This document shows, in pieces, positions 1-64,000 of a DNA stretch of 64,000 nt. Made by a program: the position numbers and the translations under genes. This DNA comes from a virus. Lineage: Duplodnaviria; Heunggongvirae; Uroviricota; Caudoviricetes. The notes below the pieces were generated by a model. That model was not told the origin of the DNA. It worked only from the letters and a program-made list of their open reading frames with translations, and did not search any database. The stretch lies in the IMG/VR virus record IMGVR_UViG_2740892442_000004. One strand, written 5' to 3'. How positions within the stretch are numbered: the stretch's first letter is position 1; each line of letters opens with the position of its first letter.

Positions 1-671
1 AGTTTTCTAATATGCTCATCGGCTATTCTGCCAACAAATTCATAACGTTTTGTGTCGGGGCCAAGAGCTATATCCCTTGTAAAGTACTGCTGAGAACCGG
101 CTTTGACCCAGCATTCAATCTGATAAACTTCCATTATTAGCCCACCATATGTAGCGTAGGCATATTTGAGATTCTCGTCTCTTGGAACCTTTGCCCATAC
201 GCCACGCGTAGCTTCATATAATGCCAGAGCGGACATTCCTGACTTGTAGGTGCTGTTTAGCAGGAAGGCAAGACCGGCGTGCTCAGGAGCAATTTCAGTT
301 TCCTCTTGCAGCACTAAGTGATGGTAGGCGTCCAGTGATATTCTGCCCATCATGGAACCACTTCCTCGTACCTTATTCGTAAGCTCTCCGACCCCCATAA
401 GGTCGATGCATGTCGCCTCAACAAGTTTGGCTGTGGTTTCATCCATACCATGACGAAGAATATCTATGCCTAATTTTTTATTAGCCAAAAGTTCTTTGAT
501 CCGCATGGATTTGGGAGAGTCATCGGGATACTTGATGTGATCGAGACAACGAGTCGATTTGCCTTTTCCTATGTAAAACGGTCTTTTCATCTTGTCTTCT
601 GTATCATAGAGACAGTAAACATAGTATTTAGCCTTATCCAATGATCTCGCGTATACCGATAAATCGTCCAT
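1..671 (-). CDS. GIY-YIG-like nuclease domain protein (partial; 3' end lies beyond window start)
   Basis: Reverse translation from ATG at 669-671 gives MDDLSVYARSLDKAKYYVYCLYD...KRPFYIGKGKSTRCLDH, matching GIY-YIG spacing; no stop before position 1. Confidence 0.5.
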   Translation of the reverse strand, partial: MDDLSVYARSLDKAKYYVYCLYDTEDKMKRPFYIGKGKSTRCLDHIKYPDDSPKSMRIKELLANKKLGIDILRHGMDETTAKLVEATCIDLMGVGELTNKVRGSGSMMGRISLDAYHHLVLQEETEIAPEHAGLAFLLNSTYKSGMSALALYEATRGVWAKVPRDENLKYAYATYGGLIMEVYQIECWVKAGSQQYFTRDIALGPDTKRYEFVGRIADEHIRK

Positions 672-781
672 TATTGCATCTCTTAGCTACTGACTAATGC
701 GTTCTATTTTACACATAAGTTTTTAATCAATTTAACAGGCTCAAAGTGTAGAGCTTCTGGGCGTCTAAGACGACAAGTTAT

Positions 782-837
782 GCCTGCTTCTGTATATATA
801 AATAATAAGTAACTTATTAAATATATACGGAAGCAGG
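782..837. repeat. Long imperfect hairpin (about 17 bp arms, AT-rich loop); second copy at 47756-47812
   Basis: gcctgcttctgtatatat ... atatatacggaagcagg; near-identical arms in the second copy. Confidence 0.5.
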
Positions 838-953
838 TCTTTTAAAAGACACCACCAGAACAACTCCCTTCCGTTTCCACTTCCAAAAACTGCCACCAGT
901 CGCTATCATCCGCTCATTGTGATAAGTAAGTAACTACCTACCAGGTGAGACAC

Positions 954-1694
954 ATGAGCCAAATCTTTTTCGATACCATCGACAACGACCAGTACGACTT
1001 CATGACAGAGTGGAATACCGCTGTTATGGACAAGTGGGTCGCTGAAAACATTGGTTTGTCGCGCTGTAAAGACGAGGCTGAACTCTTCGAGACGAAGTGG
1101 TTTGATTACCGCGACATGCATCCTCTCATGGCCACCTGTCTTTTTACGGAGGCATACAAACGTCAGTACTCAAATATCATGCTGACGCACGGTCGTGAAC
1201 ACTTTGAAACAGCTCCGTTCACCACCGGGTTAAAACGCTTGCCTTATCAGGAGTTGTCGACTGCTAATAAAACGTCGCTATGGAAAGCACGCCAGTTTGC
1301 GGATCGCTATTGCTGCTCATACGACTACTTTATCTCCACTGTTCTTTCCGCAGCTGCACGACGTCTGTGGGACAAGCTGCCTCGCCCACAGCATTTGTGG
1401 CAGCCAGAACTGATTGAGATATTTGAAGAGAAATTAGCCAGACGCGCAACAACCCGTCTGGATGACTCTCTGGTTAGCTTTAAGCATATGGGAGACATGC
1501 AGTTCAACCCGATTCAGGAAAGCTATTTTGAGTGGATTCTGGAGCGTTTGCGCACCATCCCTCGCAGTAAGCGCATACGCGCAATTTTCTCCGCTATCTG
1601 GCTAATGGAAATCGTTCCAGAGCGCCTTATTTCCGCCCACTTTCCAGAAGAACTGGAAGAAGCACGGCGGTTTATTGATCCCCTATCTAATTAA
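954..1694 (+). CDS. hypothetical protein
   Basis: ORF with AGGTGAG Shine-Dalgarno 5-11 nt upstream of ATG at 954. Confidence 0.5.
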   Translation: MSQIFFDTIDNDQYDFMTEWNTAVMDKWVAENIGLSRCKDEAELFETKWFDYRDMHPLMATCLFTEAYKRQYSNIMLTHGREHFETAPFTTGLKRLPYQELSTANKTSLWKARQFADRYCCSYDYFISTVLSAAARRLWDKLPRPQHLWQPELIEIFEEKLARRATTRLDDSLVSFKHMGDMQFNPIQESYFEWILERLRTIPRSKRIRAIFSAIWLMEIVPERLISAHFPEELEEARRFIDPLSN

Positions 1695-1704
1695 CTAATA
1701 CTAG

Positions 1705-1718
1705 AAAACAATTTGTTT
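1705..1718 (+). promoter_or_regulatory. Palindromic AAAACAATTTGTTT element upstream of helicase gene
   Basis: One of seven near-identical palindromes about 20-45 nt upstream of start codons. Confidence 0.4.
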
Positions 1719-1737
1719 AAAAAACAAAGGAAAGCAC

Positions 1738-3078
1738 ATGACCGAACTTTGCCATACAGGACGCGGGCTGTCCGAAGAGTTTGATGAAGATTTCCAGAAC
1801 AGACTGACGGCATATTTTTGTCGTGATCACGAGTTTCTTACTCGTGCGGGAGATCTGGTTGTGCCTAGCCAATTTGCCAATGCGGCCAATGCCATATTGG
1901 TTAATATGGTTTCGGGCTATTACCGTATGTACAAGAGCGCGCCCTCTTCATCTGCAATTCTGGATATGCTTAAGCGTGCGAAACGCGATAAGACTATCCG
2001 TGAGGAACTATTCGCCGATGTTGTTGCTGCGTTTAAGCGCATCCTTGCAGAAAAATTGTCCGATACCTCGTACATGGTTGACCAGGTATCAACCTTCGCA
2101 AAAAGCGTAGCGTTTGATGATGCTCTGATTAAGGCTGCTGAACTGAAAGAGAAAGGCGACTTTCAGGGGGCGATGGCAATCATGGCCAAGGTTCAGCAGA
2201 TTGGATCGAACGAAGCGACCGGAATCTATGACTACTACACCTCCGCAAGTGAGCGATTGAAAGCGCGTGAATATGAGGCTTCAGAGGAGTATGTACCAAA
2301 CAGTATTACAACTGGACTCCCTCTTCTCGATAGGTTGCTGTACCAAAAAGGCTGGGCAAAGCGCGAAATGGTGCTCTTCATGGGGTTCGCTAAATCCGGT
2401 AAATCGACCGCAATGGGTGAGTTTTCCATAAACGCAACGCTTGCTGGCTACAATGTTCTGTATCTCTCGCTGGAGGTTCACACCACCATTTTATCCGACC
2501 GTTTTGATGCAAGATTGTCGGAGACGGAAATGTCCAAGCTGGTGGAACGGCGCGATGAGGTTCATCGTAAGTTGGCAGAGTTGGGAGCCACGAAGGGGAT
2601 TGGTAGTTTGTGGGTTGTCGAGCGTCCGTCAGGAAGTATGTCACCGGCAGACCTGGATCGTATGCTTAACAGCATGAAAGCCAATGGCATGGTGCCTGAC
2701 ATGGTTGTTGTCGACTACGCAGATTTGATGCGTGCCAGTTATGACCTTCGTGATGATCGCGCCAACATTCGTAGTATCTACACCGATTTACGTGCTCTTT
2801 ATGACAAGCATAACGTTGCTGGTATCACGGCGTCGCAAACAAACCGTGAAGGTGGCGCGTCAGAAGTTGCCACAATGATGCACGCTGCCGACAACATCGA
2901 AAAAGTACGTATTGCTGACCTGGTAATAACGATCAACAAAACCGAAGAAGAAGAAGCGAAAGGAGAGGCTCGTCTCTACTTTGCTGGTTCGCGTAACCAG
3001 CAGGGAGGGATCAGCATTCGCGTTAAACAAAACCTCGAACAAATGCGCTTCATTGAGCGAATCTTAGACGTTACCTAA
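1738..3078 (+). CDS. DnaB-like replicative DNA helicase
   Basis: Walker A GFAKSGKST, Walker B-like VVVDYADLM, RecA-fold C-terminal domain, 446 aa. Confidence 0.75.
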   Translation: MTELCHTGRGLSEEFDEDFQNRLTAYFCRDHEFLTRAGDLVVPSQFANAANAILVNMVSGYYRMYKSAPSSSAILDMLKRAKRDKTIREELFADVVAAFKRILAEKLSDTSYMVDQVSTFAKSVAFDDALIKAAELKEKGDFQGAMAIMAKVQQIGSNEATGIYDYYTSASERLKAREYEASEEYVPNSITTGLPLLDRLLYQKGWAKREMVLFMGFAKSGKSTAMGEFSINATLAGYNVLYLSLEVHTTILSDRFDARLSETEMSKLVERRDEVHRKLAELGATKGIGSLWVVERPSGSMSPADLDRMLNSMKANGMVPDMVVVDYADLMRASYDLRDDRANIRSIYTDLRALYDKHNVAGITASQTNREGGASEVATMMHAADNIEKVRIADLVITINKTEEEEAKGEARLYFAGSRNQQGGISIRVKQNLEQMRFIERILDVT

Positions 3079-3159
3079 AAAATAAGCGTGGAGAACACCT
3101 CCACGCTTGATTCATTGGTGAAACAACTTTTCTTTTGCCAAACCACAAAAGAAAAACAC

Positions 3160-4341
3160 ATGAGCCTTTATGTTATATCAACATTTAGGTTGGTCACAAT
3201 ATTGCCTGTTAAAAGTGGAATTATCGTGAGCGAGCTGAAAGAGCTAATTACCGAATTAGATTTTGAACAATGGTTGGATACTGAAGGTATCGTTTATCGA
3301 CGTGGAAGCGTGAGTGCTCGCGGTCGTGAAGTGAATATCAAGGAGTGTCCGGTATGCGGCAGCTCCAACTGGAAGGTATATTTCAATCTGACCAGCGGCG
3401 TAGGCAAATGCTTCGCTGGTGATCATCCCGAAGAGATTCAGTTCAATAAGCTGGTTTTCCTCAAGCACTACAGCGGCAAATCACGACGACAGTTCGAGGA
3501 ATATGTGCAGAACGCTCTTCTTTCGCAGGGGTGGGCACCAAAGAAAGAAGAAATAGTGCTTGCAAGCACAGTCGAGTTAGAGGGGCCACTTGCACTCCCT
3601 CGTCATTACGAACTTCCTATAGATGGCCGTCTTCCAGACTATCTGGTTGAACGAAACATATCGCCTGAAATGGCAAAGTATTTTGACCTACGATACTGCG
3701 TCGAAGGTAAGCACGCCTATGTAGATCCGTATACAGATCAGGTTAAAGGACAGATATTCGATATGCGAATACTGATACCGGTTTACGATCTGGATGGGGT
3801 AATGAAGACATTTCAGGGACGAGACATTACCGGTACAGCAGAACGCCGCTACCTCTTCCCTATGCAGCTGCCGGCGTCGGGTAAGTTTCTCTACAACGGC
3901 CACAACGCAGTCGGGAAACAAACAGTCGTTGTGTGTGAAGGGGCATTTGACGTAATGGGCGTGAAGCGAGCCATCTTCGACGAAAAGACGCTGAGGGATT
4001 ATGTAGAGCCAATTGGCACGTTCGGGATGCACTTGTCCGGAAATATGAATGAGGACGCTGAAGATCAGTTGGGCGCGTTCCTGACGCTCAAGGCGCGTGG
4101 ATTACGCAACGTCATCATGATGTGGGATAGCGAGAAGCAAGCGATCCGCAACACCATGTCGGCGGCCAAACGCCTCACCAGCATCGGACTAAATGTCAAA
4201 GTGGCCTGTCTGGGCGAAGAAGGTCTCGACCCCGGCGACGCGACGCCAGAGCAGATCCTCAAAGCCTATTATCGTGCCAAGCCTTACTCCAAACAGCTGG
4301 AGTTAAAATGCAAAGTGCTCGGTATCAAGTCACTCGTGTAG
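3160..4341 (+). CDS. DNA primase (zinc ribbon + TOPRIM)
   Basis: CPVCGSS...CFAGDH zinc-binding motif and VVVCEGAFDVMG TOPRIM-like motif; start set at ATG after conserved AAAGAAAAACACATG leader (ORF opens at 3088). Confidence 0.65.
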   Translation: MSLYVISTFRLVTILPVKSGIIVSELKELITELDFEQWLDTEGIVYRRGSVSARGREVNIKECPVCGSSNWKVYFNLTSGVGKCFAGDHPEEIQFNKLVFLKHYSGKSRRQFEEYVQNALLSQGWAPKKEEIVLASTVELEGPLALPRHYELPIDGRLPDYLVERNISPEMAKYFDLRYCVEGKHAYVDPYTDQVKGQIFDMRILIPVYDLDGVMKTFQGRDITGTAERRYLFPMQLPASGKFLYNGHNAVGKQTVVVCEGAFDVMGVKRAIFDEKTLRDYVEPIGTFGMHLSGNMNEDAEDQLGAFLTLKARGLRNVIMMWDSEKQAIRNTMSAAKRLTSIGLNVKVACLGEEGLDPGDATPEQILKAYYRAKPYSKQLELKCKVLGIKSLV

Positions 4342-4342
4342 T

Positions 4343-5395
4343 TTAAGTTGTGGGAGACAGACGGTTCAGGACAAACGCTGCGATATTATTTAGTGCTATA
4401 TTTAGCAAACTTGCATCATATGTTTGGTCGTTATCCTTAGGTTTAAAATTGCTGATACTGACTGTCTCACTGTGCTCATTTTCATAGAAACGTTTACTGC
4501 TTGAATCTAGGCGTTTGAGGACGTAAATTTGCCCAAATTCAATCCACTCACCTTCACCATTGAGTCCGCTCCCTGTTTTGACTGAGATGAAGTACTTTGC
4601 CAGCTTGGTTGTAATGCAGTCTTCATTTTTTTCTATGCAAACCTTAATGCCGGCGGCTTTCAAACTACGATAAATGCTGTTTGGATATGCCCCACTATAG
4701 ATTTCGCTGCTTTCAATGATAATGACGTCGTATTCTTCCTTTGGCTCAATAGATAAAGCTTCAGGCTCCAAATCATCCTTGTGAAAAATAAATCCTAAAA
4801 GACGCTCAAGTTCATCTGTTAATTTGAACATGGGGTTCGCTTGGATCTCGCCAGCCCTGTCTTCGTAGACGAGACCCGAGGTTATGAGCTTATTTAGCGA
4901 TCTCAGAGCCATTCCACTTTTTTGTGATGTGAGGCTAACTTGGGCTAATACAGTTGATTTATAGCCTTTTATTGGCGAGCTTGTTGTGATGTAAAGTTTG
5001 CGCGCATATTCAATATCAAAGCAGGTTAACCCACTCAGTATGTGGATAAAAAATAGTTTTTCATCGTCGTTAAGGCTGCTGCGGGCTAGGCTTACCGTCA
5101 AGCGAATGTAGTATTCTGTTTTCTTGTCTTCATCATCAAGCACGAGCTTTTTGACTAACGCCGAAAAGTGTTCTCTTGAGATATCGACCTCATCGTCGCA
5201 AATTTCACCAATGCCCATAATGTAACGGTTGAATCGATCACGACAAGTCGTCGCATTTATCTCTGAGAACAACGTGAACATTTTTTCCGCTGCCTCAATA
5301 TGAGGTCCAACAAGCGGTATAGATTTGGCAAACGCCAAACCAGTTTCTTTCAATACCTTCCTGTGTTGCATCACGTTTTTGGACAACGTTGTCAT
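4343..5395 (-). CDS. hypothetical protein, AT-rich, opposite strand; possible PD-(D/E)xK-like C-terminal region
   Basis: 350 aa ORF convergent with primase; lower GC than flanks; YDVIIIE...VCIEKNED weakly nuclease-like. Confidence 0.45.
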   Translation of the reverse strand: MTTLSKNVMQHRKVLKETGLAFAKSIPLVGPHIEAAEKMFTLFSEINATTCRDRFNRYIMGIGEICDDEVDISREHFSALVKKLVLDDEDKKTEYYIRLTVSLARSSLNDDEKLFFIHILSGLTCFDIEYARKLYITTSSPIKGYKSTVLAQVSLTSQKSGMALRSLNKLITSGLVYEDRAGEIQANPMFKLTDELERLLGFIFHKDDLEPEALSIEPKEEYDVIIIESSEIYSGAYPNSIYRSLKAAGIKVCIEKNEDCITTKLAKYFISVKTGSGLNGEGEWIEFGQIYVLKRLDSSSKRFYENEHSETVSISNFKPKDNDQTYDASLLNIALNNIAAFVLNRLSPTT

Positions 5396-5578
5396 AGACC
5401 TAAGCCTTGTGTGTTTAACGTATTAGTTAAGTGAAATCATATAGAAGTGACCTGACAGCTACAACTGGACAAGATTAAGAGCATTTTTTATAAACGAAAA
5501 TAAACGCCTACATTGATAAGTAGATACATACTTATATTTCTGTAAGAATATGCTCGACGAAGGAATTGAGGAACCTTT

Positions 5579-6373
5579 ATGAAAGCAGATATTCAGAAGT
5601 CCGTTACCGAAATCATCGACAAATCAGGCGTAGAAATTGATACAGAAGAGCGCCAGAAGATTATCGATGAGGCGATCCAGACTGCGCTGGAGCACATCGC
5701 CACGTCTGTGAGCACCGCACCTCTTTCGGAAGGCTCGAAATACATGCGGGTCTGGGTTCGTTTTGGGGAGTCCCCGGAGCTGCCTGGTGTTAAACAGAAA
5801 CGCGCGGCACTCGTGGCGTTCACTCGCAAAATGAAGGACGCAACGGTCGAAGTACGCGCCGGTGCATGGTACGACGGTCGCGTTGTCTACACCAATCAGG
5901 CAGTGTGCGATGAAGGTGAACGGTTTGAGGAAATTGTCGACGCGACTCTTCGCGCGATCAAAGGCAGGGCTGGCGTAGAGGATGATCCTTCTATCGCGGC
6001 GTTCCTGAGCATTGTCGAACTGCCTGAAGTTACCGAACGCGTTACAGATCTGACAACCCCACCTGGTTTGCTGGAGTTGGTGGTCAGTGGCGATACCAAA
6101 AAAGCCGTTGAGCGCATTCGTGAGGTGGAATACGGCATCATCTGCGATATGTGCCGCAGCGACTTAGACCTGGTGCGCATCATTGTCGACGCGGGTCAGA
6201 CATGTGACGGTGTGCTCGCCAGTTTTGCAGGGCAGGTGGCACGCCTGGCCAACGAGCTGCCGATGATTAAACAGGAGGCAAAATCCTACGCCGTCCACCA
6301 TGCCAACGATTTACTGGAACCATACCGGTTCGAAGCCGCTCAGGACAAAATGACTGGCTGGGCTACCTGGTAA
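5579..6373 (+). CDS. hypothetical protein
   Basis: 264 aa ORF, GAGG Shine-Dalgarno before ATG. Confidence 0.5.
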   Translation: MKADIQKSVTEIIDKSGVEIDTEERQKIIDEAIQTALEHIATSVSTAPLSEGSKYMRVWVRFGESPELPGVKQKRAALVAFTRKMKDATVEVRAGAWYDGRVVYTNQAVCDEGERFEEIVDATLRAIKGRAGVEDDPSIAAFLSIVELPEVTERVTDLTTPPGLLELVVSGDTKKAVERIREVEYGIICDMCRSDLDLVRIIVDAGQTCDGVLASFAGQVARLANELPMIKQEAKSYAVHHANDLLEPYRFEAAQDKMTGWATW

Positions 6374-6390
6374 GCCTTGATAAACCATTT

Positions 6391-6413
6391 AGCCCCCTGG
6401 TGGGGCTTTTTTA
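6391..6413 (+). terminator. Rho-independent terminator
   Basis: agccccctggtggggct followed by a T-run. Confidence 0.55.
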
Positions 6414-6454
6414 AACTGCGCTCAATAAGTAAGTACACGACTACGGTTAGAAGC

Positions 6455-6919
6455 ATGTCCACAAAAACAGATTTGTCGAAAATCCCGTCTATCTCCGGAA
6501 ACAACGGTTATTCGCTGCGCTGTCAGGAAGTGAAGATCAACGGCCATGAGGCCCATTGCAGCTATACAGTCTGCCAGCACACCATCCTCGCCTACAAAGA
6601 GAAGCGTCTCCCAGCGACATCGTTCCAGTCCTGCGCTGCGGCCATTGCTGCTGGAAAATGCCAGGCGCTGAAGATGATGGTCGAAGAGATCCGCAAAGGC
6701 GAACAGCTCTACTTCATCGATATGGCTGCGCTTATCAAAGAAGTGGAAGAGCAAAACGACCACGCCAGAACGCTTACCCGGAAGCGCAACACCATGACGA
6801 TTCAACGCACGAAGAAAACAGAACCAGCCAAACCCGAAACCACGTCCACCGATTCACTGGCGCCTGTCACTGACGTGTACGCGGCACTCATTGAAGAAGC
6901 AACCAAAGAAAACACATGA
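6455..6919 (+). CDS. hypothetical Cys-rich protein
   Basis: ORF opens at 6377; start placed at ATG 6455 downstream of the intergenic palindromic motif. Confidence 0.4.
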   Translation: MSTKTDLSKIPSISGNNGYSLRCQEVKINGHEAHCSYTVCQHTILAYKEKRLPATSFQSCAAAIAAGKCQALKMMVEEIRKGEQLYFIDMAALIKEVEEQNDHARTLTRKRNTMTIQRTKKTEPAKPETTSTDSLAPVTDVYAALIEEATKENT

Positions 6920-6953
6920 AAACTCCCGAGCGACCGATGGAAGTTAAACACTA

Positions 6954-8276
6954 ATGGAAAAACTGATCGCCCTAAAGCACAAGCTGGATGCCATAAAAAC
7001 GATGGGAACCAACGCCAAAAAAGAGGCGCTGGCCAACCTTGATGAATTTGAGCAGAGCATGGTCTCGCTAATGCTCAACCCATTCATTCGATTCGGTGTG
7101 AAGAAGTACAAAGTGGTCGAGCCACTCGATACTTCCGTACCCATCGACCAGAAGGTAGTCGAGCTGCTGGAGAAGCTGGCGGCGCGCGAACTGACCGGGA
7201 ACGCGGCCATTACTGCTGTTGAGTCTATCGTGGCGTCAATGTGCGCCGATGGGCAGGACGTGTTCCGTCGTTTCCTCTTAAAAGACCCGAAAGCGGGTGT
7301 TGGGATTAGCCTATGCAACAAGGTTTTTGAAAATCCCATTCCGAAATTCGAGGTGCAGCTGGCGTCACCGTATAAAGAAAAAGGCGACAAATACCCCTTC
7401 AAGCCAAACCCTAAAGCAAAATGGCCTATGATTGGCAGCCTTAAGCTCGATGGTTTGCGAGTAATTTGCGAGGTTATTGTTGACGAAGAAGAGGTTAACT
7501 TCCTTTCTCGTACTGGTAATCCAATCACGTCTCTCGATCACCTAAAGCCAGCCATGCTCGAATTAGGCAAACTTTCAGGCCACAAACACATCTTCTTCGA
7601 TGGTGAAGGAACTGCCGGTTCATTTAACCAGTCCGTATCTGCATTGCGCAAAAAGAACGTGCAGGCAATTGGCGCTATTTATCATGTTTTCGACTTCTTC
7701 CTACCGGAATGGCGGGCACAGGCTAAATCCAAAGAGTATGCAAAGACAGGTATGAAGCTGAAAGAGCGCCTGGCTATTCTCGTGGCGTTGTTCAAAAACG
7801 ATCGCAGTGAAGGCTACACACAAGACATTCACCTGCATCCGTTCTATATCATCCATAGCCACGAAGACTTCATCGAACGCTTCATGAAACGCCTGGACGA
7901 TAACGAAGAAGGGGAGATGGGCAAAGATCCGAACTCTGTTTACGAGTTTAAACGTACCCGCAGCTGGTGGAAGTTAAAAGACGAAGATTCAGAAGATGGT
8001 GAAATTATCGACTTTGAGCCGGGCGACCCGGACTCTGGTTTTGCCAACACGCTTGGAAAAATTGTTATTCGCCTTGAAAACGGTGTGATTGTTCGTGCGA
8101 GCGGCATTAAGCATAAATATCTGGACGAGATCTGGAACAACAAAGAGAAGTACCGTGGTCGTATTGTCGAGGTTCATTGTCACGAGAAAACGCCGGATGG
8201 CAGCTTACGCCACCCACGACTGAAATGGCCTCGTTGCTTACGCGATACCGAAGATCGAATCGGAGATAAAGAATGA
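6954..8276 (+). CDS. ATP-dependent DNA ligase
   Basis: Nucleotidyltransferase motif I SLKLDGLR, motif III FFDGE, motif V WWKLK, LRHPR motif VI-like. Confidence 0.7.
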   Translation: MEKLIALKHKLDAIKTMGTNAKKEALANLDEFEQSMVSLMLNPFIRFGVKKYKVVEPLDTSVPIDQKVVELLEKLAARELTGNAAITAVESIVASMCADGQDVFRRFLLKDPKAGVGISLCNKVFENPIPKFEVQLASPYKEKGDKYPFKPNPKAKWPMIGSLKLDGLRVICEVIVDEEEVNFLSRTGNPITSLDHLKPAMLELGKLSGHKHIFFDGEGTAGSFNQSVSALRKKNVQAIGAIYHVFDFFLPEWRAQAKSKEYAKTGMKLKERLAILVALFKNDRSEGYTQDIHLHPFYIIHSHEDFIERFMKRLDDNEEGEMGKDPNSVYEFKRTRSWWKLKDEDSEDGEIIDFEPGDPDSGFANTLGKIVIRLENGVIVRASGIKHKYLDEIWNNKEKYRGRIVEVHCHEKTPDGSLRHPRLKWPRCLRDTEDRIGDKE

Positions 8277-8488
8277 TCGTATTAAGTAAACGGGAGAAGG
8301 AAACGCTTCATGAAATCAGTAAGTGGCCGGAGTTCCCTGAGTACTGGAAGCCTAAAACGCGAGCTAAGTTAGAGCGTTTAGGGTTGGTTGCAAACGTTTC
8401 TGAAACGTGGTGTTCGGCCAACTACCAGTTAACTGATAAAGGGAAAGTATTGCTACAGCAATTAGTAGAATCAGGAGCGTTAAAATGA
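8273..8488 (+). CDS. hypothetical small protein
   Basis: 71 aa ORF with ATGA overlap to ligase stop. Confidence 0.4.
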   Translation: MIVLSKREKETLHEISKWPEFPEYWKPKTRAKLERLGLVANVSETWCSANYQLTDKGKVLLQQLVESGALK

Positions 8489-8637
8489 TTCCATACATCT
8501 CATTAGCTTTTATGGGTGGCTTCCTTATCGGCTTCGGCATCTGTCGTGATTTAATTAAGCAGGAACTTAAAACCAAAACACTGTGCATCGGAAAGCGTGT
8601 GTATCGGGTAGTTCATGAAACAAAGGTTAGAAAATGA
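8485..8637 (+). CDS. small membrane protein (50 aa)
   Basis: AGGAG Shine-Dalgarno before ATG; hydrophobic MIPYISLAFMGGFLIGFGI; overlaps neighbours by ATGA. Confidence 0.35.
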   Translation: MIPYISLAFMGGFLIGFGICRDLIKQELKTKTLCIGKRVYRVVHETKVRK

Positions 8638-8924
8638 GCAATTTAACTTCTTGGGACTGGTGGTTGGCCACCTATTTCTTAGCGGCCGGAGTCGCATTCG
8701 CCTTTTACGTAGGTCAGTTAGTCGTAAAACTGTTGCTGATTAAATTTGCTAGTCATAAACGTATCGATGATGGTCTGTGGCGTCTTGGCACCCTGGTGGA
8801 AACTCGCTACGGGCAACTTAAGGAGAACGAAACCATTACTATCCAGGCGAAACGATTCACTGCCACCATCACAAGAACACCTAGTCGTAGAGTGGCCTTG
8901 ATCAAAAAAGTCACAACCGAATAA
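8634..8924 (+). CDS. hypothetical membrane protein
   Basis: N-terminal hydrophobic helix WDWWLATYFLAAGVAFAFYV. Confidence 0.45.
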   Translation: MSNLTSWDWWLATYFLAAGVAFAFYVGQLVVKLLLIKFASHKRIDDGLWRLGTLVETRYGQLKENETITIQAKRFTATITRTPSRRVALIKKVTTE

Positions 8925-9702
8925 AAACATCACGATAAGTATTTACTTACTTATCTTTTATGTATAAGATGACTTTGTTTTCGTTGAGACGCGACTGTTT
9001 GAACTTAAATACAAGTGCAAACGAAGAAGTCTATCTGGCAGTAGCCTAATAAGCCAAACACCAGCGAGGTCAGTTTCCAGCCTCGTTACCGAAATGGGAC
9101 ACACTGAGCGAGTGTGATTGCAGAACGCAGGAGGGAACATGAGTGTTCCCTCCGATGAAGTAACAGAATGGGCGGTTGGTATATTTTCAACTCCATATGA
9201 CTCCCGGATTCTTAGCCACTGACCGCCCATCCTGTTACGTCATTTTGTTCAATTATGTCGTTTATACTGGGTTAAAAAGCGGCGACGTAGCCCGGCTGGT
9301 ATGGTTAGCCAGCACACAACGTTGAGGCCATTACATTTTTATCAATTCTAAGGTTCTATTCACAGAGATACCGGCGAGCGTTGATATGTAACATGTTGGG
9401 CAAACATTCAATCGGAGTAGTGGCCTCAACGTTGTGAAGACGGGATTGTTGTGTAGGTTTAACCACTGTTGCCATTGGTGCCTGTTTTCACAACAAATGA
9501 TTCCATACATCACATTGTATAAATTACAAAGTAGGTGCTGTCCTCAGAAACATCATCTACTTAAAGATTTTGCCTTCTACTATTGAGCGAAGTCGAAAGC
9601 GTCTGGCACTAACGAAAAGTGCAAGTAGCGGTGCGTTTCCTGGCAGAAACTAAACCGTCGCGATTGGCACTGTTGAGTAATAAATACTGGCAGTGCTGAA
9701 TT

Positions 9703-9777
9703 GATGGTGTAGCTCAGCGGTAGAGCAGTTGGCTGTTAACCAACTGGTCGGTGGTTCGAATCCACCCACCATCGCCA
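9703..9777 (+). tRNA. tRNA-Asn (anticodon GTT)
   Basis: Cloverleaf: acceptor gatggtg/caccatc, D-arm tagctcagcggtagagc, anticodon loop ctGTTaa, T-loop ggttcgaatcc, CCA end. Confidence 0.75.
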
Positions 9778-9782
9778 ATTTA

Positions 9783-9869
9783 GGGGAGTTAGTCCGTAGA
9801 GGTAGCGGTGTAGACTGTAAATCTACTGTCATGGCGACTCGGGTGGTTCGACTCCATCACTCCCCACCA
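9783..9869 (+). tRNA. tRNA-Tyr (anticodon GTA), long variable arm
   Basis: Acceptor ggggagt/actcccc, anticodon stem-loop gtagaCTGTAAAtctac, T-loop ggttcgactcc, CCA end. Confidence 0.65.
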
Positions 9870-9873
9870 AATT

Positions 9874-9949
9874 GCCGGTTTAGCTCAGTTGGTAGAGCAG
9901 TCGCTTTGTAAGCGAATGGCCAGCGGTTCAAGTCCGTTAACCGGCACCA
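9874..9949 (+). tRNA. tRNA-Thr (anticodon TGT)
   Basis: Acceptor gccggtt/aaccggc, D-arm tagctcagttggtagagc, anticodon loop ttTGTaa, T-loop ggttcaagtcc, CCA end. Confidence 0.65.
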
Positions 9950-10269
9950 ACACAACAGGTAAGAGCATTGGGCGAATCGGCGATACTGACCCACAAGGCC
10001 GTAAATCGATAGAGTCAGACCAGTGCTCTTACCGTTGTGAGGAAGTGCAGCTCTTTGAAGCAACCAGAAGATAAGCATCTGGCTTCACAACACAACGATA
10101 ATATCATTACGGTTAATCGTCGTTCATGTGCACAATGACTGGTCGAAAGGTAGTGATCTTACCGTTGTGATGAATGCACAGGCTGATGTGCCGCAACTAC
10201 AGTAGTGCGCGCTTTGCGGGGCTTGCTACAACCCTGTGTCGGAGTTCAGCACCGACCATCACAATAGCT

Positions 10270-10356
10270 GGAGAGTAGGGAGCATGGTGCTCAAGCGGTC
10301 TTGAAAACCGTCCCATTGTGCAAACGATGATGGTTCGATTCCATTACTCTCCGCCA
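10270..10356 (+). tRNA. tRNA-Ser (anticodon TGA), long variable arm
   Basis: Acceptor ggagagt/actctcc, anticodon stem-loop gcggtCTTGAAAaccgt as in enterobacterial tRNA-Ser(UGA), T-loop ggttcgattcc, CCA end. Confidence 0.7.
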
Positions 10357-10514
10357 GACACAGCGTTGAGCGGTTTGGCCTTTTAATCAACTCGATTAAG
10401 ACTCCGCTAACATAAACCAGACCGCTCAACGCTGTGATAGATAATTACGGCAGACGTTCTTAACCATAGCTTGCTAACATCCTAGCAACACTTTTTTTCA
10501 GCGCAAAATTCAAA

Positions 10515-10534
10515 GGGGCTTCGGCCCCTTTTTT
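10515..10534. terminator. Rho-independent terminator between convergent transcripts
   Basis: ggggcttcggcccc followed by tttttt. Confidence 0.65.
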
Positions 10535-10549
10535 GTTGAACAGTGCAAT

Positions 10550-11812
10550 TTACTTTGCATAGTCGCCCAATTTTAATATTTCGCGCTTATATTCATTAAC
10601 CATGCTACTGGATTCAGTATAAATTCGATTTAAAAGATTATCGTTATCTTTATTCTCATTTATCTTAATGAGTGATAATTTATATTCATAGTCATCAAAT
10701 GCCACAATCAAATGGTGGCCTGGGATTATATCTTCGTCACTCTTGAAGTATATATCTTCAAGTATGTAATCTAGTTGATTAGATTTTCTTTTCTCGATGT
10801 AATCTTCAGCCATAGCTATTACATCATTCCTGTCATTTAACCTGTTTTTTTCGGAAGGCACATCTTCGTAATGTTGCACGATTGAACAACCAATAAGGCG
10901 TGGGATGTAAACGTCAAAATGAGTAACTCTATCATTCGCGGTTTTAAGTAGTTCCTCAAAGTAGTTTCTTACATGTAAAGGCAACTTCTCAAAGTAATCA
11001 TTAATTATAGGAGAACAAGGAGTTTTATAATTCATAAGAACCGACGGTACGAGCTTTGGGTCTCGAAACATCCAGTCCCTTTTAACGTCCGATGGAACAT
11101 AATAACTTTTAATGATATTATCAAAATAATTTATCATTCGAGATTTGAATATTTTGTTGAATCTAAGGTTTATGAATGCATCCAGATAAGGCATATCTGA
11201 ATAAGCATCATCAAAAAATATTTCATCATTGAAAAAATCATATTTATTTAATAAACAACACAGTTTTCCCGAATTAATATGTTCACAATAATCGATCTTT
11301 AATCCAAAGATAGCAATGATCAACTTCATCTGAGGTGGGATTTTGAAAATTAATTGTGACACATACGCTCTTTTTTCCTTTAGACATTCCCCATCAATAT
11401 AAAATGAACTATCCACATACTCAAAAATATTAATAATATGCTTCACATACTGTATTACCTCATGCTGTTTTACCAATGGGTAATATAGTCTATTTAACTC
11501 ATCGCTGTTTAAATTAATTTTGCGTTTATCGATAATTTGTTTTGCAAGAAGACATAGCTCATCATGTTGATTTAATAAGGAATCAAACCATTGTTTAAAT
11601 GCACTCTTTCGCATTTCGAACAATGATTCTGTTGTTAATTGAAGGGCTGAAAAAGCTGCTTTTGCACTTTTTCTCGCTTCGTAGGCATTCCATGCTGTTG
11701 CTATAAAAGCAAATGCTGTAGCCAATGTTCCAACAATTTGACCATTTAAAACAACCCAATCCCAAAAAATCACGGTGAGCAGTAGTATAATAATGAAAAT
11801 TAAAAAAGGCAT
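10550..11812 (-). CDS. hypothetical membrane protein, strongly AT-rich
   Basis: 420 aa; two predicted N-terminal TM helices; GC visibly far below flanks; opposite strand to neighbours. Confidence 0.55.
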   Translation of the reverse strand: MPFLIFIIILLLTVIFWDWVVLNGQIVGTLATAFAFIATAWNAYEARKSAKAAFSALQLTTESLFEMRKSAFKQWFDSLLNQHDELCLLAKQIIDKRKINLNSDELNRLYYPLVKQHEVIQYVKHIINIFEYVDSSFYIDGECLKEKRAYVSQLIFKIPPQMKLIIAIFGLKIDYCEHINSGKLCCLLNKYDFFNDEIFFDDAYSDMPYLDAFINLRFNKIFKSRMINYFDNIIKSYYVPSDVKRDWMFRDPKLVPSVLMNYKTPCSPIINDYFEKLPLHVRNYFEELLKTANDRVTHFDVYIPRLIGCSIVQHYEDVPSEKNRLNDRNDVIAMAEDYIEKRKSNQLDYILEDIYFKSDEDIIPGHHLIVAFDDYEYKLSLIKINENKDNDNLLNRIYTESSSMVNEYKREILKLGDYAK

Positions 11813-11986
11813 GTATGTATTTCACTCTACTAACTATAAAATATTAGGGTAATGTTAACCAAACAATGCCTTAATTAATAGATTGATCGAGGCTTTAATA
11901 GCTTTATAATGCAGACTGCAAAGATAAGTATGGACATACCTATCTTCTTTGTGAGTAAAGTTGCATATCAATTCTATGAGGTAACA

Positions 11987-12232
11987 ATGACGATCACTAT
12001 CTACGGACGAGATAACTGCTCATACTGCAAACGTGCGGTCGAGCTGGCGAAGCAACTAAAGGGACATGGCTACGGTGATTATGAGTACATCGACATCACC
12101 ACTGCCGGTATCGACAAGGAAAAACTAAGTGAAATTGTTGGTAAACCGGTAGAGACTATCCCCCAGGTGCTGATCGATGGCCAGCCGATTGGCGGATACA
12201 CAGAACTGGCTGCATACGTCAGCACCCTCTGA
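11987..12232 (+). CDS. glutaredoxin (NrdC-like)
   Basis: CSYC active-site motif in an 81 aa thioredoxin-fold protein; GAGGTAA Shine-Dalgarno; ORF opens at 11909. Confidence 0.7.
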   Translation: MTITIYGRDNCSYCKRAVELAKQLKGHGYGDYEYIDITTAGIDKEKLSEIVGKPVETIPQVLIDGQPIGGYTELAAYVSTL

Positions 12233-12238
12233 TTTTAA

Positions 12239-12259
12239 CGGCTCACAGGAGCCGTTTTT
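12239..12259 (+). terminator. Rho-independent terminator
   Basis: cggctcacaggagccg followed by ttttt. Confidence 0.6.
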
Positions 12260-12442
12260 ATTCCCACCAAACTCACTCCCATTTCCCTTAAAATTCAAAA
12301 AACAACGTCAAAATGATTCCATACCTACTATGTATGGAATCATTGCTGAAAATGAGTTACTTTTACTCTTGATCCTATAAGAATCTATGCCTAATATACT
12401 GTTTACTTATACAGTACATCGGCGTAACTCGGTGATTGTCAT

Positions 12443-13545
12443 ATGAAAAATAGCTTTGACAGAGCACGCGCTGCGGAGAACACCTCAAAAGAGGCGATAG
12501 AGTATCTCGAAAGAGCATCTCAAATGCAGGCCGTTATGATCTCGCAGGTTAGCAATGACATGAGATTCTCGGACGCATTCATGTTATTCACTCGCTTATC
12601 TCTGCTGATAACCAGACGTCGGCCAGAGATCGCTGTTCATTGTATTTTGATACATGTTTTGCCGCACATTGCCGATGTAAAAGTAAGTGACATTAATAGG
12701 TTCATGGTGAACCAACTGGTCAACCCACTAATACTGGATGGCAAAATTGTTATGGGCCGCCGCGTTTTCTCTCTGATGAAGCAGTTCCTTAGCTGGTGCG
12801 CCTTCCAGGGGATGATAGACGTGTCACCGTTAAACGATATGTCACTTAACAAAGTTGCCGGTGGCGCAAAGCCCACACCTCGCGAGCGGAAGCTGACCGA
12901 CGCAGAGGTATGGGTGTTCTGGAATATATGGGACTACTTCAATGTGTGTGCTGGTACAAAATGGGCGGCCAGGCTATGTCTTGTATCCGCAAGACGACCT
13001 GACGAAGTACTGCGGGCTAAAAAAAGTGAGTTCAATCTTAAGCGTGGGGTTTGGAATCAAGGCAAGAGGAACAAATCTGCCCGTGAGCATTCTCTGCCTT
13101 TAAGCTCATTAATGCGCACTTGTATTGAAGAGTTGTTCGAATATGGTAAAGACAGCCAGTGGCTCGTGCCTTCGAATAAAAAAATCGGGAAAGACCTTCC
13201 TATGTCTAAAGTGGCAATAGCCAGGCATTACGTCGTATTCTGGAACGACCAGAACTGATGGAGCTTGAGCCATTTACACCCCGAGATTTGCGCCGTACTG
13301 CGCGTAGTTACTTCCCAGCATTAGGCATAAGCCAGGAGGTATCACGTAAAATCATGAACCACAGTCTTGAGGGGATAGATCGGGTCTACGACCGGCACGA
13401 TTATATGGACGAGATGCGAGACGCCTTAGAAAGTTTCTCGACGTACATCGCATCAATCGTAGAGCAACCGGATTTAGACGAAATTGACCACAAATTTAAG
13501 GGAGATCGTCTATCAACAGAGCTTATTCGTGTAAATTTTTCATAG
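12443..13545 (+). CDS. tyrosine recombinase/integrase, apparently frameshifted near 13258 (possible pseudogene or indel error)
   Basis: Upstream ORF has LVSARRPDE box I-like Arg; downstream ORF has TPRDLRRTARSYF and MNHSLEGIDRVYDRHDY catalytic motifs; the two ORFs abut in different frames. Confidence 0.5.
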
Positions 13546-13926
13546 AGACTTTATGGCCTCAACAACCTTTTGTGATGCGCCTTTCTCTTTACCGAATCGC
13601 TCGTTATATGCAGCAAGAACCTGTTTTTCGTCCTCGTTAAGAGGAGCAGTGCCTTCTTTGTATAAAAATGCTGCGAGTTCGGGTTGGCGTTCTTCCAGCA
13701 CCATCATCATAAGACGACTTGGCTCAATACCCAGTGCCAGCGCCAGCGGACGAACCTTATCGATAGGCAAAGGAATTTTGCCGCTTTTAATTAAAGAAAG
13801 GTTGTTGGCGTTTTTATACCCAATTGTTTTGGCTATCTGGGCCTGGCTCATAGGTGAGGATTCAATCAACCCTGCGATAAAAGCAGCGTAGCGACTTTCT
13901 ATAAATTCAATCTTGTTATCAGACAT
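13540..13926 (-). CDS. HTH (XRE-family) transcriptional regulator
   Basis: Helix-turn-helix segment SQAQIAKTIGYKNANNLSLIKSGK, 128 aa. Confidence 0.55.
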   Translation of the reverse strand: MSDNKIEFIESRYAAFIAGLIESSPMSQAQIAKTIGYKNANNLSLIKSGKIPLPIDKVRPLALALGIEPSRLMMMVLEERQPELAAFLYKEGTAPLNEDEKQVLAAYNERFGKEKGASQKVVEAIKSL

Positions 13927-14177
13927 GGTTACAACCTTTGCGCGTTCAATTCTCTCTGGTAAGTGCTTACCGATATTACATCAAAGGTTAGGGTTGTAAA
14001 GCTATTATCATTTTTTTCGATAGGCACTTAAAAGACCGGTTAAAGGCCATTGCACGGAGAAAAATTAGCCCAAAATAGGTAAGAAAATCAACTTGCATAT
14101 GATATGAATGTATTCAGTATTGATACAAATTTTAGTAGTATTCCTTACCATAGTATAAGTTAGAATGGATTGATTGA

Positions 14178-14390
14178 ATGAACACCACTATTTCCAGCCT
14201 AATCGCTCTTGAGATCGGACACGTACAGAAATTAGCTGATGAGTGTGTAGCTGACATCCTCACCGATCTACCGAATGAGCAGATTCAGGTTGGTGTGAAT
14301 GACACAACTGGATTTATATTCGAACTTAACAACAAACGCTTCACGCTTCTCAATACCGGCTCCGGGTCTTTAGCCGTCAGAATCTGTTAA
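14178..14390 (+). CDS. hypothetical small protein, divergent from HTH regulator
   Basis: 70 aa ORF. Confidence 0.4.
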   Translation: MNTTISSLIALEIGHVQKLADECVADILTDLPNEQIQVGVNDTTGFIFELNNKRFTLLNTGSGSLAVRIC

Positions 14391-14488
14391 CCCCTCTTCT
14401 CCCTGCGCGAATGGCTTAGTTCCCTGTTCGCGCAGTGCTACATTAAACACACTAGTAAATAATTTGTTTTCATAACAAAGGATTAGCC

Positions 14489-16597
14489 ATGTCTAAAAAA
14501 CGTTCCATCAAAGAGGTTCAGGACTTCCGTGACAGTGTAAAACGAGTAGTCGCTCTCCTTTCAGGTAAAAACATCCCTGTTGCAGAACGAGGGGACGACG
14601 CTTATGTACGCTATAACGATGATGGAGAGCCAATTCTCGTAAACATCCCATCAATCCCGGATAACGCAACACCGGCATTGATGAATGCTGTGCGCGGATT
14701 TCTCGATCATGAGGTTGCTCACATTTTGTTTACCGATATTCGTGTGTCCAACAAAATGAGAGAAAAAGGACGCGTTCCTTCCTGGTCGCTATGGAATGCC
14801 TTAGAAGACGTGTTCATCGAGCGAAAAATGGGTCAGGTCTTTAACGGAACAAGACGTAATCTGATGGCAACTCAGCGCCTTATAATCGAAAAAGTCTTTA
14901 AACCAAAGGCTTCAGAGGCTATTGCTTATTGTGGCAAAGATCAGCGCGCGCTTTTTCTAAACTTCTTTCTCTGTCCGGTTGTAAGAGCCTGGGATGGCCA
15001 AGCACCGTTCGTAGATTTCATGGATGAATATTGGCCTGTCATTGAGAAACCAATTTCATTATTAAAAGAACATGGTATCGATGTGGCCGTGCGTAACATG
15101 TCTTGCACCGAGGATTGTGTAAAGGTGGCTGCGACCATAGCTAAGATCCTCAAAGACACTGAAAGTGAAAGCAAAGGTAAGGAGTCAGCTCCGGGAAAAA
15201 CTTCCGATCCTTCAGACGCTGACCAGACGGATGCCTCTGGAGAAAACAATGAAGACAACGAAGATCATGAGACACCCTCAGCGTTAGATAATCACAAATC
15301 TATCAAATCAGAATCACACAGTAAGCACAAACATGATAATAACGACGGTGATGATTCAGATAATTCTGAATCATCAGAAACAATATTCGATGATACAGAA
15401 AATGATAAAGAGGTATCAGATTCTGATGCTTCTGATAACGCGGTGTCAGAATCATTTACCGCTGACCACGAAAAAAGAAAAACGACAGAAGACGGCTCTT
15501 CAGATATCCCAACTCCGTCAAAAATGAGTCTGGAAGAGGCTTTAGAGGAGCTGGATAGCATAGAAGATGAAGTCGGAGGCATGACAGAAGATGCTCTATC
15601 CGAAACGATTAAAAGCGAGTTAACAGAAAGCTCGAAAAGCGAATACAGGCCATACAATCGCTCATACGACTTCATCGGCTCGATTGATCAGGCAGAAGCC
15701 CATATCAAACGGCTTATTAAAACATTCTCCGATATTGATTTAGGTGGATATCCAATCAGCCGTTATCGCATCGTTCCTGAAGGCAACCAACTCTTCGACA
15801 AATATATTGAAAAGCACCTTTCGTCAGGTGTTTCGTCGACGCTGGCAAAAGACCTGGAGCGAGCAATAGCAAGCAGAAACAGAGTTCAGTTTATACCTGG
15901 CCAGCGTCGGGGGCGCATTCATGGTTCAAGTATCTACAGATTAACAATGAATGATGATCGCGTGTTTCGTAAAAAAGAAGAATCTAAAGCCGTTAACGCC
16001 TGTGTTCAACAAGTGATTGATTTATCGGGTTCAATGAGTGGCGAAACGATAAAACTAGCTCTTGCAAGTGCATATACCATCGCCGATGCACTTGATCGAA
16101 TAAATGTTCCCAACATTATCACCGGCTTCACTACATTTGGTAGTCATATGGCGGCAGGAGAACTTAAGGCTGTCAAGTATGAGTTCTCTCGCTTTGAATC
16201 TTTAATGCTACCTATCATCAAAAATTGGAATGAAAAGGTAAATTCTCGCGAAGTTCGCTCACGTATGGGGTGCGTAGGCTACACATTCCCACTTCTTAAT
16301 AACGTGGATGGTGAAAGCATAGCCAGCCTTGCATCGTTATTTTCCGGTCGCATGGAGGACAGGAAGATCATGCTTGTTCTGAGTGATGGCGCGCCGTGGG
16401 CTGTTGGGAGAGGTTTTGACGCTCATTTGCGTTCAGTTGCGAAGCAAATTGAAACGCAGACTGATATTGATTTGATGGCAATTGGCATCATGACTGACGC
16501 ACCGGAGAGATTTTACTCAAATCATGCCCTGGTAACGAGCGTTGATAGTCTTGGTTCATCTGTAGTTACTGAACTATCTCGTATCATTTTAAAGTGA
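14489..16597 (+). CDS. vWA-domain protein (CobT-like) with acidic low-complexity insert
   Basis: MIDAS-type DLSGSMSG motif near C-terminus; D/E/S-rich segment around 15180-15560. Confidence 0.6.
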   Translation: MSKKRSIKEVQDFRDSVKRVVALLSGKNIPVAERGDDAYVRYNDDGEPILVNIPSIPDNATPALMNAVRGFLDHEVAHILFTDIRVSNKMREKGRVPSWSLWNALEDVFIERKMGQVFNGTRRNLMATQRLIIEKVFKPKASEAIAYCGKDQRALFLNFFLCPVVRAWDGQAPFVDFMDEYWPVIEKPISLLKEHGIDVAVRNMSCTEDCVKVAATIAKILKDTESESKGKESAPGKTSDPSDADQTDASGENNEDNEDHETPSALDNHKSIKSESHSKHKHDNNDGDDSDNSESSETIFDDTENDKEVSDSDASDNAVSESFTADHEKRKTTEDGSSDIPTPSKMSLEEALEELDSIEDEVGGMTEDALSETIKSELTESSKSEYRPYNRSYDFIGSIDQAEAHIKRLIKTFSDIDLGGYPISRYRIVPEGNQLFDKYIEKHLSSGVSSTLAKDLERAIASRNRVQFIPGQRRGRIHGSSIYRLTMNDDRVFRKKEESKAVNACVQQVIDLSGSMSGETIKLALASAYTIADALDRINVPNIITGFTTFGSHMAAGELKAVKYEFSRFESLMLPIIKNWNEKVNSREVRSRMGCVGYTFPLLNNVDGESIASLASLFSGRMEDRKIMLVLSDGAPWAVGRGFDAHLRSVAKQIETQTDIDLMAIGIMTDAPERFYSNHALVTSVDSLGSSVVTELSRIILK

Positions 16598-16692
16598 ACA
16601 AAACAGCCTTAACGATAAGTAACCACTTACGATAGATAATGATATATTTATATAAGAAGTTGAACGCTCATTAGAAAACAAAGGAAAAACGC

Positions 16693-17928
16693 ATGACTAC
16701 TACTGCACTGCAAAATGAAAAAAATCCTTCTGATTACCTTGTTTGCAAGTGGTGCGGAAAATCATTTCACTATTTTAAGTCCCATGTAGCCAATGGTAAT
16801 TGCGAGGGCATTCCTGAGTCAGTAAAAGATGCCGATCCTGACACCGTACTGAAAATGTACACAACACAGTTTCCAGATGAGCCAACGCTATCGAAAAAGG
16901 CACTTGATGCAATTCAAGCTAAACGTGCCGAGCAAAAAAGCGAAATGGCCAAATCATCTGGCGTGACCAGTAGCCCAGGCTACACAGGCACAGTTGAGTA
17001 CAAGACAGATCTGGTCGCAGCTCACGAACTGCTAAATGTAACGGTGAAAGAACTCGGAACAAAACGTGGGACGCCGCTCATGGTTAGCGTCAACGTCAAT
17101 ACGCCGTTTCCAGAGTTCGTTCCTGAAGTGAAGAAGGGATACGTATATGGCGACTTCGAACTGATCAAAGACATTTTCATGATGCTTGAACTTGGCATAC
17201 CTGGCTATTTGTGGGGTCATGCAGGAACAGGCAAATCTTCATTGCCTACACAACTATGTGCTTTGCTCAATCGTCCGTTAATCCGTGCCCAACATACAGC
17301 ATCAATGGAAGAGGCTCATGTTACGGGACAAATTCTGGCGCGTGATGGCTCTACGTATTTCGAGCCTGGCTTGCTTGCGCTCGCAATGAAGCATGGCTGG
17401 GTTTACCTCGCGGATGAATACGACTTTGCGTTTCCACAGATTCTTGGCGTGTATCAGCCAGTGCTGGAAGGTGAAGCGTTGGTCATCAAAGAGGCGACTC
17501 CAGAATGGCGTCGCATTACTCCGCATGAACGGTTTGCTTTCATTGGCACTGGCAACACGAACGGATCTGGTGATGAAACCGGCTTGTACCAGGGTACAAA
17601 CATCCAGAACGCCGCGAACTTTTCGCGTTTTGGCATCGTTTCGAATGTGAAATACATGAGCAAAGAGGCAGAGATCAACATGTTGATAAATGCCGGTATC
17701 GTGGATGAATACGCAGAAAAGATGGTTAAGTTTGCCGGTATCGTTCGCGATGGATACGAAGAACACCTTATCAGTCAGCCAATTGGCCCTCGTGAACTTT
17801 TGTTGTCGGCCAAGATTGGAATGATGCGAGGCGACTTTGTGACAGGTATTGAGCGTTCTTTCATTAACAAACTCCCTTCAGCTTCTGCACAAGCGGCTCG
17901 TGAAGTTGTTCAAAAAATATTTGGTTAA
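16693..17928 (+). CDS. AAA+ ATPase (CobS/MoxR-like)
   Basis: Walker A GHAGTGKSS, Walker B VYLADEYD; 411 aa. Confidence 0.65.
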   Translation: MTTTALQNEKNPSDYLVCKWCGKSFHYFKSHVANGNCEGIPESVKDADPDTVLKMYTTQFPDEPTLSKKALDAIQAKRAEQKSEMAKSSGVTSSPGYTGTVEYKTDLVAAHELLNVTVKELGTKRGTPLMVSVNVNTPFPEFVPEVKKGYVYGDFELIKDIFMMLELGIPGYLWGHAGTGKSSLPTQLCALLNRPLIRAQHTASMEEAHVTGQILARDGSTYFEPGLLALAMKHGWVYLADEYDFAFPQILGVYQPVLEGEALVIKEATPEWRRITPHERFAFIGTGNTNGSGDETGLYQGTNIQNAANFSRFGIVSNVKYMSKEAEINMLINAGIVDEYAEKMVKFAGIVRDGYEEHLISQPIGPRELLLSAKIGMMRGDFVTGIERSFINKLPSASAQAAREVVQKIFG

Positions 17929-18108
17929 TCGTGCGTAAAGGATGTTTCGGCTCTCTTATCGCTGCTTCTGAAACTGGTAAGGCTTGTCTGGTGTGTCCAG
18001 ACAAGCCCGATTGTCACCAATCAGCAAAAGAAGTTGCGATTTCGATGCATGGGAAGTTCGTAGGCTTCCCCAATGACAAAATCAAAAAAACCAGAAAGGT
18101 AAAAACAC

Positions 18109-21100
18109 ATGAAGGCACTGATGGTTCGAACTGACTTCTCACTTGGGGAGTCGGCTCTAAAAGCAGAAAACGCGGTGAAGATTGCCAGAGAAGCTGGCTA
18201 CACCGCTGTAATTTCAGCAGATAGCATGAATATTGCGAGCGTTATTCCACTACAACGTGCCGCTGGTGACGACATGGCGGTTATTTGTGGTGTGAAACTA
18301 AACATTGTTGATGATCCCACATACGAGCACCGGGCTAAACTTGCTAAAGAATCTATGAGATGTATGGAATCATTAGAGCGGGGACGTAACTACTCGTTTA
18401 CCGCTCTAATTAAAAATGAGCAAGGATATCGCGACATCTGCGAACTAATGACGGCGGCCAACACACGAGAACAGTTCTACTTTGTACCGCGTCTCTCGCT
18501 CGAACAGTTGGTTTCTACATATGCCAAAGGCAACATCATCCTGCTTACTTCCGACATCGGTAGCGTGTTCCAACGCAACGATTTTGCAAAAATCATAAGC
18601 ACACTGATTACAGCGGGTGGAAAAGACAACTTCTATAGTGTGGTTTATCCGCACCCTACTCCATTCTACGACCAGATTAACGTCCGGGCGATGAAAGTCG
18701 CCAGCGCATTGAAAATAGAGCCAGTGGCGTTCTATCCCGCTTATTACGAATCGATCGACGATGCAGACATTAAAGACATTGCGCACATGGTTACGAACAA
18801 CATCAAAATCGACCAGCCGCATCGTCTGCGTATCCCCCACCAGCGAGATAACGCCGTCAATGGTCGCCGCCATCTCCTTGAGGCGCTTAAAGCCTTCTCC
18901 GTTCGCATGGATGTGCCGGTAACAGCTGCAATGGCCTCAACAACGCAGGATACCATTATCGATGCCTGCACATGGCGCTGGCATGAATTGCCGCCAGCAC
19001 TGCCAAAGATGGCAGACGACGAGCCTGCAACGCTTATGAAACTGGCTGTTGCAGGGCTGCGTAAACGTCTTACCACAAAAGAGTTTGGCTACACACCACC
19101 TGCTTCTGAGAACAGGGTTTATGTTGAGCGGCTAAAGTACGAAATGGACACGCTGACTCGCCTGGGATTTTGTGGTTACTTCCTGATGGTACGCGATCTG
19201 ATGAATCATAGTCGTGAAACTGGCATTCCCGTTGGGCCTGGTCGTGGTTCCTCTGCCGGTTCTCTGGTGGCGTGGTGCATAGGCATAACCAACGTCGACC
19301 CAATCCGTCACGGTCTTCTGTTTGAGCGTTTCATCAACCCTGAGCGTCTCGACTTGCCGGATGCGGACTTGGACTTCAGCCAGGCACGTCGCCATGAGGT
19401 GATCGAGTATCTGAATGAACGCTACGGCGAAGATTACGTTGCGGGTATTCCGAACTTCACCTACCTGGGCGCAGCCTCTGCACTACGTGATACCGCTCGT
19501 ATTTATGGTGTGGAGTCCGCAGATATGGCGGTATCAAAAGAACTGAAGAACGTCGAGGATGATAGCCTTCCATTGGAAGAGCTGCGCGAACAACTGGCAA
19601 GTCTCGACAAATACGCAACAAAATATCCTGATGCATTCAATGCAGCCTGCAAGTTACAAAGCCTTATGCGTGGCTTTGGTAGACATGCGGCAGGGATGAT
19701 CGTAGCAGGTGTTCCTCTGACAGAACGTACACCGGTTGAGCGCCGTGGTGACGCGCGTTGTATCGCATTTGACAAGCGTTACTGCGAGGCTATGGGCCTA
19801 ATTAAGCTGGACGTGCTTGGCCTGGCAACTCTCGATTTGCTCGATAGTGCAAAACTCTACATAAAAGAGAACACAGGTGAAGATATCAATCTTGATGCCA
19901 TTTCTCTTGAAGATCGCAAGGTGCTGGATGGTTTTGCTGCTGGGTACAGTCAAGGTGTTTTCCAGCTTGAATCAGGCCCAATGCGCAAGCTGCTTAAAGA
20001 TTTAGGTGGTGGAATTGAGCCAATGAGCTTTAAAACGGTCGTCGCTACAACTGCGCTCTTCCGGCCGGGGCCAATTCAATCAGGCATGTTGGATGACTAT
20101 GTTTCTGTCGCCAAAGGCTTTATGACGCCGGAATCATTACACCCCGTTCTTGATGAACTTACCGCGGAAACAAATGGCGTGATTCTCTATCAGGAACAGA
20201 CGATGAACGCGACTCGATTGCTTGCCGGCTTCACAATGGCTGAAGCTGACGCTGTGCGTTCCGCAATCGGTAAGAAGAACATGGAAAAAATGAAGAGCAT
20301 GGGCGAGAAGTTCATCGTTCAGGCTCAAGCTGGCTGGATAGACGTTGAGCTGGAAGATGGCACTACACAGCGCATTCACCGTGCGGAACATTTTAAATGC
20401 GAAGACGGAACTCTGAAAACTGTCGAAGAGGCACTTGAGCACGGCGCAAAACTACCTATAAACGCAGTACGCGTTACAGCGTCACATCCAGGGCTATCAG
20501 AGATGAAAGCGAAGGAGATCTGGACCGCATTTGAGAAAAACGGAGCCTATCAGTTCAATAAATCACACTCCGTTGCTTATTCTTTAATCAGTTATCAGTC
20601 TATGTGGCTAAAGACGCACTACCCTGCTGAGTTCTTCGCAGCTGCGCTCACCATTCTGGGCGAGGATAAGCATCAGGGGCTGGTGAAGGATGCGCTGACC
20701 TATGGCATTCGCGTATTGCCACCAGACGTTAATGTGTCATCTAACCGAATTGAGATCCGCACACTCGAAGACGGCAGTCAGGCACTGTATGCGCCATTCT
20801 CTGCTGTGAAAGGCTGTTCTGAAAATGGTTGTCAGGCAATTATGCGTGCGCGTGAGAAAGTTGGTGGCAAATTCGAGTCAGTGGCACAATTCGATGAAGC
20901 GGTCGAGAAGCGTGCATGTAACAGTCGTGTACGCGAGTCGCTTCATAAAGTAGGGGCTTTTGCGTCAATTGAGCCAGGCAGTCTGCCAGCAACTGATCCT
21001 GAACGACTGCGCGACCAGGCTGAGCTGATGGGCAATCTCATCATTGACGCTGTTAAAGCATCACGTCCGTTCGAAATGAATCCTAAGCGTTCTGCCGAAA

Positions 21101-21627
21101 TCAACGTACTCATGACACGTATGGCGGCTGAAATGGGCTTGGGTGAGGAGTTGATACGCCCGACTATTGGTATTAAACCCAAAATCATGATCATTCTGGA
21201 CAATGCGAACGGCAATGACGCTCGTACCGGCTACTTCATGGAGAACGGATACGACGACTTTAAGGCAAAACTACTGACAGTTGGAGATCTGCGCATGGGC
21301 GATCTTTATGTCACGGGTGTTTGTAAGAAGGTTAAGGACAAAGAGAAAGACTATACCAAAGACGAGATAGGCCAGTTCACAGACTTTATGCGGGAAGAAA
21401 TTAATCTTGTACGACCAACCTACATTTTGACGTGTGGTAGTCGTTCAACCGCACTATTTAACAATAAGAGTAAACCATCAGATCTGATTGGTCGTAAGGA
21501 GTACTTCCCAGAGCTTGATGCAACCGTCTTCTACGGATTTAACCCGAATATCCTGTACTTCCGACCGGAAGAAGGAGAGCGACTGGAGGCCATTCTGGCT
21601 GATATCGCGGAGACAATAAATAAGTAA
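18109..21627 (+). CDS. dnaE: DNA polymerase III alpha subunit (DnaE-type)
   Basis: PHP N-terminus; catalytic GPGRGSSAGSLVAWCIGIT motif; 1172 aa; conserved AAAGGTAAAAACACATG leader. Confidence 0.85.
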   Translation: MKALMVRTDFSLGESALKAENAVKIAREAGYTAVISADSMNIASVIPLQRAAGDDMAVICGVKLNIVDDPTYEHRAKLAKESMRCMESLERGRNYSFTALIKNEQGYRDICELMTAANTREQFYFVPRLSLEQLVSTYAKGNIILLTSDIGSVFQRNDFAKIISTLITAGGKDNFYSVVYPHPTPFYDQINVRAMKVASALKIEPVAFYPAYYESIDDADIKDIAHMVTNNIKIDQPHRLRIPHQRDNAVNGRRHLLEALKAFSVRMDVPVTAAMASTTQDTIIDACTWRWHELPPALPKMADDEPATLMKLAVAGLRKRLTTKEFGYTPPASENRVYVERLKYEMDTLTRLGFCGYFLMVRDLMNHSRETGIPVGPGRGSSAGSLVAWCIGITNVDPIRHGLLFERFINPERLDLPDADLDFSQARRHEVIEYLNERYGEDYVAGIPNFTYLGAASALRDTARIYGVESADMAVSKELKNVEDDSLPLEELREQLASLDKYATKYPDAFNAACKLQSLMRGFGRHAAGMIVAGVPLTERTPVERRGDARCIAFDKRYCEAMGLIKLDVLGLATLDLLDSAKLYIKENTGEDINLDAISLEDRKVLDGFAAGYSQGVFQLESGPMRKLLKDLGGGIEPMSFKTVVATTALFRPGPIQSGMLDDYVSVAKGFMTPESLHPVLDELTAETNGVILYQEQTMNATRLLAGFTMAEADAVRSAIGKKNMEKMKSMGEKFIVQAQAGWIDVELEDGTTQRIHRAEHFKCEDGTLKTVEEALEHGAKLPINAVRVTASHPGLSEMKAKEIWTAFEKNGAYQFNKSHSVAYSLISYQSMWLKTHYPAEFFAAALTILGEDKHQGLVKDALTYGIRVLPPDVNVSSNRIEIRTLEDGSQALYAPFSAVKGCSENGCQAIMRAREKVGGKFESVAQFDEAVEKRACNSRVRESLHKVGAFASIEPGSLPATDPERLRDQAELMGNLIIDAVKASRPFEMNPKRSAEINVLMTRMAAEMGLGEELIRPTIGIKPKIMIILDNANGNDARTGYFMENGYDDFKAKLLTVGDLRMGDLYVTGVCKKVKDKEKDYTKDEIGQFTDFMREEINLVRPTYILTCGSRSTALFNNKSKPSDLIGRKEYFPELDATVFYGFNPNILYFRPEEGERLEAILADIAETINK

Positions 21628-21636
21628 TAAAGAAAA

Positions 21637-21658
21637 CCCGCCTGTTGGCGGGTTTATA
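21637..21658 (+). terminator. Rho-independent terminator after dnaE
   Basis: cccgcctgttggcggg followed by tttat. Confidence 0.6.
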
Positions 21659-21930
21659 AAGAATTATGGCGCTTGTTGAGGAAGTCACTCCTCTTACGCA
21701 CTTTGTTTTGCCATGCCGGCAGTTAGCTTCTGCCTTTGACTATTCATGCGGCAACCCCGCATTTCGCCACAATGGGCAATTCACTTTTATGGAATAAACT
21801 GGCCGTTGTGTCGATTTAATTAGCATGGCCTTACCATGCTAATTTATTCAACTTGTACAATCCTACAAATCTATCCACTCAGGCTTACACCGTCTTCGTT
21901 ATTGTAGAAATGAGGATCATCAGCGTTGAA

Positions 21931-22146
21931 TCAGCTTAGAGCAACGACATTTGCTGCTGCTGGGCCTTTAGCCCCATTCTCGATAGAGAATTCGACCTGC
22001 TGGCCTTCTTCCAAAGTGCGGAAATTATTACTCTGAATTGCCGAAAAATGTACAAAAACATCTTTACTGCCATCAGCAGGAGAAATAAAGCCAAAGCCTT
22101 TATCAGAGTTAAACCATTTTACTAAACCAGTCATTTTATTAGACAT
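21931..22146 (-). CDS. cold-shock protein (CspA family)
   Basis: [21 protein letters not shown]...[11 protein letters not shown] motifs; close to enterobacterial CspA. Confidence 0.8.
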
Positions 22147-22475
22147 AGATATTACCTTCTTAATTTTGTGAGCCACATAGTGCGGCGAGAATTTGATCTG
22201 TATAGATTGGGACTTACTTAGGCACTTAAGGAGGAGACTCACGAAGAAGGGAAATCAGAAGATAACACTGAACTGAGACTGCTTTACTAAAACTGCTTAC
22301 ATAAGGTCTGTCTTGCAAACCAACGATGCTATTAACGCATACCCCTTCTTTTCATGCAACCTTTATTTTTCAAAGATAACTAATTTTTGTCACCATTGGT
22401 TTAGTAAACGTTAACGAACCAGACGATGCCAGACACCTTTACAGAGAACAGATGCCCGCCAATTGGCGGGCATCA

Positions 22476-23075
22476 TTATGCGCATTTCGCAATATCTTTG
22501 CGGCGTTTAATCAGTTTCTCCGCAATTTGCTCTATTTCGTTGAAATCTTTCGAGACGCTGTTTCGAAGCGCCAGATTCCATTTACTCAAAGTTCGGGCAT
22601 TTTGGACAATTTGATCGCCCTCTTTAAGTCGTCCGTTATTCATGAGCCATTCAGCCACATCAGCCCAATCCCAGAGAGGAGACTGGCCTTTTATGCGTTG
22701 TACAGGGCAAGGGAAGTCGCCGCTTCCGCGCTTACCGTCTTTGAGCAACGCCACTGCCTGGCGAGACAGGTCTGTCAGTTCCGCGATATCGCTTAAGCCC
22801 ACAAGAGCCGAGTCGACGGATTCAACAATTGCACCGATACCGGCTGATTCAATATTGTCGACCGCAGATGCGATAGCTGCATCAAGTGATTGTGCTTCGC
22901 GGTCAAATTCTACATAGACGGAGTTTCCATATGCGCAAATTAGCGCATCGTCACAGCCGTTTTGGTACAGCGCGTCTTCCAGTCCTTCCGTCTCATACGA
23001 TACGCCTGAGAGCGTCAGAGTGAAGTTATAAAGCGCCATAGTTTTCCTTTGAAGATAGTTGGACAGTTTCTGCAA
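22476..23075 (-). CDS. hypothetical protein (possible DNA-binding C-terminus)
   Basis: 199 aa ORF co-directional and 25 nt downstream of the small ORF 23100-23324. Confidence 0.45.
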   Translation of the reverse strand: MQKLSNYLQRKTMALYNFTLTLSGVSYETEGLEDALYQNGCDDALICAYGNSVYVEFDREAQSLDAAIASAVDNIESAGIGAIVESVDSALVGLSDIAELTDLSRQAVALLKDGKRGSGDFPCPVQRIKGQSPLWDWADVAEWLMNNGRLKEGDQIVQNARTLSKWNLALRNSVSKDFNEIEQIAEKLIKRRKDIAKCA

Positions 23076-23099
23076 AAGGCGGCTAATGCCGCCTTGAAA

Positions 23100-23324
23100 T
23101 CATTTACAACGATCAACCATTCGTTTGATCTGTTTGGCATGGTTTTCGGGATTACCCGGAGTCGACCATACGCTCATTTGGTGAGTTTTGTGTTCACCTT
23201 CTGGATTACCGCATCGCAGTCTGCAAAAACAATGTGCAGCACCACCAGCTGCTACCCAGATCCAGCCTTTACTTAATGCATAGTCAATGGCTGCTTGAAT
23301 ATGCTTATTCGGATGTTGCTTCAT
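23100..23324 (-). CDS. hypothetical small basic protein
   Basis: 74 aa ORF; His/Cys/Lys-rich. Confidence 0.4.
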   Translation of the reverse strand: MKQHPNKHIQAAIDYALSKGWIWVAAGGAAHCFCRLRCGNPEGEHKTHQMSVWSTPGNPENHAKQIKRMVDRCK

Positions 23325-23578
23325 TCGCCTCCGATAATAGTATTCTATTCACAGTGTTGACATCTGTCAACGGCGACTGAATTTCATCCGTTCATGCCAC
23401 ACCCCCATCCATCTCATGTATGTGACCTAAAGATGGTCAGCACAGCTTACCAAAATAAGACAACTAATTATCTTCGGTGATCTCAATATTTTCCCCTGAA
23501 CAAAGTTGACATGACGCCATAAACCCGTTCTCTGTTTGATATAATTGATACAGATTTTATAAGTAGGAACCTATTAGA

Positions 23579-24010
23579 GTGAACACTGATATTTTTTCTA
23601 AAATCATGGCCGATCTGGAGTTCGACCGCGACAACCTTGAGGAAGTATGGCGTAAACAGCCACGGCTTTTAATGGAGTATGGGTCAAAACTAGCGCAGGC
23701 AGATCGAGATGTCGCAGAGGCAAAACTTAACCTTGAAGCTGTTGAAGCAAAGCTATACGACACAGAGCGTAAGAACTTGAGTATGAACGGCATTAAGTTC
23801 AACGAGTCTGTACTGGACGCTAAGGTTAAAACAAACCCACAGTATCTGTCTAAACGGCAGAAGTTGGATGAAGCACGGCACATCGCAGACATATACAAAC
23901 ATGCTGTCGCCGCCTTTTCGCATCGCCGAGACATGATCGTTCAGGCGTCAAAGATGGCCATCGTTGAATTAGAGCGATTAGGCTCTGAACGCTTTATTAC
24001 TCCCCGTTGA
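23579..24010 (+). CDS. hypothetical coiled-coil protein
   Basis: 143 aa ORF, GTG start with AGGA upstream. Confidence 0.45.
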   Translation: MNTDIFSKIMADLEFDRDNLEEVWRKQPRLLMEYGSKLAQADRDVAEAKLNLEAVEAKLYDTERKNLSMNGIKFNESVLDAKVKTNPQYLSKRQKLDEARHIADIYKHAVAAFSHRRDMIVQASKMAIVELERLGSERFITPR

Positions 24011-24127
24011 TTTTTGATAGATAATAAGTAAGCACTGATCTATCATTTAACAGCTCGAAAGAGCCACGAATGAACGAAAGCCCAACGCGCATAGCGCCAT
24101 CGGCCAAATCACAACAAGGAGAAACAC

Positions 24128-25156
24128 ATGTCTAAGACATTACTTGATTTGCTTAACAAAACTCGTGAAGACATTGCCGCCAAACGTGGCAACAACGTTG
24201 ATCTGACTCGCTTAAAAGACGGCGTCAACTATATCCGCATCTTCCCGAATAAAGACGACCCAAACGGTAAGTTCTTCCAGACTTTCGGTATGCACTACGT
24301 TAAGTATCAGAACGAGGAAGGTAAAGAAGCAACCAACGCTTATATTTGTGAGCAACATACTCACGGTCGCGCTTGTCAGCTATGCGAAATGGTTATGGAA
24401 GGTCGCGCTCGTCACAAGGGTAACAAAGCAATGGAAGAACGCATCGGTCAAATGCGTGCCACTCCTCGCTACCTGGTCAACGGCATTCTTTCTGCTCGTG
24501 AGGATTTCGCAGATGCTGAGAAATGCCAGTTAATCGAGCTGCCGTCTACTGTATTCGATGATATCTGCAAAGCAATCACCGAAGACATCGCTGATGATAT
24601 CGGCAATCCACTGAGCAAAGAGGAAGGCTACGCATTCCTGATTAAACGTACTGGCTCTGGTCGCGATACCAAATATGACGTCTCGCCTAAGCGTAAAGTC
24701 TACAAAGGCGATATCGAAGATAAATTCTGGAACACCCAGCATGATCTGATCGCATACGCAAATCAGGCTGATGAAACTCGTCTTCTGTCGACAGTTCGCA
24801 CTATGGGTCGTCTGATTGGCATCGCTGCACCAACTGCCGCAGCATCTGCACCAGCAATTTCCTCAACCGCGAAAACATCGGCTGCGGCACTACCTGGATT
24901 TGGCTCTGTCACTGGTCATACAGAAGGAGCGACGGCTGTAGCAACCGCGCACACACCGGCTTCTGAACCAACCAGTCTGGTTGATGAAGAAATCCTCCGT
25001 GCCGTTGAAACTGAATTTAAACCAGAGGCAAGTTCCGCTGCCGTTGCCGTATCAGTCAAAGAGTCTGAAGCAGTCGCAGCGACATCTGTAGCAACCGCAT
25101 CTGCGACGGAAGATGAAGGTCTGGATGACCTACTGAGAGAGCTGGACTCTCTGTAA
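24128..25156 (+). CDS. ssDNA-binding protein (gp32-like) with Ala/Ser/Thr linker and acidic tail
   Basis: Putative zinc site CEQHTHGRACQLC; acidic C-terminus EDEGLDDLLRELDSL. Confidence 0.5.
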   Translation: MSKTLLDLLNKTREDIAAKRGNNVDLTRLKDGVNYIRIFPNKDDPNGKFFQTFGMHYVKYQNEEGKEATNAYICEQHTHGRACQLCEMVMEGRARHKGNKAMEERIGQMRATPRYLVNGILSAREDFADAEKCQLIELPSTVFDDICKAITEDIADDIGNPLSKEEGYAFLIKRTGSGRDTKYDVSPKRKVYKGDIEDKFWNTQHDLIAYANQADETRLLSTVRTMGRLIGIAAPTAAASAPAISSTAKTSAAALPGFGSVTGHTEGATAVATAHTPASEPTSLVDEEILRAVETEFKPEASSAAVAVSVKESEAVAATSVATASATEDEGLDDLLRELDSL

Positions 25157-25172
25157 TCCCATTACGTGACCA

Positions 25173-25201
25173 GTAAGGCGTCTACGGACGCCTTACTTTT
25201 T
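25173..25201 (+). terminator. Rho-independent terminator
   Basis: gtaaggcgtctacggacgccttac followed by ttttt. Confidence 0.65.
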
Positions 25202-25216
25202 GGAAGGAATGTACCG

Positions 25217-26160
25217 GTGAATTATCTCTTCGTAGATGGCAATAGCTGGGTTATTACCATCAACAATCTGACAAATTGCACAACGGCGAAATGGAAGTAC
25301 AGGCTGCTTTCGGCTTTGTTAAGAACGTCCGTCGTTATGCCTCCATCCTCCATGCCCGACCTATGATTCTTTGGGATGGATTTAGTGACAAGCGTCGCGA
25401 CTTTTACCCGGACTACAAAGCAAATCGCGACGACGATCCTGATATGAAAAAGATGAAGGAAGGCTTTGCTATCCAGAAGCCATACATCCTCAAAATGATG
25501 ACCGCGCTTGGAGTTACCCAACTCATTGCAAAAGATGCAGAAGCGGATGATCTGGCCGGGCTGCTGGTATCCCGCATGGCACCGCAGCCAACCGTTGAAC
25601 ACATCTATCTGTTAACAGGCGATAGCGACTGGCTTCAGTTAGTTCGTGAAAACGTAAGCTGGGTAAGCCTGCGTGAAGACGCCAAAAACAAGCAGGTTAA
25701 TTTTGAGCAATTTGCGGAGCTGACAGGATTCGCCACGCCTCGCGCATTTTTGGAAGCAAAAGCATTACAAGGAGATAACTCGGACAACATTAGCGGTGTT
25801 GGTGGCATTGGTGCTGGCGGTGCGAAAGAGCTGCTGCATGAATGGGGAAGTGTCGCAACGATGGTACGCGGCATCAACGACGGCTCAATCGTGGTTAATA
25901 AAGGGCGTCATAAGACCGCCTTCAACAAACTAGCGAAGAATGCCTTCAACGAGAAAACAGGCTGTCGAATGCTCGAAGCGTTCAAGAGAAACATCACGCT
26001 AATGAACCTGATTGAGACGAAGTTTCCGCCTACCGAAATCGAAACAATCAAAGGCAATCGTGACGTGAAAGCATTCGAGCAACTGTGCTACGAGCTGAAT
26101 TTCCGTTCGTTCCTTGAAGACCTTGAAGTGTTTGTTCTTCCATTCGAAAGGTATTGCTAA
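25217..26160 (+). CDS. 5'-3' exonuclease / flap endonuclease, apparent frameshift near 25245-25280
   Basis: N-terminal VNYLFVDGNSW in one frame; remainder (AEADDL, GDNSDNISGVGGIG H3TH) in another. Confidence 0.6.
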
Positions 26161-26426
26161 TGCTTAAATCGATTATCAATGGCGCTACAACCACCCCTGC
26201 CCAACTGGCAAAAGAGATTGTCTTTTATCACGGTGAGTACGCTGTCATCGCACTGCCGTCAATTCTAGGCGCTGCCGGAATGAAAGCGACAGATCGCGAG
26301 TTTGGATTAGTCAGCGAGCAGGTCGTAAAAATCCTCGCTCGTGTATCCAGACTCCTTAACCACGATGCGATTGTATTCGATGAATCCGCCGCTTTAAAAC
26401 GAATCAACGAAACAAAAGGAGCCTGA
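26160..26426 (+). CDS. hypothetical protein
   Basis: ORF overlapping FEN stop. Confidence 0.4.
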   Translation: MLKSIINGATTTPAQLAKEIVFYHGEYAVIALPSILGAAGMKATDREFGLVSEQVVKILARVSRLLNHDAIVFDESAALKRINETKGA

Positions 26427-26428
26427 TC

Positions 26429-27502
26429 ATGGCAAAAGGAAAATCCGCACTGGCACTTGCTCTGAAAAAGAAAATCGGTAGCAACGACGAAATTCAGAAA
26501 GTAACTCATTGGATTGATACAGGCTTTCCACCGTTAAACAAAGCTATTTCTGGTCGTTACGATGGCGGCTTCCCATGTGGTCGTATCGTCGAAGTATTCG
26601 GTCCTCCAAGTGCAGGGAAAACGTTCCTTGCAACAGCAGCGATGATCTCCGCTCAAAAACAAGATGGTCTGGCGGTATTCCTCGATCATGAAAACAGTTT
26701 TGACGTTGGCCTGGCTGTCGCCAATGGCCTGAACGCAGATGAGGATGACGGTCAGTGGGTATACAAGCAGCCAGATACCTTCGAAGACTCTGTAGAGTTG
26801 ATCGGCACAATACTTAAATTGGTTCGTGATGAAGAGCTTATCCCCGAATCAGCACCAATCTGTATCGTGGCTGACTCTCTTGCGTCTATGGTTCCGAACT
26901 CCAAAGCCGAGAAGTTCGAAAAGATGGCTGAAGGCACTGCCAAAGACAAAGATCAGCTAAACATGAACGACAATACGGCACTGGCTCGTGCGACGAGTGC
27001 GAACTTCCCTACTCTGGCTTTGTGGGCACGCAAATACAACGCCTGCATCATCTTCTTGAATCAGGTTCGCACAAAAATCGGTGTAATGTTTGGCGACCCT
27101 ACTACGTCGCCAGGTGGAGATTCACCGAAGTTCTACGCTTCTGTACGTATCCGTCTTGGTGCATCGGTGATGAAGGATGGTAAAGAGAAGATCGGCCAGG
27201 ACGTAGGCGCAGAATGCATCAAAAACAAAGTTGCACCACCGTATGGCAAATGCACCTGGAAATTCTACTTCGATCCTACTCGTGGCCTCGACGTTATCGA
27301 ATCGCTCGTCGAGTACATGCTGGAAGAAGGATACCTGCCAAAGAACGCCAGCGGGCGAGTTGAAATTGGTGACAAGAAATACACCAAATCGCAGATCGTC
27401 GAGATGTATCGGGAGAAGCCACTGGCTGAAATCATTGCGGCTTTGCAGGCAATCGACGACCGAAGAGCAAAAGACAACCCCACCGAGTCAGTAGAAGAGT
27501 AA
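26429..27502 (+). CDS. RecA/UvsX-like recombinase
   Basis: Walker A GPPSAGKT; RecA-fold core; 357 aa. Confidence 0.7.
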   Translation: MAKGKSALALALKKKIGSNDEIQKVTHWIDTGFPPLNKAISGRYDGGFPCGRIVEVFGPPSAGKTFLATAAMISAQKQDGLAVFLDHENSFDVGLAVANGLNADEDDGQWVYKQPDTFEDSVELIGTILKLVRDEELIPESAPICIVADSLASMVPNSKAEKFEKMAEGTAKDKDQLNMNDNTALARATSANFPTLALWARKYNACIIFLNQVRTKIGVMFGDPTTSPGGDSPKFYASVRIRLGASVMKDGKEKIGQDVGAECIKNKVAPPYGKCTWKFYFDPTRGLDVIESLVEYMLEEGYLPKNASGRVEIGDKKYTKSQIVEMYREKPLAEIIAALQAIDDRRAKDNPTESVEE

Positions 27503-27506
27503 ACAC

Positions 27507-27531
27507 AAGGCGTCCTGTGGACGCCTTTTTT
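27507..27531 (+). terminator. Rho-independent terminator
   Basis: aaggcgtcctgtggacgcctt followed by tttttt. Confidence 0.65.
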
Positions 27532-27594
27532 ATCTCTTGAAAATATATAAGCACTTACTTATTATTTTCGCATAACAACCACATAGGAAAACAC

Positions 27595-27795
27595 ATGATC
27601 AAAATCTATCTATTGGCAGTAGCCACAGGCCTTTCAGTGGCTCTCATCTACGGTTTACTGGTTCCGTCGCTGATTTCTACCAAGAGTGATTTAGCCGTCA
27701 TGTTTGGAGTTATCGTTGGTTTTGGTGCTCCTGTAATCGGTCTTATTGCTGGTCGTAAGTTTATCAACTCATTAATCAAAGCAAAGGGGAAATAA
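27595..27795 (+). CDS. small membrane protein (possible NfeD-like partner of SPFH protein)
   Basis: 66 aa, two hydrophobic helices; immediately upstream of SPFH gene. Confidence 0.4.
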   Translation: MIKIYLLAVATGLSVALIYGLLVPSLISTKSDLAVMFGVIVGFGAPVIGLIAGRKFINSLIKAKGK

Positions 27796-27798
27796 GTA

Positions 27799-28628
27799 AT
27801 GAAGAAAGGTTTACTTGCAGTTGCTCTGGCGGCTATTTGCACAATGGGTCTTACTGGCTGTGATCGCGTGGAGCTGGATACGTTGGCATCAAAGTAAACA
27901 AATTAGGTGAAGACAAAGGGATTGGTGAAGTGGTTGGCGTTGGTCGCCAATGGACAGGTCTTAACACCGAACTTTACGTATTCCCGACCTTCAAACAAAT
28001 GAAGACCTACGACGAGCCGTTCACATTCCAGATGAGTGACGGTACTGCTATTGGTCACAAAATTGGCGTTGCGTATCTGGTTAATCGTGACAAGGTAACG
28101 ACGGTGTTCCAGACCTATCGCAAAGGCGTAGACGATATCACCGAATCAGATCTGCGTCAGAAAATTGCCGACTCTCTAAACCGTTTGGCCAGCCGTATGA
28201 CCACTGACTCATTTATCGACGGTGGTAAGGCACAATTGCTGGACAACGCACTGAAAGATATTCAGAAAGAGATGTCTCCGGTTGGTATTGAGGTACTGAG
28301 CCTGTCATGGGTTGGAAAGCCTGATTACCCAAAAACTGTCATTGAATCTATTAACGCCAAAGTAACGGCTAACCAGCGTACTCTGCAACGTCAGCAGGAA
28401 GTTGAACAACGTAAAGCTGAGGCGAATATGCTACGTGAACAGGCTAATGGTGAAGCTGATGCTATCCGTGCTCGTGCGCAAGCAGAAGCAGACGCCATTC
28501 GTCTGCGCGGTGAAGCTCTGCGTCAAAACCCGAACGTTATGGAACTGGAAGCCATCAATAAATGGAATGGCCAGTTACCGCAGTACATGACTCAAGGGGC
28601 TAACACTCCTTTCATTACAGTGAAATAA
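27799..28628 (+). CDS. SPFH/band-7 domain lipoprotein, apparent frameshift near 27862-27870
   Basis: Lipobox signal MKKGLLAVALAAICTMGLTGC stops after 32 aa; SPFH body continues in another frame (…QRQQEVEQRKAEANMLREQANGEADAIRARAQAEADAIRLRGEAL). Confidence 0.5.
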
Positions 28629-28644
28629 CTCCCCTAAAAAGTTC

Positions 28645-28669
28645 AGGCGTCCAGTTGGACGCCTTTTTT
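28645..28669 (+). terminator. Rho-independent terminator
   Basis: aggcgtccagttggacgcct followed by tttttt. Confidence 0.65.
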
Positions 28670-28689
28670 ATCGCAATTATCTTATTAAG

Positions 28690-28703
28690 AAAACAATTTG
28701 TTT
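28690..28703 (+). promoter_or_regulatory. Palindromic AAAACAATTTGTTT element
   Basis: Same palindrome family, 17 nt upstream of ATG 28720. Confidence 0.4.
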
Positions 28704-28719
28704 AAAAGGATAAGAAAAC

Positions 28720-29145
28720 ATGACAGCTATTAAGAAACTCTACGATGCCGCAAACGTGGCTCTGGATGTTATTGATGATGAAGCAGCAAAAGGCTTTCCT
28801 GAACCTGATTGGGCGCATCAGCTACGAAACGCTATCGCCGAAATGAATCCACCAGATCCGACCACCGACGAGACAGACTGGCAGCGATTTATCCGTATGT
28901 ACGCTCAGGAAATAGGTCCAACGCCAACGGCAGAGCAAGCAATGCTGCTGAAATACTTCAAAGAGGCGGGAGAGGATTTACCAATTGATGACTCAGCATA
29001 TTGGTTCCACTGCGCATGGCGTAAGTATGACGTGATATTCACACAAGGCATGGGGAGCAAAGATATGGTTGTGTGGCATCTACTCCATATAGACACAGCC
29101 GTTGACAGAGTTATTGAACAGTTTTTCCCTAAACAAGAAGATTGA
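28720..29145 (+). CDS. hypothetical protein
   Basis: 141 aa ORF. Confidence 0.45.
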   Translation: MTAIKKLYDAANVALDVIDDEAAKGFPEPDWAHQLRNAIAEMNPPDPTTDETDWQRFIRMYAQEIGPTPTAEQAMLLKYFKEAGEDLPIDDSAYWFHCAWRKYDVIFTQGMGSKDMVVWHLLHIDTAVDRVIEQFFPKQED

Positions 29146-29200
29146 TCGCCTATTCATAACTAACAAAATAAGTAAACACTAACCACAAAAGGAAAAACAC

Positions 29201-29476
29201 ATGAGAGTTTTAGTTCGAATCGTTACCAGCACTGTCTATGACGTGTTTCCGCTTTTTATGGTCAAAGCCGATGGCCTTAACGACGAAGAAACTGACGCGC
29301 TGATCCAGCGTATTCTCGTTGAATATACAGGTCATGACGCTGATTCAGTGATGGTTGATGATGATGGTGTTTGTTGGCATAACGGCAACTGTTGGTACGT
29401 AGAAGAGACTCAACAAATCAGTGATGAAGATGCCGCACATCTTGAGCGTATTTTAAGCATCAGCACTTTTGAGTGA
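29201..29476 (+). CDS. hypothetical acidic protein
   Basis: 91 aa ORF after AAAGGAAAAACACATG leader. Confidence 0.45.
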   Translation: MRVLVRIVTSTVYDVFPLFMVKADGLNDEETDALIQRILVEYTGHDADSVMVDDDGVCWHNGNCWYVEETQQISDEDAAHLERILSISTFE

Positions 29477-29691
29477 GTTTACAGTAAAATTTATATAAGT
29501 TAGTATCTACCTATCATGAAGATTTTTATTGAATACTTGTTACTCATCGTTTCAATAGCTTTTGTCATCGACTGCATTTTCACCGGTGTCATTCGTAAAG
29601 TCTTTTCCCCGGTGAACGACGTAGTCATAAACGCTTTGGCTATCGTGCTCGTATTTAATTCAGCATTTGATGTAATCAAAGAGGTGGCAGC

Positions 29692-30027
29692 ATGAAGGCC
29701 ATCCCATTCGCGCTGTTGTTCCTTTCTTCGATCGTTGTGGCCGACACCACTGTTTATCAGTGTGAAATGTCTGTAGCCGACGTTAAGAATGGCGCTCTTA
29801 CCGACGTCATAAAAGCACCATATGGAGCGATGGTCGTAGACAGCGGCGACCAGTTCTATGTTGTGCGTGACGATCGAGTGTTGTCATCCCCATATCTCAC
29901 AAATCGTAATGGCAAATTAACCGGCGTCGGAGAAGACCACTTCGTATACAACAAATACAAGGGCTTCTATGGTGTTCACGCTTCTCAGCAAAGCTACCTT
30001 TTCGATGACTGCAAGGAGGTTGGATAA
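29692..30027 (+). CDS. hypothetical secreted protein
   Basis: Signal-peptide-like N-terminus MKAIPFALLFLSSIVVA. Confidence 0.45.
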   Translation: MKAIPFALLFLSSIVVADTTVYQCEMSVADVKNGALTDVIKAPYGAMVVDSGDQFYVVRDDRVLSSPYLTNRNGKLTGVGEDHFVYNKYKGFYGVHASQQSYLFDDCKEVG

Positions 30028-30224
30028 TGGCATTAACACTGGCAGGTCTGGAAATCGAGAAAACAAGCGGCTACTGGCGTGCTAAGGGTTTCAAGCAGCC
30101 TGGCATTCTTGAGCGTCTGGAACGTGAAGATGGGTATATCGTCCACCAGCGGCGTGAATGGCGTATGTACGATCCAGAAACAGGAAAACTGACTACAAAA
30201 GCCGGAACACTTTGGGTCTGTTAA
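30027..30224 (+). CDS. hypothetical small protein
   Basis: 65 aa ORF overlapping upstream stop. Confidence 0.35.
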   Translation: MALTLAGLEIEKTSGYWRAKGFKQPGILERLEREDGYIVHQRREWRMYDPETGKLTTKAGTLWVC

Positions 30225-30284
30225 AGAAAATACACTAAATGCAAACTGACTGCGGCACGTTCCGCAGTCATATTTCATAGTCGT

Positions 30285-30695
30285 CACCGCTGACAGCATA
30301 CACAATCAACTACCGCTGATAGCATATCGAGAGTCTATCTCACCGCTCACAGCATACTTTACTCGATTTTTTACCGCTGACAGCATACTTAAGACATTGC
30401 ATGAATAATGTGTACCGGTATGGGTATAACCAGAACAAAATTACCGCTGGCAGCATACGAAGGTCTGACATATACCATTAATTACCGCTGATAGCATATC
30501 CAAACTGGAATGCACTCTTCGAGGTTAGTAACCACTGGGGAGGTATGACAGAGCATTGAGTGGTGATAGATGATTTACCGCCCACAGCATACGTTCATCT
30601 CACTATACCGCTGGTAGCATATATTTAACCGTTTACAGCATACTTTTCAGAAAAATAGCCGCTGATAGCATACATTTCACCGCTGACAGCATATC
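30285..30695. repeat. Iteron array, about 11 copies (consensus ACCGCTGACAGCATAC), downstream of repA
   Basis: Degenerate direct repeats at irregular 20-70 bp spacing. Confidence 0.75.
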
Positions 30696-31788
30696 AAAGC
30701 AGTTTGAGACTATTGGAAAGGATCTCAATCATCTTGATATTTTCAGGCGTCAAATTCTGCGAAAGTTCGGTTATCTTGTTGATAATGTTCTGTTTGGCAT
30801 CAATTTCCCCAGCTTTCTCATCTAGTTTTTTGGGTTCGATGTCTTCAGGTTTTGGCGGTGCGACTTTGAGTTTTGGATTGCGGCTGTGAATCTGGATATA
30901 GATCGACCGCCCTCGCTTAATCTCGCTGTATTCGAGATAACCCAAATCTTGGAGAGCTTTTAAGCCGTTGCGTATAGTCTGATTCTGCGAGCTGACATTC
31001 CTGCTACTCAAATTGAGTCGCGCACGCAATCGAGCAAGCGATACCGGCGCAGGCTTGGTTGGAAGACTTTCGATGAAGGTGTACAGAGCCTGTGCTGTTT
31101 CTTTGCGTGGTAGCTTATTGATAACCTTTAACTGCAAAAGAACCTTATGGTCAAAGCGATATAGTTCGGCCAGCTTCGGTTCTGCATAGAACACCACCGT
31201 ATCTTTCTGCTCGTTGTAGTCCACGCTATTGATGAGGTGCACCATCAGAAGCGAGATCTTGTTAGAGCCGTCGACGTTCTTTTCTTCATACGTTCTCTGG
31301 AAAGACAGAGTTGTACGCATGATCTTCAAAAGACTGTTTGTAAGCCGGTCGCGGAGTGTTTTGCGGATCTGTGACGATGGATAGCCACAAAACTTCGCAA
31401 ATTTCGTGATGCTTAACTCGACACGACCGTTAGGTTCGCCGTATTCTGCCAGCGAACGCACAACGCCCACCCACGTTTTGAAATCATGATCCATGTCGAG
31501 ACGAGGACCGGTTATCTTGATATCGGAATAGCCTTCAGAACGGGCTACTTCGAGCTGAACAAGCTCCTTTGAAGCATCGATCTCATTTGGCTTGTTACGC
31601 TTGCTGTATTTTGTCCCCTTGAGCGTGGGCACGAACAATCCCAGCCGCATCAACGCAATTGGTTGGACTGTATTGTTGCTATTAGGGACAAGTTCCCCTG
31701 TGTACAATTCAAGGGAACCTTCTTCAAAGTTGTCGAGATTATCTTCTACTTCTTTGTTATTTTTACCTTTTTTATTTTTTGTGGACAT
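30694..31788 (-). CDS. repA: Replication initiator RepA-like protein
   Basis: Gene bracketed by iteron arrays; start set at MSTKNKK (AAGG Shine-Dalgarno) because ORF N-terminal extension to 31908 overlaps upstream iterons. Confidence 0.6.
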   Translation of the reverse strand: MSTKNKKGKNNKEVEDNLDNFEEGSLELYTGELVPNSNNTVQPIALMRLGLFVPTLKGTKYSKRNKPNEIDASKELVQLEVARSEGYSDIKITGPRLDMDHDFKTWVGVVRSLAEYGEPNGRVELSITKFAKFCGYPSSQIRKTLRDRLTNSLLKIMRTTLSFQRTYEEKNVDGSNKISLLMVHLINSVDYNEQKDTVVFYAEPKLAELYRFDHKVLLQLKVINKLPRKETAQALYTFIESLPTKPAPVSLARLRARLNLSSRNVSSQNQTIRNGLKALQDLGYLEYSEIKRGRSIYIQIHSRNPKLKVAPPKPEDIEPKKLDEKAGEIDAKQNIINKITELSQNLTPENIKMIEILSNSLKLL

Positions 31789-31807
31789 GTGGACACCTTT
31801 GTCATTC

Positions 31808-31910
31808 AACCGCTGACAGCATACTTGATTTGCCGCTGACAGAATACCAAAAACAGTTGGCAGCATACGGTGAACCGCTGACAGACTATCAATTACCGCT
31901 GACAGCATAC
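31808..31910. repeat. Iteron array, 4-5 copies, upstream of repA (origin-proximal)
   Basis: aaccgctgacagcatac, gccgctgacagaatacc, accgctgacagactatc, taccgctgacagcatac. Confidence 0.7.
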
Positions 31911-31950
31911 ATGAACATGGCTTCAGACCAGTCGTGGCGCGGCTTACAGC

Positions 31951-32023
31951 GATCGGGGATCTTATTTGATCTATACAAGGATCTATCTATGGATCTCTTT
32001 ATTAGGATCTATCCTGTGGATAT
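31951..32023. promoter_or_regulatory. Origin-like region: six GATC sites plus DnaA-box-like site
   Basis: GATC at 31951, 31958, 31968, 31980, 31992, 32006; tgtggatat at 32015-32023 is 8/9 to TTATCCACA on reverse strand. Confidence 0.5.
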
Positions 32024-32109
32024 GTGAATAATTAAAACAGGCATTTACTACCTTCGGCGCACCTGGTGGGTTATCGTTGCCTCGGCTAACAATCACAGAA
32101 AAATGACAT

Positions 32110-32754
32110 ATGGATCTAAAACGCACGCGCTGGGTTCGTCGTCTTGAAGACGGCTCCTACACTATCGAATCAAATTCCAACCTGAATAAGCAGAAGTTGC
32201 TTTGTGACATCTGCGGTATAGCGGCGAAGTGCCCGATCTACGAAACCAGAATTAAACTTGATAAGGCTGGTGTGAATTTTCATTTAAACAGTTGCATCAG
32301 GTACGTTCCATTACTCGCATTTCGTAAACCGATCATCGGATTGGATGCTCCCTACTTCAACACACTCCGTTCAGGTGTGACGTGGCGAGATCGTTTATCA
32401 CCAGACAAGCTGATTTGCCTCGTATCCGCAGACACAGGGAAAATCATCCGTTTTGGGAAAGTAGACAAGGTTTACTCAGGCCCAGTAGACGAAATGTTGC
32501 GGAAACACAGCCGGTTTAATCATCTCTGTATGGGTGGTGAGAAAATCGAGAAGGTAGAAGAAGTGATCCGCAAATCCTACGGACACTTTCTGACCAAAGA
32601 TAGCCTGCTCACCGCAATCTACATCAGACATGTAAAACGTGAGTTCGACCTCGAATACCACAGCGAAGAAGAGCTTAACCTTGTTGACCCACGTCCAAAA
32701 GCTGGCGTCATAAGCATAAACGCAGCGCGTAAAAAGCCCACTGACGCGCTGTAA
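32110..32754 (+). CDS. hypothetical protein
   Basis: 214 aa ORF next to origin. Confidence 0.45.
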   Translation: MDLKRTRWVRRLEDGSYTIESNSNLNKQKLLCDICGIAAKCPIYETRIKLDKAGVNFHLNSCIRYVPLLAFRKPIIGLDAPYFNTLRSGVTWRDRLSPDKLICLVSADTGKIIRFGKVDKVYSGPVDEMLRKHSRFNHLCMGGEKIEKVEEVIRKSYGHFLTKDSLLTAIYIRHVKREFDLEYHSEEELNLVDPRPKAGVISINAARKKPTDAL

Positions 32755-33008
32755 CCCTCCAGATCGTATATTGGCGTAGATAGAATCTACGCCCCCTCAA
32801 AATAGCTCTCATAGCGTTCTACAGTGATCCTGTCTTATTTTTAGTCATACAGACAAGCAAAGTTGCGCCACGATAAATAGGTATATACTTACTTATAAAT
32901 TTTGTATATTAAGGCGCTCGTTTCATTCCTAACATACCGTTATGCATAGTTGTTTACCTCCTCATTGCTCTTAGAATTTGTATCAAAATAACCACAAAGG
33001 AAAAATAC

Positions 33009-34094
33009 ATGACTTTGCCATACGGCGTCATTTCTGACTGCCACTACCACAAATGGGATGCGTTCTCCACGACGAACGCTGAGGGGCTTAACTCCAGACT
33101 TGAAATACAGTTGGAAGCAACGAAAGAAGCAGCCATCGCCATGAAGAAGGCCGGTTGTAAGTACATGTTGGTTGCCGGTGATACATTTCACGTCCGAGGA
33201 ACTGTGTCCCCTTCTGTTTTGCATTACGTAACTGAAACGTACAAGTGGATTATCAACGAGCTTGATCTGACAGTAGTAATGCTGGCCGGTAATCACGATC
33301 TTGAAACCAACGATTCAGTATATAGCGCCAACGCAGCAGCATCGCTGAGTTCTATCGGCGTGGTAATCGTATGTGGCAAGCGCCCACACTCAATAAAAAT
33401 TGGTGATGTGACTGTCCACCTGATTAGCTGGCGTAACAATCATGCGGAGCTTATCAGCGATCTGAAAGCATTACGTAAGAGCGTAGAAGGTGATAATCAT
33501 GACGTTGTTATCCATACATCCATTAACAAAGCCATTCCAACAATGCCTGACGTCGGTATCGATGCGCAGGAGTTAAAGGATATCGGCTTTCGTCTCGTGC
33601 TTAGTGGGCATTACCACAACCACAAAGAGGTCATTCCTGGAGTTATCAGTGTCGGTGCACTGACTCATCAAAATTGGGGAGATGTTGGATCTCTGGCTGG
33701 CTACATGATCGTAAACCCGGACGGCAGTTTCAGTCACTACGAAACCAGTGCGCCTAAATTCATTAACCTGGAAGATGATGTTGCTGATGACCAAATTCGC
33801 GGCAACTACGTGCGTTTCCGCGCCGTAATTGAGAACGATGAAGAAGGCATTAAGTACCAGAACATCCTCAAAACAATGGGTGCAAAAGGTGTCGTGTGCA
33901 ACTTCATCCGTAAGTCATCAATGATGGAAGGGACAGCCAGCACAACTGAAACCAGCAAAATCGATAGCCTGGGAGAGTCGGTATCTGCTTATTGCAAGAT
34001 TGTCCACGATACTGACGGCGGATTTGATCTGAGCAAATTGGATATTTTGTGTCAGGAAATCCTCACCGAAGCGGAGAGTTCGGAGGCTGTGTGA
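33009..34094 (+). CDS. SbcD/Mre11-like nuclease
   Basis: Calcineurin-like phosphoesterase motifs DCHYH, GDTFH, GNHD, GHYH. Confidence 0.7.
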   Translation: MTLPYGVISDCHYHKWDAFSTTNAEGLNSRLEIQLEATKEAAIAMKKAGCKYMLVAGDTFHVRGTVSPSVLHYVTETYKWIINELDLTVVMLAGNHDLETNDSVYSANAAASLSSIGVVIVCGKRPHSIKIGDVTVHLISWRNNHAELISDLKALRKSVEGDNHDVVIHTSINKAIPTMPDVGIDAQELKDIGFRLVLSGHYHNHKEVIPGVISVGALTHQNWGDVGSLAGYMIVNPDGSFSHYETSAPKFINLEDDVADDQIRGNYVRFRAVIENDEEGIKYQNILKTMGAKGVVCNFIRKSSMMEGTASTTETSKIDSLGESVSAYCKIVHDTDGGFDLSKLDILCQEILTEAESSEAV

Positions 34095-34323
34095 AGCAAA
34101 GTCGTTATGGGAGCTTTCGAGACTTTGCCATCACGATGAAAAGACTTGAACGAGGCCAGACGGTGATGTTTCACAAGCCCTACCCGCCACAAGGAAATCC
34201 CGTAGCGTTTTATCTTGGAAGGTTAACAAGAAAAGGCGTATTGAGGCGCAGATCCTTCCCGGCGCATACGGAGTTCAGATTGAAAGAAGGCCAAAAGCTA
34301 ACACACGGTATCAGAGGTGTTAT

Positions 34324-36240
34324 ATGAAGTTTTTAAAGCTCCAGGTTGAGAATTTTATGGCTATCGCCAGCGCGGAGGTCGAGTTAGATCAGCGTGGTTT
34401 AGTGCTTATTCAGGGTGTTAATAGTGATGATAGTTCCGCATCAAGTAATGGCTCTGGAAAGTCAACTCTAATGAATAGCCTGATGTGGTGTCTTTATGGC
34501 GAAACAGCTCATGGTGTGAAGGGTGACGATGTGTTGTCTACCGACCATGAAAAGAACTGTCGTGTTGCAGTAACCATCGAGGATGAAGGCAAGAGATACG
34601 CAATCATTCGTCACCGTAAACACAAAGAGTTCAAAAATCGTCTTATCGTTCGTGGTGAAGATGGCGATATGACGAAAGGCAAAGATGCGCTGACGCAGGA
34701 GTTCGTCGAGCGTCTGATCGGTGCATCTAAAGAGGTTTTCATGGCTTCCATCTATGCGAGCCAAGAAGCTATGCCAGATTTACCTGGAATGTCCGACAAA
34801 AACCTCAAAACCATCGTAGAAGAAGCCGCTGGCGTTGACAGACTGACACGCGCCTACGCTATTGCTCGTGAGCGAGCTAATGCAGCTGCCGCACGTATGG
34901 ATGTGGTTAAAACCAAATTGGAGTCGACAATCTCGACCATTGAGGCAACACAGTCAGAAATTGAGTCAGCGAAAGCCTCCTCTGAATCATGGGAGCAAGA
35001 GCGTTCTAAACGTTATGACGATGCCCTGGCTGGGCTGGCCAGTGCCGAAGTTGAGTTAACGGAAGTTGAACTTGAGATCCGCACTCTTCCCGAACAGATA
35101 CGTGATACCGAGAAGGCAATCGAAAGTGAGCGCAAAAAGTTAGCCTCAAAAGAAGAACATGACGCCAAGTTGCTCAAAGTTCGTGGTGCGATAACTGATA
35201 TTCGGGCAAGCATCAAAGCTACAGAAAATAGTCAGGCTGATGCAATGAGCCGCGCGCGCAATTTTAAGACCAAAGCAGAAGAGGTTGGTACTAAAGTAGG
35301 ATCACCATGCCCTACTTGTGGCAAAGCCTACTGCGAAGAAGATCTATCAACGGTGAAGGAGAATTTCATTGAACAAGCACGTCAGGAAATTGGTCAGGCG
35401 AAGACACTTGCAGAGGCAATGGCTAAACACAAAACGAATCTTGAGAAAGCGTTAAGCATTGAGTCTGCCCTTGTTAAAACGACACCTGATGTAACGGCTA
35501 TCATTGCCCGGATTGAAGAGCTTACGAAACAACTCTCATCTTTGCGTCATCGTGAGAAGGAGGTTGTTGCTATTGAGTCTCTTGTGACTCGTGCTCGTAC
35601 TGAGGTCGATCGTATATCAAAAGAGATTAATCCGTTTATTGCTCTTATCGCCAGACACGAAGATAACTTGGTATCCAGTAAGTCTACCTTCAAGTCCTTA
35701 AAAGATGAGTTGAAGGCTATTCAGGAACAAACGTTGCTATTGGAAAAAGCTCGTCAGGTCTACTCTCCTGCCGGGGTGCGTTCTCATATTTTGACGTCTG
35801 TTACGCCTTTCCTGAATACACGCACTGCCGAGTATCTCAATACGTTGTCTGACGGGAATATTACTGCTGAGTGGTCGACGATGGATGTCACTAAAAAAGG
35901 TGAGTATCGCGACAAATTCAACATTAGTGTGCAGAAGAAAGGTTCAAGTAAGTCGTTCCAGACCCTCTCTGGTGGTGAGAAGCGGAAGGTTCGCATTGCG
36001 TGTTCTTTGGCATTGCAGGATCTGGTTAGTAACCGGGCGAGTAAAAACATCGATTTGTTTATCGGCGACGAAATTGACGATGCACTCGATACAGCCGGTC
36101 TTGAACGCCTCATGGGTATTCTGGAGTCCAAAGCTCGCGAGCGAGGTACTGTGCTGATTATCTCCCATAAAGAGATGAAGTCATGGTTCCGGGAAACTAT
36201 TACGCTGGAAGTTAAAGAGGGGCGCAGCTATGTCGTTTAA
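34324..36240 (+). CDS. SbcC/Rad50-like ATPase
   Basis: Walker A GSGKST, zinc hook CPTCG, ABC signature LSGGEKRK, Walker B LFIGDEIDDALD. Confidence 0.75.
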   Translation: MKFLKLQVENFMAIASAEVELDQRGLVLIQGVNSDDSSASSNGSGKSTLMNSLMWCLYGETAHGVKGDDVLSTDHEKNCRVAVTIEDEGKRYAIIRHRKHKEFKNRLIVRGEDGDMTKGKDALTQEFVERLIGASKEVFMASIYASQEAMPDLPGMSDKNLKTIVEEAAGVDRLTRAYAIARERANAAAARMDVVKTKLESTISTIEATQSEIESAKASSESWEQERSKRYDDALAGLASAEVELTEVELEIRTLPEQIRDTEKAIESERKKLASKEEHDAKLLKVRGAITDIRASIKATENSQADAMSRARNFKTKAEEVGTKVGSPCPTCGKAYCEEDLSTVKENFIEQARQEIGQAKTLAEAMAKHKTNLEKALSIESALVKTTPDVTAIIARIEELTKQLSSLRHREKEVVAIESLVTRARTEVDRISKEINPFIALIARHEDNLVSSKSTFKSLKDELKAIQEQTLLLEKARQVYSPAGVRSHILTSVTPFLNTRTAEYLNTLSDGNITAEWSTMDVTKKGEYRDKFNISVQKKGSSKSFQTLSGGEKRKVRIACSLALQDLVSNRASKNIDLFIGDEIDDALDTAGLERLMGILESKARERGTVLIISHKEMKSWFRETITLEVKEGRSYVV

Positions 36241-36973
36241 ATTAAGCCGCTCGCAGTTTTTGCAGGTATTTGCAGTGATGCAGTCGATAAAACTGATCAA
36301 TGGGCATACTTCCAATGGTGCGGCTCCACGTATTCTGTGGGGCAGCAACAATATTGACGGAGTACAATTCGCCGCGTTGCTTGGTCTAATATCCGAGACG
36401 CCATTGATGCAAAGTTTGAAATCACTACCACCTGGATGTATTGCGCCGATCCTGATTAATCCTTTTGTTGAGGGGGGATATCTTCCCAACGTCGGGCCTG
36501 GGTTTATTGCATCCCATGAAACTGAAGATCTTAACATTAATAGCGAAGGGTTCTTTGGGGGAATGGGTGCGCATCACTGTATGGCTTTCACGAACCTTAT
36601 TCGACTTGCCAATAAGCGGGTGGATAGTTTGGCATCGCCAGGTGATGCTTTTACTGGTTTCCTTATCCAAAGGAGGGATAAAAAGTACAGTGCGGACAAA
36701 CTACAGTTTGTTGGTAAGTATGGAGAAATGGTAGAAATCGAACTTCAGCTCCCTCATGTTTTAGCAAACGATAGTGCAGACAGTCGGAGGCTATTGGGCA
36801 TCATGCGTCATTTCATAGCAAGTGGTGTTAAACATGCCGCAGATAAACGTGTCACGCAGGAAAATGAGTATTCAGACTTTGCAAACTATCCCCAACCAAC
36901 GTTGCAAACGGCAATAGTAGCCAATTCGTTGGAGGCGAGATTATTGGAAAACCCTATATGGGGAACATGGTAA
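36230..36973 (+). CDS. hypothetical protein
   Basis: 247 aa ORF. Confidence 0.45.
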   Translation: MSFKLSRSQFLQVFAVMQSIKLINGHTSNGAAPRILWGSNNIDGVQFAALLGLISETPLMQSLKSLPPGCIAPILINPFVEGGYLPNVGPGFIASHETEDLNINSEGFFGGMGAHHCMAFTNLIRLANKRVDSLASPGDAFTGFLIQRRDKKYSADKLQFVGKYGEMVEIELQLPHVLANDSADSRRLLGIMRHFIASGVKHAADKRVTQENEYSDFANYPQPTLQTAIVANSLEARLLENPIWGTW

Positions 36974-36982
36974 GGAGACTAT

Positions 36983-37552
36983 ATGAGTAAAAAAATCAGC
37001 GTAGTTGGTGTTGATCCCTCAATGAGCAACTTTGGGCTTGCTGTGGGCACTTTAGACCTTGAGACGGACGAACTTGAGATTCACGGCCTTACTCTTGTTG
37101 AGACTAAAGCGGGGAGTAACAAAAAGACCGTTCGTGTGAACAGTGACGATCTGCGCCGCGCCAGTGAAATATGGCGTGTTGCGAAGCCAATCATTGATAA
37201 GGCAAATATGGTTTTTTGTGAGCTACCGGTTGGGAGCCAAAACTCTCGTTCGCAGACGTCTTACGGTATTTGTATCGGTGTACTTGCGTGTGTGGATAAG
37301 CCATTGATCCAGGTTACTCCAAACGAAATCAAGCATTTTGTCGGCAATAAACTTACTACATCGAAAGAAGAGATTATCCAGTGGGCTACGAAAAAACACC
37401 CTAAAGCACCGTGGCTGCGTCGTAAGCAATCTGGACAGGATGTTCTCGTGAACAAAAACGAACATTTGGCTGATGCGGTGGCTGCCATCCATACCGGTAT
37501 GCAAACAGATCAGTTCCGCCAGGTGCGCGATGTTCTTAAGTCTCTCATTTGA
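36983..37552 (+). CDS. RuvC-like Holliday junction resolvase
   Basis: N-terminal VVGVDPSMSNFGLAV and C-terminal EHLADAVAAIHTG resemble RuvC-fold catalytic motifs. Confidence 0.55.
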   Translation: MSKKISVVGVDPSMSNFGLAVGTLDLETDELEIHGLTLVETKAGSNKKTVRVNSDDLRRASEIWRVAKPIIDKANMVFCELPVGSQNSRSQTSYGICIGVLACVDKPLIQVTPNEIKHFVGNKLTTSKEEIIQWATKKHPKAPWLRRKQSGQDVLVNKNEHLADAVAAIHTGMQTDQFRQVRDVLKSLI

Positions 37553-37625
37553 TTTCATTGATAGGTAAGTGCTTATCTATTAACATGGGCCACTATATTT
37601 AGTGGCCCTCTTTATTTGGTGATAC

Positions 37626-39939
37626 ATGATAAGCATCGTAAAACGTAACGGCCAAACAGAGCCGTTATCCGAAGAAAAATACAACCGCGTCGTAATGTAT
37701 GGCGTAGAAGGCATTCGTGGTGTAAGCGCATCCGCTGTAGCAATGGGAGCTGCGGCCAGCATTTTTGATGGGATTACCACCAGCCAGTTGCATGAGGCTT
37801 TGGTTAAATCTGCCGCTGATTTGATCTCACCAGAAGCACCAAATTACTCACAGGTGCTGCCCGCCTGAACATTTTTAAAATCCGCAAAGATGCCTTCGGT
37901 CGTTACGACTATCCGAACTTCTACCAACACATTGTCAAGAACGTTAACAAGGGCGTTTATGACAAGGATTTGCTGACACATTATTCGTTTGAAGAGATCG
38001 AAGAACTCGGCAATTACATTAAGCCGAAACGTGACGATCTTTTTGGCTATGCAGCTACGGTGCAGTTGCAAAGCAAATACCTCGTTCAAAACCGTGTTAC
38101 TGGTGAGATTCATGAGGGGCCGCAACATATCTATATGCTGGTAGGCATGTGTCTGTTCCAGAATTGGGAAGACGACTGCGCTGGCAAAACACGTATGGAG
38201 ATGGTCAAAGGTTTCTATGACGTTACAAGTACGTTCAAACTGTCTCTGCCCACACCAATCATGGCCGGCGTCCGTACTCCAACCCGTCAGTTCTCCAGTT
38301 GTGTGCTGATTGAGTCTGGCGATAGTCTGAAAGGGATTAGTGCAGCTTCAGCCGCAATTATCGACTACGTTTCACGTCGTGCTGGAATTGGTATTGGTTT
38401 TGGCCGTATCCGTGCGCTGGGCAGCGAGATCCGCAATGGTGAAGCCACCCATACCGGAGTTATTCCATTCCTGAAGCATTTCCAGACGGCTGTTAAATCT
38501 TGTTCGCAAGGTGGTGTTCGTGGTGGCGCAGCAACAGCGTTTTACCCGATCTGGCATCTTGAAGTTGAAAGTCTGCTGGTGGTGAAAAATAACCGTGGTA
38601 TTGATGAAAACCGCGTTCGCCATCTTGATTACGGCGTCATGAGTAACCGTCTAATGTACCGTCGACTCGTCAGAAGCGAGAACATCACTCTGTTCAGCCG
38701 CATGATGTGCCTGATATGTACGAAGCCTTCTTCACAGACCAGGAGCTGTTTGAAAAGCTGTACCATAAATACGAAGCCGATGATTCAATTCGCAAGAAGC
38801 CAGTACCTGCCATTGAGCTGTTCTCATCTCTGATGCAGGAACGAGCGTCCACGGGCCGAATTTATATTGCGAACGTAGATCATATTAACGAGCATGGCGC
38901 TTTCATTCCTGCTCTTGCACCTGTTCGCCAGTCAAACCTGTGCATGGAGATCACTCTACCCACTCGTCCACTGGCATTTACCGACGACCCGAACGGTGAG
39001 ATCGCGCTATGCACTTTATCCGCTTTTAACCTCGGAGCCATCCGTTCACTGGAGTCTCTTAAAGAGGTGGCGTTCTATGCCGTTGCTGCACTGGATTCGT
39101 TACTGGATTATCAAGACTATCCGATGGAGGCAGCCGAAGTGCCTGCCAAAGCTCGTCGTAGCTTGGGAATTGGTGTAACCAACTTTGCTTATTACCTGGC
39201 AAAGAATGGCGTTCGTTATTCTGATACCGCTGGCAATAAACTGGTGCATGAAACGTTCGAAGCTATCCAGTATTACCTTCTTGATGCCAGCTGCCGACTT
39301 GCTGAAGCAAAAGGTGAGTGTGACTGGTTTGAGCAGACCAAGTACGCAATTGGTCAGTTGCCGATCGACCATTACCGTTCTTCATTAGACGAAAGTGGCG
39401 AAACCAACTTTGAGTTAAAGATGCCGTGGGAAGAACTGCGTGAACGTATTGCAAAATACGGCCTTCGCAACTCCACACTGACGGCACAAATGCCATGCGA
39501 GACTTCCAGCCAGATCACTAATTCCACCAACGGCATCGAACCGCCTCGTGGCCCGGTGTCGGTGAAATCTTCTAAGGACGGCATCGTTAAGATGGTCGTG
39601 CCTGAGTTTGAAAAACTGAAGGAACAGTATGAATACCTGTGGGATATGCCGGACAACCGCGGCTATCTGACAAAGGTGGCGATCATCCAGAAGTTCTTTG
39701 ACCAGGCTATTTCAGCCAATACCAACTATGACCCTTCTCGCTTTGAAGGCGATAAAGTCCCAATGATGACGCTACTGTCAGATTTGCTTCTCGCCTACAA
39801 GATGGGAGTTAAAACGCTTTACTACCACAACACCAGAGATGGGGCAGGAAAGCGTGATGACGACGAACCGCAGAATCCACTGACGCAAGCTGTAGCCGTC
39901 GAGCCAGAAGATGAGTGCGACGGAGCCTGCAAAATCTGA
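37626..39939 (+). CDS. nrdA: Ribonucleotide reductase large subunit NrdA, interrupted by two apparent frameshifts (about 37856 and 38695)
   Basis: ATP-cone (37626-37868), catalytic core (37970-38833) and C-terminus (38707-39939) in three frames; each closely matches enterobacterial NrdA. Confidence 0.7.
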
Positions 39940-40002
39940 CATATGGTGGGGGATATCCCCACCTTCTCTTTGATTTGTAAGCCTTGTTTAAACACATAAG
40001 AT

Positions 40003-40014
40003 AACAACTTGTTT
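40003..40014 (+). promoter_or_regulatory. Palindromic AACAACTTGTTT element
   Basis: Same palindrome family, about 30 nt upstream of nrdB start. Confidence 0.4.
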
Positions 40015-40045
40015 AAACGCACCAAAAAAGAAAAAGGAAAAACAC

Positions 40046-41188
40046 ATGTCATATTCAACGTTCCGTTTGGGTGCTAATGATGCAACCAAAGAGCCTATGT
40101 TCCTCGGACAATCTGTCAACGTGGCACGTTACGATCAGCAAAAATACCGTGATTTTGAAAAGTTGATTGAACGTCAATTGTCTTTCTTCTGGCGGCCGGA
40201 AGAAGTTGATATTTCGAGCGATCGTATCGACTTCAACACGAAGCTGCGGGACCACGAACGTCACATTTTTCTGAGCAATCTCCGTTATCAAACGTTACTC
40301 GATTCAGTTCAGGGACGTAGCCCAAATGCAACGCTGCTGCCGCTTATCTCTATTCCTGAACTGGAAACGTGGGTTGAAACATGGTCTTTCTCTGAGACTA
40401 TCCATAGCCGCAGCTACACCCACATTATTCGTGGCATGGTGGACGATCCGAGCATTGTTTTTGACGGTATTGTTACGGATGAAGAAATCATCAACCGAGC
40501 GATCAGTATCTCTGCTGAATATGACAGGCTTTATGGGATGACCTGCGAGCGCCAGTCGTTAGGTGAGAAAGAGTTTGAACGTCTGTACGTAAATGAATAT
40601 GGCTGGGAGCCATACCCTTTGCATCGTCAGCTTTTCCGCACGTTGGTGTCCATTAATGCGCTTGAGGCGATCCGTTTCTATGTAAGTTTTGCATGTACGT
40701 TTGCCTTTGGCGAACGGAAGTTGCTTGAGGGTAACACCAAAATTATGCGCTTTATTGCCCGTGATGAAGCTCTGCATTGCGAAGGAACTGAACGCATGAT
40801 CCGCTTCATGCGTACCGGTCGCGAAGGTTTATTGTGGAAAGAGATTGCTGCTGATGAAGAAAACGTCATTTACGACACCATGAAATCAGTCGCCGAACAA
40901 GAAATGAACTGGGCAGACTATCTCTTCAAAGACGGTTCGATGATTGGTTTAAACGCGGATATTCTGAAGACCTATGTAAAATACCGAACCAATCTGGCTA
41001 TGAATCGTCTTGGCCTGAAGGCTTTATTTCCAGAAGTTACCACTGATCCGCTGGTCTGGATGAACAAGTGGTTGTTAACCGACACACTGCAAATTGCACC
41101 ACAAGAGGCAGAGCAAAGCACATATCTGGTAGGTCAGATCGATTCTACCGTGGATAAGGCTTCTCTAAGCCAGTTTGCAGACCTGTAA
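40046..41188 (+). CDS. nrdB: Ribonucleotide reductase small subunit NrdB
   Basis: Iron ligand and tyrosyl radical context [19 protein letters not shown]; 380 aa. Confidence 0.85.
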
Positions 41189-41265
41189 ACCGATACAAAG
41201 CATTATGTGGCCTGGCAACGCTGGGCCACAATGGATCACAAGAATTAAGAAGGAACAAAACTAGC

Positions 41266-42135
41266 ATGAACTTTACCAAACTGACTGACCACCTGAAACT
41301 TGCCACCGATCGACTCATTGGATTTAAGCCAGAACCATATGAGTTGCATGAAGGCCATGGTGTAGCCACTGAAAGTATTTACAAGATGGTCGATCAGTTT
41401 CATGAACTCTTCCAGCATCCGAGACGCGTTATGCCGACACCAGAGCTGCTTCGTCTCCGTGCAAGCCTGATTCATGAAGAAGCTGTAGTGGAAGGTATTC
41501 CAGCTGCAATGAATGGGGATATTGAGCAACTGCTGGATGCAATGGCCGACTTTTTATACGTTGGTGTTGGTACGATGGTCGCCATCAAAGGTGGTATTTC
41601 TACCGGCATGACCTATTACACGCAGGAACAGAGCATTGATCGCTTTATGCAGACAATTTTTGTGCCCGGTAACACTGTTTTCGATGATATGGCAATGCCA
41701 TTTCAGGAAGCTCGTGAGGCGTCATGTATGCTCGAAGAGCTGGCAGATAAACTTGAGAACAAGACTGTTAAGGATTCTGAGCTGATTCAGGAACTGCGCC
41801 GTGTCATGAACAAAATCTATGTGGCGTGCATGATGACCTATCGACTGGCTGATTTCCTCGGTATCAATGTAGTCGAGCTGGTTGGCGAAATTCATCGGTC
41901 TAACATGACAAAATTATGGCCTGCTGATGTAGAGGAACGTCACCAGGCTGTGGCCAACTGCAAATACGACTCTTCAGACCTGGGATTTCGCCATGCTGAT
42001 GGTACCGATAAGATGATCGGTTTTCGAATTTCCGATGGAAAGATTCTGAAGTCTCCAACCTATAGTGATGTCGATTTATCCTCCTTTGTTGAGCAAGCTA
42101 AAGCCTCAGCAATGTACGGAATGATCAAAAAATAA
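41266..42135 (+). CDS. putative all-alpha NTP pyrophosphohydrolase (MazG/HisE-like)
   Basis: Glu-rich helical motifs IHEEAVVEG...DIEQLLDAMADFLYV; weak. Confidence 0.35.
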   Translation: MNFTKLTDHLKLATDRLIGFKPEPYELHEGHGVATESIYKMVDQFHELFQHPRRVMPTPELLRLRASLIHEEAVVEGIPAAMNGDIEQLLDAMADFLYVGVGTMVAIKGGISTGMTYYTQEQSIDRFMQTIFVPGNTVFDDMAMPFQEAREASCMLEELADKLENKTVKDSELIQELRRVMNKIYVACMMTYRLADFLGINVVELVGEIHRSNMTKLWPADVEERHQAVANCKYDSSDLGFRHADGTDKMIGFRISDGKILKSPTYSDVDLSSFVEQAKASAMYGMIKK

Positions 42136-42203
42136 TTGTAGGTAGTTATCTATCTATGTATATTGTGTTGGCGCGTTAAATTCCTGAAACAACTATTCGT
42201 TTT

Positions 42204-42229
42204 TGGTGGCCTATGGCCACCATTTTTTT
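42204..42229 (+). terminator. Rho-independent terminator
   Basis: tggtggcctatggccacca followed by ttttttt. Confidence 0.65.
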
Positions 42230-42306
42230 ATCTATCTGGCCTTGTTCTCTCAATAAATGTAAACTCACGTAATGAATAAGTGGTTACTTATCTTTGTGAG
42301 GTTTTT

Positions 42307-43410
42307 GTGTCACTCCTTTTGAATCGTGAGCATACGAACGGTCAGGTAACAAACGCATCGTATGCAAAAGTTATTGAGACGGTGCTTAAAAGCGGCGTGC
42401 AGGCTGATGATCGCACAGGCACTGGTACTTTAAGCACCTGCTACGTTCCCTCTTACTACATGCTTACTGGTGGGACTGTGCCGCTTATTTCTGGAAAGGC
42501 GGTAAATCTTAAGCCACTGCTTGTCGAACTTGAGTGGTATCTGAAAGGCACGGGCAACATCCAATTTCTCAAGGATAACGGCGTTAAGATTTGGGATGCA
42601 TGGGCCGATGAGAATGGCGATTTGGGGCCGGTTTACGGTAAGCAGTGGCGTCGATGGGAAGATACCCGCATCGTGAGCCATAGTGAATATCTGAGCAAGA
42701 TCGCTACTTTCCGTGAACGCGGGTACAAAGTCGAGGGATACCTGGGTATCAGTGAAGATCGCGTAGTGCTGTCCCGTGAAATCGATCAGCTACAGCGTAT
42801 TGTCGATACACTGCGCACGAACCCTACCGATCGTCGCATCATGCTTAACGCATGGAACGTAGGCGAGCTTGAGGATATGAAACTGCCACCTTGCCACTTT
42901 GTCTTCTCTTTGTGGAGTCGTGAGCTGGATTTTGAAACCCGTTTAACGATGGCAACTGACATTGGTCTTCAACACAGTCGCCTCGGTTACGAGTCTATCT
43001 ACACCAAGATGCTATACGATCTGGAGATGGACGGCAGTGTTACTGAAGCTGAACTGGATGAACTTGGAATCCCCAAACGCATCCTCAACTCCTGCCTCGT
43101 ACAGCGTAGCGTAGACACTTTTGTTGGTATGCCATTCAATATTGCTGGCTATGGCATTCTCACTCATTTTCTCGCGAAGATTACGGGTCACATGGCCGGT
43201 GCATTTGTGCATTTTGGCTTTGACGTGCATTTGTACAACAACCACATGGAAGGTGTGTGTGAGCTAATGAAACGACAGGCTCCAGAGCATTCAGATCCGG
43301 TCGTTATTTTCCCTCATGAATGGTCAGAGTTGGATGATTTCAAATGGGACGAGGTTTTAATTCTTGGCTATGACCCTCTATCGTGGATCAAGGTTCCAGT
43401 GGCGGTGTGA
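42307..43410 (+). CDS. thyA: Thymidylate synthase (ThyA-like) with internal insertion
   Basis: DRTGTGTLS, GPVYGKQWRRW, catalytic PPCHF, LVQRSVDTF...PFNIAGYG; about 50-65 aa insert after the catalytic Cys; start uncertain (ORF opens 42280). Confidence 0.7.
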   Translation: MSLLLNREHTNGQVTNASYAKVIETVLKSGVQADDRTGTGTLSTCYVPSYYMLTGGTVPLISGKAVNLKPLLVELEWYLKGTGNIQFLKDNGVKIWDAWADENGDLGPVYGKQWRRWEDTRIVSHSEYLSKIATFRERGYKVEGYLGISEDRVVLSREIDQLQRIVDTLRTNPTDRRIMLNAWNVGELEDMKLPPCHFVFSLWSRELDFETRLTMATDIGLQHSRLGYESIYTKMLYDLEMDGSVTEAELDELGIPKRILNSCLVQRSVDTFVGMPFNIAGYGILTHFLAKITGHMAGAFVHFGFDVHLYNNHMEGVCELMKRQAPEHSDPVVIFPHEWSELDDFKWDEVLILGYDPLSWIKVPVAV

Positions 43411-43411
43411 T

Positions 43412-43825
43412 ATGGCAAGAGGTATGTATGTCTTATGCGAAATTGAAGGTGTGCTGGCAAATGCCAGCCATCGTAAATCAGTATCTGACGCGGATGCAGG
43501 CCAGCTCATTGCCGGTGATGAACTCATTTTCCCCACCAGCCGTATGTTGCGTGGTTTTGCTCGCTCAGGGGCTGAAGTGGTGCTTATCAGTAGCCGCTCT
43601 GAAACTCTTGAAGCGCCAACTAAACGATGGCTGAAAGATTTTGGCGTTGATTATGACTGGCTTCATCTCGTACCGAATGGCACCAGTTATGAGAAGCATA
43701 TTAAGCGCACATTAGCGGAGCATAAAGGCGATCTGCTTATCGCTGCGCTGGTGCACGATCCTCGACTCCGTGCCGCTTTAGCCGACTCTCACCATCGACC
43801 GGTCATCTATGAGGTGAGCAAATGA
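43412..43825 (+). CDS. hypothetical protein
   Basis: ORF opens at 43364; ATG 43412 just after thyA stop. Confidence 0.4.
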   Translation: MARGMYVLCEIEGVLANASHRKSVSDADAGQLIAGDELIFPTSRMLRGFARSGAEVVLISSRSETLEAPTKRWLKDFGVDYDWLHLVPNGTSYEKHIKRTLAEHKGDLLIAALVHDPRLRAALADSHHRPVIYEVSK

Positions 43826-44298
43826 AGATGATCGCTGCTGTTGGCCGTAACTATGAGATCGGCATAGCGAATGAACTCCCCTGGCGTTGTTCTACCGATC
43901 TGAAGCTATTTAAGAGACTCACCAAAAACGCCACTGTCGTTATGGGGCGTAAAACGATGGAAAGTCTCAAACGCCCTCTTCCAGAGCGTCATAACCTCGT
44001 TTTGACGCGCTCTCATGGCTTTGTACCAAATGGATTCTACCCTGCTGGTGTGGATGATGTGTTGCGATTACCAGAGCCTGTGTGGGTGATTGGCGGGGAA
44101 CAAATTTACTCGCTATTCATGCCGCATGTTGAAGAGATTTGGCTCTCCCACATCGGCGTTGATGTGCCAAACGCCGATGCATTCTTCCCGGCAAGCATGA
44201 TGCGTAATTTAGGCTTTGTGCCTGTTGAAACAGCTTATACCCAACGAGCCAGCGAGGAAGAGCCTGGCTTTTCGCAGATCGTATACAGAAGGTCGTAA
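43822..44298 (+). CDS. folA: Dihydrofolate reductase
   Basis: IAAVGRNYEIG...LPW...VVMGRKT...RPLPER...VIGG motifs; 158 aa. Confidence 0.8.
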   Translation: MKMIAAVGRNYEIGIANELPWRCSTDLKLFKRLTKNATVVMGRKTMESLKRPLPERHNLVLTRSHGFVPNGFYPAGVDDVLRLPEPVWVIGGEQIYSLFMPHVEEIWLSHIGVDVPNADAFFPASMMRNLGFVPVETAYTQRASEEEPGFSQIVYRRS

Positions 44299-44732
44299 TG
44301 GATTACCGGATTGGGATCACTGGTGCTCAGGGCAGTGGGAAAACAACCCTGGCTAAATATATCGACAAACATTACGGAATCCCTTACGTGGATGCTGGTG
44401 TCGGAAGTTTGATGAGCCGCCTCGGTGTTCGAGTAGGTGATTCTATGCCTCTATATGAGCGGCTTCAGATTCAAATGGAAATAGCAAAGCATATAGAGCT
44501 ACTTACGCGTGGTGTTGAAGGCTTTGTTATCGATCGCACACCTGCTGATGTTATGGCCTACACGTTGGATTTGGTCGGCCATACAAATGAAGATCGGTGT
44601 ATTGAGTTAGCCCTCGATATCGAAAAGTTTTGCCACAAAACTGCTATTTCAAACTTTAACGCCATTGCTGCTTACGCCCGGGAGTCGCTCTCTCAGAGCG
44701 AGATTACTTGCGATCACAACGAGCATCATTAG
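44298..44732 (+). CDS. P-loop nucleotide kinase-like protein (may continue in another frame to about 44941)
   Basis: Walker A GITGAQGSGKTTLAKY; downstream ORF 44708-44941 in a shifted frame could be its C-terminus. Confidence 0.45.
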   Translation: MDYRIGITGAQGSGKTTLAKYIDKHYGIPYVDAGVGSLMSRLGVRVGDSMPLYERLQIQMEIAKHIELLTRGVEGFVIDRTPADVMAYTLDLVGHTNEDRCIELALDIEKFCHKTAISNFNAIAAYARESLSQSEITCDHNEHH

Positions 44733-45002
44733 ACCGTCTGTATGTCGCTCGTATTGATGCGTTGATGTGCGGGGAACTGACAAAAATTCACCTGCATCCG
44801 CAAAGGGGAGATCTGCAAACCTTCGTCGTTTCCAACCGATATCGCACGGTTGAAGCAAGAGCCAGATCAGTGATGAGAATGCTAGATAACGCTGTAGAAA
44901 AGATAGAAAACCGGTTCTGTGGCCGAGTGACCGTTCATTAGAAATTGTTCGCCTCTTCGACATTGCGACAATAAAACTCTCAAAATGGGTTAAGGATAAA
45001 AA

Positions 45003-45421
45003 ATGTTTAGTGAAATGTTGCTTGAAGATGAACTGGATCGGAAAACAACAGAGGCTTTGATTCGTGTAGCGGACGAACATTCCCGGTCGCTTATGAGCGA
45101 TCGAGAGGCTCGTCTGGCTATTCGTGCCATATTCGAACTGCGCAGGGGCTTGTTGGTACACAAGTGGGTGAAGCCATTAACATCGCCATGTCTCAGTTCA
45201 GTGAAGGCAGTAAAAAGCCTCTGTTTCCTATGCATTTGATGCTGGCTGGTGGCACGGTGCTTTATATCTCTGTTTGTCTGGATAGCAACCAAATCAATAT
45301 TCTCAACACTGTGTCAGGTAAGTGGAAAGATCCGATTGTCTGTGAAACCAGTGAAGAAACTTTGAAAAAAGCGGCTCAATTTGTACGTAGCGCACTACTT
45401 AAGGGCGCTAAGAAGTTGTAA
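45003..45421 (+). CDS. hypothetical protein, apparent frameshift at GGGG run near 45170
   Basis: ORFs 45003-45239 and 45164-45421 overlap in adjacent frames across a homopolymer. Confidence 0.35.
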
Positions 45422-45430
45422 GGAGTTCTG

Positions 45431-45988
45431 ATGACAACGATTGTTGCAGGCATCGATATCGAGTCTACGGGACTGGATTTCCTTGCTGGTCATAAAATTA
45501 TTGAAATCGCAATTACCCGCTATGAACTGGAGACACAGAGACATATTGATAGTCTGGAGATGCGTTTTAACCCTCGCAGAAACATAGATCCGAAAGCTCA
45601 AGCCGTTCATGGCATTTCATTGGAACAGCTCGCAGCTGAACCTTTGTTGTCAAATCATGCCAGCGAAATTGGCGCTTATATGGGGGCATGTAGTGTGTGG
45701 GTTGCTCATAACGGCGAAGCATTTGATATACCATTTATTCGACACGAGTTTTCAGGGTATGGAGTAAGACTGCCAGAAGTTCCTGTTATAGATACTATGT
45801 TATCGGGATTGTGGGCCACAGAAGACGGTAAACGTCCCCGCCTTGAAGAGTTGGCCTTCTCTCTTGGCTTTATATACGATCATGCCAAAGCACATAGTGC
45901 CTTATATGACACAAACTTAATGATGCAATGCTTCTTTAAGGCACGTAATAAGTACGGATTTTTTAAATTACCCTCTGAAATTGTGTAA
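45431..45988 (+). CDS. DnaQ-like 3'-5' exonuclease (DEDDh family)
   Basis: Exo I GIDIESTGL; Exo II HNGEAFDIPF; Exo III HSALYD. Confidence 0.7.
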   Translation: MTTIVAGIDIESTGLDFLAGHKIIEIAITRYELETQRHIDSLEMRFNPRRNIDPKAQAVHGISLEQLAAEPLLSNHASEIGAYMGACSVWVAHNGEAFDIPFIRHEFSGYGVRLPEVPVIDTMLSGLWATEDGKRPRLEELAFSLGFIYDHAKAHSALYDTNLMMQCFFKARNKYGFFKLPSEIV

Positions 45989-46146
45989 AACAAAAGCCTA
46001 CTTTAAAAAGTTTAAAGTAGGCTTTCTTTTAAAGAACAGTCGCCTTTCAATCATTTCCTGCCTGTATTTAATACTTTTCCGCCTGATAGGTTTAGTCAAA
46101 ATGTAGCCATCGAAACGCAAATGTAACCAAACAGAAGGAGACTTAC

Positions 46147-46956
46147 ATGAGTTCGGTTGAAAATGTAATGACAAATGATGATCTGGACGAGCTGGCAGCC
46201 ATGTTGCAATCACTTGATGAACCAGTAAAAAAAGCTGCACAGGTTGAAAATACTGATGATATTGACGATCTGCTGCTCGGCCTAGATGCTGGCGTAGCCA
46301 TGAGTTCTGATGATGTTGCCGAAGAACTGTTCAATGAAGAAAAAGCAGGTGATTTCAGCTCAGCTTTAAATGAGTTGGAGTTAGCGCATGAGCCTATAAA
46401 CGTAATTAACGCTGAAAGTGGTGAAGCTGCCGAAAACGAACCAGAACAGTTGGGGATCATCGAGGTTGAAGGGTGTGTTGAGATTAATGATGAATTAAAA
46501 GTTCAACAGTCAAATGATAGCAACACAAATAAAAAAGCGCGTACTGCAAGAGGTCCTCGTTTTGCTCTAAGTGATAAAGATGATGCGTTTTTCAATAAAG
46601 CGGGTTTAGAGAAAGATATTTTTTTAGACGCTTACGATAACGCGCCTGTCAAAGCAAAGGATAAGATATTAAACCTTCTTAATTGGTTTAGCGGAGGTCC
46701 AGATATTAGTGTTTACACGGTAATTTCCATGAGACACCTTCTCACAGAAAAGAAGGCTACAAGTAATAGTATTAAGATTGCTTTAATGAGCAATCCAGAA
46801 AAACCGTATCCGCTTAACACTGCGTCAACTCAGGCTGGGCAAATGATGGCTGTATTTCCAGCGACAGGAATTGCCGTTAGAGACGGTGGAAATCTAACAT
46901 TGAACGAAGAATCACCGATCGTTAAGAAGTTTGTCGCGGAGTACACTATTGGATGA
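46147..46956 (+). CDS. hypothetical acidic protein
   Basis: 269 aa, D/E-rich N-terminal half. Confidence 0.45.
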   Translation: MSSVENVMTNDDLDELAAMLQSLDEPVKKAAQVENTDDIDDLLLGLDAGVAMSSDDVAEELFNEEKAGDFSSALNELELAHEPINVINAESGEAAENEPEQLGIIEVEGCVEINDELKVQQSNDSNTNKKARTARGPRFALSDKDDAFFNKAGLEKDIFLDAYDNAPVKAKDKILNLLNWFSGGPDISVYTVISMRHLLTEKKATSNSIKIALMSNPEKPYPLNTASTQAGQMMAVFPATGIAVRDGGNLTLNEESPIVKKFVAEYTIG

Positions 46957-47014
46957 CGTTCCCCTACTGAAAATAAAGCCCATAGAGAGCTTTATAGTGC
47001 TGGGTAAGCCAATC

Positions 47015-47058
47015 ACATACCCAGCACCACAAAAACGCGCCAGAGAGCTTCTCGTTTG
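47015..47058 (+). terminator. Rho-independent terminator (long stem)
   Basis: acgcgccaga ... tctggcgcgt followed by tttatttg. Confidence 0.55.
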
Positions 47059-47139
47059 CATTTCTGGCGCGTTTTATTTGATTGCCAGACATAAAATCAA
47101 ATGCAAAAATAGGTATTTACTTACCTATCGAGAAAGAAG

Positions 47140-47733
47140 ATGATTGCAGCCGAAAAAATCAAACAGCGAAAGCGCGACAACTCTCTTCGTGACCTCTGGA
47201 GAACACCTGACTGGCTGTTTTCTGCCATTCAACGTTATCTTGGAGTGACATTTGATGTTGACGTTGCCTGCAACAAGGACAATGCAAAGCTGCCTAATTT
47301 CATAGGCGTTGAGCGTGATGCTTTGAAATCTGAATGGGGACAGCCAGGTACAATTGCCTTCCTCAATCCACCCTACTCCAAAATCTCCCCCTGGATTGAT
47401 GCGGCTATACGTGAGCAGGCTCGCGGAGTTACAACAGTGATGCTAATTCCTCAATCCCTAGATACAAAGTGGTATGAGCGTGCAACAGAGTGTGCGAATG
47501 AGACGATTATTCTGTCTGGTGGCCGCGTAGCGTTTGTCGAGCCTGACGTCAATCTGGGTCAGGTAGAAGTAAACATCAACCCAGGTGGCAGTATGCTCGT
47601 TGTTTTTCGAGGATTCTGTCAGGACGCTGGGCACTCTATAAGCAAGATCCCTTTGGACGTCATGAAAAGTCTGGGAGGGTATGATCCTGCGAATGTGATC
47701 AGGAAAAAAAGACCATCAAAGAAGGCTGCTTAG
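47140..47733 (+). CDS. DNA N6-adenine methyltransferase (phage Dam-like)
   Basis: WRTPDWLF N-terminus and FLNPPYS catalytic motif; 197 aa. Confidence 0.7.
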   Translation: MIAAEKIKQRKRDNSLRDLWRTPDWLFSAIQRYLGVTFDVDVACNKDNAKLPNFIGVERDALKSEWGQPGTIAFLNPPYSKISPWIDAAIREQARGVTTVMLIPQSLDTKWYERATECANETIILSGGRVAFVEPDVNLGQVEVNINPGGSMLVVFRGFCQDAGHSISKIPLDVMKSLGGYDPANVIRKKRPSKKAA

Positions 47734-47755
47734 TTTGTTCTGGCGTCTGTAATTA

Positions 47756-47812
47756 GCCTGCTTCTGTATATATAAATAACTACATATTAATTATTAATAT
47801 ACGGAAGCAGGC
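47756..47812. repeat. Long imperfect hairpin, second copy of element at 782-837
   Basis: gcctgcttctgtatatat ... atatacggaagcaggc followed by tgttttg. Confidence 0.5.
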
Positions 47813-47918
47813 TGTTTTGTATCAGAGACTCCAGACCTGAACATCACTACAGAATCCACTAGAACCCCTTCCCAGACGCTTTAAAATCGATTTTATGAAT
47901 CACTTTAAGGAAACTAAC

Positions 47919-48149
47919 ATGTCATACCCGACTAATGTCGTTGCGCTCGTAGAGAGCGATTTTCTGGCCCAGGCCCGTGAAATGATGAAAGACCGCGAGC
48001 AGGCTTTCAACTTGTACGAATGGGCAATTAAGTGCTTGCATCTTGGGGAGCATCGCGAACTTGTTGAACAGCTTTTAGGTGAGTTGATCAACGAGGTGTT
48101 TGCCTTGAATGTTCAACTACATGGTCGAGAAAATAATCAATCGAAATGA
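47919..48149 (+). CDS. hypothetical protein
   Basis: ATG 47919 preceded by AAGGA; ORF opens at 47895. Confidence 0.4.
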   Translation: MSYPTNVVALVESDFLAQAREMMKDREQAFNLYEWAIKCLHLGEHRELVEQLLGELINEVFALNVQLHGRENNQSK

Positions 48150-48169
48150 TAGATAAGTACAAACTATTC

Positions 48170-48650
48170 ATAAAATGAATTGTAAGTGCTAAGATCTGAT
48201 AGTTTCCAGTCGTAGACTGGAGACTCGACCTGATGGGTGGGGGTAAGCGTCACTGGCGTCAGGTTTAAAAAAGCTCACTACCAGCGTAGAACCGGTGCCG
48301 TTTAGGTGTCGGGGAAGGGGGAACCAAAGTGAGCGGAGACAAGGGTCACTTTATGATTGTCGAGTCTGGGGTGTTTCGAGAGGTTGAATCCAGTACTCCC
48401 CTTCATAAAGTGTGGGAAGATCTCGGTTCTGGGGTGCTGTCATCCATAACTTCCCAAGTCTAAGCTGGCAGTAGACTTAGGCCATAACTTTTCAGGTTAT
48501 GAAACGACCAGGTTGGTGAGGGATTTTTATACTCACCTCCCTGGGAGAGTATTACCTGAAAAGACAACCTCTCACTTCGTTCGAGGTGAACTTCACTCAC
48601 TTCGTTCGTTCAGTTCAGGTTTATAAAAACCTGTTCTGGGAAGTAATTTG
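48170..48650. other. ORF-free, GC-rich, hairpin-dense tract (candidate structured RNA or origin-associated element)
   Basis: About 480 bp with no ORF of 60 aa or more on either strand, and several local inverted repeats. Confidence 0.3.
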
Positions 48651-48734
48651 TTTATTTTAATAATTATTAACACGCACGCGTGTGCGCACGCGCGAGGAAA
48701 AAAAATCGGCGCGGCGCTTGATTCAGGAGTTTAT

Positions 48735-49325
48735 ATGACGACGAAGACACCAGCCCGATCGCAAGAAAAAACTCGCAAAAAAGCCAAAAACAAAAATTCT
48801 CCCCGCACCAATTCCACAACGCCTGTCGTAGAGTTCAATCCCCAGCTTAAAACCGTGAAAATCTTCAGTGATGGCTCTTGCCTTAAAAATCCGGGTGGCC
48901 CGGGCGGTTACGGTATCGTTCTTCAGTATCGTGGAGAGGAACGCGAGTTCTCAGATGGTTTTCATAGCACCACCAATAACCGCATGGAGATGATGGGGGC
49001 ACTTATCGGGCTGGAGCGTTTGAAATATCCATGCAACGTTATTTTGCACTCTGATAGCCAGTATCTGAAAAACGGCATGACACAGTGGATGAAATGGTGG
49101 AAACGCAATGGATGGGTGACTTCTGACAAAAAACCGGTAAAGAATGTTGATCTGTGGAAGCGTCTGGATGAGGCTGCAAGTCGACATAATGTTCGCTGGA
49201 AGTGGGTTAAAGGTCACGCCGGGCATCGTGAAAATGAAATATGTGATCGACTCGCGAAGATCGCAGCTTTTTCCGCAGCAGATATGCCTCACAAGAAAGA
49301 TATTGGTTTTGTTTACAACAAGTAG
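48735..49325 (+). CDS. rnhA: Ribonuclease HI with Lys/Arg-rich N-terminal extension
   Basis: [49 protein letters not shown] RNase H motifs; AGGAG Shine-Dalgarno. Confidence 0.8.
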
Positions 49326-49473
49326 TAAGTAAGTGTTTACCTATCATTTTAAATCATGTATCTTATCGGCGTCAGGATGACAATGTGTCGGTAAGACACA
49401 GTTCCAGGATGGAACGAGAAAGGCGGCTGGCAATCGCCAGCCGCAACTCTTTCTGACACTGGATGGAGTCCAC

Positions 49474-49968
49474 ATGGCACGTCAAACCTATTTCACTTCT
49501 GCAACTAAACGTCCTCGTTCACTACGTCAAATTTTGGCCGAATTATTTAGCGGTCGTGTTCTGTCACGTCTTGATGAACTAGAGACTGCCGTTCGGTTGA
49601 TGAATGAACGTTTAGATAAGCAAGCGTCAGTTGTTGCGAACGTGGGGGCGATTGTTACCTCTGGTTCTTCACGCGAAGCGAAAAGTACACGGCCTTTAGT
49701 GAAGGAGAAAAACAACAAGGACAGTTCGAATGGAAAATTTTCAAAGAAAGAGGCTGAAACCAATGGCCTACGTTCTCATTATAGTTTCACTGGCGACGGT
49801 AGCCGTTCCAGCCGGCCAGAGCCTTTTGATGCCGGGTTCATCCATCACCACACCTCCGTCGACGACAATTACCACCACTCCAGTAGAGCGTCCTGTCACT
49901 CTGGATGGGATGACGGTGGATGCGATACCTCAAGTTCATCCAGTTACTCAGGATCATGCTGTGACTAA
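49474..49968 (+). CDS. hypothetical protein
   Basis: 164 aa ORF; Ser/Cys-rich C-terminus. Confidence 0.4.
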   Translation: MARQTYFTSATKRPRSLRQILAELFSGRVLSRLDELETAVRLMNERLDKQASVVANVGAIVTSGSSREAKSTRPLVKEKNNKDSSNGKFSKKEAETNGLRSHYSFTGDGSRSSRPEPFDAGFIHHHTSVDDNYHHSSRASCHSGWDDGGCDTSSSSSYSGSCCD

Positions 49969-49977
49969 GGCGGTTGT

Positions 49978-50175
49978 ATGAACTGGTTTTCAAATCACTT
50001 TGGAAAAACTTGGCTGGCGATTCTGGCTTTCATAGCTCTCATGGCCGCCGGTTGGGTATCGAACATTGTAAAACTCGTTTGCTCTGGTGATCTCCAGTTT
50101 CAGGCTGGTATGACCTTGGCTCGTGTTGTTGGGATTTTTGTTTTTCCAGTCGGTTCGGTACTTGGTTATTTCTGA
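49978..50175 (+). CDS. small membrane protein
   Basis: 65 aa with two hydrophobic segments. Confidence 0.4.
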   Translation: MNWFSNHFGKTWLAILAFIALMAAGWVSNIVKLVCSGDLQFQAGMTLARVVGIFVFPVGSVLGYF

Positions 50176-50230
50176 CGGTTGTTAGTGCATATGCATTGAC
50201 CGTCTTTTCGTAAGCAATTCATGTAACTAG

Positions 50231-50245
50231 AAAACAACTTGTTTT
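50231..50245 (+). promoter_or_regulatory. Palindromic AAAACAACTTGTTTT element
   Basis: Same palindrome family, upstream of ATG 50269. Confidence 0.4.
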
Positions 50246-50268
50246 AACAAATAACAAAAGGAAAGCAC

Positions 50269-50694
50269 ATGTTAGGTTTATTCAAAAAGAAAACTCGTAA
50301 AGCTGTTATCGAGGTCAAAAAAATGGAGAACCGAGATGCGGTTGAAGCCACCGTGTGGGGCGCGTACATGATCTCCTATGCCGATGGCACATGCGACGCA
50401 AAGGAAATTTCCATTCTTGAGAAAACAATTGCAGCTCTGCCTGCGTTTTCTCCGTTTGCTGGTGAGATTGCCCAAATGAGCGCCAATATCCGTGCTCAAT
50501 ACGAAGCCTCACCGCGCCGCGCTAATGCCCAGGCTTTACGTGAGCTGGCTGATGTGGCCGGGACTAATGATGCAGTAGATGTACTGTGTCTGTGCCTTGA
50601 TATTGCCGACCAAGACGGTATTGGCGAACAAGAAGAGCTGGCCCTGAAAAAGATCGCACAGGCGCTTCAGTTGTCACTGGATGCTTATCTCTAA
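50269..50694 (+). CDS. hypothetical protein (possibly TerB-like)
   Basis: 141 aa helical protein; weak resemblance only. Confidence 0.3.
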   Translation: MLGLFKKKTRKAVIEVKKMENRDAVEATVWGAYMISYADGTCDAKEISILEKTIAALPAFSPFAGEIAQMSANIRAQYEASPRRANAQALRELADVAGTNDAVDVLCLCLDIADQDGIGEQEELALKKIAQALQLSLDAYL

Positions 50695-50852
50695 TGCTTG
50701 AGAGATTCCGGCTTGTGACCGTCATTGCTCTTCTGGTGATGGCGGTGTTGGTGGATTTTACGGGAAAGATGATGTCTGTCATTTCTGATGGCGTCCTCAT
50801 TGGTCTGGCGATCTACTTCGCTTATCCGCTAGTCCGTAAAGCAACGTGTTAA
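50694..50852 (+). CDS. small membrane protein (52 aa)
   Basis: MLERFRLVTVIALLVMAVLV...; TAATG overlap with upstream stop; followed by terminator. Confidence 0.4.
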   Translation: MLERFRLVTVIALLVMAVLVDFTGKMMSVISDGVLIGLAIYFAYPLVRKATC

Positions 50853-50856
50853 TGAC

Positions 50857-50882
50857 AAGGGCCAAATGGCCCTTGTGTTTCG
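50857..50882 (+). terminator. Rho-independent terminator
   Basis: aagggccaaatggccctt followed by a T-rich tract. Confidence 0.55.
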
Positions 50883-50991
50883 TTGACCGAAATAGAGAGT
50901 TTGCACCTTTACGTTTAGCTTGCTCCCCTTTTATGCCACATCACAATAAAGCCAATAAGAAAACAACTTGTTTAAGCATTAGGAAAAACAC

Positions 50992-51561
50992 ATGTGCAAG
51001 AAATGCAAAGCGATAGCTGATGAACAAAACGCCTTATTCGAAGAAATGGATGCTAATGAACTGGTCAAAATGTTAGCCATTCTTCGAGGAATAGAAGACG
51101 TTTCCATATTTGAGAGAGTGGTTACAGCACTTAATTTTGAGTCCACCTTTGAAGAGCCAACTCAGGTTGTAGCTTTAGCACATCATTTCGGTGTTCATTA
51201 TCTTGCTGAAAAAGAGCGCGCTGATAAGTTGCAGGCGACTTTGGATATGGTGAGCGAGACTCAACGAACTGATGACACTAACAAGAGTGAGGCGATTATT
51301 GCCAGCAAAGATCGTGAAATTGCTGGGCTTAAATCCTCTCTAACGATGTTGATGTCTGCGTTCAATCTTATGTCTTCTCAGGCGGGTTATAAAATGCCAT
51401 CACTAAACAGCGATGATCCGATGGCCGTTCGTCAGCTTTTGGGAGCAATGGCCGACCAACTCGACGACACAAAGAGTCGGCTTGAAGACATGATGCGTGA
51501 GTTAAGCCATCGACATAACCTCGCAACACAGCCACACAAAGCCTTTCAAAGCTCTAATTGA
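50992..51561 (+). CDS. hypothetical protein
   Basis: 189 aa ORF with palindrome + AGGAAAAACACATG leader. Confidence 0.45.
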   Translation: MCKKCKAIADEQNALFEEMDANELVKMLAILRGIEDVSIFERVVTALNFESTFEEPTQVVALAHHFGVHYLAEKERADKLQATLDMVSETQRTDDTNKSEAIIASKDREIAGLKSSLTMLMSAFNLMSSQAGYKMPSLNSDDPMAVRQLLGAMADQLDDTKSRLEDMMRELSHRHNLATQPHKAFQSSN

Positions 51562-51616
51562 TCTGATATGGCCGCATGATCGGCCATATTGTGTTGATAA
51601 AAAACAAGGATGAAAA

Positions 51617-51898
51617 ATGGCATACGGTACAGGGATTTACAACAATAAAGGAATTAACGTTACTGGCTTCCTTACTCCTATTTTTTTTCTTGATCGATTT
51701 ACTGCGTCATCAGGCTCTAAGACGTACTCCAATCCGCCACCGGGTAAATCGCTACATGCCGTGTGGTCATTGATGCCTCTTAACAACGACAACTACATTA
51801 ATTTACCTGTTCCAACAGTTACTATTAATGGAAATACGGTTAGTTGGTCAAATTTATATACGGGGCTTGGTTCTTACATATACACATACTGGGGATAA
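51617..51898 (+). CDS. hypothetical protein, AT-rich, Tyr/Asn/Gly-rich
   Basis: 93 aa ORF. Confidence 0.4.
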   Translation: MAYGTGIYNNKGINVTGFLTPIFFLDRFTASSGSKTYSNPPPGKSLHAVWSLMPLNNDNYINLPVPTVTINGNTVSWSNLYTGLGSYIYTYWG

Positions 51899-51900
51899 TT

Positions 51901-52515
51901 ATGTTCGGGATGTCAATTACTCAATCAGATGGAAGTTTGTGGATGAGTCCAGAATTTACTCCGCAAAATCTGATTAATAAAGGGACAATGTCTACATCTA
52001 AAGGTTCTGTTTTTCAAACATCAATCCCATCAAACAAATCATGCTTTTTCTTCATAAAAAGCAGTAATAAGGCGAACATGATGTTTATTCATGAGCATAG
52101 TAACGGATACAATGCTCTCAGATTGCATCAGGTAAATGGTAGCCCCGGAACAATAACAGTTTATGCTTTTTCTGATATGGTGTTACCACATTCTGGCTAT
52201 GGCATTGCCATGTATAACAGCGCAGGCGCAATGGTGTATCACGGTGAGATGATGCCCCTTGATGCGAAACTTATCACTATTTCTGACCCTCAATTTACAA
52301 TAGATATGGGGTATCCATGTGCGGTAATGCCTGCTATGGTTGGGGTATATAACTATAGACGAACCGATTACGACAGACCTGTCTATGTAACAATGACAGG
52401 TGCAACTGGAAACCAAGTATATAACGGTCAATGGTATTCCGGTAATGTCACATGGGATATTAAGAAGATTTATACAAACAAAATTCTGGTGATAAATACC
52501 TCCAAGTATGATTAG
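51901..52515 (+). CDS. hypothetical protein, AT-rich, beta-rich composition
   Basis: 204 aa; ORF opens at 51844. Confidence 0.4.
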   Translation: MFGMSITQSDGSLWMSPEFTPQNLINKGTMSTSKGSVFQTSIPSNKSCFFFIKSSNKANMMFIHEHSNGYNALRLHQVNGSPGTITVYAFSDMVLPHSGYGIAMYNSAGAMVYHGEMMPLDAKLITISDPQFTIDMGYPCAVMPAMVGVYNYRRTDYDRPVYVTMTGATGNQVYNGQWYSGNVTWDIKKIYTNKILVINTSKYD

Positions 52516-52618
52516 CCAATGCCTTTATTTGAAGGATTGCCTGTTTATTTCTATTTAGTACCTTTTCATTTTTGAAATAATTGCACCATTAAACAAATCA
52601 CTTCTTAATGGTGCAATT

Positions 52619-54304
52619 ATGAATACAGCCCTTTCCATCATCGACGATGCCAACTCAAACACTGCTATCGACTATCGGCAGGAAATGAACGTCATCCACG
52701 AAATTGTGGCCGAGTGCGAGAAAGAGATCGCCTTCATGTATCAGGTACACGACTTCGTTTATGGCGACGAACGCCACAACATGATTAATCGCCTGCTGAG
52801 ACTAAACCATCGACCAGATGAAGATCGCTCGCGTTTAAATCGAGGTTGGTTGGATAAAGTCGATCTGGAATGGGTGAAACAGAATATTTGGGCCGAGTAC
52901 TGGAGGAAGGTCACGGACATGACTAACGTTTTGCTGATCATGCCAGCTTCCCGTCGAGATGAGTGGCGCGAGCAGTTTATAGAGGGCAAACAGGAAGTCA
53001 TCAAAACTGACAGAACCGGCTACCAGATGAAGGTTAAAGAGTTCGTTGGTGTACCGGAGTTCAAAGCAGAAACGGTCATACCCACGATGCTTAATTTGCT
53101 GAATGACAGGCACAAATATCTCTCTGAGCGCGTGTATGGCTTGTTTAAGGCGCTGAGTCCTGCGCACAAGACAAATAAGACAAACGGTTTCAGCGAACGT
53201 CTGATAATCGCTGACTGCATTTCTGATTTCTGGCGGGACAGCGTTAGTGTGAACTATCGCAAAGAGGACTATATCGACGATCTGCGTGTCTTGCTTCATT
53301 TCTTCGCGCACAAAGAATTTATTACCATCAACCGCACTGCTGAGGTGCTATCAGCTGCGTATCGGGCAAACGACTGCCAGACCGGTGACTGGATGAACGT
53401 CGATGGAAATCTAATGCGCGTGAAGATGTTCAAGAACGGCAACGTTCACTTTGAAATACATCCTGACGTGGCCTGGAAGTTGAATGAGGTGCTGGCTTAC
53501 AGTATGCCTGCTGCAATCCCCGCGCCATGTCGCACCGCGCCAAAAACACGGGCACCAAAGCAGTTCGGGTTAATCCAGAAGACGATCTCCGTGCCGGTTC
53601 GCACTGCGCTTCGTGACGGGCGATTTAGCAAAGACAAAGGCGTATGGTACTTCTCTGATTCAGCTCTCCAGAAGTCGCAGGTGGAAGAGCTTGAGCGCAC
53701 ACTGAGCTTCATTGGCGGCGTGCAGGAGAAAAAGCACTGGCAGTTCCCGTATGAGATCGGCCATACGCTAAATACGATTGTGGCTACCGGTTTAATACCG
53801 GATACAAAATCACACCAGTTCTACCCTACCCCACGCTTGATTGCTGAGTACGTTGCCAGAGCCACTGAATTGAAGCCTGGTGAGAAGTTGTTGGAGCCTC
53901 AAGCCGGACGTGGGGATCTTCTGGCCTATATTAACGCCGATCTGGAAGATGTTACCTGCATAGAAATCGCACCTCTCTTCGCTGATATCCTGCGTGGAAA
54001 AGGGTATACGAACACGATTTGCTGCGACTTCATAAAGTGGTCTGAGGACAACGCAGGTTATCAGTTCGACAAAATCGTTATGAACCCGCCGTACTCGCTT
54101 GGTCGTCATAGAGAGCACACGCTGGCTGCGCTGGGGCATCTGAAAGTCGGCGGGCGTCTTGTAGCAGTATTGCCGGGCACTGCGCCAATACTGGACTGGA
54201 TGACGATGGATAATTACGTTTATGCCAGAGGGAAGTCGTTTACCAACGAGTTTGAAGACACAGGGATCACAGTCAGCGTATACGTTTTCAAACGCGTTAA
54301 ATGA
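52619..54304 (+). CDS. N6-adenine DNA methyltransferase with about 380 aa N-terminal domain of unknown function
   Basis: C-terminal FYPTP, EPQAGRGDL (motif I), MNPPYS (motif IV). Confidence 0.6.
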   Translation: MNTALSIIDDANSNTAIDYRQEMNVIHEIVAECEKEIAFMYQVHDFVYGDERHNMINRLLRLNHRPDEDRSRLNRGWLDKVDLEWVKQNIWAEYWRKVTDMTNVLLIMPASRRDEWREQFIEGKQEVIKTDRTGYQMKVKEFVGVPEFKAETVIPTMLNLLNDRHKYLSERVYGLFKALSPAHKTNKTNGFSERLIIADCISDFWRDSVSVNYRKEDYIDDLRVLLHFFAHKEFITINRTAEVLSAAYRANDCQTGDWMNVDGNLMRVKMFKNGNVHFEIHPDVAWKLNEVLAYSMPAAIPAPCRTAPKTRAPKQFGLIQKTISVPVRTALRDGRFSKDKGVWYFSDSALQKSQVEELERTLSFIGGVQEKKHWQFPYEIGHTLNTIVATGLIPDTKSHQFYPTPRLIAEYVARATELKPGEKLLEPQAGRGDLLAYINADLEDVTCIEIAPLFADILRGKGYTNTICCDFIKWSEDNAGYQFDKIVMNPPYSLGRHREHTLAALGHLKVGGRLVAVLPGTAPILDWMTMDNYVYARGKSFTNEFEDTGITVSVYVFKRVK

Positions 54305-54365
54305 TAGGTAAATGCTTACTTAATTTGTGTAAGAATGTAATAACTAAACGATAAGAGAAAAACAC

Positions 54366-55070
54366 ATGAACAACCTCCAGTTAGAGCATTTTAACGTCAC
54401 AGGCCATTCTGATTTTCCTTTCAAGTTTACATTGAAAGGTTATGCAGAGGATGCGGTAGGCCAGATCATTATTGATAAAGGCATCGTTAAGTTTGAGGGG
54501 GATTTTGATGAATCCGCGAAAACATTCATAGACTTCGTTGCCAAACGTTGGAGCGAGCAATGGAAAGACCTGGAAAAGCGCGCTAGTGAGTTTGATCGGT
54601 TCATGGATGCAATGGATACAGCAAAAGAGGCTCTTGCTGCCGGGACTCCGTTAGATCTGGAGTCACTTTTCAACGGCGAAGTGGCCTCTGCGATGTTCGC
54701 CACCATGTTCGCGGGTGAGTTCGTCCGCAGCGGTGCCAAAAACTACCTTGAGCTGGATTACAACGTCCCTGCAATTGGCGATTTCGTCGTTACCATCCAA
54801 CGCAAAGAAGGTAAGACGCCAGGTGAACGCGTCGCAGAACTTGAGGCTGTTGTGGATCAGCGTAACGGAGAGTGTGACCGTTTGATCAACGAGCTTCATG
54901 CACTTCGGGAAGAAAGAATATGCGAGGGTAGTAATACACGTAATGCAGCGGATATCTACTTCCAGTTAGTTGAGGAATGCCAGATTCCACCAGGTGGCTC
55001 TCTTGTCGATTACGTCGGACATTTAATGGCGGAAGTTAACTCCAGCCATAAAGATGGTGAGGTGCGCTGA
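54366..55070 (+). CDS. hypothetical protein
   Basis: 234 aa ORF after AGAGAAAAACACATG leader. Confidence 0.45.
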   Translation: MNNLQLEHFNVTGHSDFPFKFTLKGYAEDAVGQIIIDKGIVKFEGDFDESAKTFIDFVAKRWSEQWKDLEKRASEFDRFMDAMDTAKEALAAGTPLDLESLFNGEVASAMFATMFAGEFVRSGAKNYLELDYNVPAIGDFVVTIQRKEGKTPGERVAELEAVVDQRNGECDRLINELHALREERICEGSNTRNAADIYFQLVEECQIPPGGSLVDYVGHLMAEVNSSHKDGEVR

Positions 55071-55450
55071 TGTTTGGCATTGACGCACAGCGTATAGCCG
55101 CTTTTGCAAAAAGCCCTCTTGATAATCCCTTGTCTCGTAGTGAGCAAATGGAGCTGGCAAGGCTTTTTCTTCACATTCAAAAACAGGCAGACATTTTCAA
55201 TAACATGCCTAATCAACCTATTCTGGATGGCCACATCCAGATGGTCATTAACAGTCATGAGAAAGGCTGGGCTGCAATCGTCCCCTGCACAATTACATAC
55301 AAGTTGGCGAAAGAGGTTCAAGAGTTTCGAAAAGCCAGTGTCGAATCGGAGTCTACCAAAGCCGCAATAAACACTCTTATTCGCATGGGGTTCACATGGA
55401 CCGGTGGAGCCTACTGGCAAGCACCTCACCCCATTTTATCCGGCAATTAG
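55070..55450 (+). CDS. hypothetical protein
   Basis: 126 aa ORF. Confidence 0.4.
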   Translation: MFGIDAQRIAAFAKSPLDNPLSRSEQMELARLFLHIQKQADIFNNMPNQPILDGHIQMVINSHEKGWAAIVPCTITYKLAKEVQEFRKASVESESTKAAINTLIRMGFTWTGGAYWQAPHPILSGN

Positions 55451-55587
55451 ACGCTACAAATCCTTCGGCATGAATAAATAAAGGCCATAAGTTGTGGCCC
55501 TAAATAAATTGTTTTCTACCTTTTCTTATTTGTGAAAATAACCAGCACTTGGTAGTGCTTATGTAACAGCAAAGAAGAGAAAAACAC

Positions 55588-56139
55588 ATGAGTAACAAAA
55601 TCGAAAATCCCGTAGTTCTCATTCACAAGCGCGAGAACCACGACTCCTATGCGGTGGCGATCACCAATGGGAGTCACGATTTTTACGATGGCCTGCTAAT
55701 GGCCTCAGTGTCGCCTGATGAGGCAGACAACTCTTTTGCCGTCTTCGCTATGGTTGGTTACTACATGGCTGCCGAAATTGAGAAGTTGCGGGCGCAGAGA
55801 GACGCATTAGCGGCGGAGAATGTGGCATTGCGATCTAAGGCTGCGGAACTGGCACATGAAGCGTCAAAAATTTACTCGGCATATAACGCCACTATCACAG
55901 AGCCTGACGGGGATTTTATGGACATGCAGACATTGCATGAAATGCAGTGCATAGAAACTCCAGCCACCGATGCTTTTCTGGCTGAAGTACGTGCGCAGGG
56001 CGTGGATATGGCTCGTAACGCGATGATTGATTTTGTTGATGGTGAAGTTGGGCCAAACAAGAACGTTCCGGGGCTGATTAGAGGCGCAGAGATATGCGTA
56101 AGTATTGCTGAACTGCTTCGTAAAGGAGTCATCCAGTGA
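55588..56139 (+). CDS. hypothetical protein
   Basis: 183 aa ORF after AGAGAAAAACACATG leader. Confidence 0.45.
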   Translation: MSNKIENPVVLIHKRENHDSYAVAITNGSHDFYDGLLMASVSPDEADNSFAVFAMVGYYMAAEIEKLRAQRDALAAENVALRSKAAELAHEASKIYSAYNATITEPDGDFMDMQTLHEMQCIETPATDAFLAEVRAQGVDMARNAMIDFVDGEVGPNKNVPGLIRGAEICVSIAELLRKGVIQ

Positions 56140-56780
56140 GCAAGATTGACTATCAGGCACTGCGTGAGATAGCAGAGAAAGCAACGTGTGGTGTGTGGTC
56201 GCTCGAATATGGAGAGGGCCGATTTGATGGTGATGATGCACTAATTCATCGCGAGGCTGCTGGATATATTCCCATTTGCAGAATTGAAGGAGCGCATCCT
56301 GAAAGCGGTTTCGATGAAGATTTCCAAATGGAACAGCAGGCCAATGCTGAATTCATCGCCGCAGCCAGTCCGGCTACTGTGCTGACGCTGCTGGATGAAC
56401 GGGAAAGAAACCAGCAATACATCAAAAGCCGTGACCAGGAGAACGAGGAAATTGCGCTAACGGTAGGGAAGCTGCGTGTTGAGCTGGAAGCCGCAGAGAA
56501 GCGCATAGCAGAACTGGAGGCACGGGAAATAAAACCAGCCAAAGGCGAAGTTCTTGTCGTTGTATCTGGTTTTACTGGTTGCGGAAAAAGCGCCATTGCC
56601 GGGGAAATAGAAATCGCGATGAAGGCTATTGGTGTACCGGTTCAGTGGACTAATGGCGATGCGGAAAAGCGCATGACAGGAGCTGACTGGCTGACAGCGA
56701 TTGAGATGTACAAACCAACAGTGCGCATCGTGGAAGTTAATGTGCCACGCGCCCCTGGCATTCGCATCAAAGGAGAGTGA
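56136..56780 (+). CDS. hypothetical protein (possibly Ead/Ea22-like)
   Basis: 214 aa; N-terminal [14 protein letters not shown] segment; weak. Confidence 0.35.
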
Positions 56781-56781
56781 G

Positions 56782-57108
56782 ATGGCCACATCGCATTATG
56801 CAATCACCCAGGAAAAAGTATTTCGCTTGCTCGAACGTCTGGAGGCGCTCGCCACGGAGGAGGATATATCCCCGGAGATGCTGGTTGAGTGCAGCCGTGT
56901 GATATTGCGTCGCAAGAACGACATCGCGCGGTTGACATCTGGCGCACCATCCGTATCAGCCAGTCCAACGCTTTATTGCAGCTTCTGCAACAAATCCCAG
57001 CACGCCGTCAAAAAGTTAATTGCTGGGGACGCCGTTTTTATCTGCGACGAGTGCGTGGATGTGTGCAACAGAATTATCCGGGGAGAGAAAGAGGGATCAG
57101 CACGATGA
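56782..57108 (+). CDS. Small protein with ClpX-type zinc-binding motif
   Basis: C-terminal [37 protein letters not shown] closely parallels the ClpX N-terminal ZBD; four Cys conserved; AGGAG Shine-Dalgarno. Confidence 0.55.
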
Positions 57109-57290
57109 GAAAACTAGAGGTTCGCGCTGAAGACGTAATCCCTGGTGATGTGCTCATAACATCTAAAGGTCAACAATGTGCGGTTAAATCTTTCTGGATG
57201 GACGGTGACAAAGTGACTCTGTTCGGTACGGATGGTTCCGAAACTGATTATGACTACGACGAATTGCTTGTTGTTGAGAGAGCTGCCTAA
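57105..57290 (+). CDS. hypothetical small protein
   Basis: ATGA overlap with upstream stop; 61 aa. Confidence 0.35.
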
Positions 57291-57916
57291 TGACCACGGT
57301 TAACAATAAGAAATGCTACCCAAGCGAGAAATATCTTAATGAGCTGATCACCAACATAGAGTTTGCGGCAAGGGCACCAGTTGAAGTCGTGAGAGCAATG
57401 GCAGCAGAGCTACAGAAGCGGCGCGAAGCTGATAGTGCCGAACCTGCAAGTAATCATGAAGAGTTGCCGCTTGATTATCTCCAAGGTCAAAAAGATGGTC
57501 TTGAATGGGCTGCGCAGCTTGCAGAAGCAAATCACCCACAAACTGGCGACTGGCTTTACGATGACCCGCTGGAGCTGGCTAAAGCTATCAGAAAAGGTCC
57601 TGACATGCCCGAATTCGATGGGCCAACTCCGGTAACTCCGGATGGTTGGATAAGCTGTAGTGAGCAGATGCCTGTAATCGGCGAGCTAAATTGGAGAACT
57701 GGTTTTCCTTTGCTGATTACGTGTGAGATCGGCGTTATACCAGCTTATTACGGCTTTGTGAGCGTTAATGGGGATAAGCATTATGGTTTTATGGAAAGTT
57801 TTAAATACGGAGACGATCGCGGCGGCCATCCTAAAACTAATGAATATGGTCTGATTAGCAATGTCACACACTGGATGCCGCTACCAGAACCTCCGCAGGA
57901 GTCGAAGAGTGAATAA
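57290..57916 (+). CDS. hypothetical protein
   Basis: 208 aa ORF. Confidence 0.45.
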   Translation: MTTVNNKKCYPSEKYLNELITNIEFAARAPVEVVRAMAAELQKRREADSAEPASNHEELPLDYLQGQKDGLEWAAQLAEANHPQTGDWLYDDPLELAKAIRKGPDMPEFDGPTPVTPDGWISCSEQMPVIGELNWRTGFPLLITCEIGVIPAYYGFVSVNGDKHYGFMESFKYGDDRGGHPKTNEYGLISNVTHWMPLPEPPQESKSE

Positions 57917-58130
57917 AGCAGAGTTATTTCAGAAAATATCGGCTCTCGCGACTGAATGCCACGCTATAGCATCTGAGCTTGATGTTGGCGATGAACGAAC
58001 CGAGATGTTCGAAATATACAGTGTGCTGCGCAATCTCTGTCGGCGTGGCTACGCCACTCAAGTAGGGCGAATGACTAACCCACTACTCTCATCCTGTGAT
58101 GAGGATGACTCGGATGAGGATGACGAATGA
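57909..58130 (+). CDS. hypothetical small acidic protein
   Basis: GTG start with AGGAG 6 nt upstream; ORF opens at 57861. Confidence 0.35.
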   Translation: MNKAELFQKISALATECHAIASELDVGDERTEMFEIYSVLRNLCRRGYATQVGRMTNPLLSSCDEDDSDEDDE

Positions 58131-58510
58131 TGCATAAATCAGTAGCCGGTGAGTTTCAGAAGGAAGTCGATAATACCACTGATCTATTGGACGATATTTT
58201 AAGCATTCTCGCGCTGCTTGAGGCTGGCGATTGGTCAGAACATTGCACTAAAACAGAGCTAGGCGGTCGGCTTGAAAGAGAGATTACACGACTGATTAGC
58301 GATGCCCAAAATGATTTGTCACCTGAGCATCTCCCCTGCGATGTAGTTCTTGTGCCAGGGATGAGGATACACGAAGGCGTCAGAACGAAAACATTATTAA
58401 CCGCATTACAGAGAAGAGCCGAACTAAGCTCGCGGATAAAGTTGATGCCATCCAAAATATTTGATGTCGTCAAATTTATGCCATCGCAACATACTGAGAG
58501 AGATAAATGA
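58127..58510 (+). CDS. hypothetical protein
   Basis: 127 aa ORF, ATGA overlap. Confidence 0.4.
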   Translation: MMHKSVAGEFQKEVDNTTDLLDDILSILALLEAGDWSEHCTKTELGGRLEREITRLISDAQNDLSPEHLPCDVVLVPGMRIHEGVRTKTLLTALQRRAELSSRIKLMPSKIFDVVKFMPSQHTERDK

Positions 58511-59133
58511 GCACGGTAGCGAAAGATCTCACAGAAGATATTCTCAATGAAATTATTGCTGGTGCAAATACCTCGCTTGAGCAACTTCTTGCGTTAGCAC
58601 TGAGAGCCGAACGTCGAGACAGAAATCGTTTTTATGAGCGATTACCAGGGAAGCGACCAGATAGATCGGATGAAGAAGGTTGCGATATAGACTACATGGA
58701 GCCTTCAGAGATTTATCAACTTGGTAAAGATGACGGCTGGAACGCTTATCACGATGCTGTGATGAAGTTGGATGAAAAAGTTAAACCTCTTTCTCGACCG
58801 GTAGATCACGGTTTCCGCGATAACTGCGAATGCTCTAGTTGCCAGACCACGGCCCGTATTTGTTCCGAATTGACAGATAAGTCCAGCCTAATCTACGAAG
58901 TTAATGTAGGCGGTAATACATGGGTCGAATGCACAAGAGCTGCATACGTAAGAGCAAAAGACAAGGGTGAATTAACCAGAGTTGTTACCAATCACCCAAA
59001 TAATGAGCTTAAAGATCACCAGATTCGAGAACTGGTGAACGAGTTGAGAGATATTGCGGTTCAGTACCACGGAACGCAGCAATTGCGGGAGAAGATTGCC
59101 AGAGCAGTGAACAACTCAGTCCGTAAAAAATAA
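58507..59133 (+). CDS. hypothetical protein
   Basis: 208 aa ORF. Confidence 0.45.
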   Translation: MSTVAKDLTEDILNEIIAGANTSLEQLLALALRAERRDRNRFYERLPGKRPDRSDEEGCDIDYMEPSEIYQLGKDDGWNAYHDAVMKLDEKVKPLSRPVDHGFRDNCECSSCQTTARICSELTDKSSLIYEVNVGGNTWVECTRAAYVRAKDKGELTRVVTNHPNNELKDHQIRELVNELRDIAVQYHGTQQLREKIARAVNNSVRKK

Positions 59134-59188
59134 GCAATAGTACGATAAAGAGGCCCCATGCTCTTGATGGGGCCTGTAGCAACTAGCG

Positions 59189-59272
59189 TTATGGACGCTG
59201 GTTTACGTACTCAATGATCGCTTTGATAATCGCGAACATCGGCGGCACGATTTTGAACAGTAAGTTAACCAT
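59189..59272 (-). CDS. candidate small hydrophobic peptide (27 aa)
   Basis: MVNLLFKIVPPMFAIIKAIIEYVNQRP with GAGG Shine-Dalgarno about 8 nt upstream; below the ORF-track size cut-off. Confidence 0.25.
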   Translation of the reverse strand: MVNLLFKIVPPMFAIIKAIIEYVNQRP

Positions 59273-59572
59273 AACAGGCCTCACTTAGTTTTATCGCGCC
59301 TAGCTGCAAATACCTTTGGGCTTGCCTTTGCAGTTGCAATATCTGTAGTCGCCAGATACTTACGGCACGATTTCGAGTTAAGGTAAGGTTTTAGAGTCAC
59401 CAAAAACCTGGACTTAAATCTTCTTTGAGAACAACGATGTTTAGTAAATGGTCATTATTACCTGGTATGACCACTCAACGTTTCTTGATGAATCCAGTAC
59501 ATTCGGTTAATCTTAATTCAGTCGCCAGATACTTATGGCTCAGGAACAGAGCCGCAAACTCTGTTTCCTTTT

Positions 59573-59604
59573 AAAAAGCCCAGCCTAGTCAACTGGGCTT
59601 TTTA
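59573..59604. terminator. Bidirectional rho-independent terminator
   Basis: agcccagcctagtcaactgggct flanked by A-run and T-run. Confidence 0.55.
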
Positions 59605-59701
59605 ATGTCTATTTTTAACCCAATGAACCTTCAATACCGCAACATCAGTGTCTTGCGAATTAAGATAGTGTGTATAGGTTATGCATGCAAGTGCATAACT
59701 C

Positions 59702-59710
59702 TGTGGATAA
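59702..59710 (-). promoter_or_regulatory. Perfect DnaA-box sequence
   Basis: tgtggataa is the exact reverse complement of TTATCCACA. Confidence 0.35.
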
Positions 59711-59898
59711 CTCAGGAAGGAAAAAGTAGCTTCCGCGCAATTTAGGCCAGACAAGGCTTTCGCAAAAGTCAACAGAGAGAAAAAATTTGTTAAAAATAAC
59801 GTTTGTTGGAATTATATATATTTATGCCTTTCAATAGTTAGCATCTTATTAACATCTTTTTTAAGAGATAGAGTTCAAAAATATATAGCTTCAACATA

Positions 59899-59918
59899 TA
59901 CTGTATGTATATACAGTA
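59899..59918 (+). promoter_or_regulatory. LexA (SOS) box upstream of UmuD'-like gene
   Basis: TACTGTATGTATATACAGTA matches CTGT-N8-ACAG perfectly; 17 nt upstream of ATG 59935. Confidence 0.75.
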
Positions 59919-59934
59919 TTAAGAGGCGAGTATT

Positions 59935-60324
59935 ATGGGCTTCCCTTCTCCTGCGGCGGATTATGCTGAGAGCCGTATTTCTCTTGATCAGCAGATAATT
60001 AGACATCCTTCAGCGACCTACTTCATGAGGGCAGCTGATAGTCATCATCGTGAGGGAATATTACAGGGTGCATTGCTGGTGGTCGATTCCTCACTTACCC
60101 CGGTTGATGGTTCTCTGCTTGTATGCGCTCTGGATGGGGAATATCGCGTAAAAAGATACCGGAAGTATCCACGTCAGCATCTGGAGGATTTAAGAACCGG
60201 TAAGAAGGAAGCATTGCCAAAGGATGACGATGGATGCACGGGCAGCAATGCCGTGTTTGGTGTGATCACTCACATTATCAACGACGCAAGAAGTGGCGAG
60301 TTTGATGATTGTCCCGTGATGTAG
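59935..60324 (+). CDS. UmuD'-like S24 peptidase-fold protein (resembles phage P1 HumD-type UmuD' analogue)
   Basis: Begins MGFPSPAADY, i.e. at the position of the UmuD Cys24-Gly25 cleavage site; Ser (ADSHH) and Lys (RVKRY) dyad positions retained; no umuC-like gene follows. Confidence 0.65.
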   Translation: MGFPSPAADYAESRISLDQQIIRHPSATYFMRAADSHHREGILQGALLVVDSSLTPVDGSLLVCALDGEYRVKRYRKYPRQHLEDLRTGKKEALPKDDDGCTGSNAVFGVITHIINDARSGEFDDCPVM

Positions 60325-60336
60325 GAGAACTGATTA

Positions 60337-60360
60337 GGCGGTGCAATGCACCGCCTTTTT
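60337..60360 (+). terminator. Rho-independent terminator
   Basis: ggcggtgcaatgcaccgcc followed by ttttt; ends 2 nt before apbC stop codon. Confidence 0.65.
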
Positions 60361-60361
60361 A

Positions 60362-61462
60362 TCACACTGCGCGGAATGCGATTTCGCCAGGTATTACTTC
60401 ACCTTGCCAATACATTTGGGCAGCAACGCGATCTGCGAGGTCACGATAAATAGCCGTAAATTCGCTATCTGGACGACTAATAACGGTTGGTGTTCCGTTA
60501 TCCAGATCTTCACGAAGAGAGATATGAAGTGGCATTTGGCCTAACAACTGCGTGTTGTATTTCTCGGCCAGTTTCTGTGCGCCACCGGTGCCAAAAATTG
60601 GCTCGTGATGACCGCAGTTACTGCAAATATGCACACTCATGTTTTCGACGATACCCAGTACCGGCACTTCGACTTTTTCGAACATCACAATGCCTTTCTT
60701 CGCATCGATCAGCGCGATGTCTTGCGGCGTAGTTACCACAACCGCACCAGTTACAGGAATGTTCTGCGCCAGCGTCAACTGAATATCACCAGTGCCCGGC
60801 GGCATATCGAGAACGAGATAGTCCAGATCAGGCCATAGAGTTTCCTGCAACATCTGCATCAGCGCCTTGCTGGCCATCGGTCCACGCCACACCATTGCAT
60901 TGTCGTCGGTGACCAGATAACCAATAGAGTTGGTTGCCAGGCCATGAGACATGATAGGTGCCATGTGAGTACCGTCAGGTGAGGTTGGACGTTGGTTTTC
61001 CGCGCCCAGCATGGTTGGAATTGATGGACCATAGATATCGGCATCCAAAATACCAACTTTCGCACCTTCAGCAGCCAACGCCAGTGCCAGGTTTACCGCC
61101 GTGGAGGATTTACCCACGCCGCCCTTGCCTGAGCTGACGGCGATAATGTTCTTAACGCCATTAATGCCTGGTTGGTTTTTGACGCGCTTAAGCGTGGCAA
61201 TGTTGTACGACAGCTTCCAGTCAATAGCCTTTGCGCCAGTGATACGGAGCAGATCACCACTACATTGCTCTTTCAGGTCTTCAAAAGGCTTATTCCACAC
61301 GAAAGGCATGATTAGTTCGACATGCAGTGTGTCATCCATCAACGCAACATGGTGTAACGCTTTAAGCGTAGTCAGGTTGTGTTTCAGGGTTGGGTGCTGA
61401 AAATTAGCCAGCGTACCGGCTACCATTGCTCTCAGGGCATCCGGCGATTTGGACTCGCTCAT
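60362..61462 (-). CDS. apbC: Fe-S cluster carrier ATPase ApbC/Mrp
   Basis: 366 aa; essentially collinear with E. coli Mrp as recalled; P-loop SSGKGGVGKSS; CxxC-containing ICSNCGHHEP. Confidence 0.9.
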   Translation of the reverse strand: MSESKSPDALRAMVAGTLANFQHPTLKHNLTTLKALHHVALMDDTLHVELIMPFVWNKPFEDLKEQCSGDLLRITGAKAIDWKLSYNIATLKRVKNQPGINGVKNIIAVSSGKGGVGKSSTAVNLALALAAEGAKVGILDADIYGPSIPTMLGAENQRPTSPDGTHMAPIMSHGLATNSIGYLVTDDNAMVWRGPMASKALMQMLQETLWPDLDYLVLDMPPGTGDIQLTLAQNIPVTGAVVVTTPQDIALIDAKKGIVMFEKVEVPVLGIVENMSVHICSNCGHHEPIFGTGGAQKLAEKYNTQLLGQMPLHISLREDLDNGTPTVISRPDSEFTAIYRDLADRVAAQMYWQGEVIPGEIAFRAV

Positions 61463-61619
61463 CCCGTCTCCTTTATTTTAATTTGCGCAATTGTCGCCTT
61501 GTAGTGTACTCCAGCTACGACATTTAATCATTTATGAGAAATGCTGTTATCACATGGCAGACATAAGGCCATTTTGTTACTATCAAGCCCCTTTTCACTA
61601 CAAAGAAGTAATGCCTACT

Positions 61620-63653
61620 ATGACCCAAGTCGCGAAGAAAATTCTGGTGACGTGCGCGCTGCCGTACGCTAACGGCTCAATCCACCTCGGCCATATGCTG
61701 GAGCACATCCAGGCTGATGTCTGGGTTCGTTACCAGCGAATGCGCGGCCACGAGGTTAATTTCATCTGTGCCGACGATGCCCACGGTACGCCGATCATGC
61801 TGAAAGCACAGCAGCTTGGTATCACACCGGAGCAGATGATTGGCGAAATGAGTCAGGAACACCAGACTGATTTCGCAGGCTTTAACATCAGCTATGACAA
61901 CTATCACTCGACGCACAGCGAAGAGAACCGTCAGTTGTCTGAGCTTATCTATACTCGCCTGAAAGAGAACGGTTTTATTAAAAACCGCACTATCTCTCAG
62001 TTGTACGACCCGGAAAAAGGCATGTTCCTGCCGGATCGTTTTGTAAAAGGCACCTGCCCGAAATGTAAAGCGCCAGATCAATACGGCGATAACTGTGAAG
62101 TCTGCGGCGCAACATATAGCCCGACTGAATTGATCGAGCCGAAATCGGTGGTTTCTGGCGCTACCCCGGTAATGCGTGATTCCGAACACTTCTTCTTTGA
62201 TCTGCCTTCTTTCAGCGAAATGTTGCAGGCATGGACCCGCAGCGGCGCGTTGCAGGAGCAGGTGGCGAACAAAATGCAGGAATGGTTTGAATCCGGCCTG
62301 CAACAGTGGGATATCTCCCGAGATGCGCCTTACTTCGGTTTTGAAATTCCGAACGCGCCGGGCAAATATTTCTACGTCTGGCTGGACGCGCCGATTGGCT
62401 ACATGGGTTCCTTCAAGAATCTGTGCGACAAGCGCGGCGATACCACCAGCTTCGATGAATACTGGAAGAAAGACTCCACCGCCGAGCTGTACCACTTCAT
62501 CGGTAAAGATATTGTTTACTTCCACAGCCTGTTCTGGCCTGCCATGCTGGAAGGCAGCAACTTCCGCAAGCCGACCAACCTGTTTGTTCACGGCTATGTG
62601 ACGGTGAACGGCGCGAAGATGTCCAAGTCTCGCGGCACCTTTATTAAAGCCAGCACCTGGCTGAATCATTTTGACGCCGACAGCCTGCGTTACTACTACA
62701 CTGCGAAACTCTCTTCGCGCATTGATGATATCGATCTCAACCTGGAGAATTTCGTTCAGCGCGTGAATGCCGATATCGTGAACAAAGTGGTTAACCTGGC
62801 CTCCCGTAATGCAGGCTTTATCAACAAGCGTTTTGACGGCGTGCTGGCAAGCGAACTGGCTGACCCGCAACTGTACAAAACCTTTACTGATGCCGCTGAA
62901 GTGATTGGCGAAGCATGGGAAAGCCGCGAATTTGGTAAAGCTATCCGTGAAATCATGGCATTGGCTGACCTGGCTAACCGCTATGTCGATGAACAGGCTC
63001 CGTGGGTGGTGGCGAAGCAGGAAGGACGCGATGCCGATCTGCAGGCGATTTGCTCTATGGGCATTAACCTGTTCCGCGTGCTGATGACGTACCTGAAGCC
63101 GGTACTGCCGAAACTGACTGAACGTGCAGAAGCATTCCTGAATACAGAACTGACCTGGGATGGTATCCAGCAACCGCTGCTGGGCCATAAAGTGAATCCG
63201 TTCAAGGCACTGTATAACCGCATCGATATGAAGCAGGTTGAAGCACTGGTGGAAGCATCCAAAGAAGAAGTGAAAGCCACAGCCGCACCGGTAACTGGCC
63301 CACTGGCTGACGACCCGATTCAGGAAACTATCACCTTTGACGACTTCGCCAAAGTTGACCTGCGCGTGGCGCTGATTGAAAACGCAGAGTTTGTAGAAGG
63401 TTCTGACAAACTGCTTCGCCTGACGCTGGATCTCGGTGGTGAAAAGCGTAATGTCTTCTCAGGCATCCGTTCCGCTTATCCAGATCCACAGGCACTGATT
63501 GGTCGTCACACCATTATGGTGGCTAACCTGGCACCACGTAAAATGCGCTTCGGTATCTCTGAAGGCATGGTGATGGCTGCTGGCCCCGGCGGGAAAGATA
63601 TCTTCCTGTTAAGCCCGGATGCTGGTGCTAAACCTGGCCACCAGGTTAAGTAA
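61620..63653 (+). CDS. metG: Methionyl-tRNA synthetase
   Basis: 677 aa from [26 protein letters not shown] (HIGH) with KMSKS; near-identical to E. coli MetG as recalled; track ORF opens upstream at 61491 with non-native extension. Confidence 0.92.
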
Positions 63654-63673
63654 TTAAACAACCTCTCTTCGCA

Positions 63674-63699
63674 ATGCCCGGCAACACGCCGGGCATTTT
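63674..63699 (+). terminator. Rho-independent terminator after metG
   Basis: atgcccggcaacacgccgggcat followed by ttt. Confidence 0.65.
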
Positions 63700-63736
63700 C
63701 ATATAGACACAATCCCTTCTGATTTACACAGTACCT

Positions 63737-63802
63737 AAAACAATTTGTTTTCTGCCTTTTGTTGATGGAGATAATAAACCACATAAGAAAACAACTTGTT
63801 TT
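63737..63802 (+). promoter_or_regulatory. Two tandem phage-type palindromes (AAAACAATTTGTTTT, AAAACAACTTGTTTT) plus ACCACATAAGAAAAC leader
   Basis: Same elements as upstream of genes in the phage-like region; located downstream of metG. Confidence 0.45.
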
Positions 63803-63814
63803 GGAGTGGTTGAA

Positions 63815-64000
63815 ATGTTGAACATTACCCAAGCCTACCAGGTGGCATTGATCAGCTCATCTCATACATCAGAGGAAGATGCTCGCCGATTCATGATCGC
63901 AAGCAATGAGCTGGATTGGGTTTCACAAATTGAGTACGGTTGCATTGTCCACGCCGGGTTACAGGACGATGACTGGAAAGATGAGTTGCGTCGATATGGT
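63815..64000 (+). CDS. hypothetical protein (partial; 3' end beyond window end)
   Basis: ATG 63815 after the tandem palindromes; open to the window end. Confidence 0.4.
   Translation, partial: MLNITQAYQVALISSSHTSEEDARRFMIASNELDWVSQIEYGCIVHAGLQDDDWKDELRRYG

What the first reader, a model, noticed from the sequence alone, without database searches (positions are those of the whole stretch)
8930..10440. Hairpin-dense noncoding tracts around the tRNA genes with shared CACAAC...GTTGTGA closing sequences
About 770 bp upstream of tRNA-Asn and the gaps between tRNA-Thr, tRNA-Ser and the terminator lack credible ORFs but contain long inverted repeats: acaacgttgaggccattac / gtagtggcctcaacgttgt (about 9330-9440), ggtaagagcattgg / ccagtgctcttacc (about 9958-10035) and acagcgttgagcggtttgg / ccagaccgctcaacgctgt (about 10362-10436). 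Several begin with CACAAC and end with GTTGTGA, and further local hairpins occur at 9140-9165. These could be small stable RNAs, RNA-processing stems for tRNA maturation, or degenerate tRNA-like elements.
Basis: seen in the sequence. Interest (0 to 1): 0.55.

Follow-up and report, generated by a model that had tools for sequence, protein, structure and literature searches.

The report
Phage RNA hairpins beside tmRNA-like tag
The hairpins are real, conserved RNA structures in a 1.6-kb untranslated tRNA operon of a phage-plasmid, which also holds an apparently unreported tmRNA-style tag template with no tRNA-like partner, shared with P1, lambda-like and other enterobacterial phages.

Summary
Window 8,940-10,540 is one untranslated, + strand RNA operon of an SSU5-like phage-plasmid. 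It holds four tRNAs (Asn, Tyr, Thr, Ser) and at least six long-stem hairpins of 14-27 bp.

The hairpins fold far better than shuffles. They are rare elsewhere in the 64 kb. Their pairing is kept by compensatory changes in relatives.

They form one family closed by CACAAC...GUUGUG, with interchangeable interiors. Members occur in SSU5-like, P1-like, lambdoid and 9g-like phages, and start 0-2 nt after a tRNA's CCA end.

My best reading (about 0.4) is that they are processing and insulating stalks, expected to be RNase III substrates. They would cut the precursor into tRNAs and small hairpin RNAs. No cleavage or transcript data exist.

The larger find lies at 9017-9049. It is a tmRNA-type tag frame (ANEEVYLAVA*) with no start codon. 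At least 20 variants exist, all ten codons long. No tRNA-like domain accompanies it, and I found no report of it.

Its closest relatives among the sequences examined are betaproteobacterial tmRNAs, including two-piece forms. In one two-piece form, the predicted helix joining the pieces is GUUGUG:CACAAC. The hairpins may therefore descend from a tmRNA.

The parts
8942..8970 (+). Promoter-like TTTACT-17 nt-TAAGAT, conserved in SSU5-like relatives
   Evidence: Read from the sequence. Conserved in alignment A1. It falls below the threshold of the consensus scan, so it is inferred only.
8977..9016 (+). Leader of the tag module: conserved GTTTTCG...GCGACTGTTTGAAC, then an A-rich linker up to the resume codon
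   Evidence: Nearly invariant in A1. GTTTTCG...GCGACTTTGCGG is present in P1, lambdoid and 9g-like copies. In lambdoid copies GTTTTCG is the 3' continuation of a long-stem element.
9017..9052 (+). tmRNA-type tag reading frame GCA AAC GAA GAA GTC TAT CTG GCA GTA GCC TAA TAA (ANEEVYLAVA**), with no start codon
   Evidence: At least 20 variants, all 10 codons plus a stop. The last codon is always Ala except one single-locus variant that ends in Pro (GCC/GCT/GCG). Weak Rfam hits to tmRNA_permuted and beta_tmRNA. 17/17 nt identity between P1 and a Gallionellaceae tmRNA at the resume region.
9064..9086 (+). Hairpin after the stop codons, in the position of tmRNA helix 5 (GCGAGG / CCTCGT)
   Evidence: RNAalifold on 45 representatives: three pairs covary (CG:25/UA:16, GC:23/AU:16, GC:8/AU:31).
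9100..9153 (+). Two small hairpins: CACACT/AGTGTG (9100-9116) and GGAGGGAACA/TGTTCCCTCC (9130-9153)
   Evidence: The second is replaced in SSU5 and Klebsiella relatives by different sequences that still pair.
9154..9244 (+). E0: 27-bp long-stem element (GATGAAGTAACAG...CTGTTACGTCATT), a divergent member of the family
   Evidence: z -5.8; 19 distinct orthologs. The interior varies but CCCGG is kept.
9255..9314 (+). Conserved block with pseudoknot potential (TGTCG...GGGTTA...CGACG...TAGCCC) plus hairpin GCTGG...CCAGC
   Evidence: Invariant columns in A1. The pseudoknot pairing was read by eye and not tested.
9315..9436 (+). E1: 20-bp stem CACAACGTTGAGGCCATTAC / GTAGTGGCCTCAACGTTGTG with an 82-nt interior
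   Evidence: z -6.2; 19 pairs, 3 with compensatory changes, one broken cell, and G.U changes valid only on the + strand.
9431..9494 (+). E1b: GTTGTGAAGACGGG / CCTGTTTTCACAAC. It shares GTTGTG (9431-9436) with E1 and contains ATTGTTGTG (9445-9453).
   Evidence: (z -2.85). Orthologs keep the pairing with changed sequence (GTTGTGGTCACGG/CCGTGGCCACAAC).
9703..9949 (+). tRNA-Asn (9703-9777), tRNA-Tyr (9783-9869) and tRNA-Thr (9874-9949)
   Evidence: ARAGORN; Rfam tRNA scores of 75.5, 41.6 and 69 bits.
9951..10039 (+). E2: CACAAC-A-GGTAAGAGCATTGG / CCAGTGCTCTTACCGTTGTG, starting 2 nt after the CCA of tRNA-Thr
   Evidence: (z -6.05). The same stem carries four other interiors in P1, Ro157c2YLVW, L012 and L005.
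10034..10091 (+). S1 spacer module GTTGTGA...CCAGAAGATAAGCATCTGG...TCACAAC
   Evidence: Homologs occur in P1, D6, Klebsiella phage-plasmids and PJ16. In phage epsilon34 a homolog lies between the nutL boxB and the N start codon.
10091..10169 (+). E3: CACAACGATAATATCATTAC / GTAGTGATCTTACCGTTGTG. ACAACACAAC lies at 10087-10096.
   Evidence: (z -2.3). The CMS-2020a ortholog has a better stem, GATAAGATC.
10170..10262 (+). S2 spacer module (ATGAATGCACAGGCTGATGTGC...GTCGGAGTTCAGCACCGAC CATCACAA)
   Evidence: Also present in P1, L005 and L009. The terminal hairpin covaries with the S3 version, GCCGG...CCGGC.
10270..10356 (+). tRNA-Ser (UGA)
   Evidence: ARAGORN. Rfam scores it as tRNA-Sec-like at 44.8 bits, below the threshold of 47.
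10359..10436 (+). E4: CACAGCGTTGAGCGGTTTGG / CCAGACCGCTCAACGCTGTG, starting 3 nt after the CCA of tRNA-Ser. The interior holds AAGACTCCGC, kept in 11 of the 12 aligned orthologs.
   Evidence: z -9.9; 20 pairs, 2 compensatory, none broken, and a U.G pair in 11 of 12 sequences.
10512..10531 (+). Intrinsic terminator closing the operon

Best explanation
The hairpins are one family of paralogous, stem-closed RNA cassettes. They punctuate a single untranslated transcript of about 1.6 kb. That transcript also holds a tmRNA-derived tag module and four tRNAs.

**Shown.**
- The stems are kept as RNA duplexes on the tRNA strand.
- The base of the stem keeps the sequence CACAAC/GUUGUG, while the upper stem covaries and the interior is exchangeable.
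- The cassettes begin 0-2 nt after the CCA of the last tRNA in each tRNA block.
- Neighbouring modules share or compete for the same GUUGUG.

**Inferred.**
- Nearly perfect duplexes of 20-27 bp should be cut by host RNase III in E. coli.
- The cassettes would then act like the processing stalks of rRNA operons and phage early transcripts.
- They would fold every spacer into closed helices, which also denies Rho a loading site on an untranslated RNA.
- They would be cleaved to free the tRNA 3' ends for trimming.
- They would leave the interiors as small stable hairpin RNAs.

The common closing sequence would let modules be swapped by recombination without loss of function.
For: - Fold z-scores run from -5.8 to -9.9 for E0, E1, E2 and E4.
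- Such hairpins are rare elsewhere in the window, and the closing hexamers are enriched here.
- Family stem alignment: 96.6% of cells paired against 37-56% in slid controls, and 12 of 18 pairs with double-sided changes.
- Ortholog alignments: E1 has 3 compensatory pairs and E4 has 2, with one broken cell in 39 pairs.
- G.U wobbles outnumber A.C mismatches 46 to 14 on the + strand.
- tRNA-Thr is followed by an element within 1-2 nt in 63 of 70 distinct loci. tRNA-Ser is followed in 29 of 44.
- The same stems carry different interiors in relatives.
- The S1 homolog in epsilon34 lies in the PL-N leader between the nutL boxB and the N start. From my own knowledge, phage lambda has an RNase III site at that position.
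- One + strand terminator closes the unit.
Against: - There are no transcript, 5'/3'-end or RNase III data of any kind. Cleavage is inferred from duplex length only.
- A pure processing role does not explain two things:
  - why CACAAC/GUUGUG is conserved in sequence across phage families;
  - why interiors keep motifs such as AAGACUCCGC (E4) or T-arms (in relatives).
- E. coli matures tRNA 3' ends without RNase III, so the stalks are not needed for that step.
- Cyrano has tRNA-Thr and tRNA-Ser only 8 nt apart, with no cassette between them.
- The family alignment was assembled from hairpins chosen for pairing, with G.U allowed on the + strand. This inflates both the percentage paired and the strand asymmetry.
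Confidence: 0.4

Rival explanations
1. **Parts of a dismantled tmRNA that still works in trans-translation.** On this view the tag module and the CACAAC/GUUGUG helices descend from a circularly permuted tmRNA. The hairpins, or their alternative pairings with neighbouring modules, would hold the tag-template RNA together with a tRNA-like piece. Stalled ribosomes would then add a phage-specified tag.
For: - The tag frame has at least 20 in-frame variants, all 10 codons, with tmRNA-like chemistry (A-N-[DE]-[DEN]-x-[YFM..]-hydrophobic-A), a stop and no start codon.
- The helix-5-like hairpin covaries.
- The resume region of P1 is 17/17 nt identical to Gallionellaceae permuted tmRNAs.
- RNAcofold of the two pieces of that tmRNA predicts only two intermolecular helices: the acceptor stem and GUUGUG:CACAAC.
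- ACAACACAAC (10087-10096) and ATTGTTGTG (9445-9453) are exact matches to that tmRNA.
- Relatives carry D-arm and T-arm interiors inside the same stems.
- In lambdoid cassettes such an element is fused directly 5' of the tag module.
Against: - The window has no T-arm other than those of the four tRNAs.
- No acceptor stem with G3.U70 and a free CCA end was found in any cassette.
- ARAGORN finds no tmRNA in any of the distinct cassette regions scanned (100; a further set).
- Rfam scores are far below threshold (21.8 against 47; 17.3 against 84).
- Apart from the tag region, the matches to the betaproteobacterial tmRNA are 9-10-mers with BLAST E above 1, and they are not colinear.
- The T-arm elements have U.G, not G.U, at the position that would be 3:70.
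Confidence: 0.2
2. **Decoys that interfere with host trans-translation or tRNA-directed defence.** The tag template without a tRNA-like domain, and the tRNA-like hairpins in relatives, would titrate SmpB, S1, RNase R, tRNA-modifying enzymes or anticodon nucleases. They would not themselves be used for tagging.
For: - The mycobacteriophage DS6A carries a tmRNA reduced to the tRNA-like domain. A similar molecule has been reported to inhibit tmRNA strongly, perhaps by titrating SmpB (PMC4131195).
- The cassettes sit in heavily transcribed lytic leaders: the P1 ban operon and downstream of lambdoid Q.
- T-arm interiors occur in several relatives.
Against: - A decoy needs no intact ten-codon frame, yet the frame is intact in every variant seen.
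- The window's own hairpins have no tRNA-like features.
- No binding data exist.
Confidence: 0.12
3. **DNA-level mobile or recombination modules.** The inverted repeats would be the ends of MITE-like or integron-cassette-like units, or recombination hot spots, that shuffle tRNA genes between phages. The RNA structure would be a by-product.
For: - The architecture is strongly mosaic. tRNA sets differ between relatives: Asn; Asn-Thr; Asn-Tyr-Thr; Arg-Tyr-Thr; with or without Ser.
- The same stems carry different interiors, and the same interior sits in different stems.
- The modules occur in unrelated phage families.
Against: - G.U pairs and one-sided changes are tolerated only on the + strand. 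This indicates selection on RNA.
- ACACAAC does not fit the attC inverse core RYYYAAC.
- The stems lack the extrahelical bases of attC sites.
- The window has no copies outside this operon.
- No target-site duplications were seen.
Confidence: 0.1
4. **Mimics or sponges of the host small RNA GcvB.** CACAACA is the consensus target of the GcvB R1 seed. The 3' arms resemble GcvB itself. The elements would therefore retune amino-acid transport, as the prophage anti-sRNA AgvB does.
For: - CACAACA is the stated GcvB R1 target consensus, and AgvB is a prophage-encoded anti-GcvB RNA (PMC4104026).
- The window has CACAACA at 9489, 9951 and 10086.
- The E3 3' arm CTTACCGTTGTGATG matches GcvB CTTACGGTTGTGATG at 14 of 15 positions.
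Against: - Every CACAAC is paired with a GUUGUG inside the same transcript, so it is not exposed.
- A duplex-energy scan of GcvB R1 along the 64 kb places only 1 of the 25 best sites in this region.
- AgvB is a 51-60-nt RNA with its own promoter and terminator, and it is not homologous to these elements.
- The 15-mer match is post hoc.
Confidence: 0.06

Closest known systems
RNase III processing stalks of rRNA operons and of phage early transcripts (T7 early region, lambda N leader)
   Same: - Long duplexes formed by sequences flanking a structured RNA.
- Set inside an untranslated or leader transcript that can also carry tRNAs.
- The duplexes are 20 bp or longer.
- The S1 homolog sits in the PL-N leader of epsilon34.
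   Different: - Cleavage is untested.
- Here the stalks enclose short, variable interiors of 38-82 nt rather than a fixed product.
- They share a conserved closing hexamer pair.
- They abut tRNA 3' ends.
tmRNA (ssrA), above all the circularly permuted two-piece form of Betaproteobacteria (Rfam RF01850, RF04321)
   Same: - A tag frame starting GCA AAC GA-, ten codons, ending in hydrophobic residues plus Ala and a stop, with no start codon.
- An A-rich linker before the resume codon.
- A covarying hairpin after the stop.
- GUUGUG and CACAAC are present. In the Gallionellaceae tmRNA they are predicted to pair between the two pieces.
   Different: - No tRNA-like domain, no G3.U70 and no CCA end.
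- Not detected by ARAGORN, and scores lie far below Rfam thresholds.
- CACAAC and GUUGUG form local hairpins rather than joining two RNAs.
Mycobacteriophage DS6A tmRNA remnant ('TLD only')
   Same: A phage carries only part of a tmRNA (PMC4131195).
   Different: DS6A keeps the tRNA-like half. These phages keep the messenger-like half.
AgvB and AsxR anti-sRNAs of lambdoid prophages
   Same: - Phage-encoded non-coding RNAs downstream of PR'.
- AgvB carries CACAACA (PMC4104026).
   Different: - They are 51-60-nt primary transcripts with an exposed seed.
- There is no sequence or structural homology.
- There are no long stems.
Bacterial repeat elements (REP/BIME, ERIC, MITEs) and integron attC sites
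   Same: Imperfect palindromes of 80-130 bp with conserved ends, lying in intergenic DNA.
   Different: - They are confined to one operon on one strand.
- G.U asymmetry points to RNA.
- The ends do not fit the attC core.
- There are no dispersed copies in the window.
Stable RNAs C and D (species 1 and 2) of the phage T4 tRNA cluster (from my own knowledge)
   Same: Small structured RNAs of unknown function, co-transcribed and co-processed with phage tRNAs.
   Different: No sequence comparison was possible with these tools, and there is no Rfam family. The T4 RNAs are not known as a repeated stem family.

Membership tests
tmRNA (standard RF00023; permuted RF04321, RF01850) | Tag reading frame without a start codon, resuming at GCA and ending in a hydrophobic/Ala C-terminus plus a stop | tested here: met
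   9017-9052. At least 20 in-frame variants across phages.
tmRNA (standard RF00023; permuted RF04321, RF01850) | tRNA-like domain: acceptor stem with G3.U70, T-arm and a 3' CCA | tested here: not met
   No T-arm in the region other than those of the four tRNAs. ARAGORN finds no tmRNA in the window, nor in any of the distinct cassette regions scanned (100; a further set). No complement to the conserved GTTTTCG was found.
tmRNA (standard RF00023; permuted RF04321, RF01850) | Score at or above the Rfam gathering threshold | tested here: not met
   tmRNA_permuted scores 21.8 bits against 47. beta_tmRNA scores 17.3 bits against 84.
tmRNA (standard RF00023; permuted RF04321, RF01850) | Hairpin (helix 5) enclosing or following the stop codon | tested here: met
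   Three covarying pairs in 45 representatives.
tmRNA (standard RF00023; permuted RF04321, RF01850) | Pseudoknot PK1 upstream of the resume codon | tested here: inconclusive
   A conserved structured leader ends 11-12 nt before GCA. RNAalifold gives no consensus pairing there.
tRNA or tRNA pseudogene | Cloverleaf detectable by ARAGORN or Rfam | tested here: not met
   Only the four tRNAs are found, even at E up to 10. P1 E2 gets no tRNA hit at E up to 5.
RNase III processing stalk | Continuous RNA duplex of about two helical turns formed by the flanks of a structured RNA | tested here: met
   Stems of 20-27 bp in E0, E1 and E4. E2 and E3 have 20-21 bp with one bulge or mismatches.
RNase III processing stalk | Staggered double cleavage that depends on rnc | not testable with these tools
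   No transcript-end data are available.
Integron attC site | Core sites RYYYAAC ... GTTRRRY with extrahelical bases; an integron integrase nearby | tested here: not met
   ACACAAC and GTTGTGA break the pattern. The stems are almost perfect. The nearest recombinase-like ORF (12443-13258) scores below the Pfam cut-offs.
MITE, REP or ERIC-type repeat | Many dispersed copies in intergenic DNA of the replicon, in either orientation | tested here: not met
   CGTTGTGA occurs only 3 times on the + strand, all within the operon, plus one unrelated site. The long-stem hairpins elsewhere in the window are unrelated.
GcvB sponge (AgvB-like anti-sRNA) | Exposed CACAACA seed match in a short independent transcript | tested here: not met
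   The motif is present but paired within the same RNA. The duplex scan shows no enrichment. The architecture differs from that of AgvB.
Lambda-type nut site (boxA plus boxB) | Conserved boxA (GCUCUUUA-like) upstream of the boxB hairpin bound by the phage's own N | tested here: not met
   GCTCTTT is present in S1 and in the E2 3' arm of the window. Homologs read GATCTTAG, GCTCGTTG, GTTCTCAG or GTCCATCG instead. The boxB annotated at epsilon34 nutR is a different hairpin, a similar sequence in the PL leader looks like the nutL copy, and the S1 hairpin occurs only once in the 17-kb stretch of epsilon34 searched.
Y RNA / YrlA | Match to RF02553 or RF00019 | tested here: not met
   No hit in the window at E up to 10. 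The only YrlA hit in P1 (25.6 bits against 69) spans the two tRNAs.

The most novel reading that the evidence does not exclude
Enterobacterial phages carry a modular, dismantled tmRNA. These include P1, SSU5-like phage-plasmids, lambdoid prophages and 9g-like phages.

On this reading the parts are:
- a tag-template RNA without a tRNA-like domain;
- stem-closed cassettes whose CACAAC/GUUGUG closure is the former inter-piece helix of a permuted tmRNA;
- in some phages, tRNA-like hairpins.

Together these would re-programme or hijack ribosome rescue during lytic growth. For example, they might supply an alternative tag in trans or through a non-canonical tRNA-like partner. The window's hairpins would then be functional connectors or scaffolds of that system, not mere spacers.
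Probability: 0.2. Interest if true: 0.9.

Novelty: new variant of a known kind. Interest (0 to 1): 0.7.

Why it matters
- P1 and lambda-like phages are among the best studied genetic systems. This non-coding unit nevertheless carries no RNA annotation in the records checked. In RefSeq P1 the tag region is blank and two of the hairpins lie under the opposite-strand ORFs plp and upl. PGAP-annotated E. coli plasmids list nothing there.
- It has no Rfam family.
- If the hairpins are processing stalks, they define a reusable 'adaptor' by which phages assemble and exchange tRNA and small-RNA genes.
- The tag template without a tRNA-like domain is harder to explain. tmRNA surveys of phages list complete genes and one case with only the tRNA-like domain (PMC4131195, PMC9004378). 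They list no case with only the tag part.
- A conserved ten-codon frame that cannot start on its own implies one of two things. Either there is an unknown way of entering trans-translation, or there is a new kind of interference with it.
- Both ideas can be tested directly in P1.

Tried and rejected
- **Rfam** at permissive thresholds, on the window and on six related loci: only tRNAs, plus sub-threshold tmRNA and STnc100 hits.
- **T-arm scan** of the whole window: none beyond the four tRNAs.
- **ARAGORN with tmRNA search** on two sets of distinct cassette regions (100): none found.
- **Homology with E. coli ssrA:** limited to 47 nt around the tag. The module is therefore not a recent fragment of the host gene.
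- **A normal start codon for the tag:**
  - The upstream frame is broken by 1-2-nt indels between relatives.
  - An in-frame TAG lies 8 codons upstream in P1-type copies.
  - The window's in-frame TTG is not conserved.
- **A partner for the conserved GTTTTCG as an acceptor strand:** none was consistent. In lambdoid copies it pairs with CGAAAT of the preceding element.
- **boxA/nut reading of S1 and of the E2 3' arm:** the motif is not conserved in homologs.
- **GcvB duplex scan:** no enrichment.
- **attC, MITE and YrlA:** defining features are not met (see the membership table).
- **Neighbouring ORFs:** a DNA ligase upstream and a Pfam-less 420-aa ORF downstream; no SmpB or RNA-binding domain.
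- **Literature:** full-text searches for the tag peptides, for tmRNA-like RNAs in P1 or lambdoid phages, and for P1 transcriptomics found nothing relevant. The P1 genome paper and the 2004 paper on two-piece tmRNA are not held.
Full report
**1. What the window is**

The region matches SSU5-like phage-plasmids of E. coli:
- Escherichia phage CMS-2020a at 93-96% identity;
- phage Cyrano at 97%;
- a 351-nt sample that is 100% identical to plasmid NZ_CP027369.1 of E. coli 2014C-3307.

That sample has close copies in 258 of 5,426 complete E. coli genomes, almost all on plasmids. The RefSeq annotation lists nothing there.

ARAGORN finds four + strand tRNAs:

| tRNA | Coordinates |
|---|---|
| Asn | 9703-9777 |
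| Tyr | 9783-9869 |
| Thr | 9874-9949 |
| Ser | 10270-10356 |

Upstream lie an ATP-dependent DNA ligase (6954-8276) and three small ORFs without Pfam matches. Downstream on the other strand is a 420-aa ORF, also without a Pfam match. A + strand intrinsic terminator sits at 10512-10531.

**2.

I named the elements as follows:

| Element | Coordinates | Note |
|---|---|---|
| E0 | 9154-9244 | 27-bp stem |
| E1 | 9315-9436 | 20-bp stem |
| E1b | 9431-9494 | shares GTTGTG with E1 |
| E2 | 9951-10039 | follows tRNA-Thr |
| S1 | 10034-10091 | spacer module |
| E3 | 10091-10169 | |
| S2 | 10170-10262 | spacer module |
| E4 | 10359-10436 | follows tRNA-Ser |

- As RNA they fold far better than shuffled sequence: z = -6.2 (E1), -6.05 (E2), -9.9 (E4) and -5.8 (E0).
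- Only six hairpins with a stem of at least 16 bp and an interior of at least 20 nt exist on the + strand of the whole 64 kb. Three are here.
- CACAAC and GTTGTG are enriched more than ten-fold (P about 1e-4 each).
- The tract has no conserved reading frame. Relatives differ by indels that are not multiples of three.

**3. The stems are selected RNA structures on the tRNA strand**

I collected the homologous region from 11 annotated phages and from more than 200 viral contigs.

- E1 orthologs: 19 predicted pairs, 3 with compensatory changes. One example is GGCC/GGCC changing to GACC/GGTC. One-sided changes are A-U to G.U or C-G to U.G. One cell is broken.
- E4 orthologs: 20 pairs, 2 compensatory (U-A to C-G; G-C to A-U), none broken, and a U.G pair in 11 of 12 sequences.
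- Across 41 distinct stems of the whole family:
  - 96.6% of cells pair, against 37-56% when the partner is slid by 1-3 columns;
  - 12 of 18 pairs have changes on both sides.
- G.U wobbles outnumber A.C mismatches 46 to 14. A.C mismatches would be wobbles on the other strand.

*Caveat:* this family set was gathered by a script that required pairing and allowed G.U on the + strand. The percentage paired and the strand bias are therefore partly by construction. The ortholog alignments do not share that bias.

**4. Anatomy of the family**

- The base of the stem keeps its sequence: 5'-(C)ACAAC and GUUGUG-3', or CACAGC/GCUGUG in E4.
- Above the base come two main stem types:
  - GUUGAG.../...CUCAAC;
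  - (A)GGUAAGRG.../...CYCUUACC.
- A U.G wobble lies four pairs below the interior in E1-E4.
- Above that the sequence is free to covary.

The interiors are exchangeable.
- The E2 stem after tRNA-Thr carries one 48-nt interior in the window.
- In P1 and D6 it carries a D-arm/T-arm-like interior (GCGACGTCGGAGATCGC...AGGGTTCGAATCCCT).
- In Ro157c2YLVW the interior is short.
- In L012 and L005 it is T-arm-containing.
- Conversely, the window's E2 interior reappears in Klebsiella phage-plasmids inside a different stem upstream of tRNA-Asn. Its own internal helix is compensated there, from CTGAC/GTCAG to CAGCC/GGCTG.

The elements start 0-2 nt after the CCA of the last tRNA of a block:
- after tRNA-Thr in 63 of 70 distinct loci;
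- after tRNA-Ser in 29 of 44;
- after tRNA-Asn in 25 of 87;
- never after tRNAs that are followed by another tRNA.

Successive modules alternate CACAAC...GUUGUG...CACAAC.
- E1 and E1b share the GUUGUG at 9431-9436.
- E2 and S1 share the one at 10034-10039.
- S1 and E3 use overlapping CACAAC copies at 10086-10096.

**5. Distribution**

A search with the tRNA-free part (9950-10265) finds pieces in 68 phage records. They include:
- P1-like phages;
- SSU5-like phage-plasmids of Escherichia, Salmonella and Klebsiella;
- siphoviruses (PJ16, Sasha, Solent, Bas82);
- 150-kb myoviruses;
- P22-like phages (epsilon34, g341c, SPN9CC);
- lambdoid phages (HK629, JEP4).

The elements always lie in untranslated, highly transcribed positions:
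- the leader of the P1 ban operon;
- between the Q antiterminator and the holin in a lambdoid prophage;
- between the nutL boxB and the N start in epsilon34;
- between structural genes in PJ16.

In P1 two elements lie under the annotated ORFs plp and upl on the opposite strand. Rfam has no family for any of them.

**6. The tmRNA-like tag module**

Weak but recurrent Rfam hits to permuted tmRNA models drew attention to 9017-9052. The sequence reads GCA AAC GAA GAA GTC TAT CTG GCA GTA GCC TAA TAA, which is ANEEVYLAVA**. The E. coli tmRNA tag is GCA AAC GAC GAA AAC TAC GCT TTA GCA GCT TAA TAA, which is ANDENYALAA.

- There is no start codon. The frame upstream is not conserved.
- At least 20 variants occur in phage contigs. 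Examples are ANDDLMMVAA (P1), ANEDTYLAVA (SSU5), ANDNQYLAVA (Klebsiella), ANEEMYLAVA and ANDEQFLAVA (lambdoid), and ANEERFLMAA (PJ16).
- Every variant has exactly ten codons and a stop.
- The last codon is Ala in all but one single-locus variant, written GCC, GCT or GCG.
- Codon 6 shows TAT/TAC and codon 8 shows GCA/GCC.
- A hairpin after the stop covaries.

This pattern is what a translated tag template should show.

Against that, no tRNA-like domain is present.
- There is no T-arm besides those of the four tRNAs.
- ARAGORN makes no tmRNA call in the window or in any of the cassette regions scanned.
- Similarity to E. coli ssrA is confined to 47 nt.
- About 60 of the distinct cassettes have no tRNA at all within 0.7 kb upstream or 1.5 kb downstream of the tag. 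The neighbouring tRNAs therefore cannot be the general partner.

Published surveys list complete phage tmRNAs and one case with only the tRNA-like domain (PMC4131195; PMC9004378). I found no report of a case with only the tag, and no paper containing these tag sequences.

**7. Link between the tag module and the hairpins**

A genome scan with the resume-region pattern recovered betaproteobacterial tmRNAs.

The permuted two-piece genes of Gallionellaceae and relatives read as follows:
- Acceptor piece: GCAUUGUUGUGAGC...T-arm...CCA.
- Coding piece: GGGGAUGACCUGGUUUCGACAG...AUGUAAAU-GCA AAC GAU GAA AAC UUC GCU AUG GCG GCC UAA...GCCUUGUCAUACAACACAACUAG.

Points of contact with the phage cassettes:
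- The resume region is identical to P1 over 17 nt.
- RNAcofold of the two pieces predicts exactly two intermolecular helices. One is the acceptor stem. The other is GUUGUG:CACAAC.
- The window contains the same ACAACACAAC (10087-10096) and AUUGUUGUG (9445-9453).
- In lambdoid cassettes a long-stem element lies directly 5' of the tag module. Its 3' strand continues into the conserved GUUUUCG. In L152 its interior is the P1-type D-arm/T-arm.

These facts suggest that the whole cassette system, closing helix included, descends from a permuted tmRNA.

The evidence beyond the tag is weak in statistical terms. The matches are 9-10-mers with BLAST E above 1, and they are not colinear. I therefore treat the idea as a hypothesis.

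**8. Mechanism**

*Shown:*
- an untranslated + strand unit bounded by a terminator;
- stems under selection for pairing;
- a conserved closing sequence;
- exchangeable interiors;
- a flush position after tRNA 3' ends.

*Inferred:*
- Nearly perfect RNA duplexes of two helical turns are substrates of E. coli RNase III.
- The cassettes would work like rRNA-operon stalks. They separate tRNAs and small RNAs, open the tRNA 3' side to exonucleases, lock C/A-rich spacer RNA away from Rho, and leave the interiors as stable hairpin RNAs.

I give this reading about 0.4.

The rivals, with my confidence in each, are:

| Rival | Confidence |
|---|---|
| Working multi-piece tmRNA derivative | 0.2 |
| Decoys of the rescue or tRNA machinery | 0.12 |
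| DNA-level shuffling modules | 0.1 |
| GcvB mimicry | 0.06 |

The GcvB idea rests on CACAACA being the GcvB R1 target consensus (PMC4104026) and on a 14/15 match of the 3' arm to GcvB. It is weakened because every CACAAC is paired internally. In addition, a duplex scan shows no enrichment.

**9. Verdict**

The hairpins are a new family of structured RNA cassettes, and their general role as processing stalks is plausible but untested. They sit in the same transcript as a conserved tag template that has no tRNA-like domain, for which I have no mechanism to offer. P1 offers an immediate experimental system.

Noticed in passing
window 9017-9052; also L002 (P1) 1101-1133, L132 3511-3543, L136 1211-1243: A tmRNA-type tag frame with no start codon and no tRNA-like domain. 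At least 20 variants exist, all ten codons long. It occurs in SSU5-like, P1-like, lambdoid and 9g-like phages, is not annotated in any record checked, and was not found in the literature searched.
   Followed up: yes
L002 (P1 NC_005856) 1629-2198: The annotated P1 genes plp (putative lipoprotein) and upl lie on the strand opposite to conserved long-stem RNA elements and the S1/S2 modules. They may not be real genes. The same concern applies to CYRAN_40 in phage Cyrano and pJN226_0098 in pJN2-26.
   Followed up: no
window 10318-10330: The variable arm of tRNA-Ser reads GTGCAAACGATGA. Twelve of these bases (TGCAAACGATGA) are identical to the start of the P1 tag frame (ATGCAAACGATGA) and to the Gallionellaceae tmRNA resume region.
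   Followed up: no
L002 2237-2356, L010 2320-2440, L009 2459-2578: Rfam STnc100 (a gammaproteobacterial sRNA) scores 33-40 bits against a threshold of 47, just downstream of the last hairpin cassette in P1, D6 and Ro157c2YLVW. The window has no counterpart.
   Followed up: no
L135 (epsilon34) 1490-1550: A homolog of spacer module S1 is closed by GATGCGATG/CATCGCATC instead of GTTGTGA/TCACAAC. It lies between the nutL boxB and the N start codon, the position of the RNase III site in the lambda N leader.
   Followed up: partly
window 10379-10416 (E4 interior): AAGACTCCGC is kept in 11 of the 12 aligned E4 orthologs (one reads AAAACTCAGT), while the rest of the interior is replaced. It could be a single-stranded recognition or seed sequence.
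   Followed up: no
window 9331/9420, 9968/10023, 10107/10153, 10375/10420: A U.G wobble sits four base pairs below the interior in E1, E2, E3 and E4 (CATT[AG][CG] / [GC][TC]AGTG). In relatives with T-arm interiors a U.G falls at what would be acceptor position 3:70.
   Followed up: partly
L134 (E. coli gcvB) 205-219 against window 10155-10169: The host sRNA GcvB contains CTTACGGTTGTGATG, a 14/15 match to the E3 3' arm CTTACCGTTGTGATG. CACAACA is the GcvB R1 target consensus.
   Followed up: partly
window 47754-47814 and 63735-63804: Two other long-stem hairpins (18-19 bp stems, 25-32-nt interiors) lie elsewhere in the window. They are unrelated in sequence to the family.
   Followed up: no
window 9255-9314: A conserved block could form an H-type pseudoknot (TGTCG with CGACG; GGGTTA with TAGCCC), followed by a GCTGG/CCAGC hairpin. 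It is nearly invariant among SSU5-like relatives.
   Followed up: no
L250, L290, L291, L294, L261 (Rosenbergiella, Pseudocitrobacter, Rouxiella, Erwinia, Vibrio hangzhouensis contigs): The tag pattern occurs where ARAGORN finds no tmRNA. These are probably further tag modules without a tRNA-like domain, in prophages of other Enterobacterales and of a Vibrio.
   Followed up: no
L002 (P1) 948-1049: The 'dicF-like region' annotated in P1, with its terminator-like hairpin, lies immediately upstream of the tag module. The P1 ban leader thus carries in tandem the dicF-like region, the tag module, the hairpin cassettes and the tRNAs, ahead of the sub-threshold STnc100-like match.
   Followed up: no

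Follow-up and report, generated by a model that had tools for sequence, protein, structure and literature searches.

The window (the whole stretch of 64,000 nucleotides that we analyzed) comes from an Escherichia coli phage-plasmid of the SSU5/pHCM2 type, and pMB3825A_2 is 99.96% identical to it across 14 kb. The backbone of this family is found in 213 of 5,426 complete E. coli genomes (about 4%). All 213 copies are plasmid-borne, and none are in the chromosome. According to a literature survey, SSU5-type phage-plasmids are also frequent in Shigella, Salmonella Typhi, and Klebsiella. Here we consider positions 10550–14390, which were originally predicted to be an accessory island beside a tRNA cluster, with an AT-rich membrane protein, the remnant of a recombinase, and a helix-turn-helix (HTH) regulator. 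All of the features in the original prediction are in place. However, this region is not a single island but a patchwork, in which one exchangeable cassette adjoins conserved backbone: variable cargo is limited to 10538–11986.

To the left of the cassette are the genes for tRNA-Asn, tRNA-Tyr, and tRNA-Thr (9703–9949) and for tRNA-Ser(UGA) (10270–10356, plus strand), all identified by ARAGORN. The tRNA-Ser gene is the last of the cluster, is kept in relatives, and anchors the left side of the locus. (A search of 8–19 kb with Rfam found these tRNAs and no other RNA families.) Past the cluster lies an intrinsic terminator (10512–10537), which we identified by a terminator scan and from the sequence itself. 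Its G+C-rich hairpin, AAAGGGGC-TTCG-GCCCCTTT, is at 10512–10531, with an A-rich run ahead of it and a T run after it that extends to about 10537. The terminator is 13 nt past the 3' end of a minus-strand ORF that encodes a protein of 420 amino acids. Given this position, the terminator could serve both strands, in agreement with the original prediction of a bidirectional terminator. It is also the left junction of the cassette, as homology to 11 relatives stops at 10532–10537.

The cassette, which we will call slot A (10538–11986), is 1.4 kb long and is bounded by the terminator after tRNA-Ser and by the ATG of a glutaredoxin gene. Its sole gene, which encodes the 420-aa protein (10550–11812, minus strand), lies between the terminator and a divergent promoter/operator region. 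Slot A has a GC content of 0.32 (versus 0.46), the lowest in the window. For the ORF itself, the GC content is 0.318 and GC3 is 0.29, while the mean GC content of the window is 0.461 (standard deviation 0.032). No other stretch of 1,263 nt in the 64 kb has a GC content this low, and it is about 4.5 standard deviations under the mean, so the composition of this gene had been described correctly as far below that of its surroundings.

In relatives with other cargo, there is no homology across the cassette, and the match resumes at 11976–11987. Among relatives that are otherwise collinear, slot A is filled in at least 7 different ways, and the junctions vary by no more than a few bases. The occupants include a Gp49-family gene, unrelated AT-rich genes (such as those for proteins of 298, 302, and 529 amino acids), and divergent alleles of the 420-aa protein; the minus-strand occupants other than the 420-aa gene have GC contents of 0.29–0.375. 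The suspicion that this is a hot spot for cargo is borne out, as what lies between the terminator and the glutaredoxin ATG differs, with fixed junctions, among at least 15 related elements. But the claim that the gene was acquired recently is doubtful, because alleles with 53%, 31%, and 32% identity occupy the same slot, in the same orientation, in other SSU5-type elements. In E. coli, the 420-aa gene is found in 40 of the 213 plasmids of the family, which is also 40 of the 5,426 complete genomes, and it is always plasmid-borne. A related gene is solitary among IS elements on an ordinary plasmid, and relatives also stand alone on other plasmids. The gene's dN/dS of 0.27–0.44 indicates purifying but relaxed selection.

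In the promoter region of slot A, a consensus scan predicts a promoter-like site that faces the glutaredoxin gene (TTGATC-16-TATAAT, 11883–11910, plus strand, 10/12 matches). Just downstream of this site is a copy of a 24-bp palindrome (AGATAAGTATGGACATACCTATCT, 11922–11945, 24.5 bits with a position weight matrix or PWM). Other minus-strand cassettes carry an equivalent copy. For the 420-aa gene, we found by eye a weak leftward candidate promoter, TTGGTT-18-TATAGT.

The gene to the right of slot A, between the 420-aa gene and the recombinase, had been overlooked. It encodes a GrxA-family glutaredoxin (11987–12232, plus strand), with 106.7 bits to NCBIfam NF008401 (cut-off 84) and a match to Pfam's Glutaredoxin family, and it is followed by an intrinsic terminator (12237–12264, plus strand, from the terminator scan). 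The glutaredoxin gene is part of the backbone and is present in all of the relatives that we examined except PhiR41_1, in which this segment has been replaced. A second site for cargo, slot B (12213–12311), is empty in the window. In other relatives it holds a YafO toxin-antitoxin pair or hypothetical genes, with at least 4 alternative contents, and the right junction of the differing cargos is at 12310–12312 in 6 loci.

Next is a gene for a tyrosine recombinase or integrase (12443–13545, plus strand), which we aligned with its counterparts in Cyrano and PhiR41_1. A single-base deletion after 13220 (CCC → CC) splits it into ORFs of 271 and 95 amino acids. The original prediction was right that the reading frame is broken, but "remnant" does not describe this gene. 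The deletion is in none of 402 related records (213 + 189), the gene is intact in all of them, and its dN/dS of 0.02 indicates that the integrase is a core gene under strong purifying selection. The deletion is private to the window and may be a sequencing error. (We considered a programmed frameshift, which we rejected since 0 of the 402 relatives have the deletion.) The intact 367-aa orthologue matches Pfam PF00589 across residues 172–320 (40.6 bits, cut-off 27.1). In the window, the reading frame is lost past residue 259 or so, which cuts off the part with SARRPDE from the RDLRRT and RVYDRHDY motifs. Judging from these motifs, no complete enzyme can be made from the gene in this sequence, although its family is certain.

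A palindrome 98 bp upstream of the integrase gene had also been overlooked: AATGATTCCATAC-CTACTAT-GTATGGAATCATT (12312–12344), with 13-bp arms and a 7-bp spacer. It is unique in the window, with 0 expected. In 16 relatives the arms have been kept while the spacer takes four different forms, and homology to Klebsiella elements begins exactly at this palindrome. Three extra isolated copies of the arm lie 3–6 kb away. Inverted 13-bp arms around a 7-bp spacer, beside a recombinase gene, give this site a lox/FRT-type layout (which we defined as two inverted arms of 11–13 bp and a spacer of 6–8 bp, next to a recombinase gene). The 13-7-13 palindrome is a candidate for either a lox-like recombination site or an operator, which we consider equally possible. 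By analogy, the palindrome and the tyrosine recombinase are probably a Cre/lox-like module for multimer resolution. As with Cre/loxP of P1, a plasmid prophage has a tyrosine recombinase gene with a site whose 13-bp inverted arms match perfectly just upstream (loxP is 13-8-13), and the spacer is short and asymmetric, as in loxP. Furthermore, elements from both E. coli and Klebsiella have the site and the integrase gene conserved as a unit. A sequence search of PDB found no relative of the integrase. Unlike in loxP, the spacer has 7 bp, its sequence or orientation changes from one lineage to another, and isolated arm copies are nearby. We also considered that cargo might be inserted by site-specific recombination at the 13-7-13 palindrome, but we found neither a second copy nor a degenerate one flanking any cargo, and in PhiR41_1 the left junction is away from copies of the motif, so we set this idea aside.

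An ORF for a 128-aa HTH regulator (13540–13926, minus strand; phrog_8, 1.3e-11) converges on the recombinase gene, and the two ends share 6 nt. Its match to Pfam's HTH_19 is weak (19.7 bits, below the cut-off of 30.2 bits), and a sequence search of PDB found no relative. The orthologue CYRAN_45 is listed as a "putative repressor", and its expression in lysogens is 10-fold over the prophage background (PMC9928086). We consider the HTH protein to be the probable lysogeny repressor of the phage-plasmid. The divergent small ORF encodes 70 amino acids (14178–14390, plus strand; phrog_2627, 8.8e-41), is annotated in all relatives, and is the first gene of a rightward CobT-CobS-DnaE operon. So the convergent regulator, the divergent small ORF, and the palindrome between them are arranged as originally described, a layout that a gene for a putative Xre/cI-type repressor, divergent from an early operon, would have. 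But they had been considered accessory, and all three are conserved backbone in every relative that we examined.

The palindrome between these two genes (13953–13976, PWM 17.4 bits) is 32 bp ahead of the start of the HTH gene and is identical in 15 relatives. Its location had been reported correctly, but the core, GGTAAGTGCTTACC at 13958–13971, is 6-2-6 rather than a perfect 14-mer. We rejected the idea that it is a private operator for the HTH gene and the 70-aa ORF, because it is one of about 30 intergenic copies across the genome. We also considered that the 24-bp palindromes might form RNA hairpins, but the predicted energies are only -4.5 to -7.3 kcal/mol, and it is the sequence that is conserved, not the pairing. 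Looking up the motif sequence in the literature yielded nothing relevant. The scattered operators of P1 C1 and the activator boxes of phage late promoters are similar, in that a plasmid prophage has one conserved motif in many of its intergenic regions; as in those systems, a binding-type motif is also upstream of the putative repressor gene. Unlike in those systems, the motif is a 24-bp palindrome and is also found in short gaps inside the structural-gene operon.

What does the 420-aa protein do? Both hydropathy and a structure model confirm that this opposite-strand ORF encodes two N-terminal transmembrane helices. The hydrophobic segments are at about residues 2–22 and 24–41 (hydropathy peaks at 1–22 and 20–41), and the model has helices at 2–22 and 24–96, then helical bundles, and a C-terminal alpha/beta region (residues 300–420, approximately). 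A first model, from 7 sequences, was poor (pLDDT of 60); with an alignment of 52 sequences, pLDDT was 90.5. Direct scans of Pfam and NCBIfam found nothing over threshold, and a PADLOC scan found no match at E ≤ 1. The match in PHROGs is to an unnamed family (phrog_18168), a sequence search of PDB with the family's profile returned nothing useful, and we did not recognize any enzymatic or sensor domain in the protein.

Relatives of the 420-aa protein link it to abortive infection proteins. A profile of the close family retrieves 67 representatives from among 1.8 billion proteins. Of 52 full-length relatives, 39 match the putAbiC domain (PF16872, best E = 1.4e-11), and one of the relatives (P0009) attains the 22-bit cut-off for putAbiC. 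PADLOC's models for AbiC and AbiP match 8 and 5 of the 52, respectively. The putAbiC core maps to about residues 115–200 of the 420-aa protein. As a reverse test, a profile built from just 36 distant relatives hit the 420-aa protein with 141.6 bits across residues 1–413 (E = 2e-39, with the search space set to 1e6). By these profile comparisons, the 420-aa protein is homologous, though divergent, along its entire length to proteins with the putAbiC domain, by a transitive link through its relatives. Because PADLOC has no match to the protein itself and few of the relatives match, we describe it as a divergent relative of the AbiC–AbiP group and not as AbiC proper. This remote homology supports the original guess of an exclusion or abortive-infection factor.

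The membrane anchor of AbiC has two helices and that of AbiP has one, followed by an extramembrane helical domain; the studied members act after DNA entry, and the mechanism of AbiC remains unsolved (PMC13064643). According to its hydropathy and the model, the 420-aa protein has the AbiC-type architecture: a two-helix N-terminal anchor and then an all-helical extramembrane domain with no recognizable enzyme fold. And like lactococcal AbiC and AbiP, it would be a single-gene system on a mobile element. (We draw this likeness from the putAbiC-bearing relatives and from the description of the family.) Unlike those proteins, it has about 420 amino acids, is found in Enterobacteria, on a phage-plasmid, is under every curated threshold, and has the extra C-terminal alpha/beta region.

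We propose that the 420-aa protein is probably a single-gene anti-phage factor that the lysogen produces. Its two membrane helices, folded as a hairpin, would anchor the protein, and under the positive-inside rule, the basic residues that follow helix 2 (EARKSAKAA) would place the large helical domain in the cytoplasm. The plasmid prophage would express the gene in the lysogenic state, using the gene's own leftward promoter. We infer this expression from neighboring cargo in another element, Cyrano, whose minus-strand cargo in slot B (CYRAN_43) is expressed at 723-fold over the prophage background in lysogens (PMC9928086). The protein would sense or disturb a step in the intracellular development of a competing phage, so that the competing infection would be aborted or curtailed, which would protect the population of lysogens and the plasmid. 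Slot A would be a long-standing docking site into which divergent alleles and unrelated AT-rich genes are swapped by recombination in the conserved flanks. The remainder of the stretch would be core machinery: the glutaredoxin, the 13-7-13 palindrome and the tyrosine recombinase, the probable lysogeny repressor, and the first gene of the replication operon. As a whole, this explanation, with a probable anti-phage gene related to AbiC/AbiP in a swappable slot amid core machinery, seems reasonably likely to us.

We also considered that the 420-aa protein might be cargo that is not for defense: a membrane protein of the plasmid-addiction or toxin type, one that hinders entry by conjugation, or a factor for lysogenic conversion that alters envelope physiology. 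This might explain why the protein does not match any defense model directly and has no recognizable enzymatic or sensor domain. Also, toxin-antitoxin genes are found in slot B and in other parts of these plasmids, and in PhiR41_1, a fimbrial usher/chaperone operon takes the place of everything from the DNA ligase region to the palindrome, which shows that some nearby cargo has purposes other than defense. However, this alternative seems unlikely given the full-length homology to putAbiC-domain proteins, the AbiC-like two-helix membrane architecture, and a cassette with no gene for a partner antitoxin. Furthermore, the alleles have diversified in a fixed slot, which is the usual pattern of defense genes. 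Or, the protein might act in superinfection exclusion at the membrane, as T4 Imm and P22 SieA do, and block DNA entry by related phages instead of aborting infection after entry. Exclusion would fit with the N-terminal anchor, with the variable presence of the gene, and with a temperate element whose lytic genes run in the other direction. But roughly 375 of the 420 residues are in a large soluble domain that would be cytoplasmic by the positive-inside rule, the periplasmic loop is just 7 residues or so, and the homologues are of the AbiC/AbiP type, for which action after entry has been described in the members studied so far. We consider exclusion to be quite improbable.

Another idea is that an integrative island inserted beside the tRNA genes and is now decaying, so that all of 10550–14390 would consist of its cargo, its regulator, and what is left of its recombinase. 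This would be consistent with the adjoining tRNA genes, with the P4-type central domain and the broken reading frame of the integrase, and with the AT-rich cargo. But the conservation data refute it: every relative that we examined has intact copies of the integrase gene, the HTH gene, the 70-aa ORF, and the palindromes, the deletion in the integrase is absent from the 213 + 189 records, and the integrase's dN/dS is very low (0.02). Also, the integrase, the HTH gene, and the 70-aa ORF have the GC content of the backbone (0.44–0.47), and the E. coli copies of the element are in plasmids (213 of 213) and never in the chromosome. Finally, the persistent genes of the SSU5 supergroup include tyrosine recombinases (PMC7969092). 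We consider a decaying island to be extremely improbable.

Returning to the proposal of a swappable slot with an anti-phage gene, slot A is an ordinary but informative cargo site of the defense type. Insertions in SSU5-type elements are reportedly concentrated at a single locus, close to PhoH and DNA ligase (PMC9600943). Like this plastic locus and the hot spots of P2 and P4, slot A has fixed flanks and interchangeable single genes that are AT-rich and on the opposite strand; and, as in the hot spots of temperate phages and satellites, a neighboring cargo gene has high expression, here in a close relative's lysogens. Unlike in those hot spots, the left bound of slot A is a terminator, and the right bound is a promoter region with a genome-wide palindrome. 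Most of the slots' occupants are not recognized by current defense catalogues: among the alternative cargo proteins, only YafO, as annotated in RefSeq, and the fimbrial usher/chaperone were recognized when we scanned with PADLOC and Pfam. AbiC is not listed in a DefenseFinder survey of SSU5 elements.

Because every opposite-strand cassette ends in a promoter region with the genome-wide 24-bp palindrome, we tentatively suggest that slot A might be a dedicated docking site for defense genes that is tied into the element's regulation, and that the allelic series of the 420-aa protein might be a new enterobacterial clade, similar to AbiC/AbiP, that defense finders miss. We rate the chance of this at somewhat below even. 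If it holds, then the unrelated occupants of 298, 302, and 529 amino acids would be further unrecognized defense genes. As a bolder extension, the 13-7-13 site, the scattered 20-bp copies, and the integrase might share in the exchange of modules.

If the occupants of slot A, the 420-aa protein among them, act against phages, then the phage susceptibility of clinical lineages would be shaped by genes outside the present defense catalogues. The locus is a compact test bed, with one fixed slot and many natural alleles, and it comes with a high-confidence structure model for a protein of the AbiC/AbiP type, whose mechanism has been unsolved since 1992. And the two repeated DNA motifs point to an undescribed logic of regulation and recombination in this family of plasmid prophages.

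By nucleotide matches, this region resembles the SSU5/pHCM2-type phage-plasmids of E. coli (~110 kb). The matches include Escherichia phages Cyrano, CMS-2020a, and PhiR41_1 and many E. coli plasmids; plasmid pMB3825A_2 (NZ_CP103696.1) differs from the window by just 4 substitutions and one gap over 14 kb. A search with 60 nt of the integrase gene as the probe identified 213 of 5426 complete genomes of E. coli; the match was on a plasmid each time, and none of these 213 genomes had a chromosomal copy. The phage-plasmid also carries host-like genes. By correspondence to the annotation of pMB3825A_2, window positions 59935-63653 encode an S24-family peptidase (59935-60324), an iron-sulfur carrier of the ApbC-like kind on the minus strand (60362-61462), and a methionine-tRNA ligase (~61620-63653). 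The peptidase might be relevant to SOS induction.

Every feature that the original prediction described at 10550-14390 is present, and its interpretation, an accessory island, was right in part: the stretch is a mosaic rather than a single island. We took the same region from at least 15 relatives and mapped the breakpoints of homology against the window. The content of the locus is not identical across these relatives. In 11 loci with other cargo, homology stops at 10532-10537, which is the end of a terminator (a hairpin and T run at 10512-10537), and it returns at 11976-11987, at the start codon of a glutaredoxin gene (grx; GrxA family, 11987-12232, NCBIfam score of 106.7 bits) that had been overlooked. 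Between these breakpoints (slot A, 10538-11986), the window has the 420-amino-acid open reading frame. The relatives (L006 to L015 are loci of related elements) have a plus-strand Gp49-family gene that is coupled to grx (Cyrano, L007, L008, and L011), a minus-strand gene of 302 amino acids (L009, L010, and L015), genes of 298 or 529 amino acids (L014 and L012), or PhoH and other genes (L006 and L013). All four minus-strand occupants are AT-rich (GC content of 0.29-0.375). In PhiR41_1, a far larger segment, from the DNA-ligase region to the palindrome upstream of the integrase, is exchanged for a fimbrial usher/chaperone operon with an AraC-type regulator.

There is also a slot B (12213-12311), which is vacant in the window. 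In other relatives, it is filled by hypothetical genes or by a toxin-antitoxin pair with YafO, and its right junction is at 12310-12312 in six loci. (In several plasmids, such as L009, L010, and L017, the YafO-type toxin has a 202-amino-acid partner; in Cyrano, slot B holds CYRAN_43, a minus-strand gene for 184 amino acids at 3452-4006 of locus L001.) From 12312 rightward, the order is the same in every relative: palindrome, integrase, HTH gene, 70-amino-acid ORF, CobT, CobS, and DnaE. Because the content is exchanged between fixed breakpoints while everything from 12312 onward is constant, the proposed hot spot for cargo insertion is real, but within that interval it is limited to 10538-11986. 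That insertions in SSU5-type elements cluster in a plastic locus close to PhoH and DNA ligase was already published (PMC9600943).

The tRNA genes to the left of slot A also vary. The window encodes tRNA-Asn, tRNA-Tyr, and tRNA-Thr (9703-9949) and tRNA-Ser (10270-10356), while Cyrano and pSCMY1 have Asn-Thr-Ser and the cluster of p13P484A-3 is reduced to Asn only. Just 3 nt past tRNA-Ser lies a 20-bp inverted repeat (10359-10378 and 10417-10436, 95% complementary, with a 38-nt loop). The counterpart of this repeat region in Cyrano is annotated as a minus-strand ORF, CYRAN_40, whose expression in lysogens was reported as 15-fold over the prophage background (PMC9928086).

As predicted, the 420-amino-acid ORF (10550-11812, minus strand) has two hydrophobic segments at its N-terminus and a GC content far below its surroundings (0.318, with a GC3 of 0.29, against a mean of 0.461 and a standard deviation of 0.032 for the window). 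No other gene-sized stretch of the 64 kb is as low in GC. Forty of the 213 E. coli plasmids carry the gene, with 93-100% nucleotide identity, and always in slot A. Its dN/dS ratio of 0.27-0.44 implies a genuine coding gene under relaxed purifying selection.

Direct family searches with the 420-amino-acid protein gave no match beyond one unnamed PHROG family, and just 7 related clusters came from a word-indexed search against 5.8 billion proteins. When 1.8 billion representatives were searched exhaustively with a profile, 67 relatives emerged, and we aligned 52 full-length ones. Of these 52 proteins, 39 match PF16872 (putAbiC, "putative phage abortive infection protein"; best E = 1.4e-11), 8 match AbiC from PADLOC, and 5 match AbiP from PADLOC. 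The putAbiC domain falls at approximately residues 115-200 of the window's protein. Residues H83, Y122, F193, and F194 do not vary within the family. In the reverse test, a profile built from 36 distant relatives alone gave the window's protein 141.6 bits across residues 1-413. From these alignments, the homology to the putAbiC-domain proteins is full-length and solid, though transitive. An AlphaFold2 model from the deep alignment (pLDDT 90.5, pTM 0.78) has two N-terminal helices, the second of which runs on as a helix of ~70 residues, followed by helical bundles and a small alpha/beta region. We infer the topology from the basic stretch after the second helix, which suggests that the large domain is cytoplasmic.

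Three homologues of this protein (P0005, P0007, and P0015, with 53%, 31%, and 32% identity) are encoded on other SSU5-type contigs of up to ~110 kb; their position and orientation correspond to those in the window, with the genes directed away from grx or PhoH-grx. Another homologue, P0009 (31% identity), is solitary among IS elements on an ordinary plasmid. Given alleles in the same slot and P0009 on an ordinary plasmid, the family appears to be a stand-alone gene of mobile elements and a long-standing, diversifying occupant of slot A. We propose that the 420-amino-acid protein is likely an anti-phage factor of the AbiC/AbiP type that works as a single gene and is produced by the lysogen. This proposal rests on the homology and architecture of the protein, on the variable presence of its gene in a fixed slot, and on purifying selection; we infer the phenotype and the expression during lysogeny. 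Expression in the lysogen is supported indirectly by the slot B cargo CYRAN_43, which was reported as the top-expressed Cyrano gene in lysogens of E. coli LF82, at 723-fold over the prophage background (PMC9928086). By its relatives, the gene would be a divergent AbiC/AbiP-type gene, not a previously known member, in a known plastic locus of an SSU5-type phage-plasmid.

The tyrosine recombinase (12443-13545) had been taken for a frameshifted remnant. Its frame is indeed split, into 271 and 95 codons, and the break leaves the RDLRRT and RVYDRHDY motifs out of frame with the first section of the catalytic domain. After 13220, where Cyrano and PhiR41_1 have CCC, the window has only CC. This deletion was seen in none of the 213 E. 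coli genome records and none of 189 plasmid records, all of which align at 60 of 61 positions. Furthermore, the intact 367-amino-acid orthologue clears the threshold of Pfam Phage_integrase, dN/dS is 0.02 for the portion of the gene upstream of the break, and a published list of genes that persist in the SSU5 supergroup includes tyrosine recombinases (PMC7969092). With a private deletion, intact orthologues, strong conservation, and a persistent gene, "remnant" is wrong: the integrase is a core gene with either a very recent mutation private to the window or a sequencing error in a homopolymer. In several deposited relatives, frameshifts are annotated in other backbone genes (CobT and dnaE, in loci L011 and L013), so single-base breaks are common in assemblies of this family, which fits a sequencing error in the window's integrase.

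Another overlooked feature lies 98 bp upstream of the integrase: a palindrome at 12312-12344 with 13-nt arms and a 7-nt spacer, AATGATTCCATAC-CTACTAT-GTATGGAATCATT. The arms are identical in all of the E. coli relatives, and 12 of 13 positions are shared with Klebsiella phage pJN2-26. The spacer is CTACTAT, its inverse ATAGTAG, TCTTTAG, or TTGGTAG. Nucleotide homology to the Klebsiella elements starts exactly at 12313 and stops at the integrase stop codon. The site and the integrase gene appear to behave as one module, as do loxP and cre of P1. We also considered that cargo might be inserted site-specifically at this palindrome. However, no second copy borders any cargo, which leaves such insertion without support. 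The palindrome is a candidate resolution site or operator. The arm AATGATTCCATAC unexpectedly recurs as three isolated exact copies (0.42 expected by chance), which extend to a 20-mer, AATGATTCCATACATCTCAT, at 8484-8503 (+), 9496-9515 (+), and 18355-18374 (-). One is at the start codon of a 50-amino-acid ORF, one is 207 bp upstream of tRNA-Asn, and one is within dnaE. Each is directed toward the palindrome, and all are kept in relatives. The other 50 kb of the plasmid has none.

The HTH ORF (128 amino acids, 13540-13926, convergent with the recombinase) and the divergent 70-amino-acid ORF (14178-14390) are where they were predicted, but they are backbone in every relative and not accessory. 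The palindrome between them, GGTAAGTGCTTACC (13958-13971), is also backbone, and 15 relatives have it unchanged; its form is a 6-2-6 inverted repeat rather than a perfect 14-mer. Within a family of 24-bp palindromes with the consensus TGATAGGTAAGTACTTACCTATCA, it ranks as a weak member (17.4 bits). The window has 23 matches of at least 12 bits, compared to 0.8 in shuffled sequences. Sites lie at 920, 5514, 8933, 11922, 13953, 16613, 24022, 27541, 29166, 29493, 32875, 37559, 42270, 47107, 48147, 49323, and 54302 of the window, and at 3823, 8035, 14954, 21459, 25034, 28457, 33748, and 40803 of locus L029. Of the first 13 sites found, 12 are outside ORFs of at least 90 amino acids and just upstream of ORF starts. 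In the other, independent half of pMB3825A_2, which is 86% coding, 7 of 9 sites are wholly intergenic and one is nearly so. The sites are almost confined to the spaces between genes, some of them short gaps within the operon for tail and capsid. Klebsiella-type relatives retain the motif, and an unrelated plasmid lacks it. A literature search with the motif's sequence found no description of it.

One copy is inside slot A (11922-11945), just downstream of a promoter-like site directed at grx. Equivalent copies are in 4 of 5 other minus-strand cassettes (the copy in L014 is under the scan threshold), so these cassettes carry, or adjoin, a putative regulated promoter for grx. As RNA, the 24-bp palindromes would form weak hairpins, which makes a DNA site for a dimeric protein likelier. 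We propose that they are probably bound by a protein that regulates the phage-plasmid globally, for which the HTH protein is the most evident candidate; its Cyrano orthologue is listed as a "putative repressor" and is expressed in lysogens (PMC9928086). The arm 20-mers and these 24-bp palindromes, two families of repeated DNA motifs, are what we least expected in this neighbourhood.

Follow-up and report, generated by a model that had tools for sequence, protein, structure and literature searches.

A CobST-homologous motor-adaptor pair with a zincin-like domain in an SSU5-type Escherichia coli phage-plasmid is probably not a cobaltochelatase

Background

Mg-chelatase (BchI/BchD, or ChlI/ChlD) is a class I chelatase motor whose adaptor combines an acidic disordered linker with an integrin-I/vWA domain carrying a MIDAS. 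In the cobaltochelatase CobNST (structures 9UKA-9UKL, 21VT and 21VU) the solved bona fide CobT has a disordered acidic linker of about 90-100 aa, and within CobST the CobS ring takes up the CobT shaft in its pore (Zhou et al. 2026, bioRxiv 10.64898/2026.07.21.739949). The same principle, an AAA+ hexamer working with a vWA cofactor that holds the client through its MIDAS, operates in NorQ/NorD, CbbQ/CbbO and RavA/ViaA; these pairs belong to other subfamilies and act on NO reductase, Rubisco and respiratory complexes. Among viruses, a MoxR-type ATPase is encoded beside a vWA protein that carries an HExxH domain at its N-terminus in cyanophages and in T4-like jumbo phages of group 2.2, and a role in virion assembly was proposed for this MoxR and metallopeptidase-vWA pair of the jumbo phages, with the p618/p892 pair of Acidianus two-tailed virus (ATV), for which such a role is shown, cited as a precedent (Iyer et al. 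2021, PMC7824862). Phage cobST genes have also been read as auxiliary metabolic genes (Seed et al. 2011, Liu et al. 2021).

The gene pair analyzed here is of a kind already known and annotated as "cobalt-chelatase-like", as an earlier note on this DNA had remarked; the annotations of its relatives in phage records do refer to porphyrin or cobalamin biosynthesis. Searchable literature yielded no experiments on any phage CobST-like pair. What our analysis adds to that note is an HExxH zincin motif, the linkage to replication genes and DnaE, and the identity of the element as SSU5-type.

Results

The element and the gene pair

The window, by which we mean the whole stretch of 64,000 nucleotides analyzed, is 97.8% identical to phage Cyrano over 9.3 kb, with collinear gene order, and 80% identical to SSU5. 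Near-identity and gene order are shared with SSU5, Cyrano and pHCM2-like elements, and the source element is an SSU5-type E. coli phage-plasmid of about 108 kb. This phage-plasmid type is very common in E. coli; the CobT-like/CobS-like pair was found, plasmid-borne, in 219 of 5,426 complete E. coli genomes, and all of the matching places (228/228) were on plasmids. The pair consists of two genes:

14489..16597, + strand: CobT-like adaptor, 702 aa (N-terminal M48/zincin-like domain, acidic disordered linker, shaft segment, vWA/MIDAS)
16693..17928, + strand: CobS-like MoxR-class AAA+ ATPase, 411 aa (Pfam AAA_5, PHROG 249, solved CobS)

Both open reading frames have the positions and lengths given in the earlier note, and its reading of the first as a vWA/MIDAS protein and of the second as a CobS-like MoxR AAA+ ATPase is confirmed by the Pfam matches and by the match to solved CobS. 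Plausible ribosome-binding sites (AGGA and AAGGA) lie 8-9 nt upstream of the two starts, and the genes are separated by 95 nt.

The 702-aa protein matched Pfam CobT at residues 9-294 (4.7e-26), CobT_C at residues 492-701 (E=1.7e-82), PHROG 1576 (2.4e-300) and, in profile search, solved CobT 9uka_G (E=3.7e-69), and its AlphaFold2 model had a mean pLDDT of 80.7. All parts of the CobT architecture are present: an N-domain resembling M48 peptidases, a linker that is acidic and disordered, and a vWA domain whose MIDAS is intact. Conservation was measured against 147 diverse relatives, mutually no more than 50% identical.

The N-domain and its zincin motif

14489..15178, + strand: N-domain, residues 1-230 (helix, three-stranded sheet, nine helices; zincin/M48-like fold)
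14708..14722, + strand: HEVAH, residues 74-78, HExxH motif with a predicted zinc-binding/catalytic role (conservation)
14804..14821, + strand: E106-D107...E111, in the helix after next, candidate third zinc ligand (conservation)

The AlphaFold2 topology of the N-domain agrees with that published for CobT_N (helix, 3-strand sheet, helices) and presents the mixed sheet, its edge strand being the expected place of substrate binding, followed by an active-site helix as in a zincin, H74-E75-x-x-H78 being placed within helix 62-81, after the three-stranded sheet. M48/minigluzincin zincin peptidases (Ste24, BepA, HtpX-like; also BlaR1, ArdC, Spartan) resemble it at the level of the fold and likewise carry HExxH on the helix that follows such a sheet; the antirestriction protease ArdC was among the structural neighbours. 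H74 and E75 are each present in 144 of the 147 relatives and H78 in 143, while E106 (146/147) and E111 (147/147) are both on helix 99-117. HExxH is also found in the ICP2, Gordonia, Roseobacter and cyanophage homologues. In the solved bona fide CobT, by contrast, S-M-A-L-R occupies the position of the phage HExxH, and this inactive-looking protein retains equivalents of E106 and E111 (AVEQARVEA). The motif is degenerate in the Nickievirus homologue (phage nickie: SEISK) and lost in 3/147 relatives, so that some lineages, like genuine CobT, can do without catalysis. Judged from its motif, the CobT-like protein may be an active metalloprotease, a proposition to which we give slightly under an even chance.

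The acidic linker

15152..15643, + strand: acidic Asp/Glu/Ser-rich disordered linker, approximately residues 222-385 (composition, AlphaFold2)

Residues 238-335 had AlphaFold2 pLDDT values below 50. Between alignment anchors 220 and 390 the linker measures 170 aa, with 30% D+E, 25% S+T and 13% hydrophobic residues, and its DNA holds no tandem repeats of note. It diverges faster than its flanks (29-49% identity compared with 76-83%), acidic composition being kept across relatives while the sequence varies. An acidic insert of roughly 130 aa had previously been singled out as unusual: the low-complexity stretch is real and 130 aa is a fair middle estimate, but its length is not out of the ordinary, the same segment having a median of 196 aa and 35% D+E in the 147 diverse relatives (shorter than here in 38 of them) and a median of 226 aa in 120 close enterobacterial relatives. 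Because solved CobT and the 147 diverse relatives all have one, the acidic linker is normal for the family and a hallmark of it.

The shaft segment and the vWA domain

15872..15994, + strand: segment homologous to the CobT 'shaft', approximately residues 462-502 (aligned to CobT residues ~373-416)
15962..16591, + strand: vWA domain with MIDAS residues D511, S513, S515, N605 and D633 (Pfam CobT_C, conservation, Foldseek)

G471, G475, D489, R491 and F493 of the shaft segment are invariant in one alignment (A4), where R476 and L482 reach at least 90%, and a second alignment (A3) gives a similar picture with less strict invariance. From this resemblance the segment would be predicted to act in the pore of the ATPase ring. 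The C-terminal DxSxS motif reported earlier is D511-L-S513-G-S515, inside the vWA domain (CobT_C). Four MIDAS residues (D511, S513, S515 and D633) are invariant in 147/147 relatives and N605 is nearly so, and the five align with D422, S424, S426, N518 and D546 of solved CobT. Foldseek gave as best matches of this domain the NorD vWA in NorQD (1.5e-8) and the MDN1 MIDAS (1.1e-7). A vWA gene with a complete MIDAS thus adjoins the ATPase gene, as is the case for cofactors of MoxR proteins.

The CobS-like ATPase

The 411-aa protein matched Pfam AAA_5 (E=2.1e-15) and PHROG 249 (2e-106). Its best solved relative was cobaltochelatase CobS 9ujv_A (E=1.8e-25, residues 141-411), followed by midasin, CbbQ and NorQ, the last two weakly. 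Across 8 phage lineages, G175, G178, G180 and K181 of the Walker A motif GxxGxGK (175-181), D241-E242 of Walker B, and R312 and R367 are invariant. The protein has the features of the MoxR class, namely an AAA_5 domain with Walker A, Walker B, arginine finger and sensor 2.

16693..17112, + strand: N-terminal extension, ~140 aa, with C18-x2-C21-x4-H26-x4-H31 (CobS residue 38 aligns to query residue 141)

This N-terminus is about 100 aa longer than that of bona fide CobS. The Cys/His motif is common to nickie and degenerate in RHEph10, and the extension may bind zinc.

Comparison with the described systems

CobT and CobS were the best and nearly the sole sequence matches of the pair among solved structures, and the likeness extends to architecture. 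Both adaptors have the three-part layout (M48C-like N-domain, disordered acidic linker of at least ~90 aa, shaft plus vWA/MIDAS) and both ATPases are MoxR-class AAA+ proteins with Walker A/B, arginine finger and sensor 2; the pair thus has cobaltochelatase architecture, the ATPase motifs being intact. The phage proteins differ from CobS/CobT in the HExxH of the N-domain, in the extension of about 100 aa with its C2H2-like motif, in the absence of a CobN partner from the element, in scores far under the equivalog cutoffs, and in their context, which is phage replication rather than cob genes. The jumbo phage and cyanophage pair likewise joins a MoxR-type ATPase to an HExxH-vWA protein (PMC7824862), and the Syn19 'peptidase' beside cobS can be aligned with the window protein via HEVGH and the DxSGS MIDAS. 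Identity is, however, only ~20%, and the Pfam CobT models miss the cyanophage protein. The vWA domain finds its best structural match in NorD; NorQ/NorD, CbbQ/CbbO and RavA/ViaA have neither a zincin-like N-domain nor a comparable acidic linker, and their clients are absent from the phage context. BchI/BchD shares with our pair the motor and an adaptor with acidic disordered linker and MIDAS domain; the BchD N-terminus is nevertheless an AAA+-like module rather than a zincin-like one, and no sequence match to the pair was detectable.

Tests of cobaltochelatase identity

The scores of the pair were 7-10 fold under the NCBIfam equivalog cutoffs (TIGR01651 CobT, 74.1 bits against 759; TIGR01650 CobS, 84.8 bits against 558.6). 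The earlier note had allowed for ordinary chelatase subunits with the cognate third subunit encoded nearby, and we found neither in the window, which has no CobN-sized ORF (none above 720 aa, DnaE with its 1172 aa aside), nor in the whole near-identical Cyrano genome (0/126 annotated genes CobN-like) any sign of CobN. The nucleotide enzymes of the element are class Ia NrdAB and ThyX, which have no requirement for B12. Because of the sub-cutoff scores, the lack of CobN and this B12-independent RNR and ThyX, the pair is probably no cobaltochelatase, and we hold with good confidence that a CobST-homologous motor-adaptor pair here serves some other purpose. A part in the making of vitamin B12 can almost certainly be discounted in this element.

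Gene neighbourhood

13540..13926, - strand: HTH repressor (CYRAN_45 homologue), divergent (weak Pfam HTH_19 match; Cyrano annotation "putative repressor")
14178..14390, + strand: 70-aa ORF, first gene of the putative operon (PHROG 2627, 8.8e-41)
17931..18134, + strand: 67-aa Cys-rich ORF between CobS-like and DnaE (PHROG 6337, 3.2e-45)
18109..21627, + strand: DnaE-type DNA polymerase III alpha, 1172 aa, with a C-terminal family-4 UDG-like domain (domain searches, synteny)

The repressor, whose position is kept in many loci, probably controls the operon. The 70-aa ORF is kept only in enterobacterial relatives, and the 67-aa ORF in enterobacterial, Xenorhabdus and Morganella relatives. The phage DnaE contains a PHP domain, and a terminator-like hairpin follows its gene (21634-21655). 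Scans for promoters and terminators did not exceed chance as evidence of operon structure.

About 20 of 32 genome loci, spread over alpha-, beta- and gamma-proteobacteria, a cyanobacterium and Desulfosarcina, show the order helicase-primase-ligase...repressor(-)-CobT-CobS-(x)-DnaE...gp32-exonuclease, and in those furthest from the window CobT, CobS and DnaE are down to ~30-40% identity with it; on a truncated Chloroflexi MAG contig the region preceding CobS is all that is present. In ICP2 the pair adjoins primase/helicase/PolA and in cyanophage Syn19 it is located between gp46 and gp45/44/62. The annotated surroundings of the pair in Gordonia phage Woes and Roseobacter phage CRP-810 include no replication genes. 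Neither a third gene shared beside the pair across lineages nor a consistently adjacent structural gene was found. In the SSU5 lineage the pair is inside the replication module, with ~14 kb between it and the end of the structural/lysis genes. The linkage to replication may be no more than a gene order that a single phage lineage has kept. In an LF82 lysogen the Cyrano repressor is listed as expressed above background, and the pair genes, CYRAN_47/48, are absent from that list (PMC9928086).

Discussion

Taking these results together, we favour, with some reserve, the view that the pair is an early-lytic, ATP-driven and MIDAS-targeted protein remodeller, possibly also a protease. It would represent the phage-lineage version of the CobS/CobT motor-adaptor module, in which the CobS-like protein forms a MoxR-class AAA+ hexameric ring and the CobT-like protein docks as in the solved cobaltochelatase, the N-domain resting against the small AAA+ subdomain and the 'shaft' reaching into the pore; the conservation of the shaft segment suggests such a physical complex and the remodelling of a client at the expense of ATP. 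The disordered acidic linker would tether the two CobT-like domains, the client would be gripped between the vWA/MIDAS site and the N-domain, and rotation or pulling of the adaptor, driven by ATP hydrolysis, would remodel the client. The N-domain may well cleave the client in addition, because in the phage protein it retains the HExxH...E zincin motif lost by genuine CobT. The genes would be expressed from a repressor-controlled early-lytic operon together with the phage DnaE polymerase. Since no consistent client gene lies beside the pair, the client would be a host protein or a lineage-specific one; that it belongs to DNA replication or host takeover is a tentative assignment in which our confidence is limited. 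We find it doubtful, though worth stating, that the phage clade preserves a catalytically intact CobT adaptor, part of an ATP-driven, MIDAS-targeted zinc metalloprotease machine made up of the CobS-like ring and the zincin-vWA adaptor, which seizes and cleaves a conserved host or replication-associated protein early in the lytic cycle. If so, CobT of cobaltochelatase would be a degenerate, non-proteolytic derivative whose old substrate cleft holds CobN.

A chaperone/protease for virion assembly, in which the MoxR-vWA pair assembles and the peptidase domain processes tail or head proteins, is the role proposed for the jumbo-phage pair on the ATV precedent (Iyer et al. 2021, PMC7824862), and the zincin motif and fold described here agree with it. 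We nonetheless consider it unlikely for this locus, where the pair belongs to a putative early replication operon, between the lysogeny repressor and DnaE and ~14 kb away from structural and lysis genes; the ICP2 and Syn19 pairs are also amid replication genes, and structural genes are not consistently adjacent.

We likewise regard as improbable a part in host takeover or counter-defence, with the acidic linker as a DNA-like decoy for host DNA-binding proteins that the motor and zincin would strip or destroy. The targets envisaged for such a decoy are nucleoid proteins and restriction or other defence factors. The occurrence of a two-gene cassette in unrelated phage lineages and many host phyla, with no conserved phage neighbour, would suggest a broadly conserved host target, and the early-gene-like position, the conservation of linker acidity rather than sequence and the resemblance of the N-domain to ArdC point the same way. 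The argument is, however, purely inferential; genuine CobT has an equal acidic linker with no DNA-related role, so that the linker may be a mere flexible tether, and the defence-family search gave no significant match. Its sole result, to DrmE (E=7e-4, 16 bits), we regard as noise.

By analogy with iron insertion by NorQD, the pair could instead be a dedicated maturation factor of the phage DnaE, loading metal into the PHP domain or assembling the replisome. Metalloenzyme maturation is typical of MoxR-vWA pairs (NorQD literature), the DnaE carries a PHP domain, and the order CobT-CobS-(small ORF)-DnaE is kept across phyla at protein identities of ~30-40%. However, 1,214 phage records contain a DnaE-type polymerase and 81 a CobT-like gene, more than 1,100 records with such a polymerase having no detectable CobT-like gene; ICP2 and cyanophages combine the pair with PolA- and PolB-type polymerases, and the lineages share no third gene beside it. 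We therefore judge this function quite unlikely.

It is very unlikely that these are genuine cobaltochelatase motor subunits hijacking host CobN for more cobalamin during infection, a hypothesis already in the literature and one that the clear CobS/CobT homology over all domains would favour. Rhizobia, actinobacteria, cyanobacteria and haloarchaea, which are among the host groups of cobST phages, do have CobN. To our knowledge, however, E. coli has neither CobN nor a de novo corrin pathway, and Vibrio cholerae has no CobN. Salmonella forms B12 by the anaerobic route only (PMC3768742). Equivalog scores, the lack of CobN in the element, and its class Ia RNR and ThyX thymidylate synthase all argue against this hypothesis, as does the absence of the pair genes from the lysogen-expressed set (PMC9928086); HExxH, intact in ~98% of relatives and gone from real CobT, has no chelatase role.

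Finally, an ImmA/IrrE-like anti-repressor protease that cuts the neighbouring HTH repressor to cause induction would fit the recurrent placing of the zincin domain beside that divergent gene in many loci, yet it is highly improbable given that the ICP2, Syn19 and nickie pairs have no repressor homologue in the ~7 kb of annotated flank examined, that the pair is not expressed in the lysogen, where a sensor would be needed (PMC9928086), and that its architecture is far bigger than that of ImmA-type proteases.

Homology of the pair and its limits

The two open reading frames described in the earlier note are present as claimed, each preceded by a good ribosome-binding site:

14489-16597, + strand: CobT-like adaptor, 702 aa; Pfam CobT at residues 9-294 (E = 4.7e-26) and, over the vWA domain, CobT_C at residues 492-701 (E = 1.7e-82)
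16693-17928, + strand: CobS-like AAA+ ATPase, 411 aa; Pfam AAA_5 at residues 173-293

Profile searches with the pair and structure prediction of the CobT-like protein revealed CobT/CobS homology, a disordered linker and an AAA+-coupled vWA fold. Among solved structures, strong matches were confined to CobT (profile E = 3.7e-69) and CobS (E = 1.8e-25), with midasin, CbbQ, NorQ and NorD as distant runners-up, and the AAA_5 and solved CobS matches uphold the MoxR/CobS-like assignment of the 411-aa protein. All the elements reported for CobST can be matched in the phage pair: the N-domain, the disordered linker, the shaft, the MIDAS and the ATPase motifs. In the AlphaFold2 prediction the N-domain opens with a helix, which is followed by a three-stranded sheet and further helices; alone, it gave only chance matches (HLA, SOD) in a phmmer search of PDB sequences, its kinship with CobT_N being retrieved by profile and by a CobT N-terminal sequence used as bait. 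An exhaustive HMMER search with the CobT-like protein yielded 5,151 cluster representatives, and the 146 full-length sequences among the best 150 of these, plus the query, formed our alignment set of 147. The shaft of CobT enters the pore of the CobS ring, and the homologous phage segment (approximately residues 462-502) contains G471, G475, D489, R491 and F493 as invariant positions and R476 and L482 as nearly invariant ones in alignment A4. The DxSxS motif recognized previously is D511-L-S513-G-S515, and the MIDAS residues D511/S513/S515/N605/D633 correspond to D422/S424/S426/N518/D546 in CobT. The best structural matches of the vWA domain were NorD in the NorQD complex and the MIDAS domain of midasin, both of which are AAA+-coupled 'gripping' domains. 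In the CobS-like protein the ATPase motifs are Walker A (G175-S182), Walker B (D241-E242), R312 and R367. Its N-terminal extension, missing from bona fide CobS, carries a C-x2-C-x4-H-x4-H motif at residues 18-31 (window 16744-16785, + strand), shared with Pseudomonas phage nickie and degenerate in Rhizobium phage RHEph10, which may be a small zinc knuckle.

Despite this homology the pair falls short of membership in the cobaltochelatase enzyme family. Its NCBIfam equivalog scores fall below the cutoff (74 vs 759 for CobT and 85 vs 559 for CobS), no CobN is encoded in the window, where every ORF other than DnaE has at most 720 aa, and no CobN-like gene is found among the 126 annotated genes of the near-identical phage Cyrano. 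The earlier interpretation is partly correct: it holds as regards the family and, with no CobN nearby, survives its own refuting condition, as the Pfam and solved-structure matches, the ORF survey and the Cyrano genes indicate, and it does not hold in regarding the acidic insert as unusual.

Evolution of the acidic linker

The Asp/Glu/Ser-rich low-complexity stretch is real, spanning approximately residues 222-385 by composition; between alignment anchors 220 and 390 the linker contains 30% D+E and 25% S+T, and residues 238-335 are predicted to be disordered (AlphaFold2 pLDDT < 50). A comparable stretch occupies approximately residues 210-310 of the solved bona fide CobT (9uka_G, 637 aa) in our alignments, and an acidic linker is reported for the solved protein (bioRxiv 10.64898/2026.07.21.739949, 2026). 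Between the same anchors the linkers of the 147 sequences span 64-347 aa, with medians of 196 aa for length and 0.35 for the D+E fraction, compared with 170 aa and 0.30 in the window protein, and only 38 of the 147 are shorter; a set of 120 close enterobacterial relatives has a median of 226 aa, placing the 170 aa found here near the minimum. The insert is hence ordinary in its family and shorter than usual. Among the close enterobacterial relatives it evolves much faster than its surroundings, with 29-49% identity in the linker vs 76-83% in the flanking domains. Tandem repeats were considered as the source of its length variation and rejected, since the DNA holds none that is significant, only one 9-mer in 2.6 copies. 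In this the linker behaves as a disordered tether with composition as its sole constraint.

A zincin motif retained in the viral clade

The earlier note missed a zincin motif in the N-domain, G70-F-L-D-H74-E75-V-A-H78, with E106-D107 and E111 further along the chain. Of the 147 relatives, 143-144 conserve H74, E75 and H78, 146 have E106 and all have E111. The homologues of phage ICP2 (HECYH), Gordonia phage Woes (HEIGH), Roseobacter phage CRP-810 (HEAGH) and cyanophage Syn19 (HEVGH) retain HExxH, and that of nickie is degenerate (SEISK). The solved bona fide CobT reads R-G-L-G-D-S-M-A-L-R at this site, both histidines and the catalytic glutamate being gone, although the downstream E...E is retained (AVEQARVEA) as in the phage protein. 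Pfam at E <= 1 assigned no peptidase family to the N-domain or to six phage homologues apart from an M3 match in Woes (E = 0.25), and matched the cyanophage homologue to no family at all. In T4-like jumbo phages a MoxR ATPase has been described together with a vWA protein whose N-terminus is a fused metallopeptidase (Iyer et al. 2021, PMC7824862), and the architecture as such is therefore already known. An explicit contrast of HExxH between the viral clade and genuine CobT is apparently unstated in the accessible literature.

Distribution and genomic context

The window is an SSU5-type phage-plasmid. The 9.3-kb stretch around the pair shares 97.8% identity with Escherichia phage Cyrano (in E. 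coli LF82, the phage-plasmid pLF82), with which the window is collinear except for a few indels, as well as 95% with PhiR41_1 and 80% with Salmonella phage SSU5. At an identity of at least 95% the 3.4-kb pair occurs in 219 of 5,426 complete E. coli genomes (approximately 4%), all 228 of its places there being on plasmids, and the 90%-identity cluster of the CobT-like protein has 3,307 member sequences. With thousands of copies in databases and its general kind in the literature, the pair is already known and offers nothing new for the window at the sequence level. In the E. coli plasmids PGAP calls the two products 'cobaltochelatase CobT-related protein' and 'AAA family ATPase', and in Cyrano the genes CYRAN_47 and CYRAN_48 (14091-17530 of its record, L001) bear the names 'dimethylbenzimidazole phosphoribosyltransferase' and 'cobalamin synthetase'. 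The latter names are errors, plain collisions with the unrelated CobT and CobS of Salmonella and E. coli that arise from the Salmonella and Pseudomonas nomenclatures. The cobS/cobT-like pair is among the most widespread so-called auxiliary metabolic genes of tailed viruses, being core in T4-like cyanophages and present also in ICP2, haloarchaeal viruses and SSU5-type phage-plasmids.

The adjacency of the two genes had been noticed before, but not their conserved setting in a replication module with DnaE, which in the window is ordered as follows:

Upstream: helicase, primase, ligase, tRNAs, glutaredoxin, integrase, then a divergent HTH repressor
Pair: 70-aa ORF, CobT-like, CobS-like, 67-aa Cys-rich ORF, DnaE-type polymerase
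Beyond DnaE: HicAB, UvsY, gp32-like SSB, exonuclease, RecA

We scanned bacterial genome contigs with the family's most conserved peptide, GF[LIV]DHE[VI][AG]H, and this HExxH pattern, which cannot reach bona fide CobT genes and is biased to the phage clade, located 32 loci, about 20 of which have CobT-CobS followed by DnaE within 0.2-1.8 kb. Helicase-primase-ligase usually precedes the pair in this set, and gp32 and exonuclease usually follow. The hosts include alpha-, beta- and gamma-proteobacteria, Phormidium and Desulfosarcina (where the order is CobS-CobT-DnaE), and a Chloroflexi MAG contig truncated inside the CobT-like gene shows only the upstream primase-ligase-repressor part. At the most distant loci CobT, CobS and DnaE identity to the window proteins drops to approximately 30-40%. 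Many contigs bearing the primase-ligase-CobT-CobS-DnaE module measure 96-118 kb (Roseospira, Massilia, Phyllobacterium, Ancylobacter, Paracoccus, Faunimonas and Magnetospirillum; loci L018, L021, L024, L028, L032, L037 and L040), suggesting that SSU5/nickie-like phages or phage-plasmids occur far outside Enterobacteriaceae.

The CobT-CobS-DnaE order recurs in RHEph10 and nickie. Unrelated lineages too have the pair amid replication genes, upstream of primase/helicase/PolA in ICP2 and between gp46 and gp45/44/62 in Syn19. The association does not hold everywhere, as in Woes and CRP-810 no replication genes are annotated near the pair. Across the neighbourhoods of seven lineages only the CobT-like and CobS-like genes are common, with no third gene conserved beside them, and the pair accordingly stands as a self-contained cassette of two genes, without a conserved phage-encoded third partner. 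A scan of 13400-22500 for sigma-70 promoters and terminators gave fewer sites than shuffled sequence and so did not inform the operon structure, its only useful site being a hairpin after DnaE. PADLOC defence models gave only DrmE (E = 7e-4, 16 bits), which we regard as noise.

Two neighbouring features were also recorded:

17931-18134, + strand: 67-aa Cys-rich ORF (CLVCPDKPDCH; PHROG 6337), overlapping the DnaE start by 26 nt and conserved only in enterobacterial, Xenorhabdus and Morganella relatives
21265-21612, + strand: family-4 uracil-DNA-glycosylase-like domain at the DnaE C-terminus (residues 1053-1168, TIGR00758 E = 5.3e-7); the RHEph10 annotation reports the same end on its DnaE-type polymerase

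Possible function of the pair

By homology with CobST and with NorQD/midasin, the CobS-like protein would form a hexameric ring, with the CobT-like N-domain docking on the small AAA+ subdomain and the shaft entering the pore; the client would be gripped with the MIDAS on one side and the zincin-like domain's sheet on the other, and ATP hydrolysis would rotate or pull the adaptor. Since the phage clade has an intact zincin motif, the pair could plausibly cleave its client, a reading that we hold tentatively and a little short of evenly balanced. That nickie-like phages and genuine CobT have lost the motif shows that catalysis is not needed for the scaffold to function. As for the client, the cassette-like distribution is best matched by a protein of the host or by a replication or takeover factor specific to the lineage. 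Among the Cyrano genes listed as expressed in the LF82 lysogen (PMC9928086) is the adjacent repressor CYRAN_45 but neither CYRAN_47 nor CYRAN_48, which suits a role in the lytic cycle better than one in lysogenic conversion.

Among the rival explanations, a role in virion assembly comes from Iyer et al., who described the related jumbo-phage architecture; the replication-module setting of the pair speaks against it. That the pair matures DnaE would agree with their frequent proximity, but as an obligatory DnaE accessory it was rejected as a general rule, DnaE-type polymerases being present in 1,214 phage records vs a CobT-like gene in 81; we found no functional literature tying cobST to DnaE, pHCM2 or phage experiments. 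The linker as a DNA-mimic decoy would draw on its acidity, but genuine CobT has an acidic linker as well, and the segment may be only a flexible tether. An ImmA-like anti-repressor would accord with HExxH and with the divergent repressor upstream, but ICP2, Syn19 and nickie have the pair with no repressor homologue in about 7 kb of annotated flank. Finally, for nucleotide metabolism the element itself encodes class Ia NrdAB and ThyX, neither of which needs B12, and E. coli is not known to have CobN or to make corrins de novo. Together with the sub-cutoff equivalog scores and the missing CobN, these facts make true chelatase activity by hijacking host CobN, as proposed for viral CobST (Liu et al. 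2021, PMC8651126) and raised earlier for ICP2 (Seed et al. 2011), inapplicable to this element.

Virome surveys routinely tally the pair as 'cobalamin biosynthesis', a label that is almost certainly wrong in enterobacterial phage-plasmids. The HExxH motif, intact in the viral clade vs lost in genuine CobT, and the new CobSTN structures provide a concrete testable hypothesis, and the remaining interest lies in the idea of the viral clade as an AAA+-driven metalloprotease mis-annotated as 'cobalamin biosynthesis'. Tractable systems are available (PhiR41_1 on E. coli K-12, SSU5 on Salmonella LT2 and Cyrano in LF82).

Other features of the window

12443-13545, + strand: integrase split into 271-aa and 95-aa ORFs, with a frameshift at approximately 13219-13258
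37626-39936, + strand: ribonucleotide reductase alpha gene in three reading frames, with breaks near 37856 and 38698
9780-12290: low G+C (0.36) region with no Cyrano counterpart
9703-10356: four phage-borne tRNAs (Asn, Tyr, Thr, Ser)
26429-27502, + strand: RecA, 357 aa

The integrase gene is intact in Cyrano (367 aa, 98-99% identity to the split ORFs), as is the 771-aa NrdA, to which the window's gene is 99.8-100% identical; the broken frames suggest either that indels were introduced during sequencing or assembly or that the element is decaying. Region 9780-12290 is probably an accessory insertion beside the tRNA cluster; its 420-aa ORF (10550-11812, - strand) is hydrophobic at the N-terminus and matches no Pfam family. 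Cyrano has three tRNAs, without tRNA-Tyr. The RecA of Cyrano (779 aa; L001 26019-28358) carries an insertion of about 410 aa at residues 77-486, absent from the window protein, that is possibly an intein or homing element.
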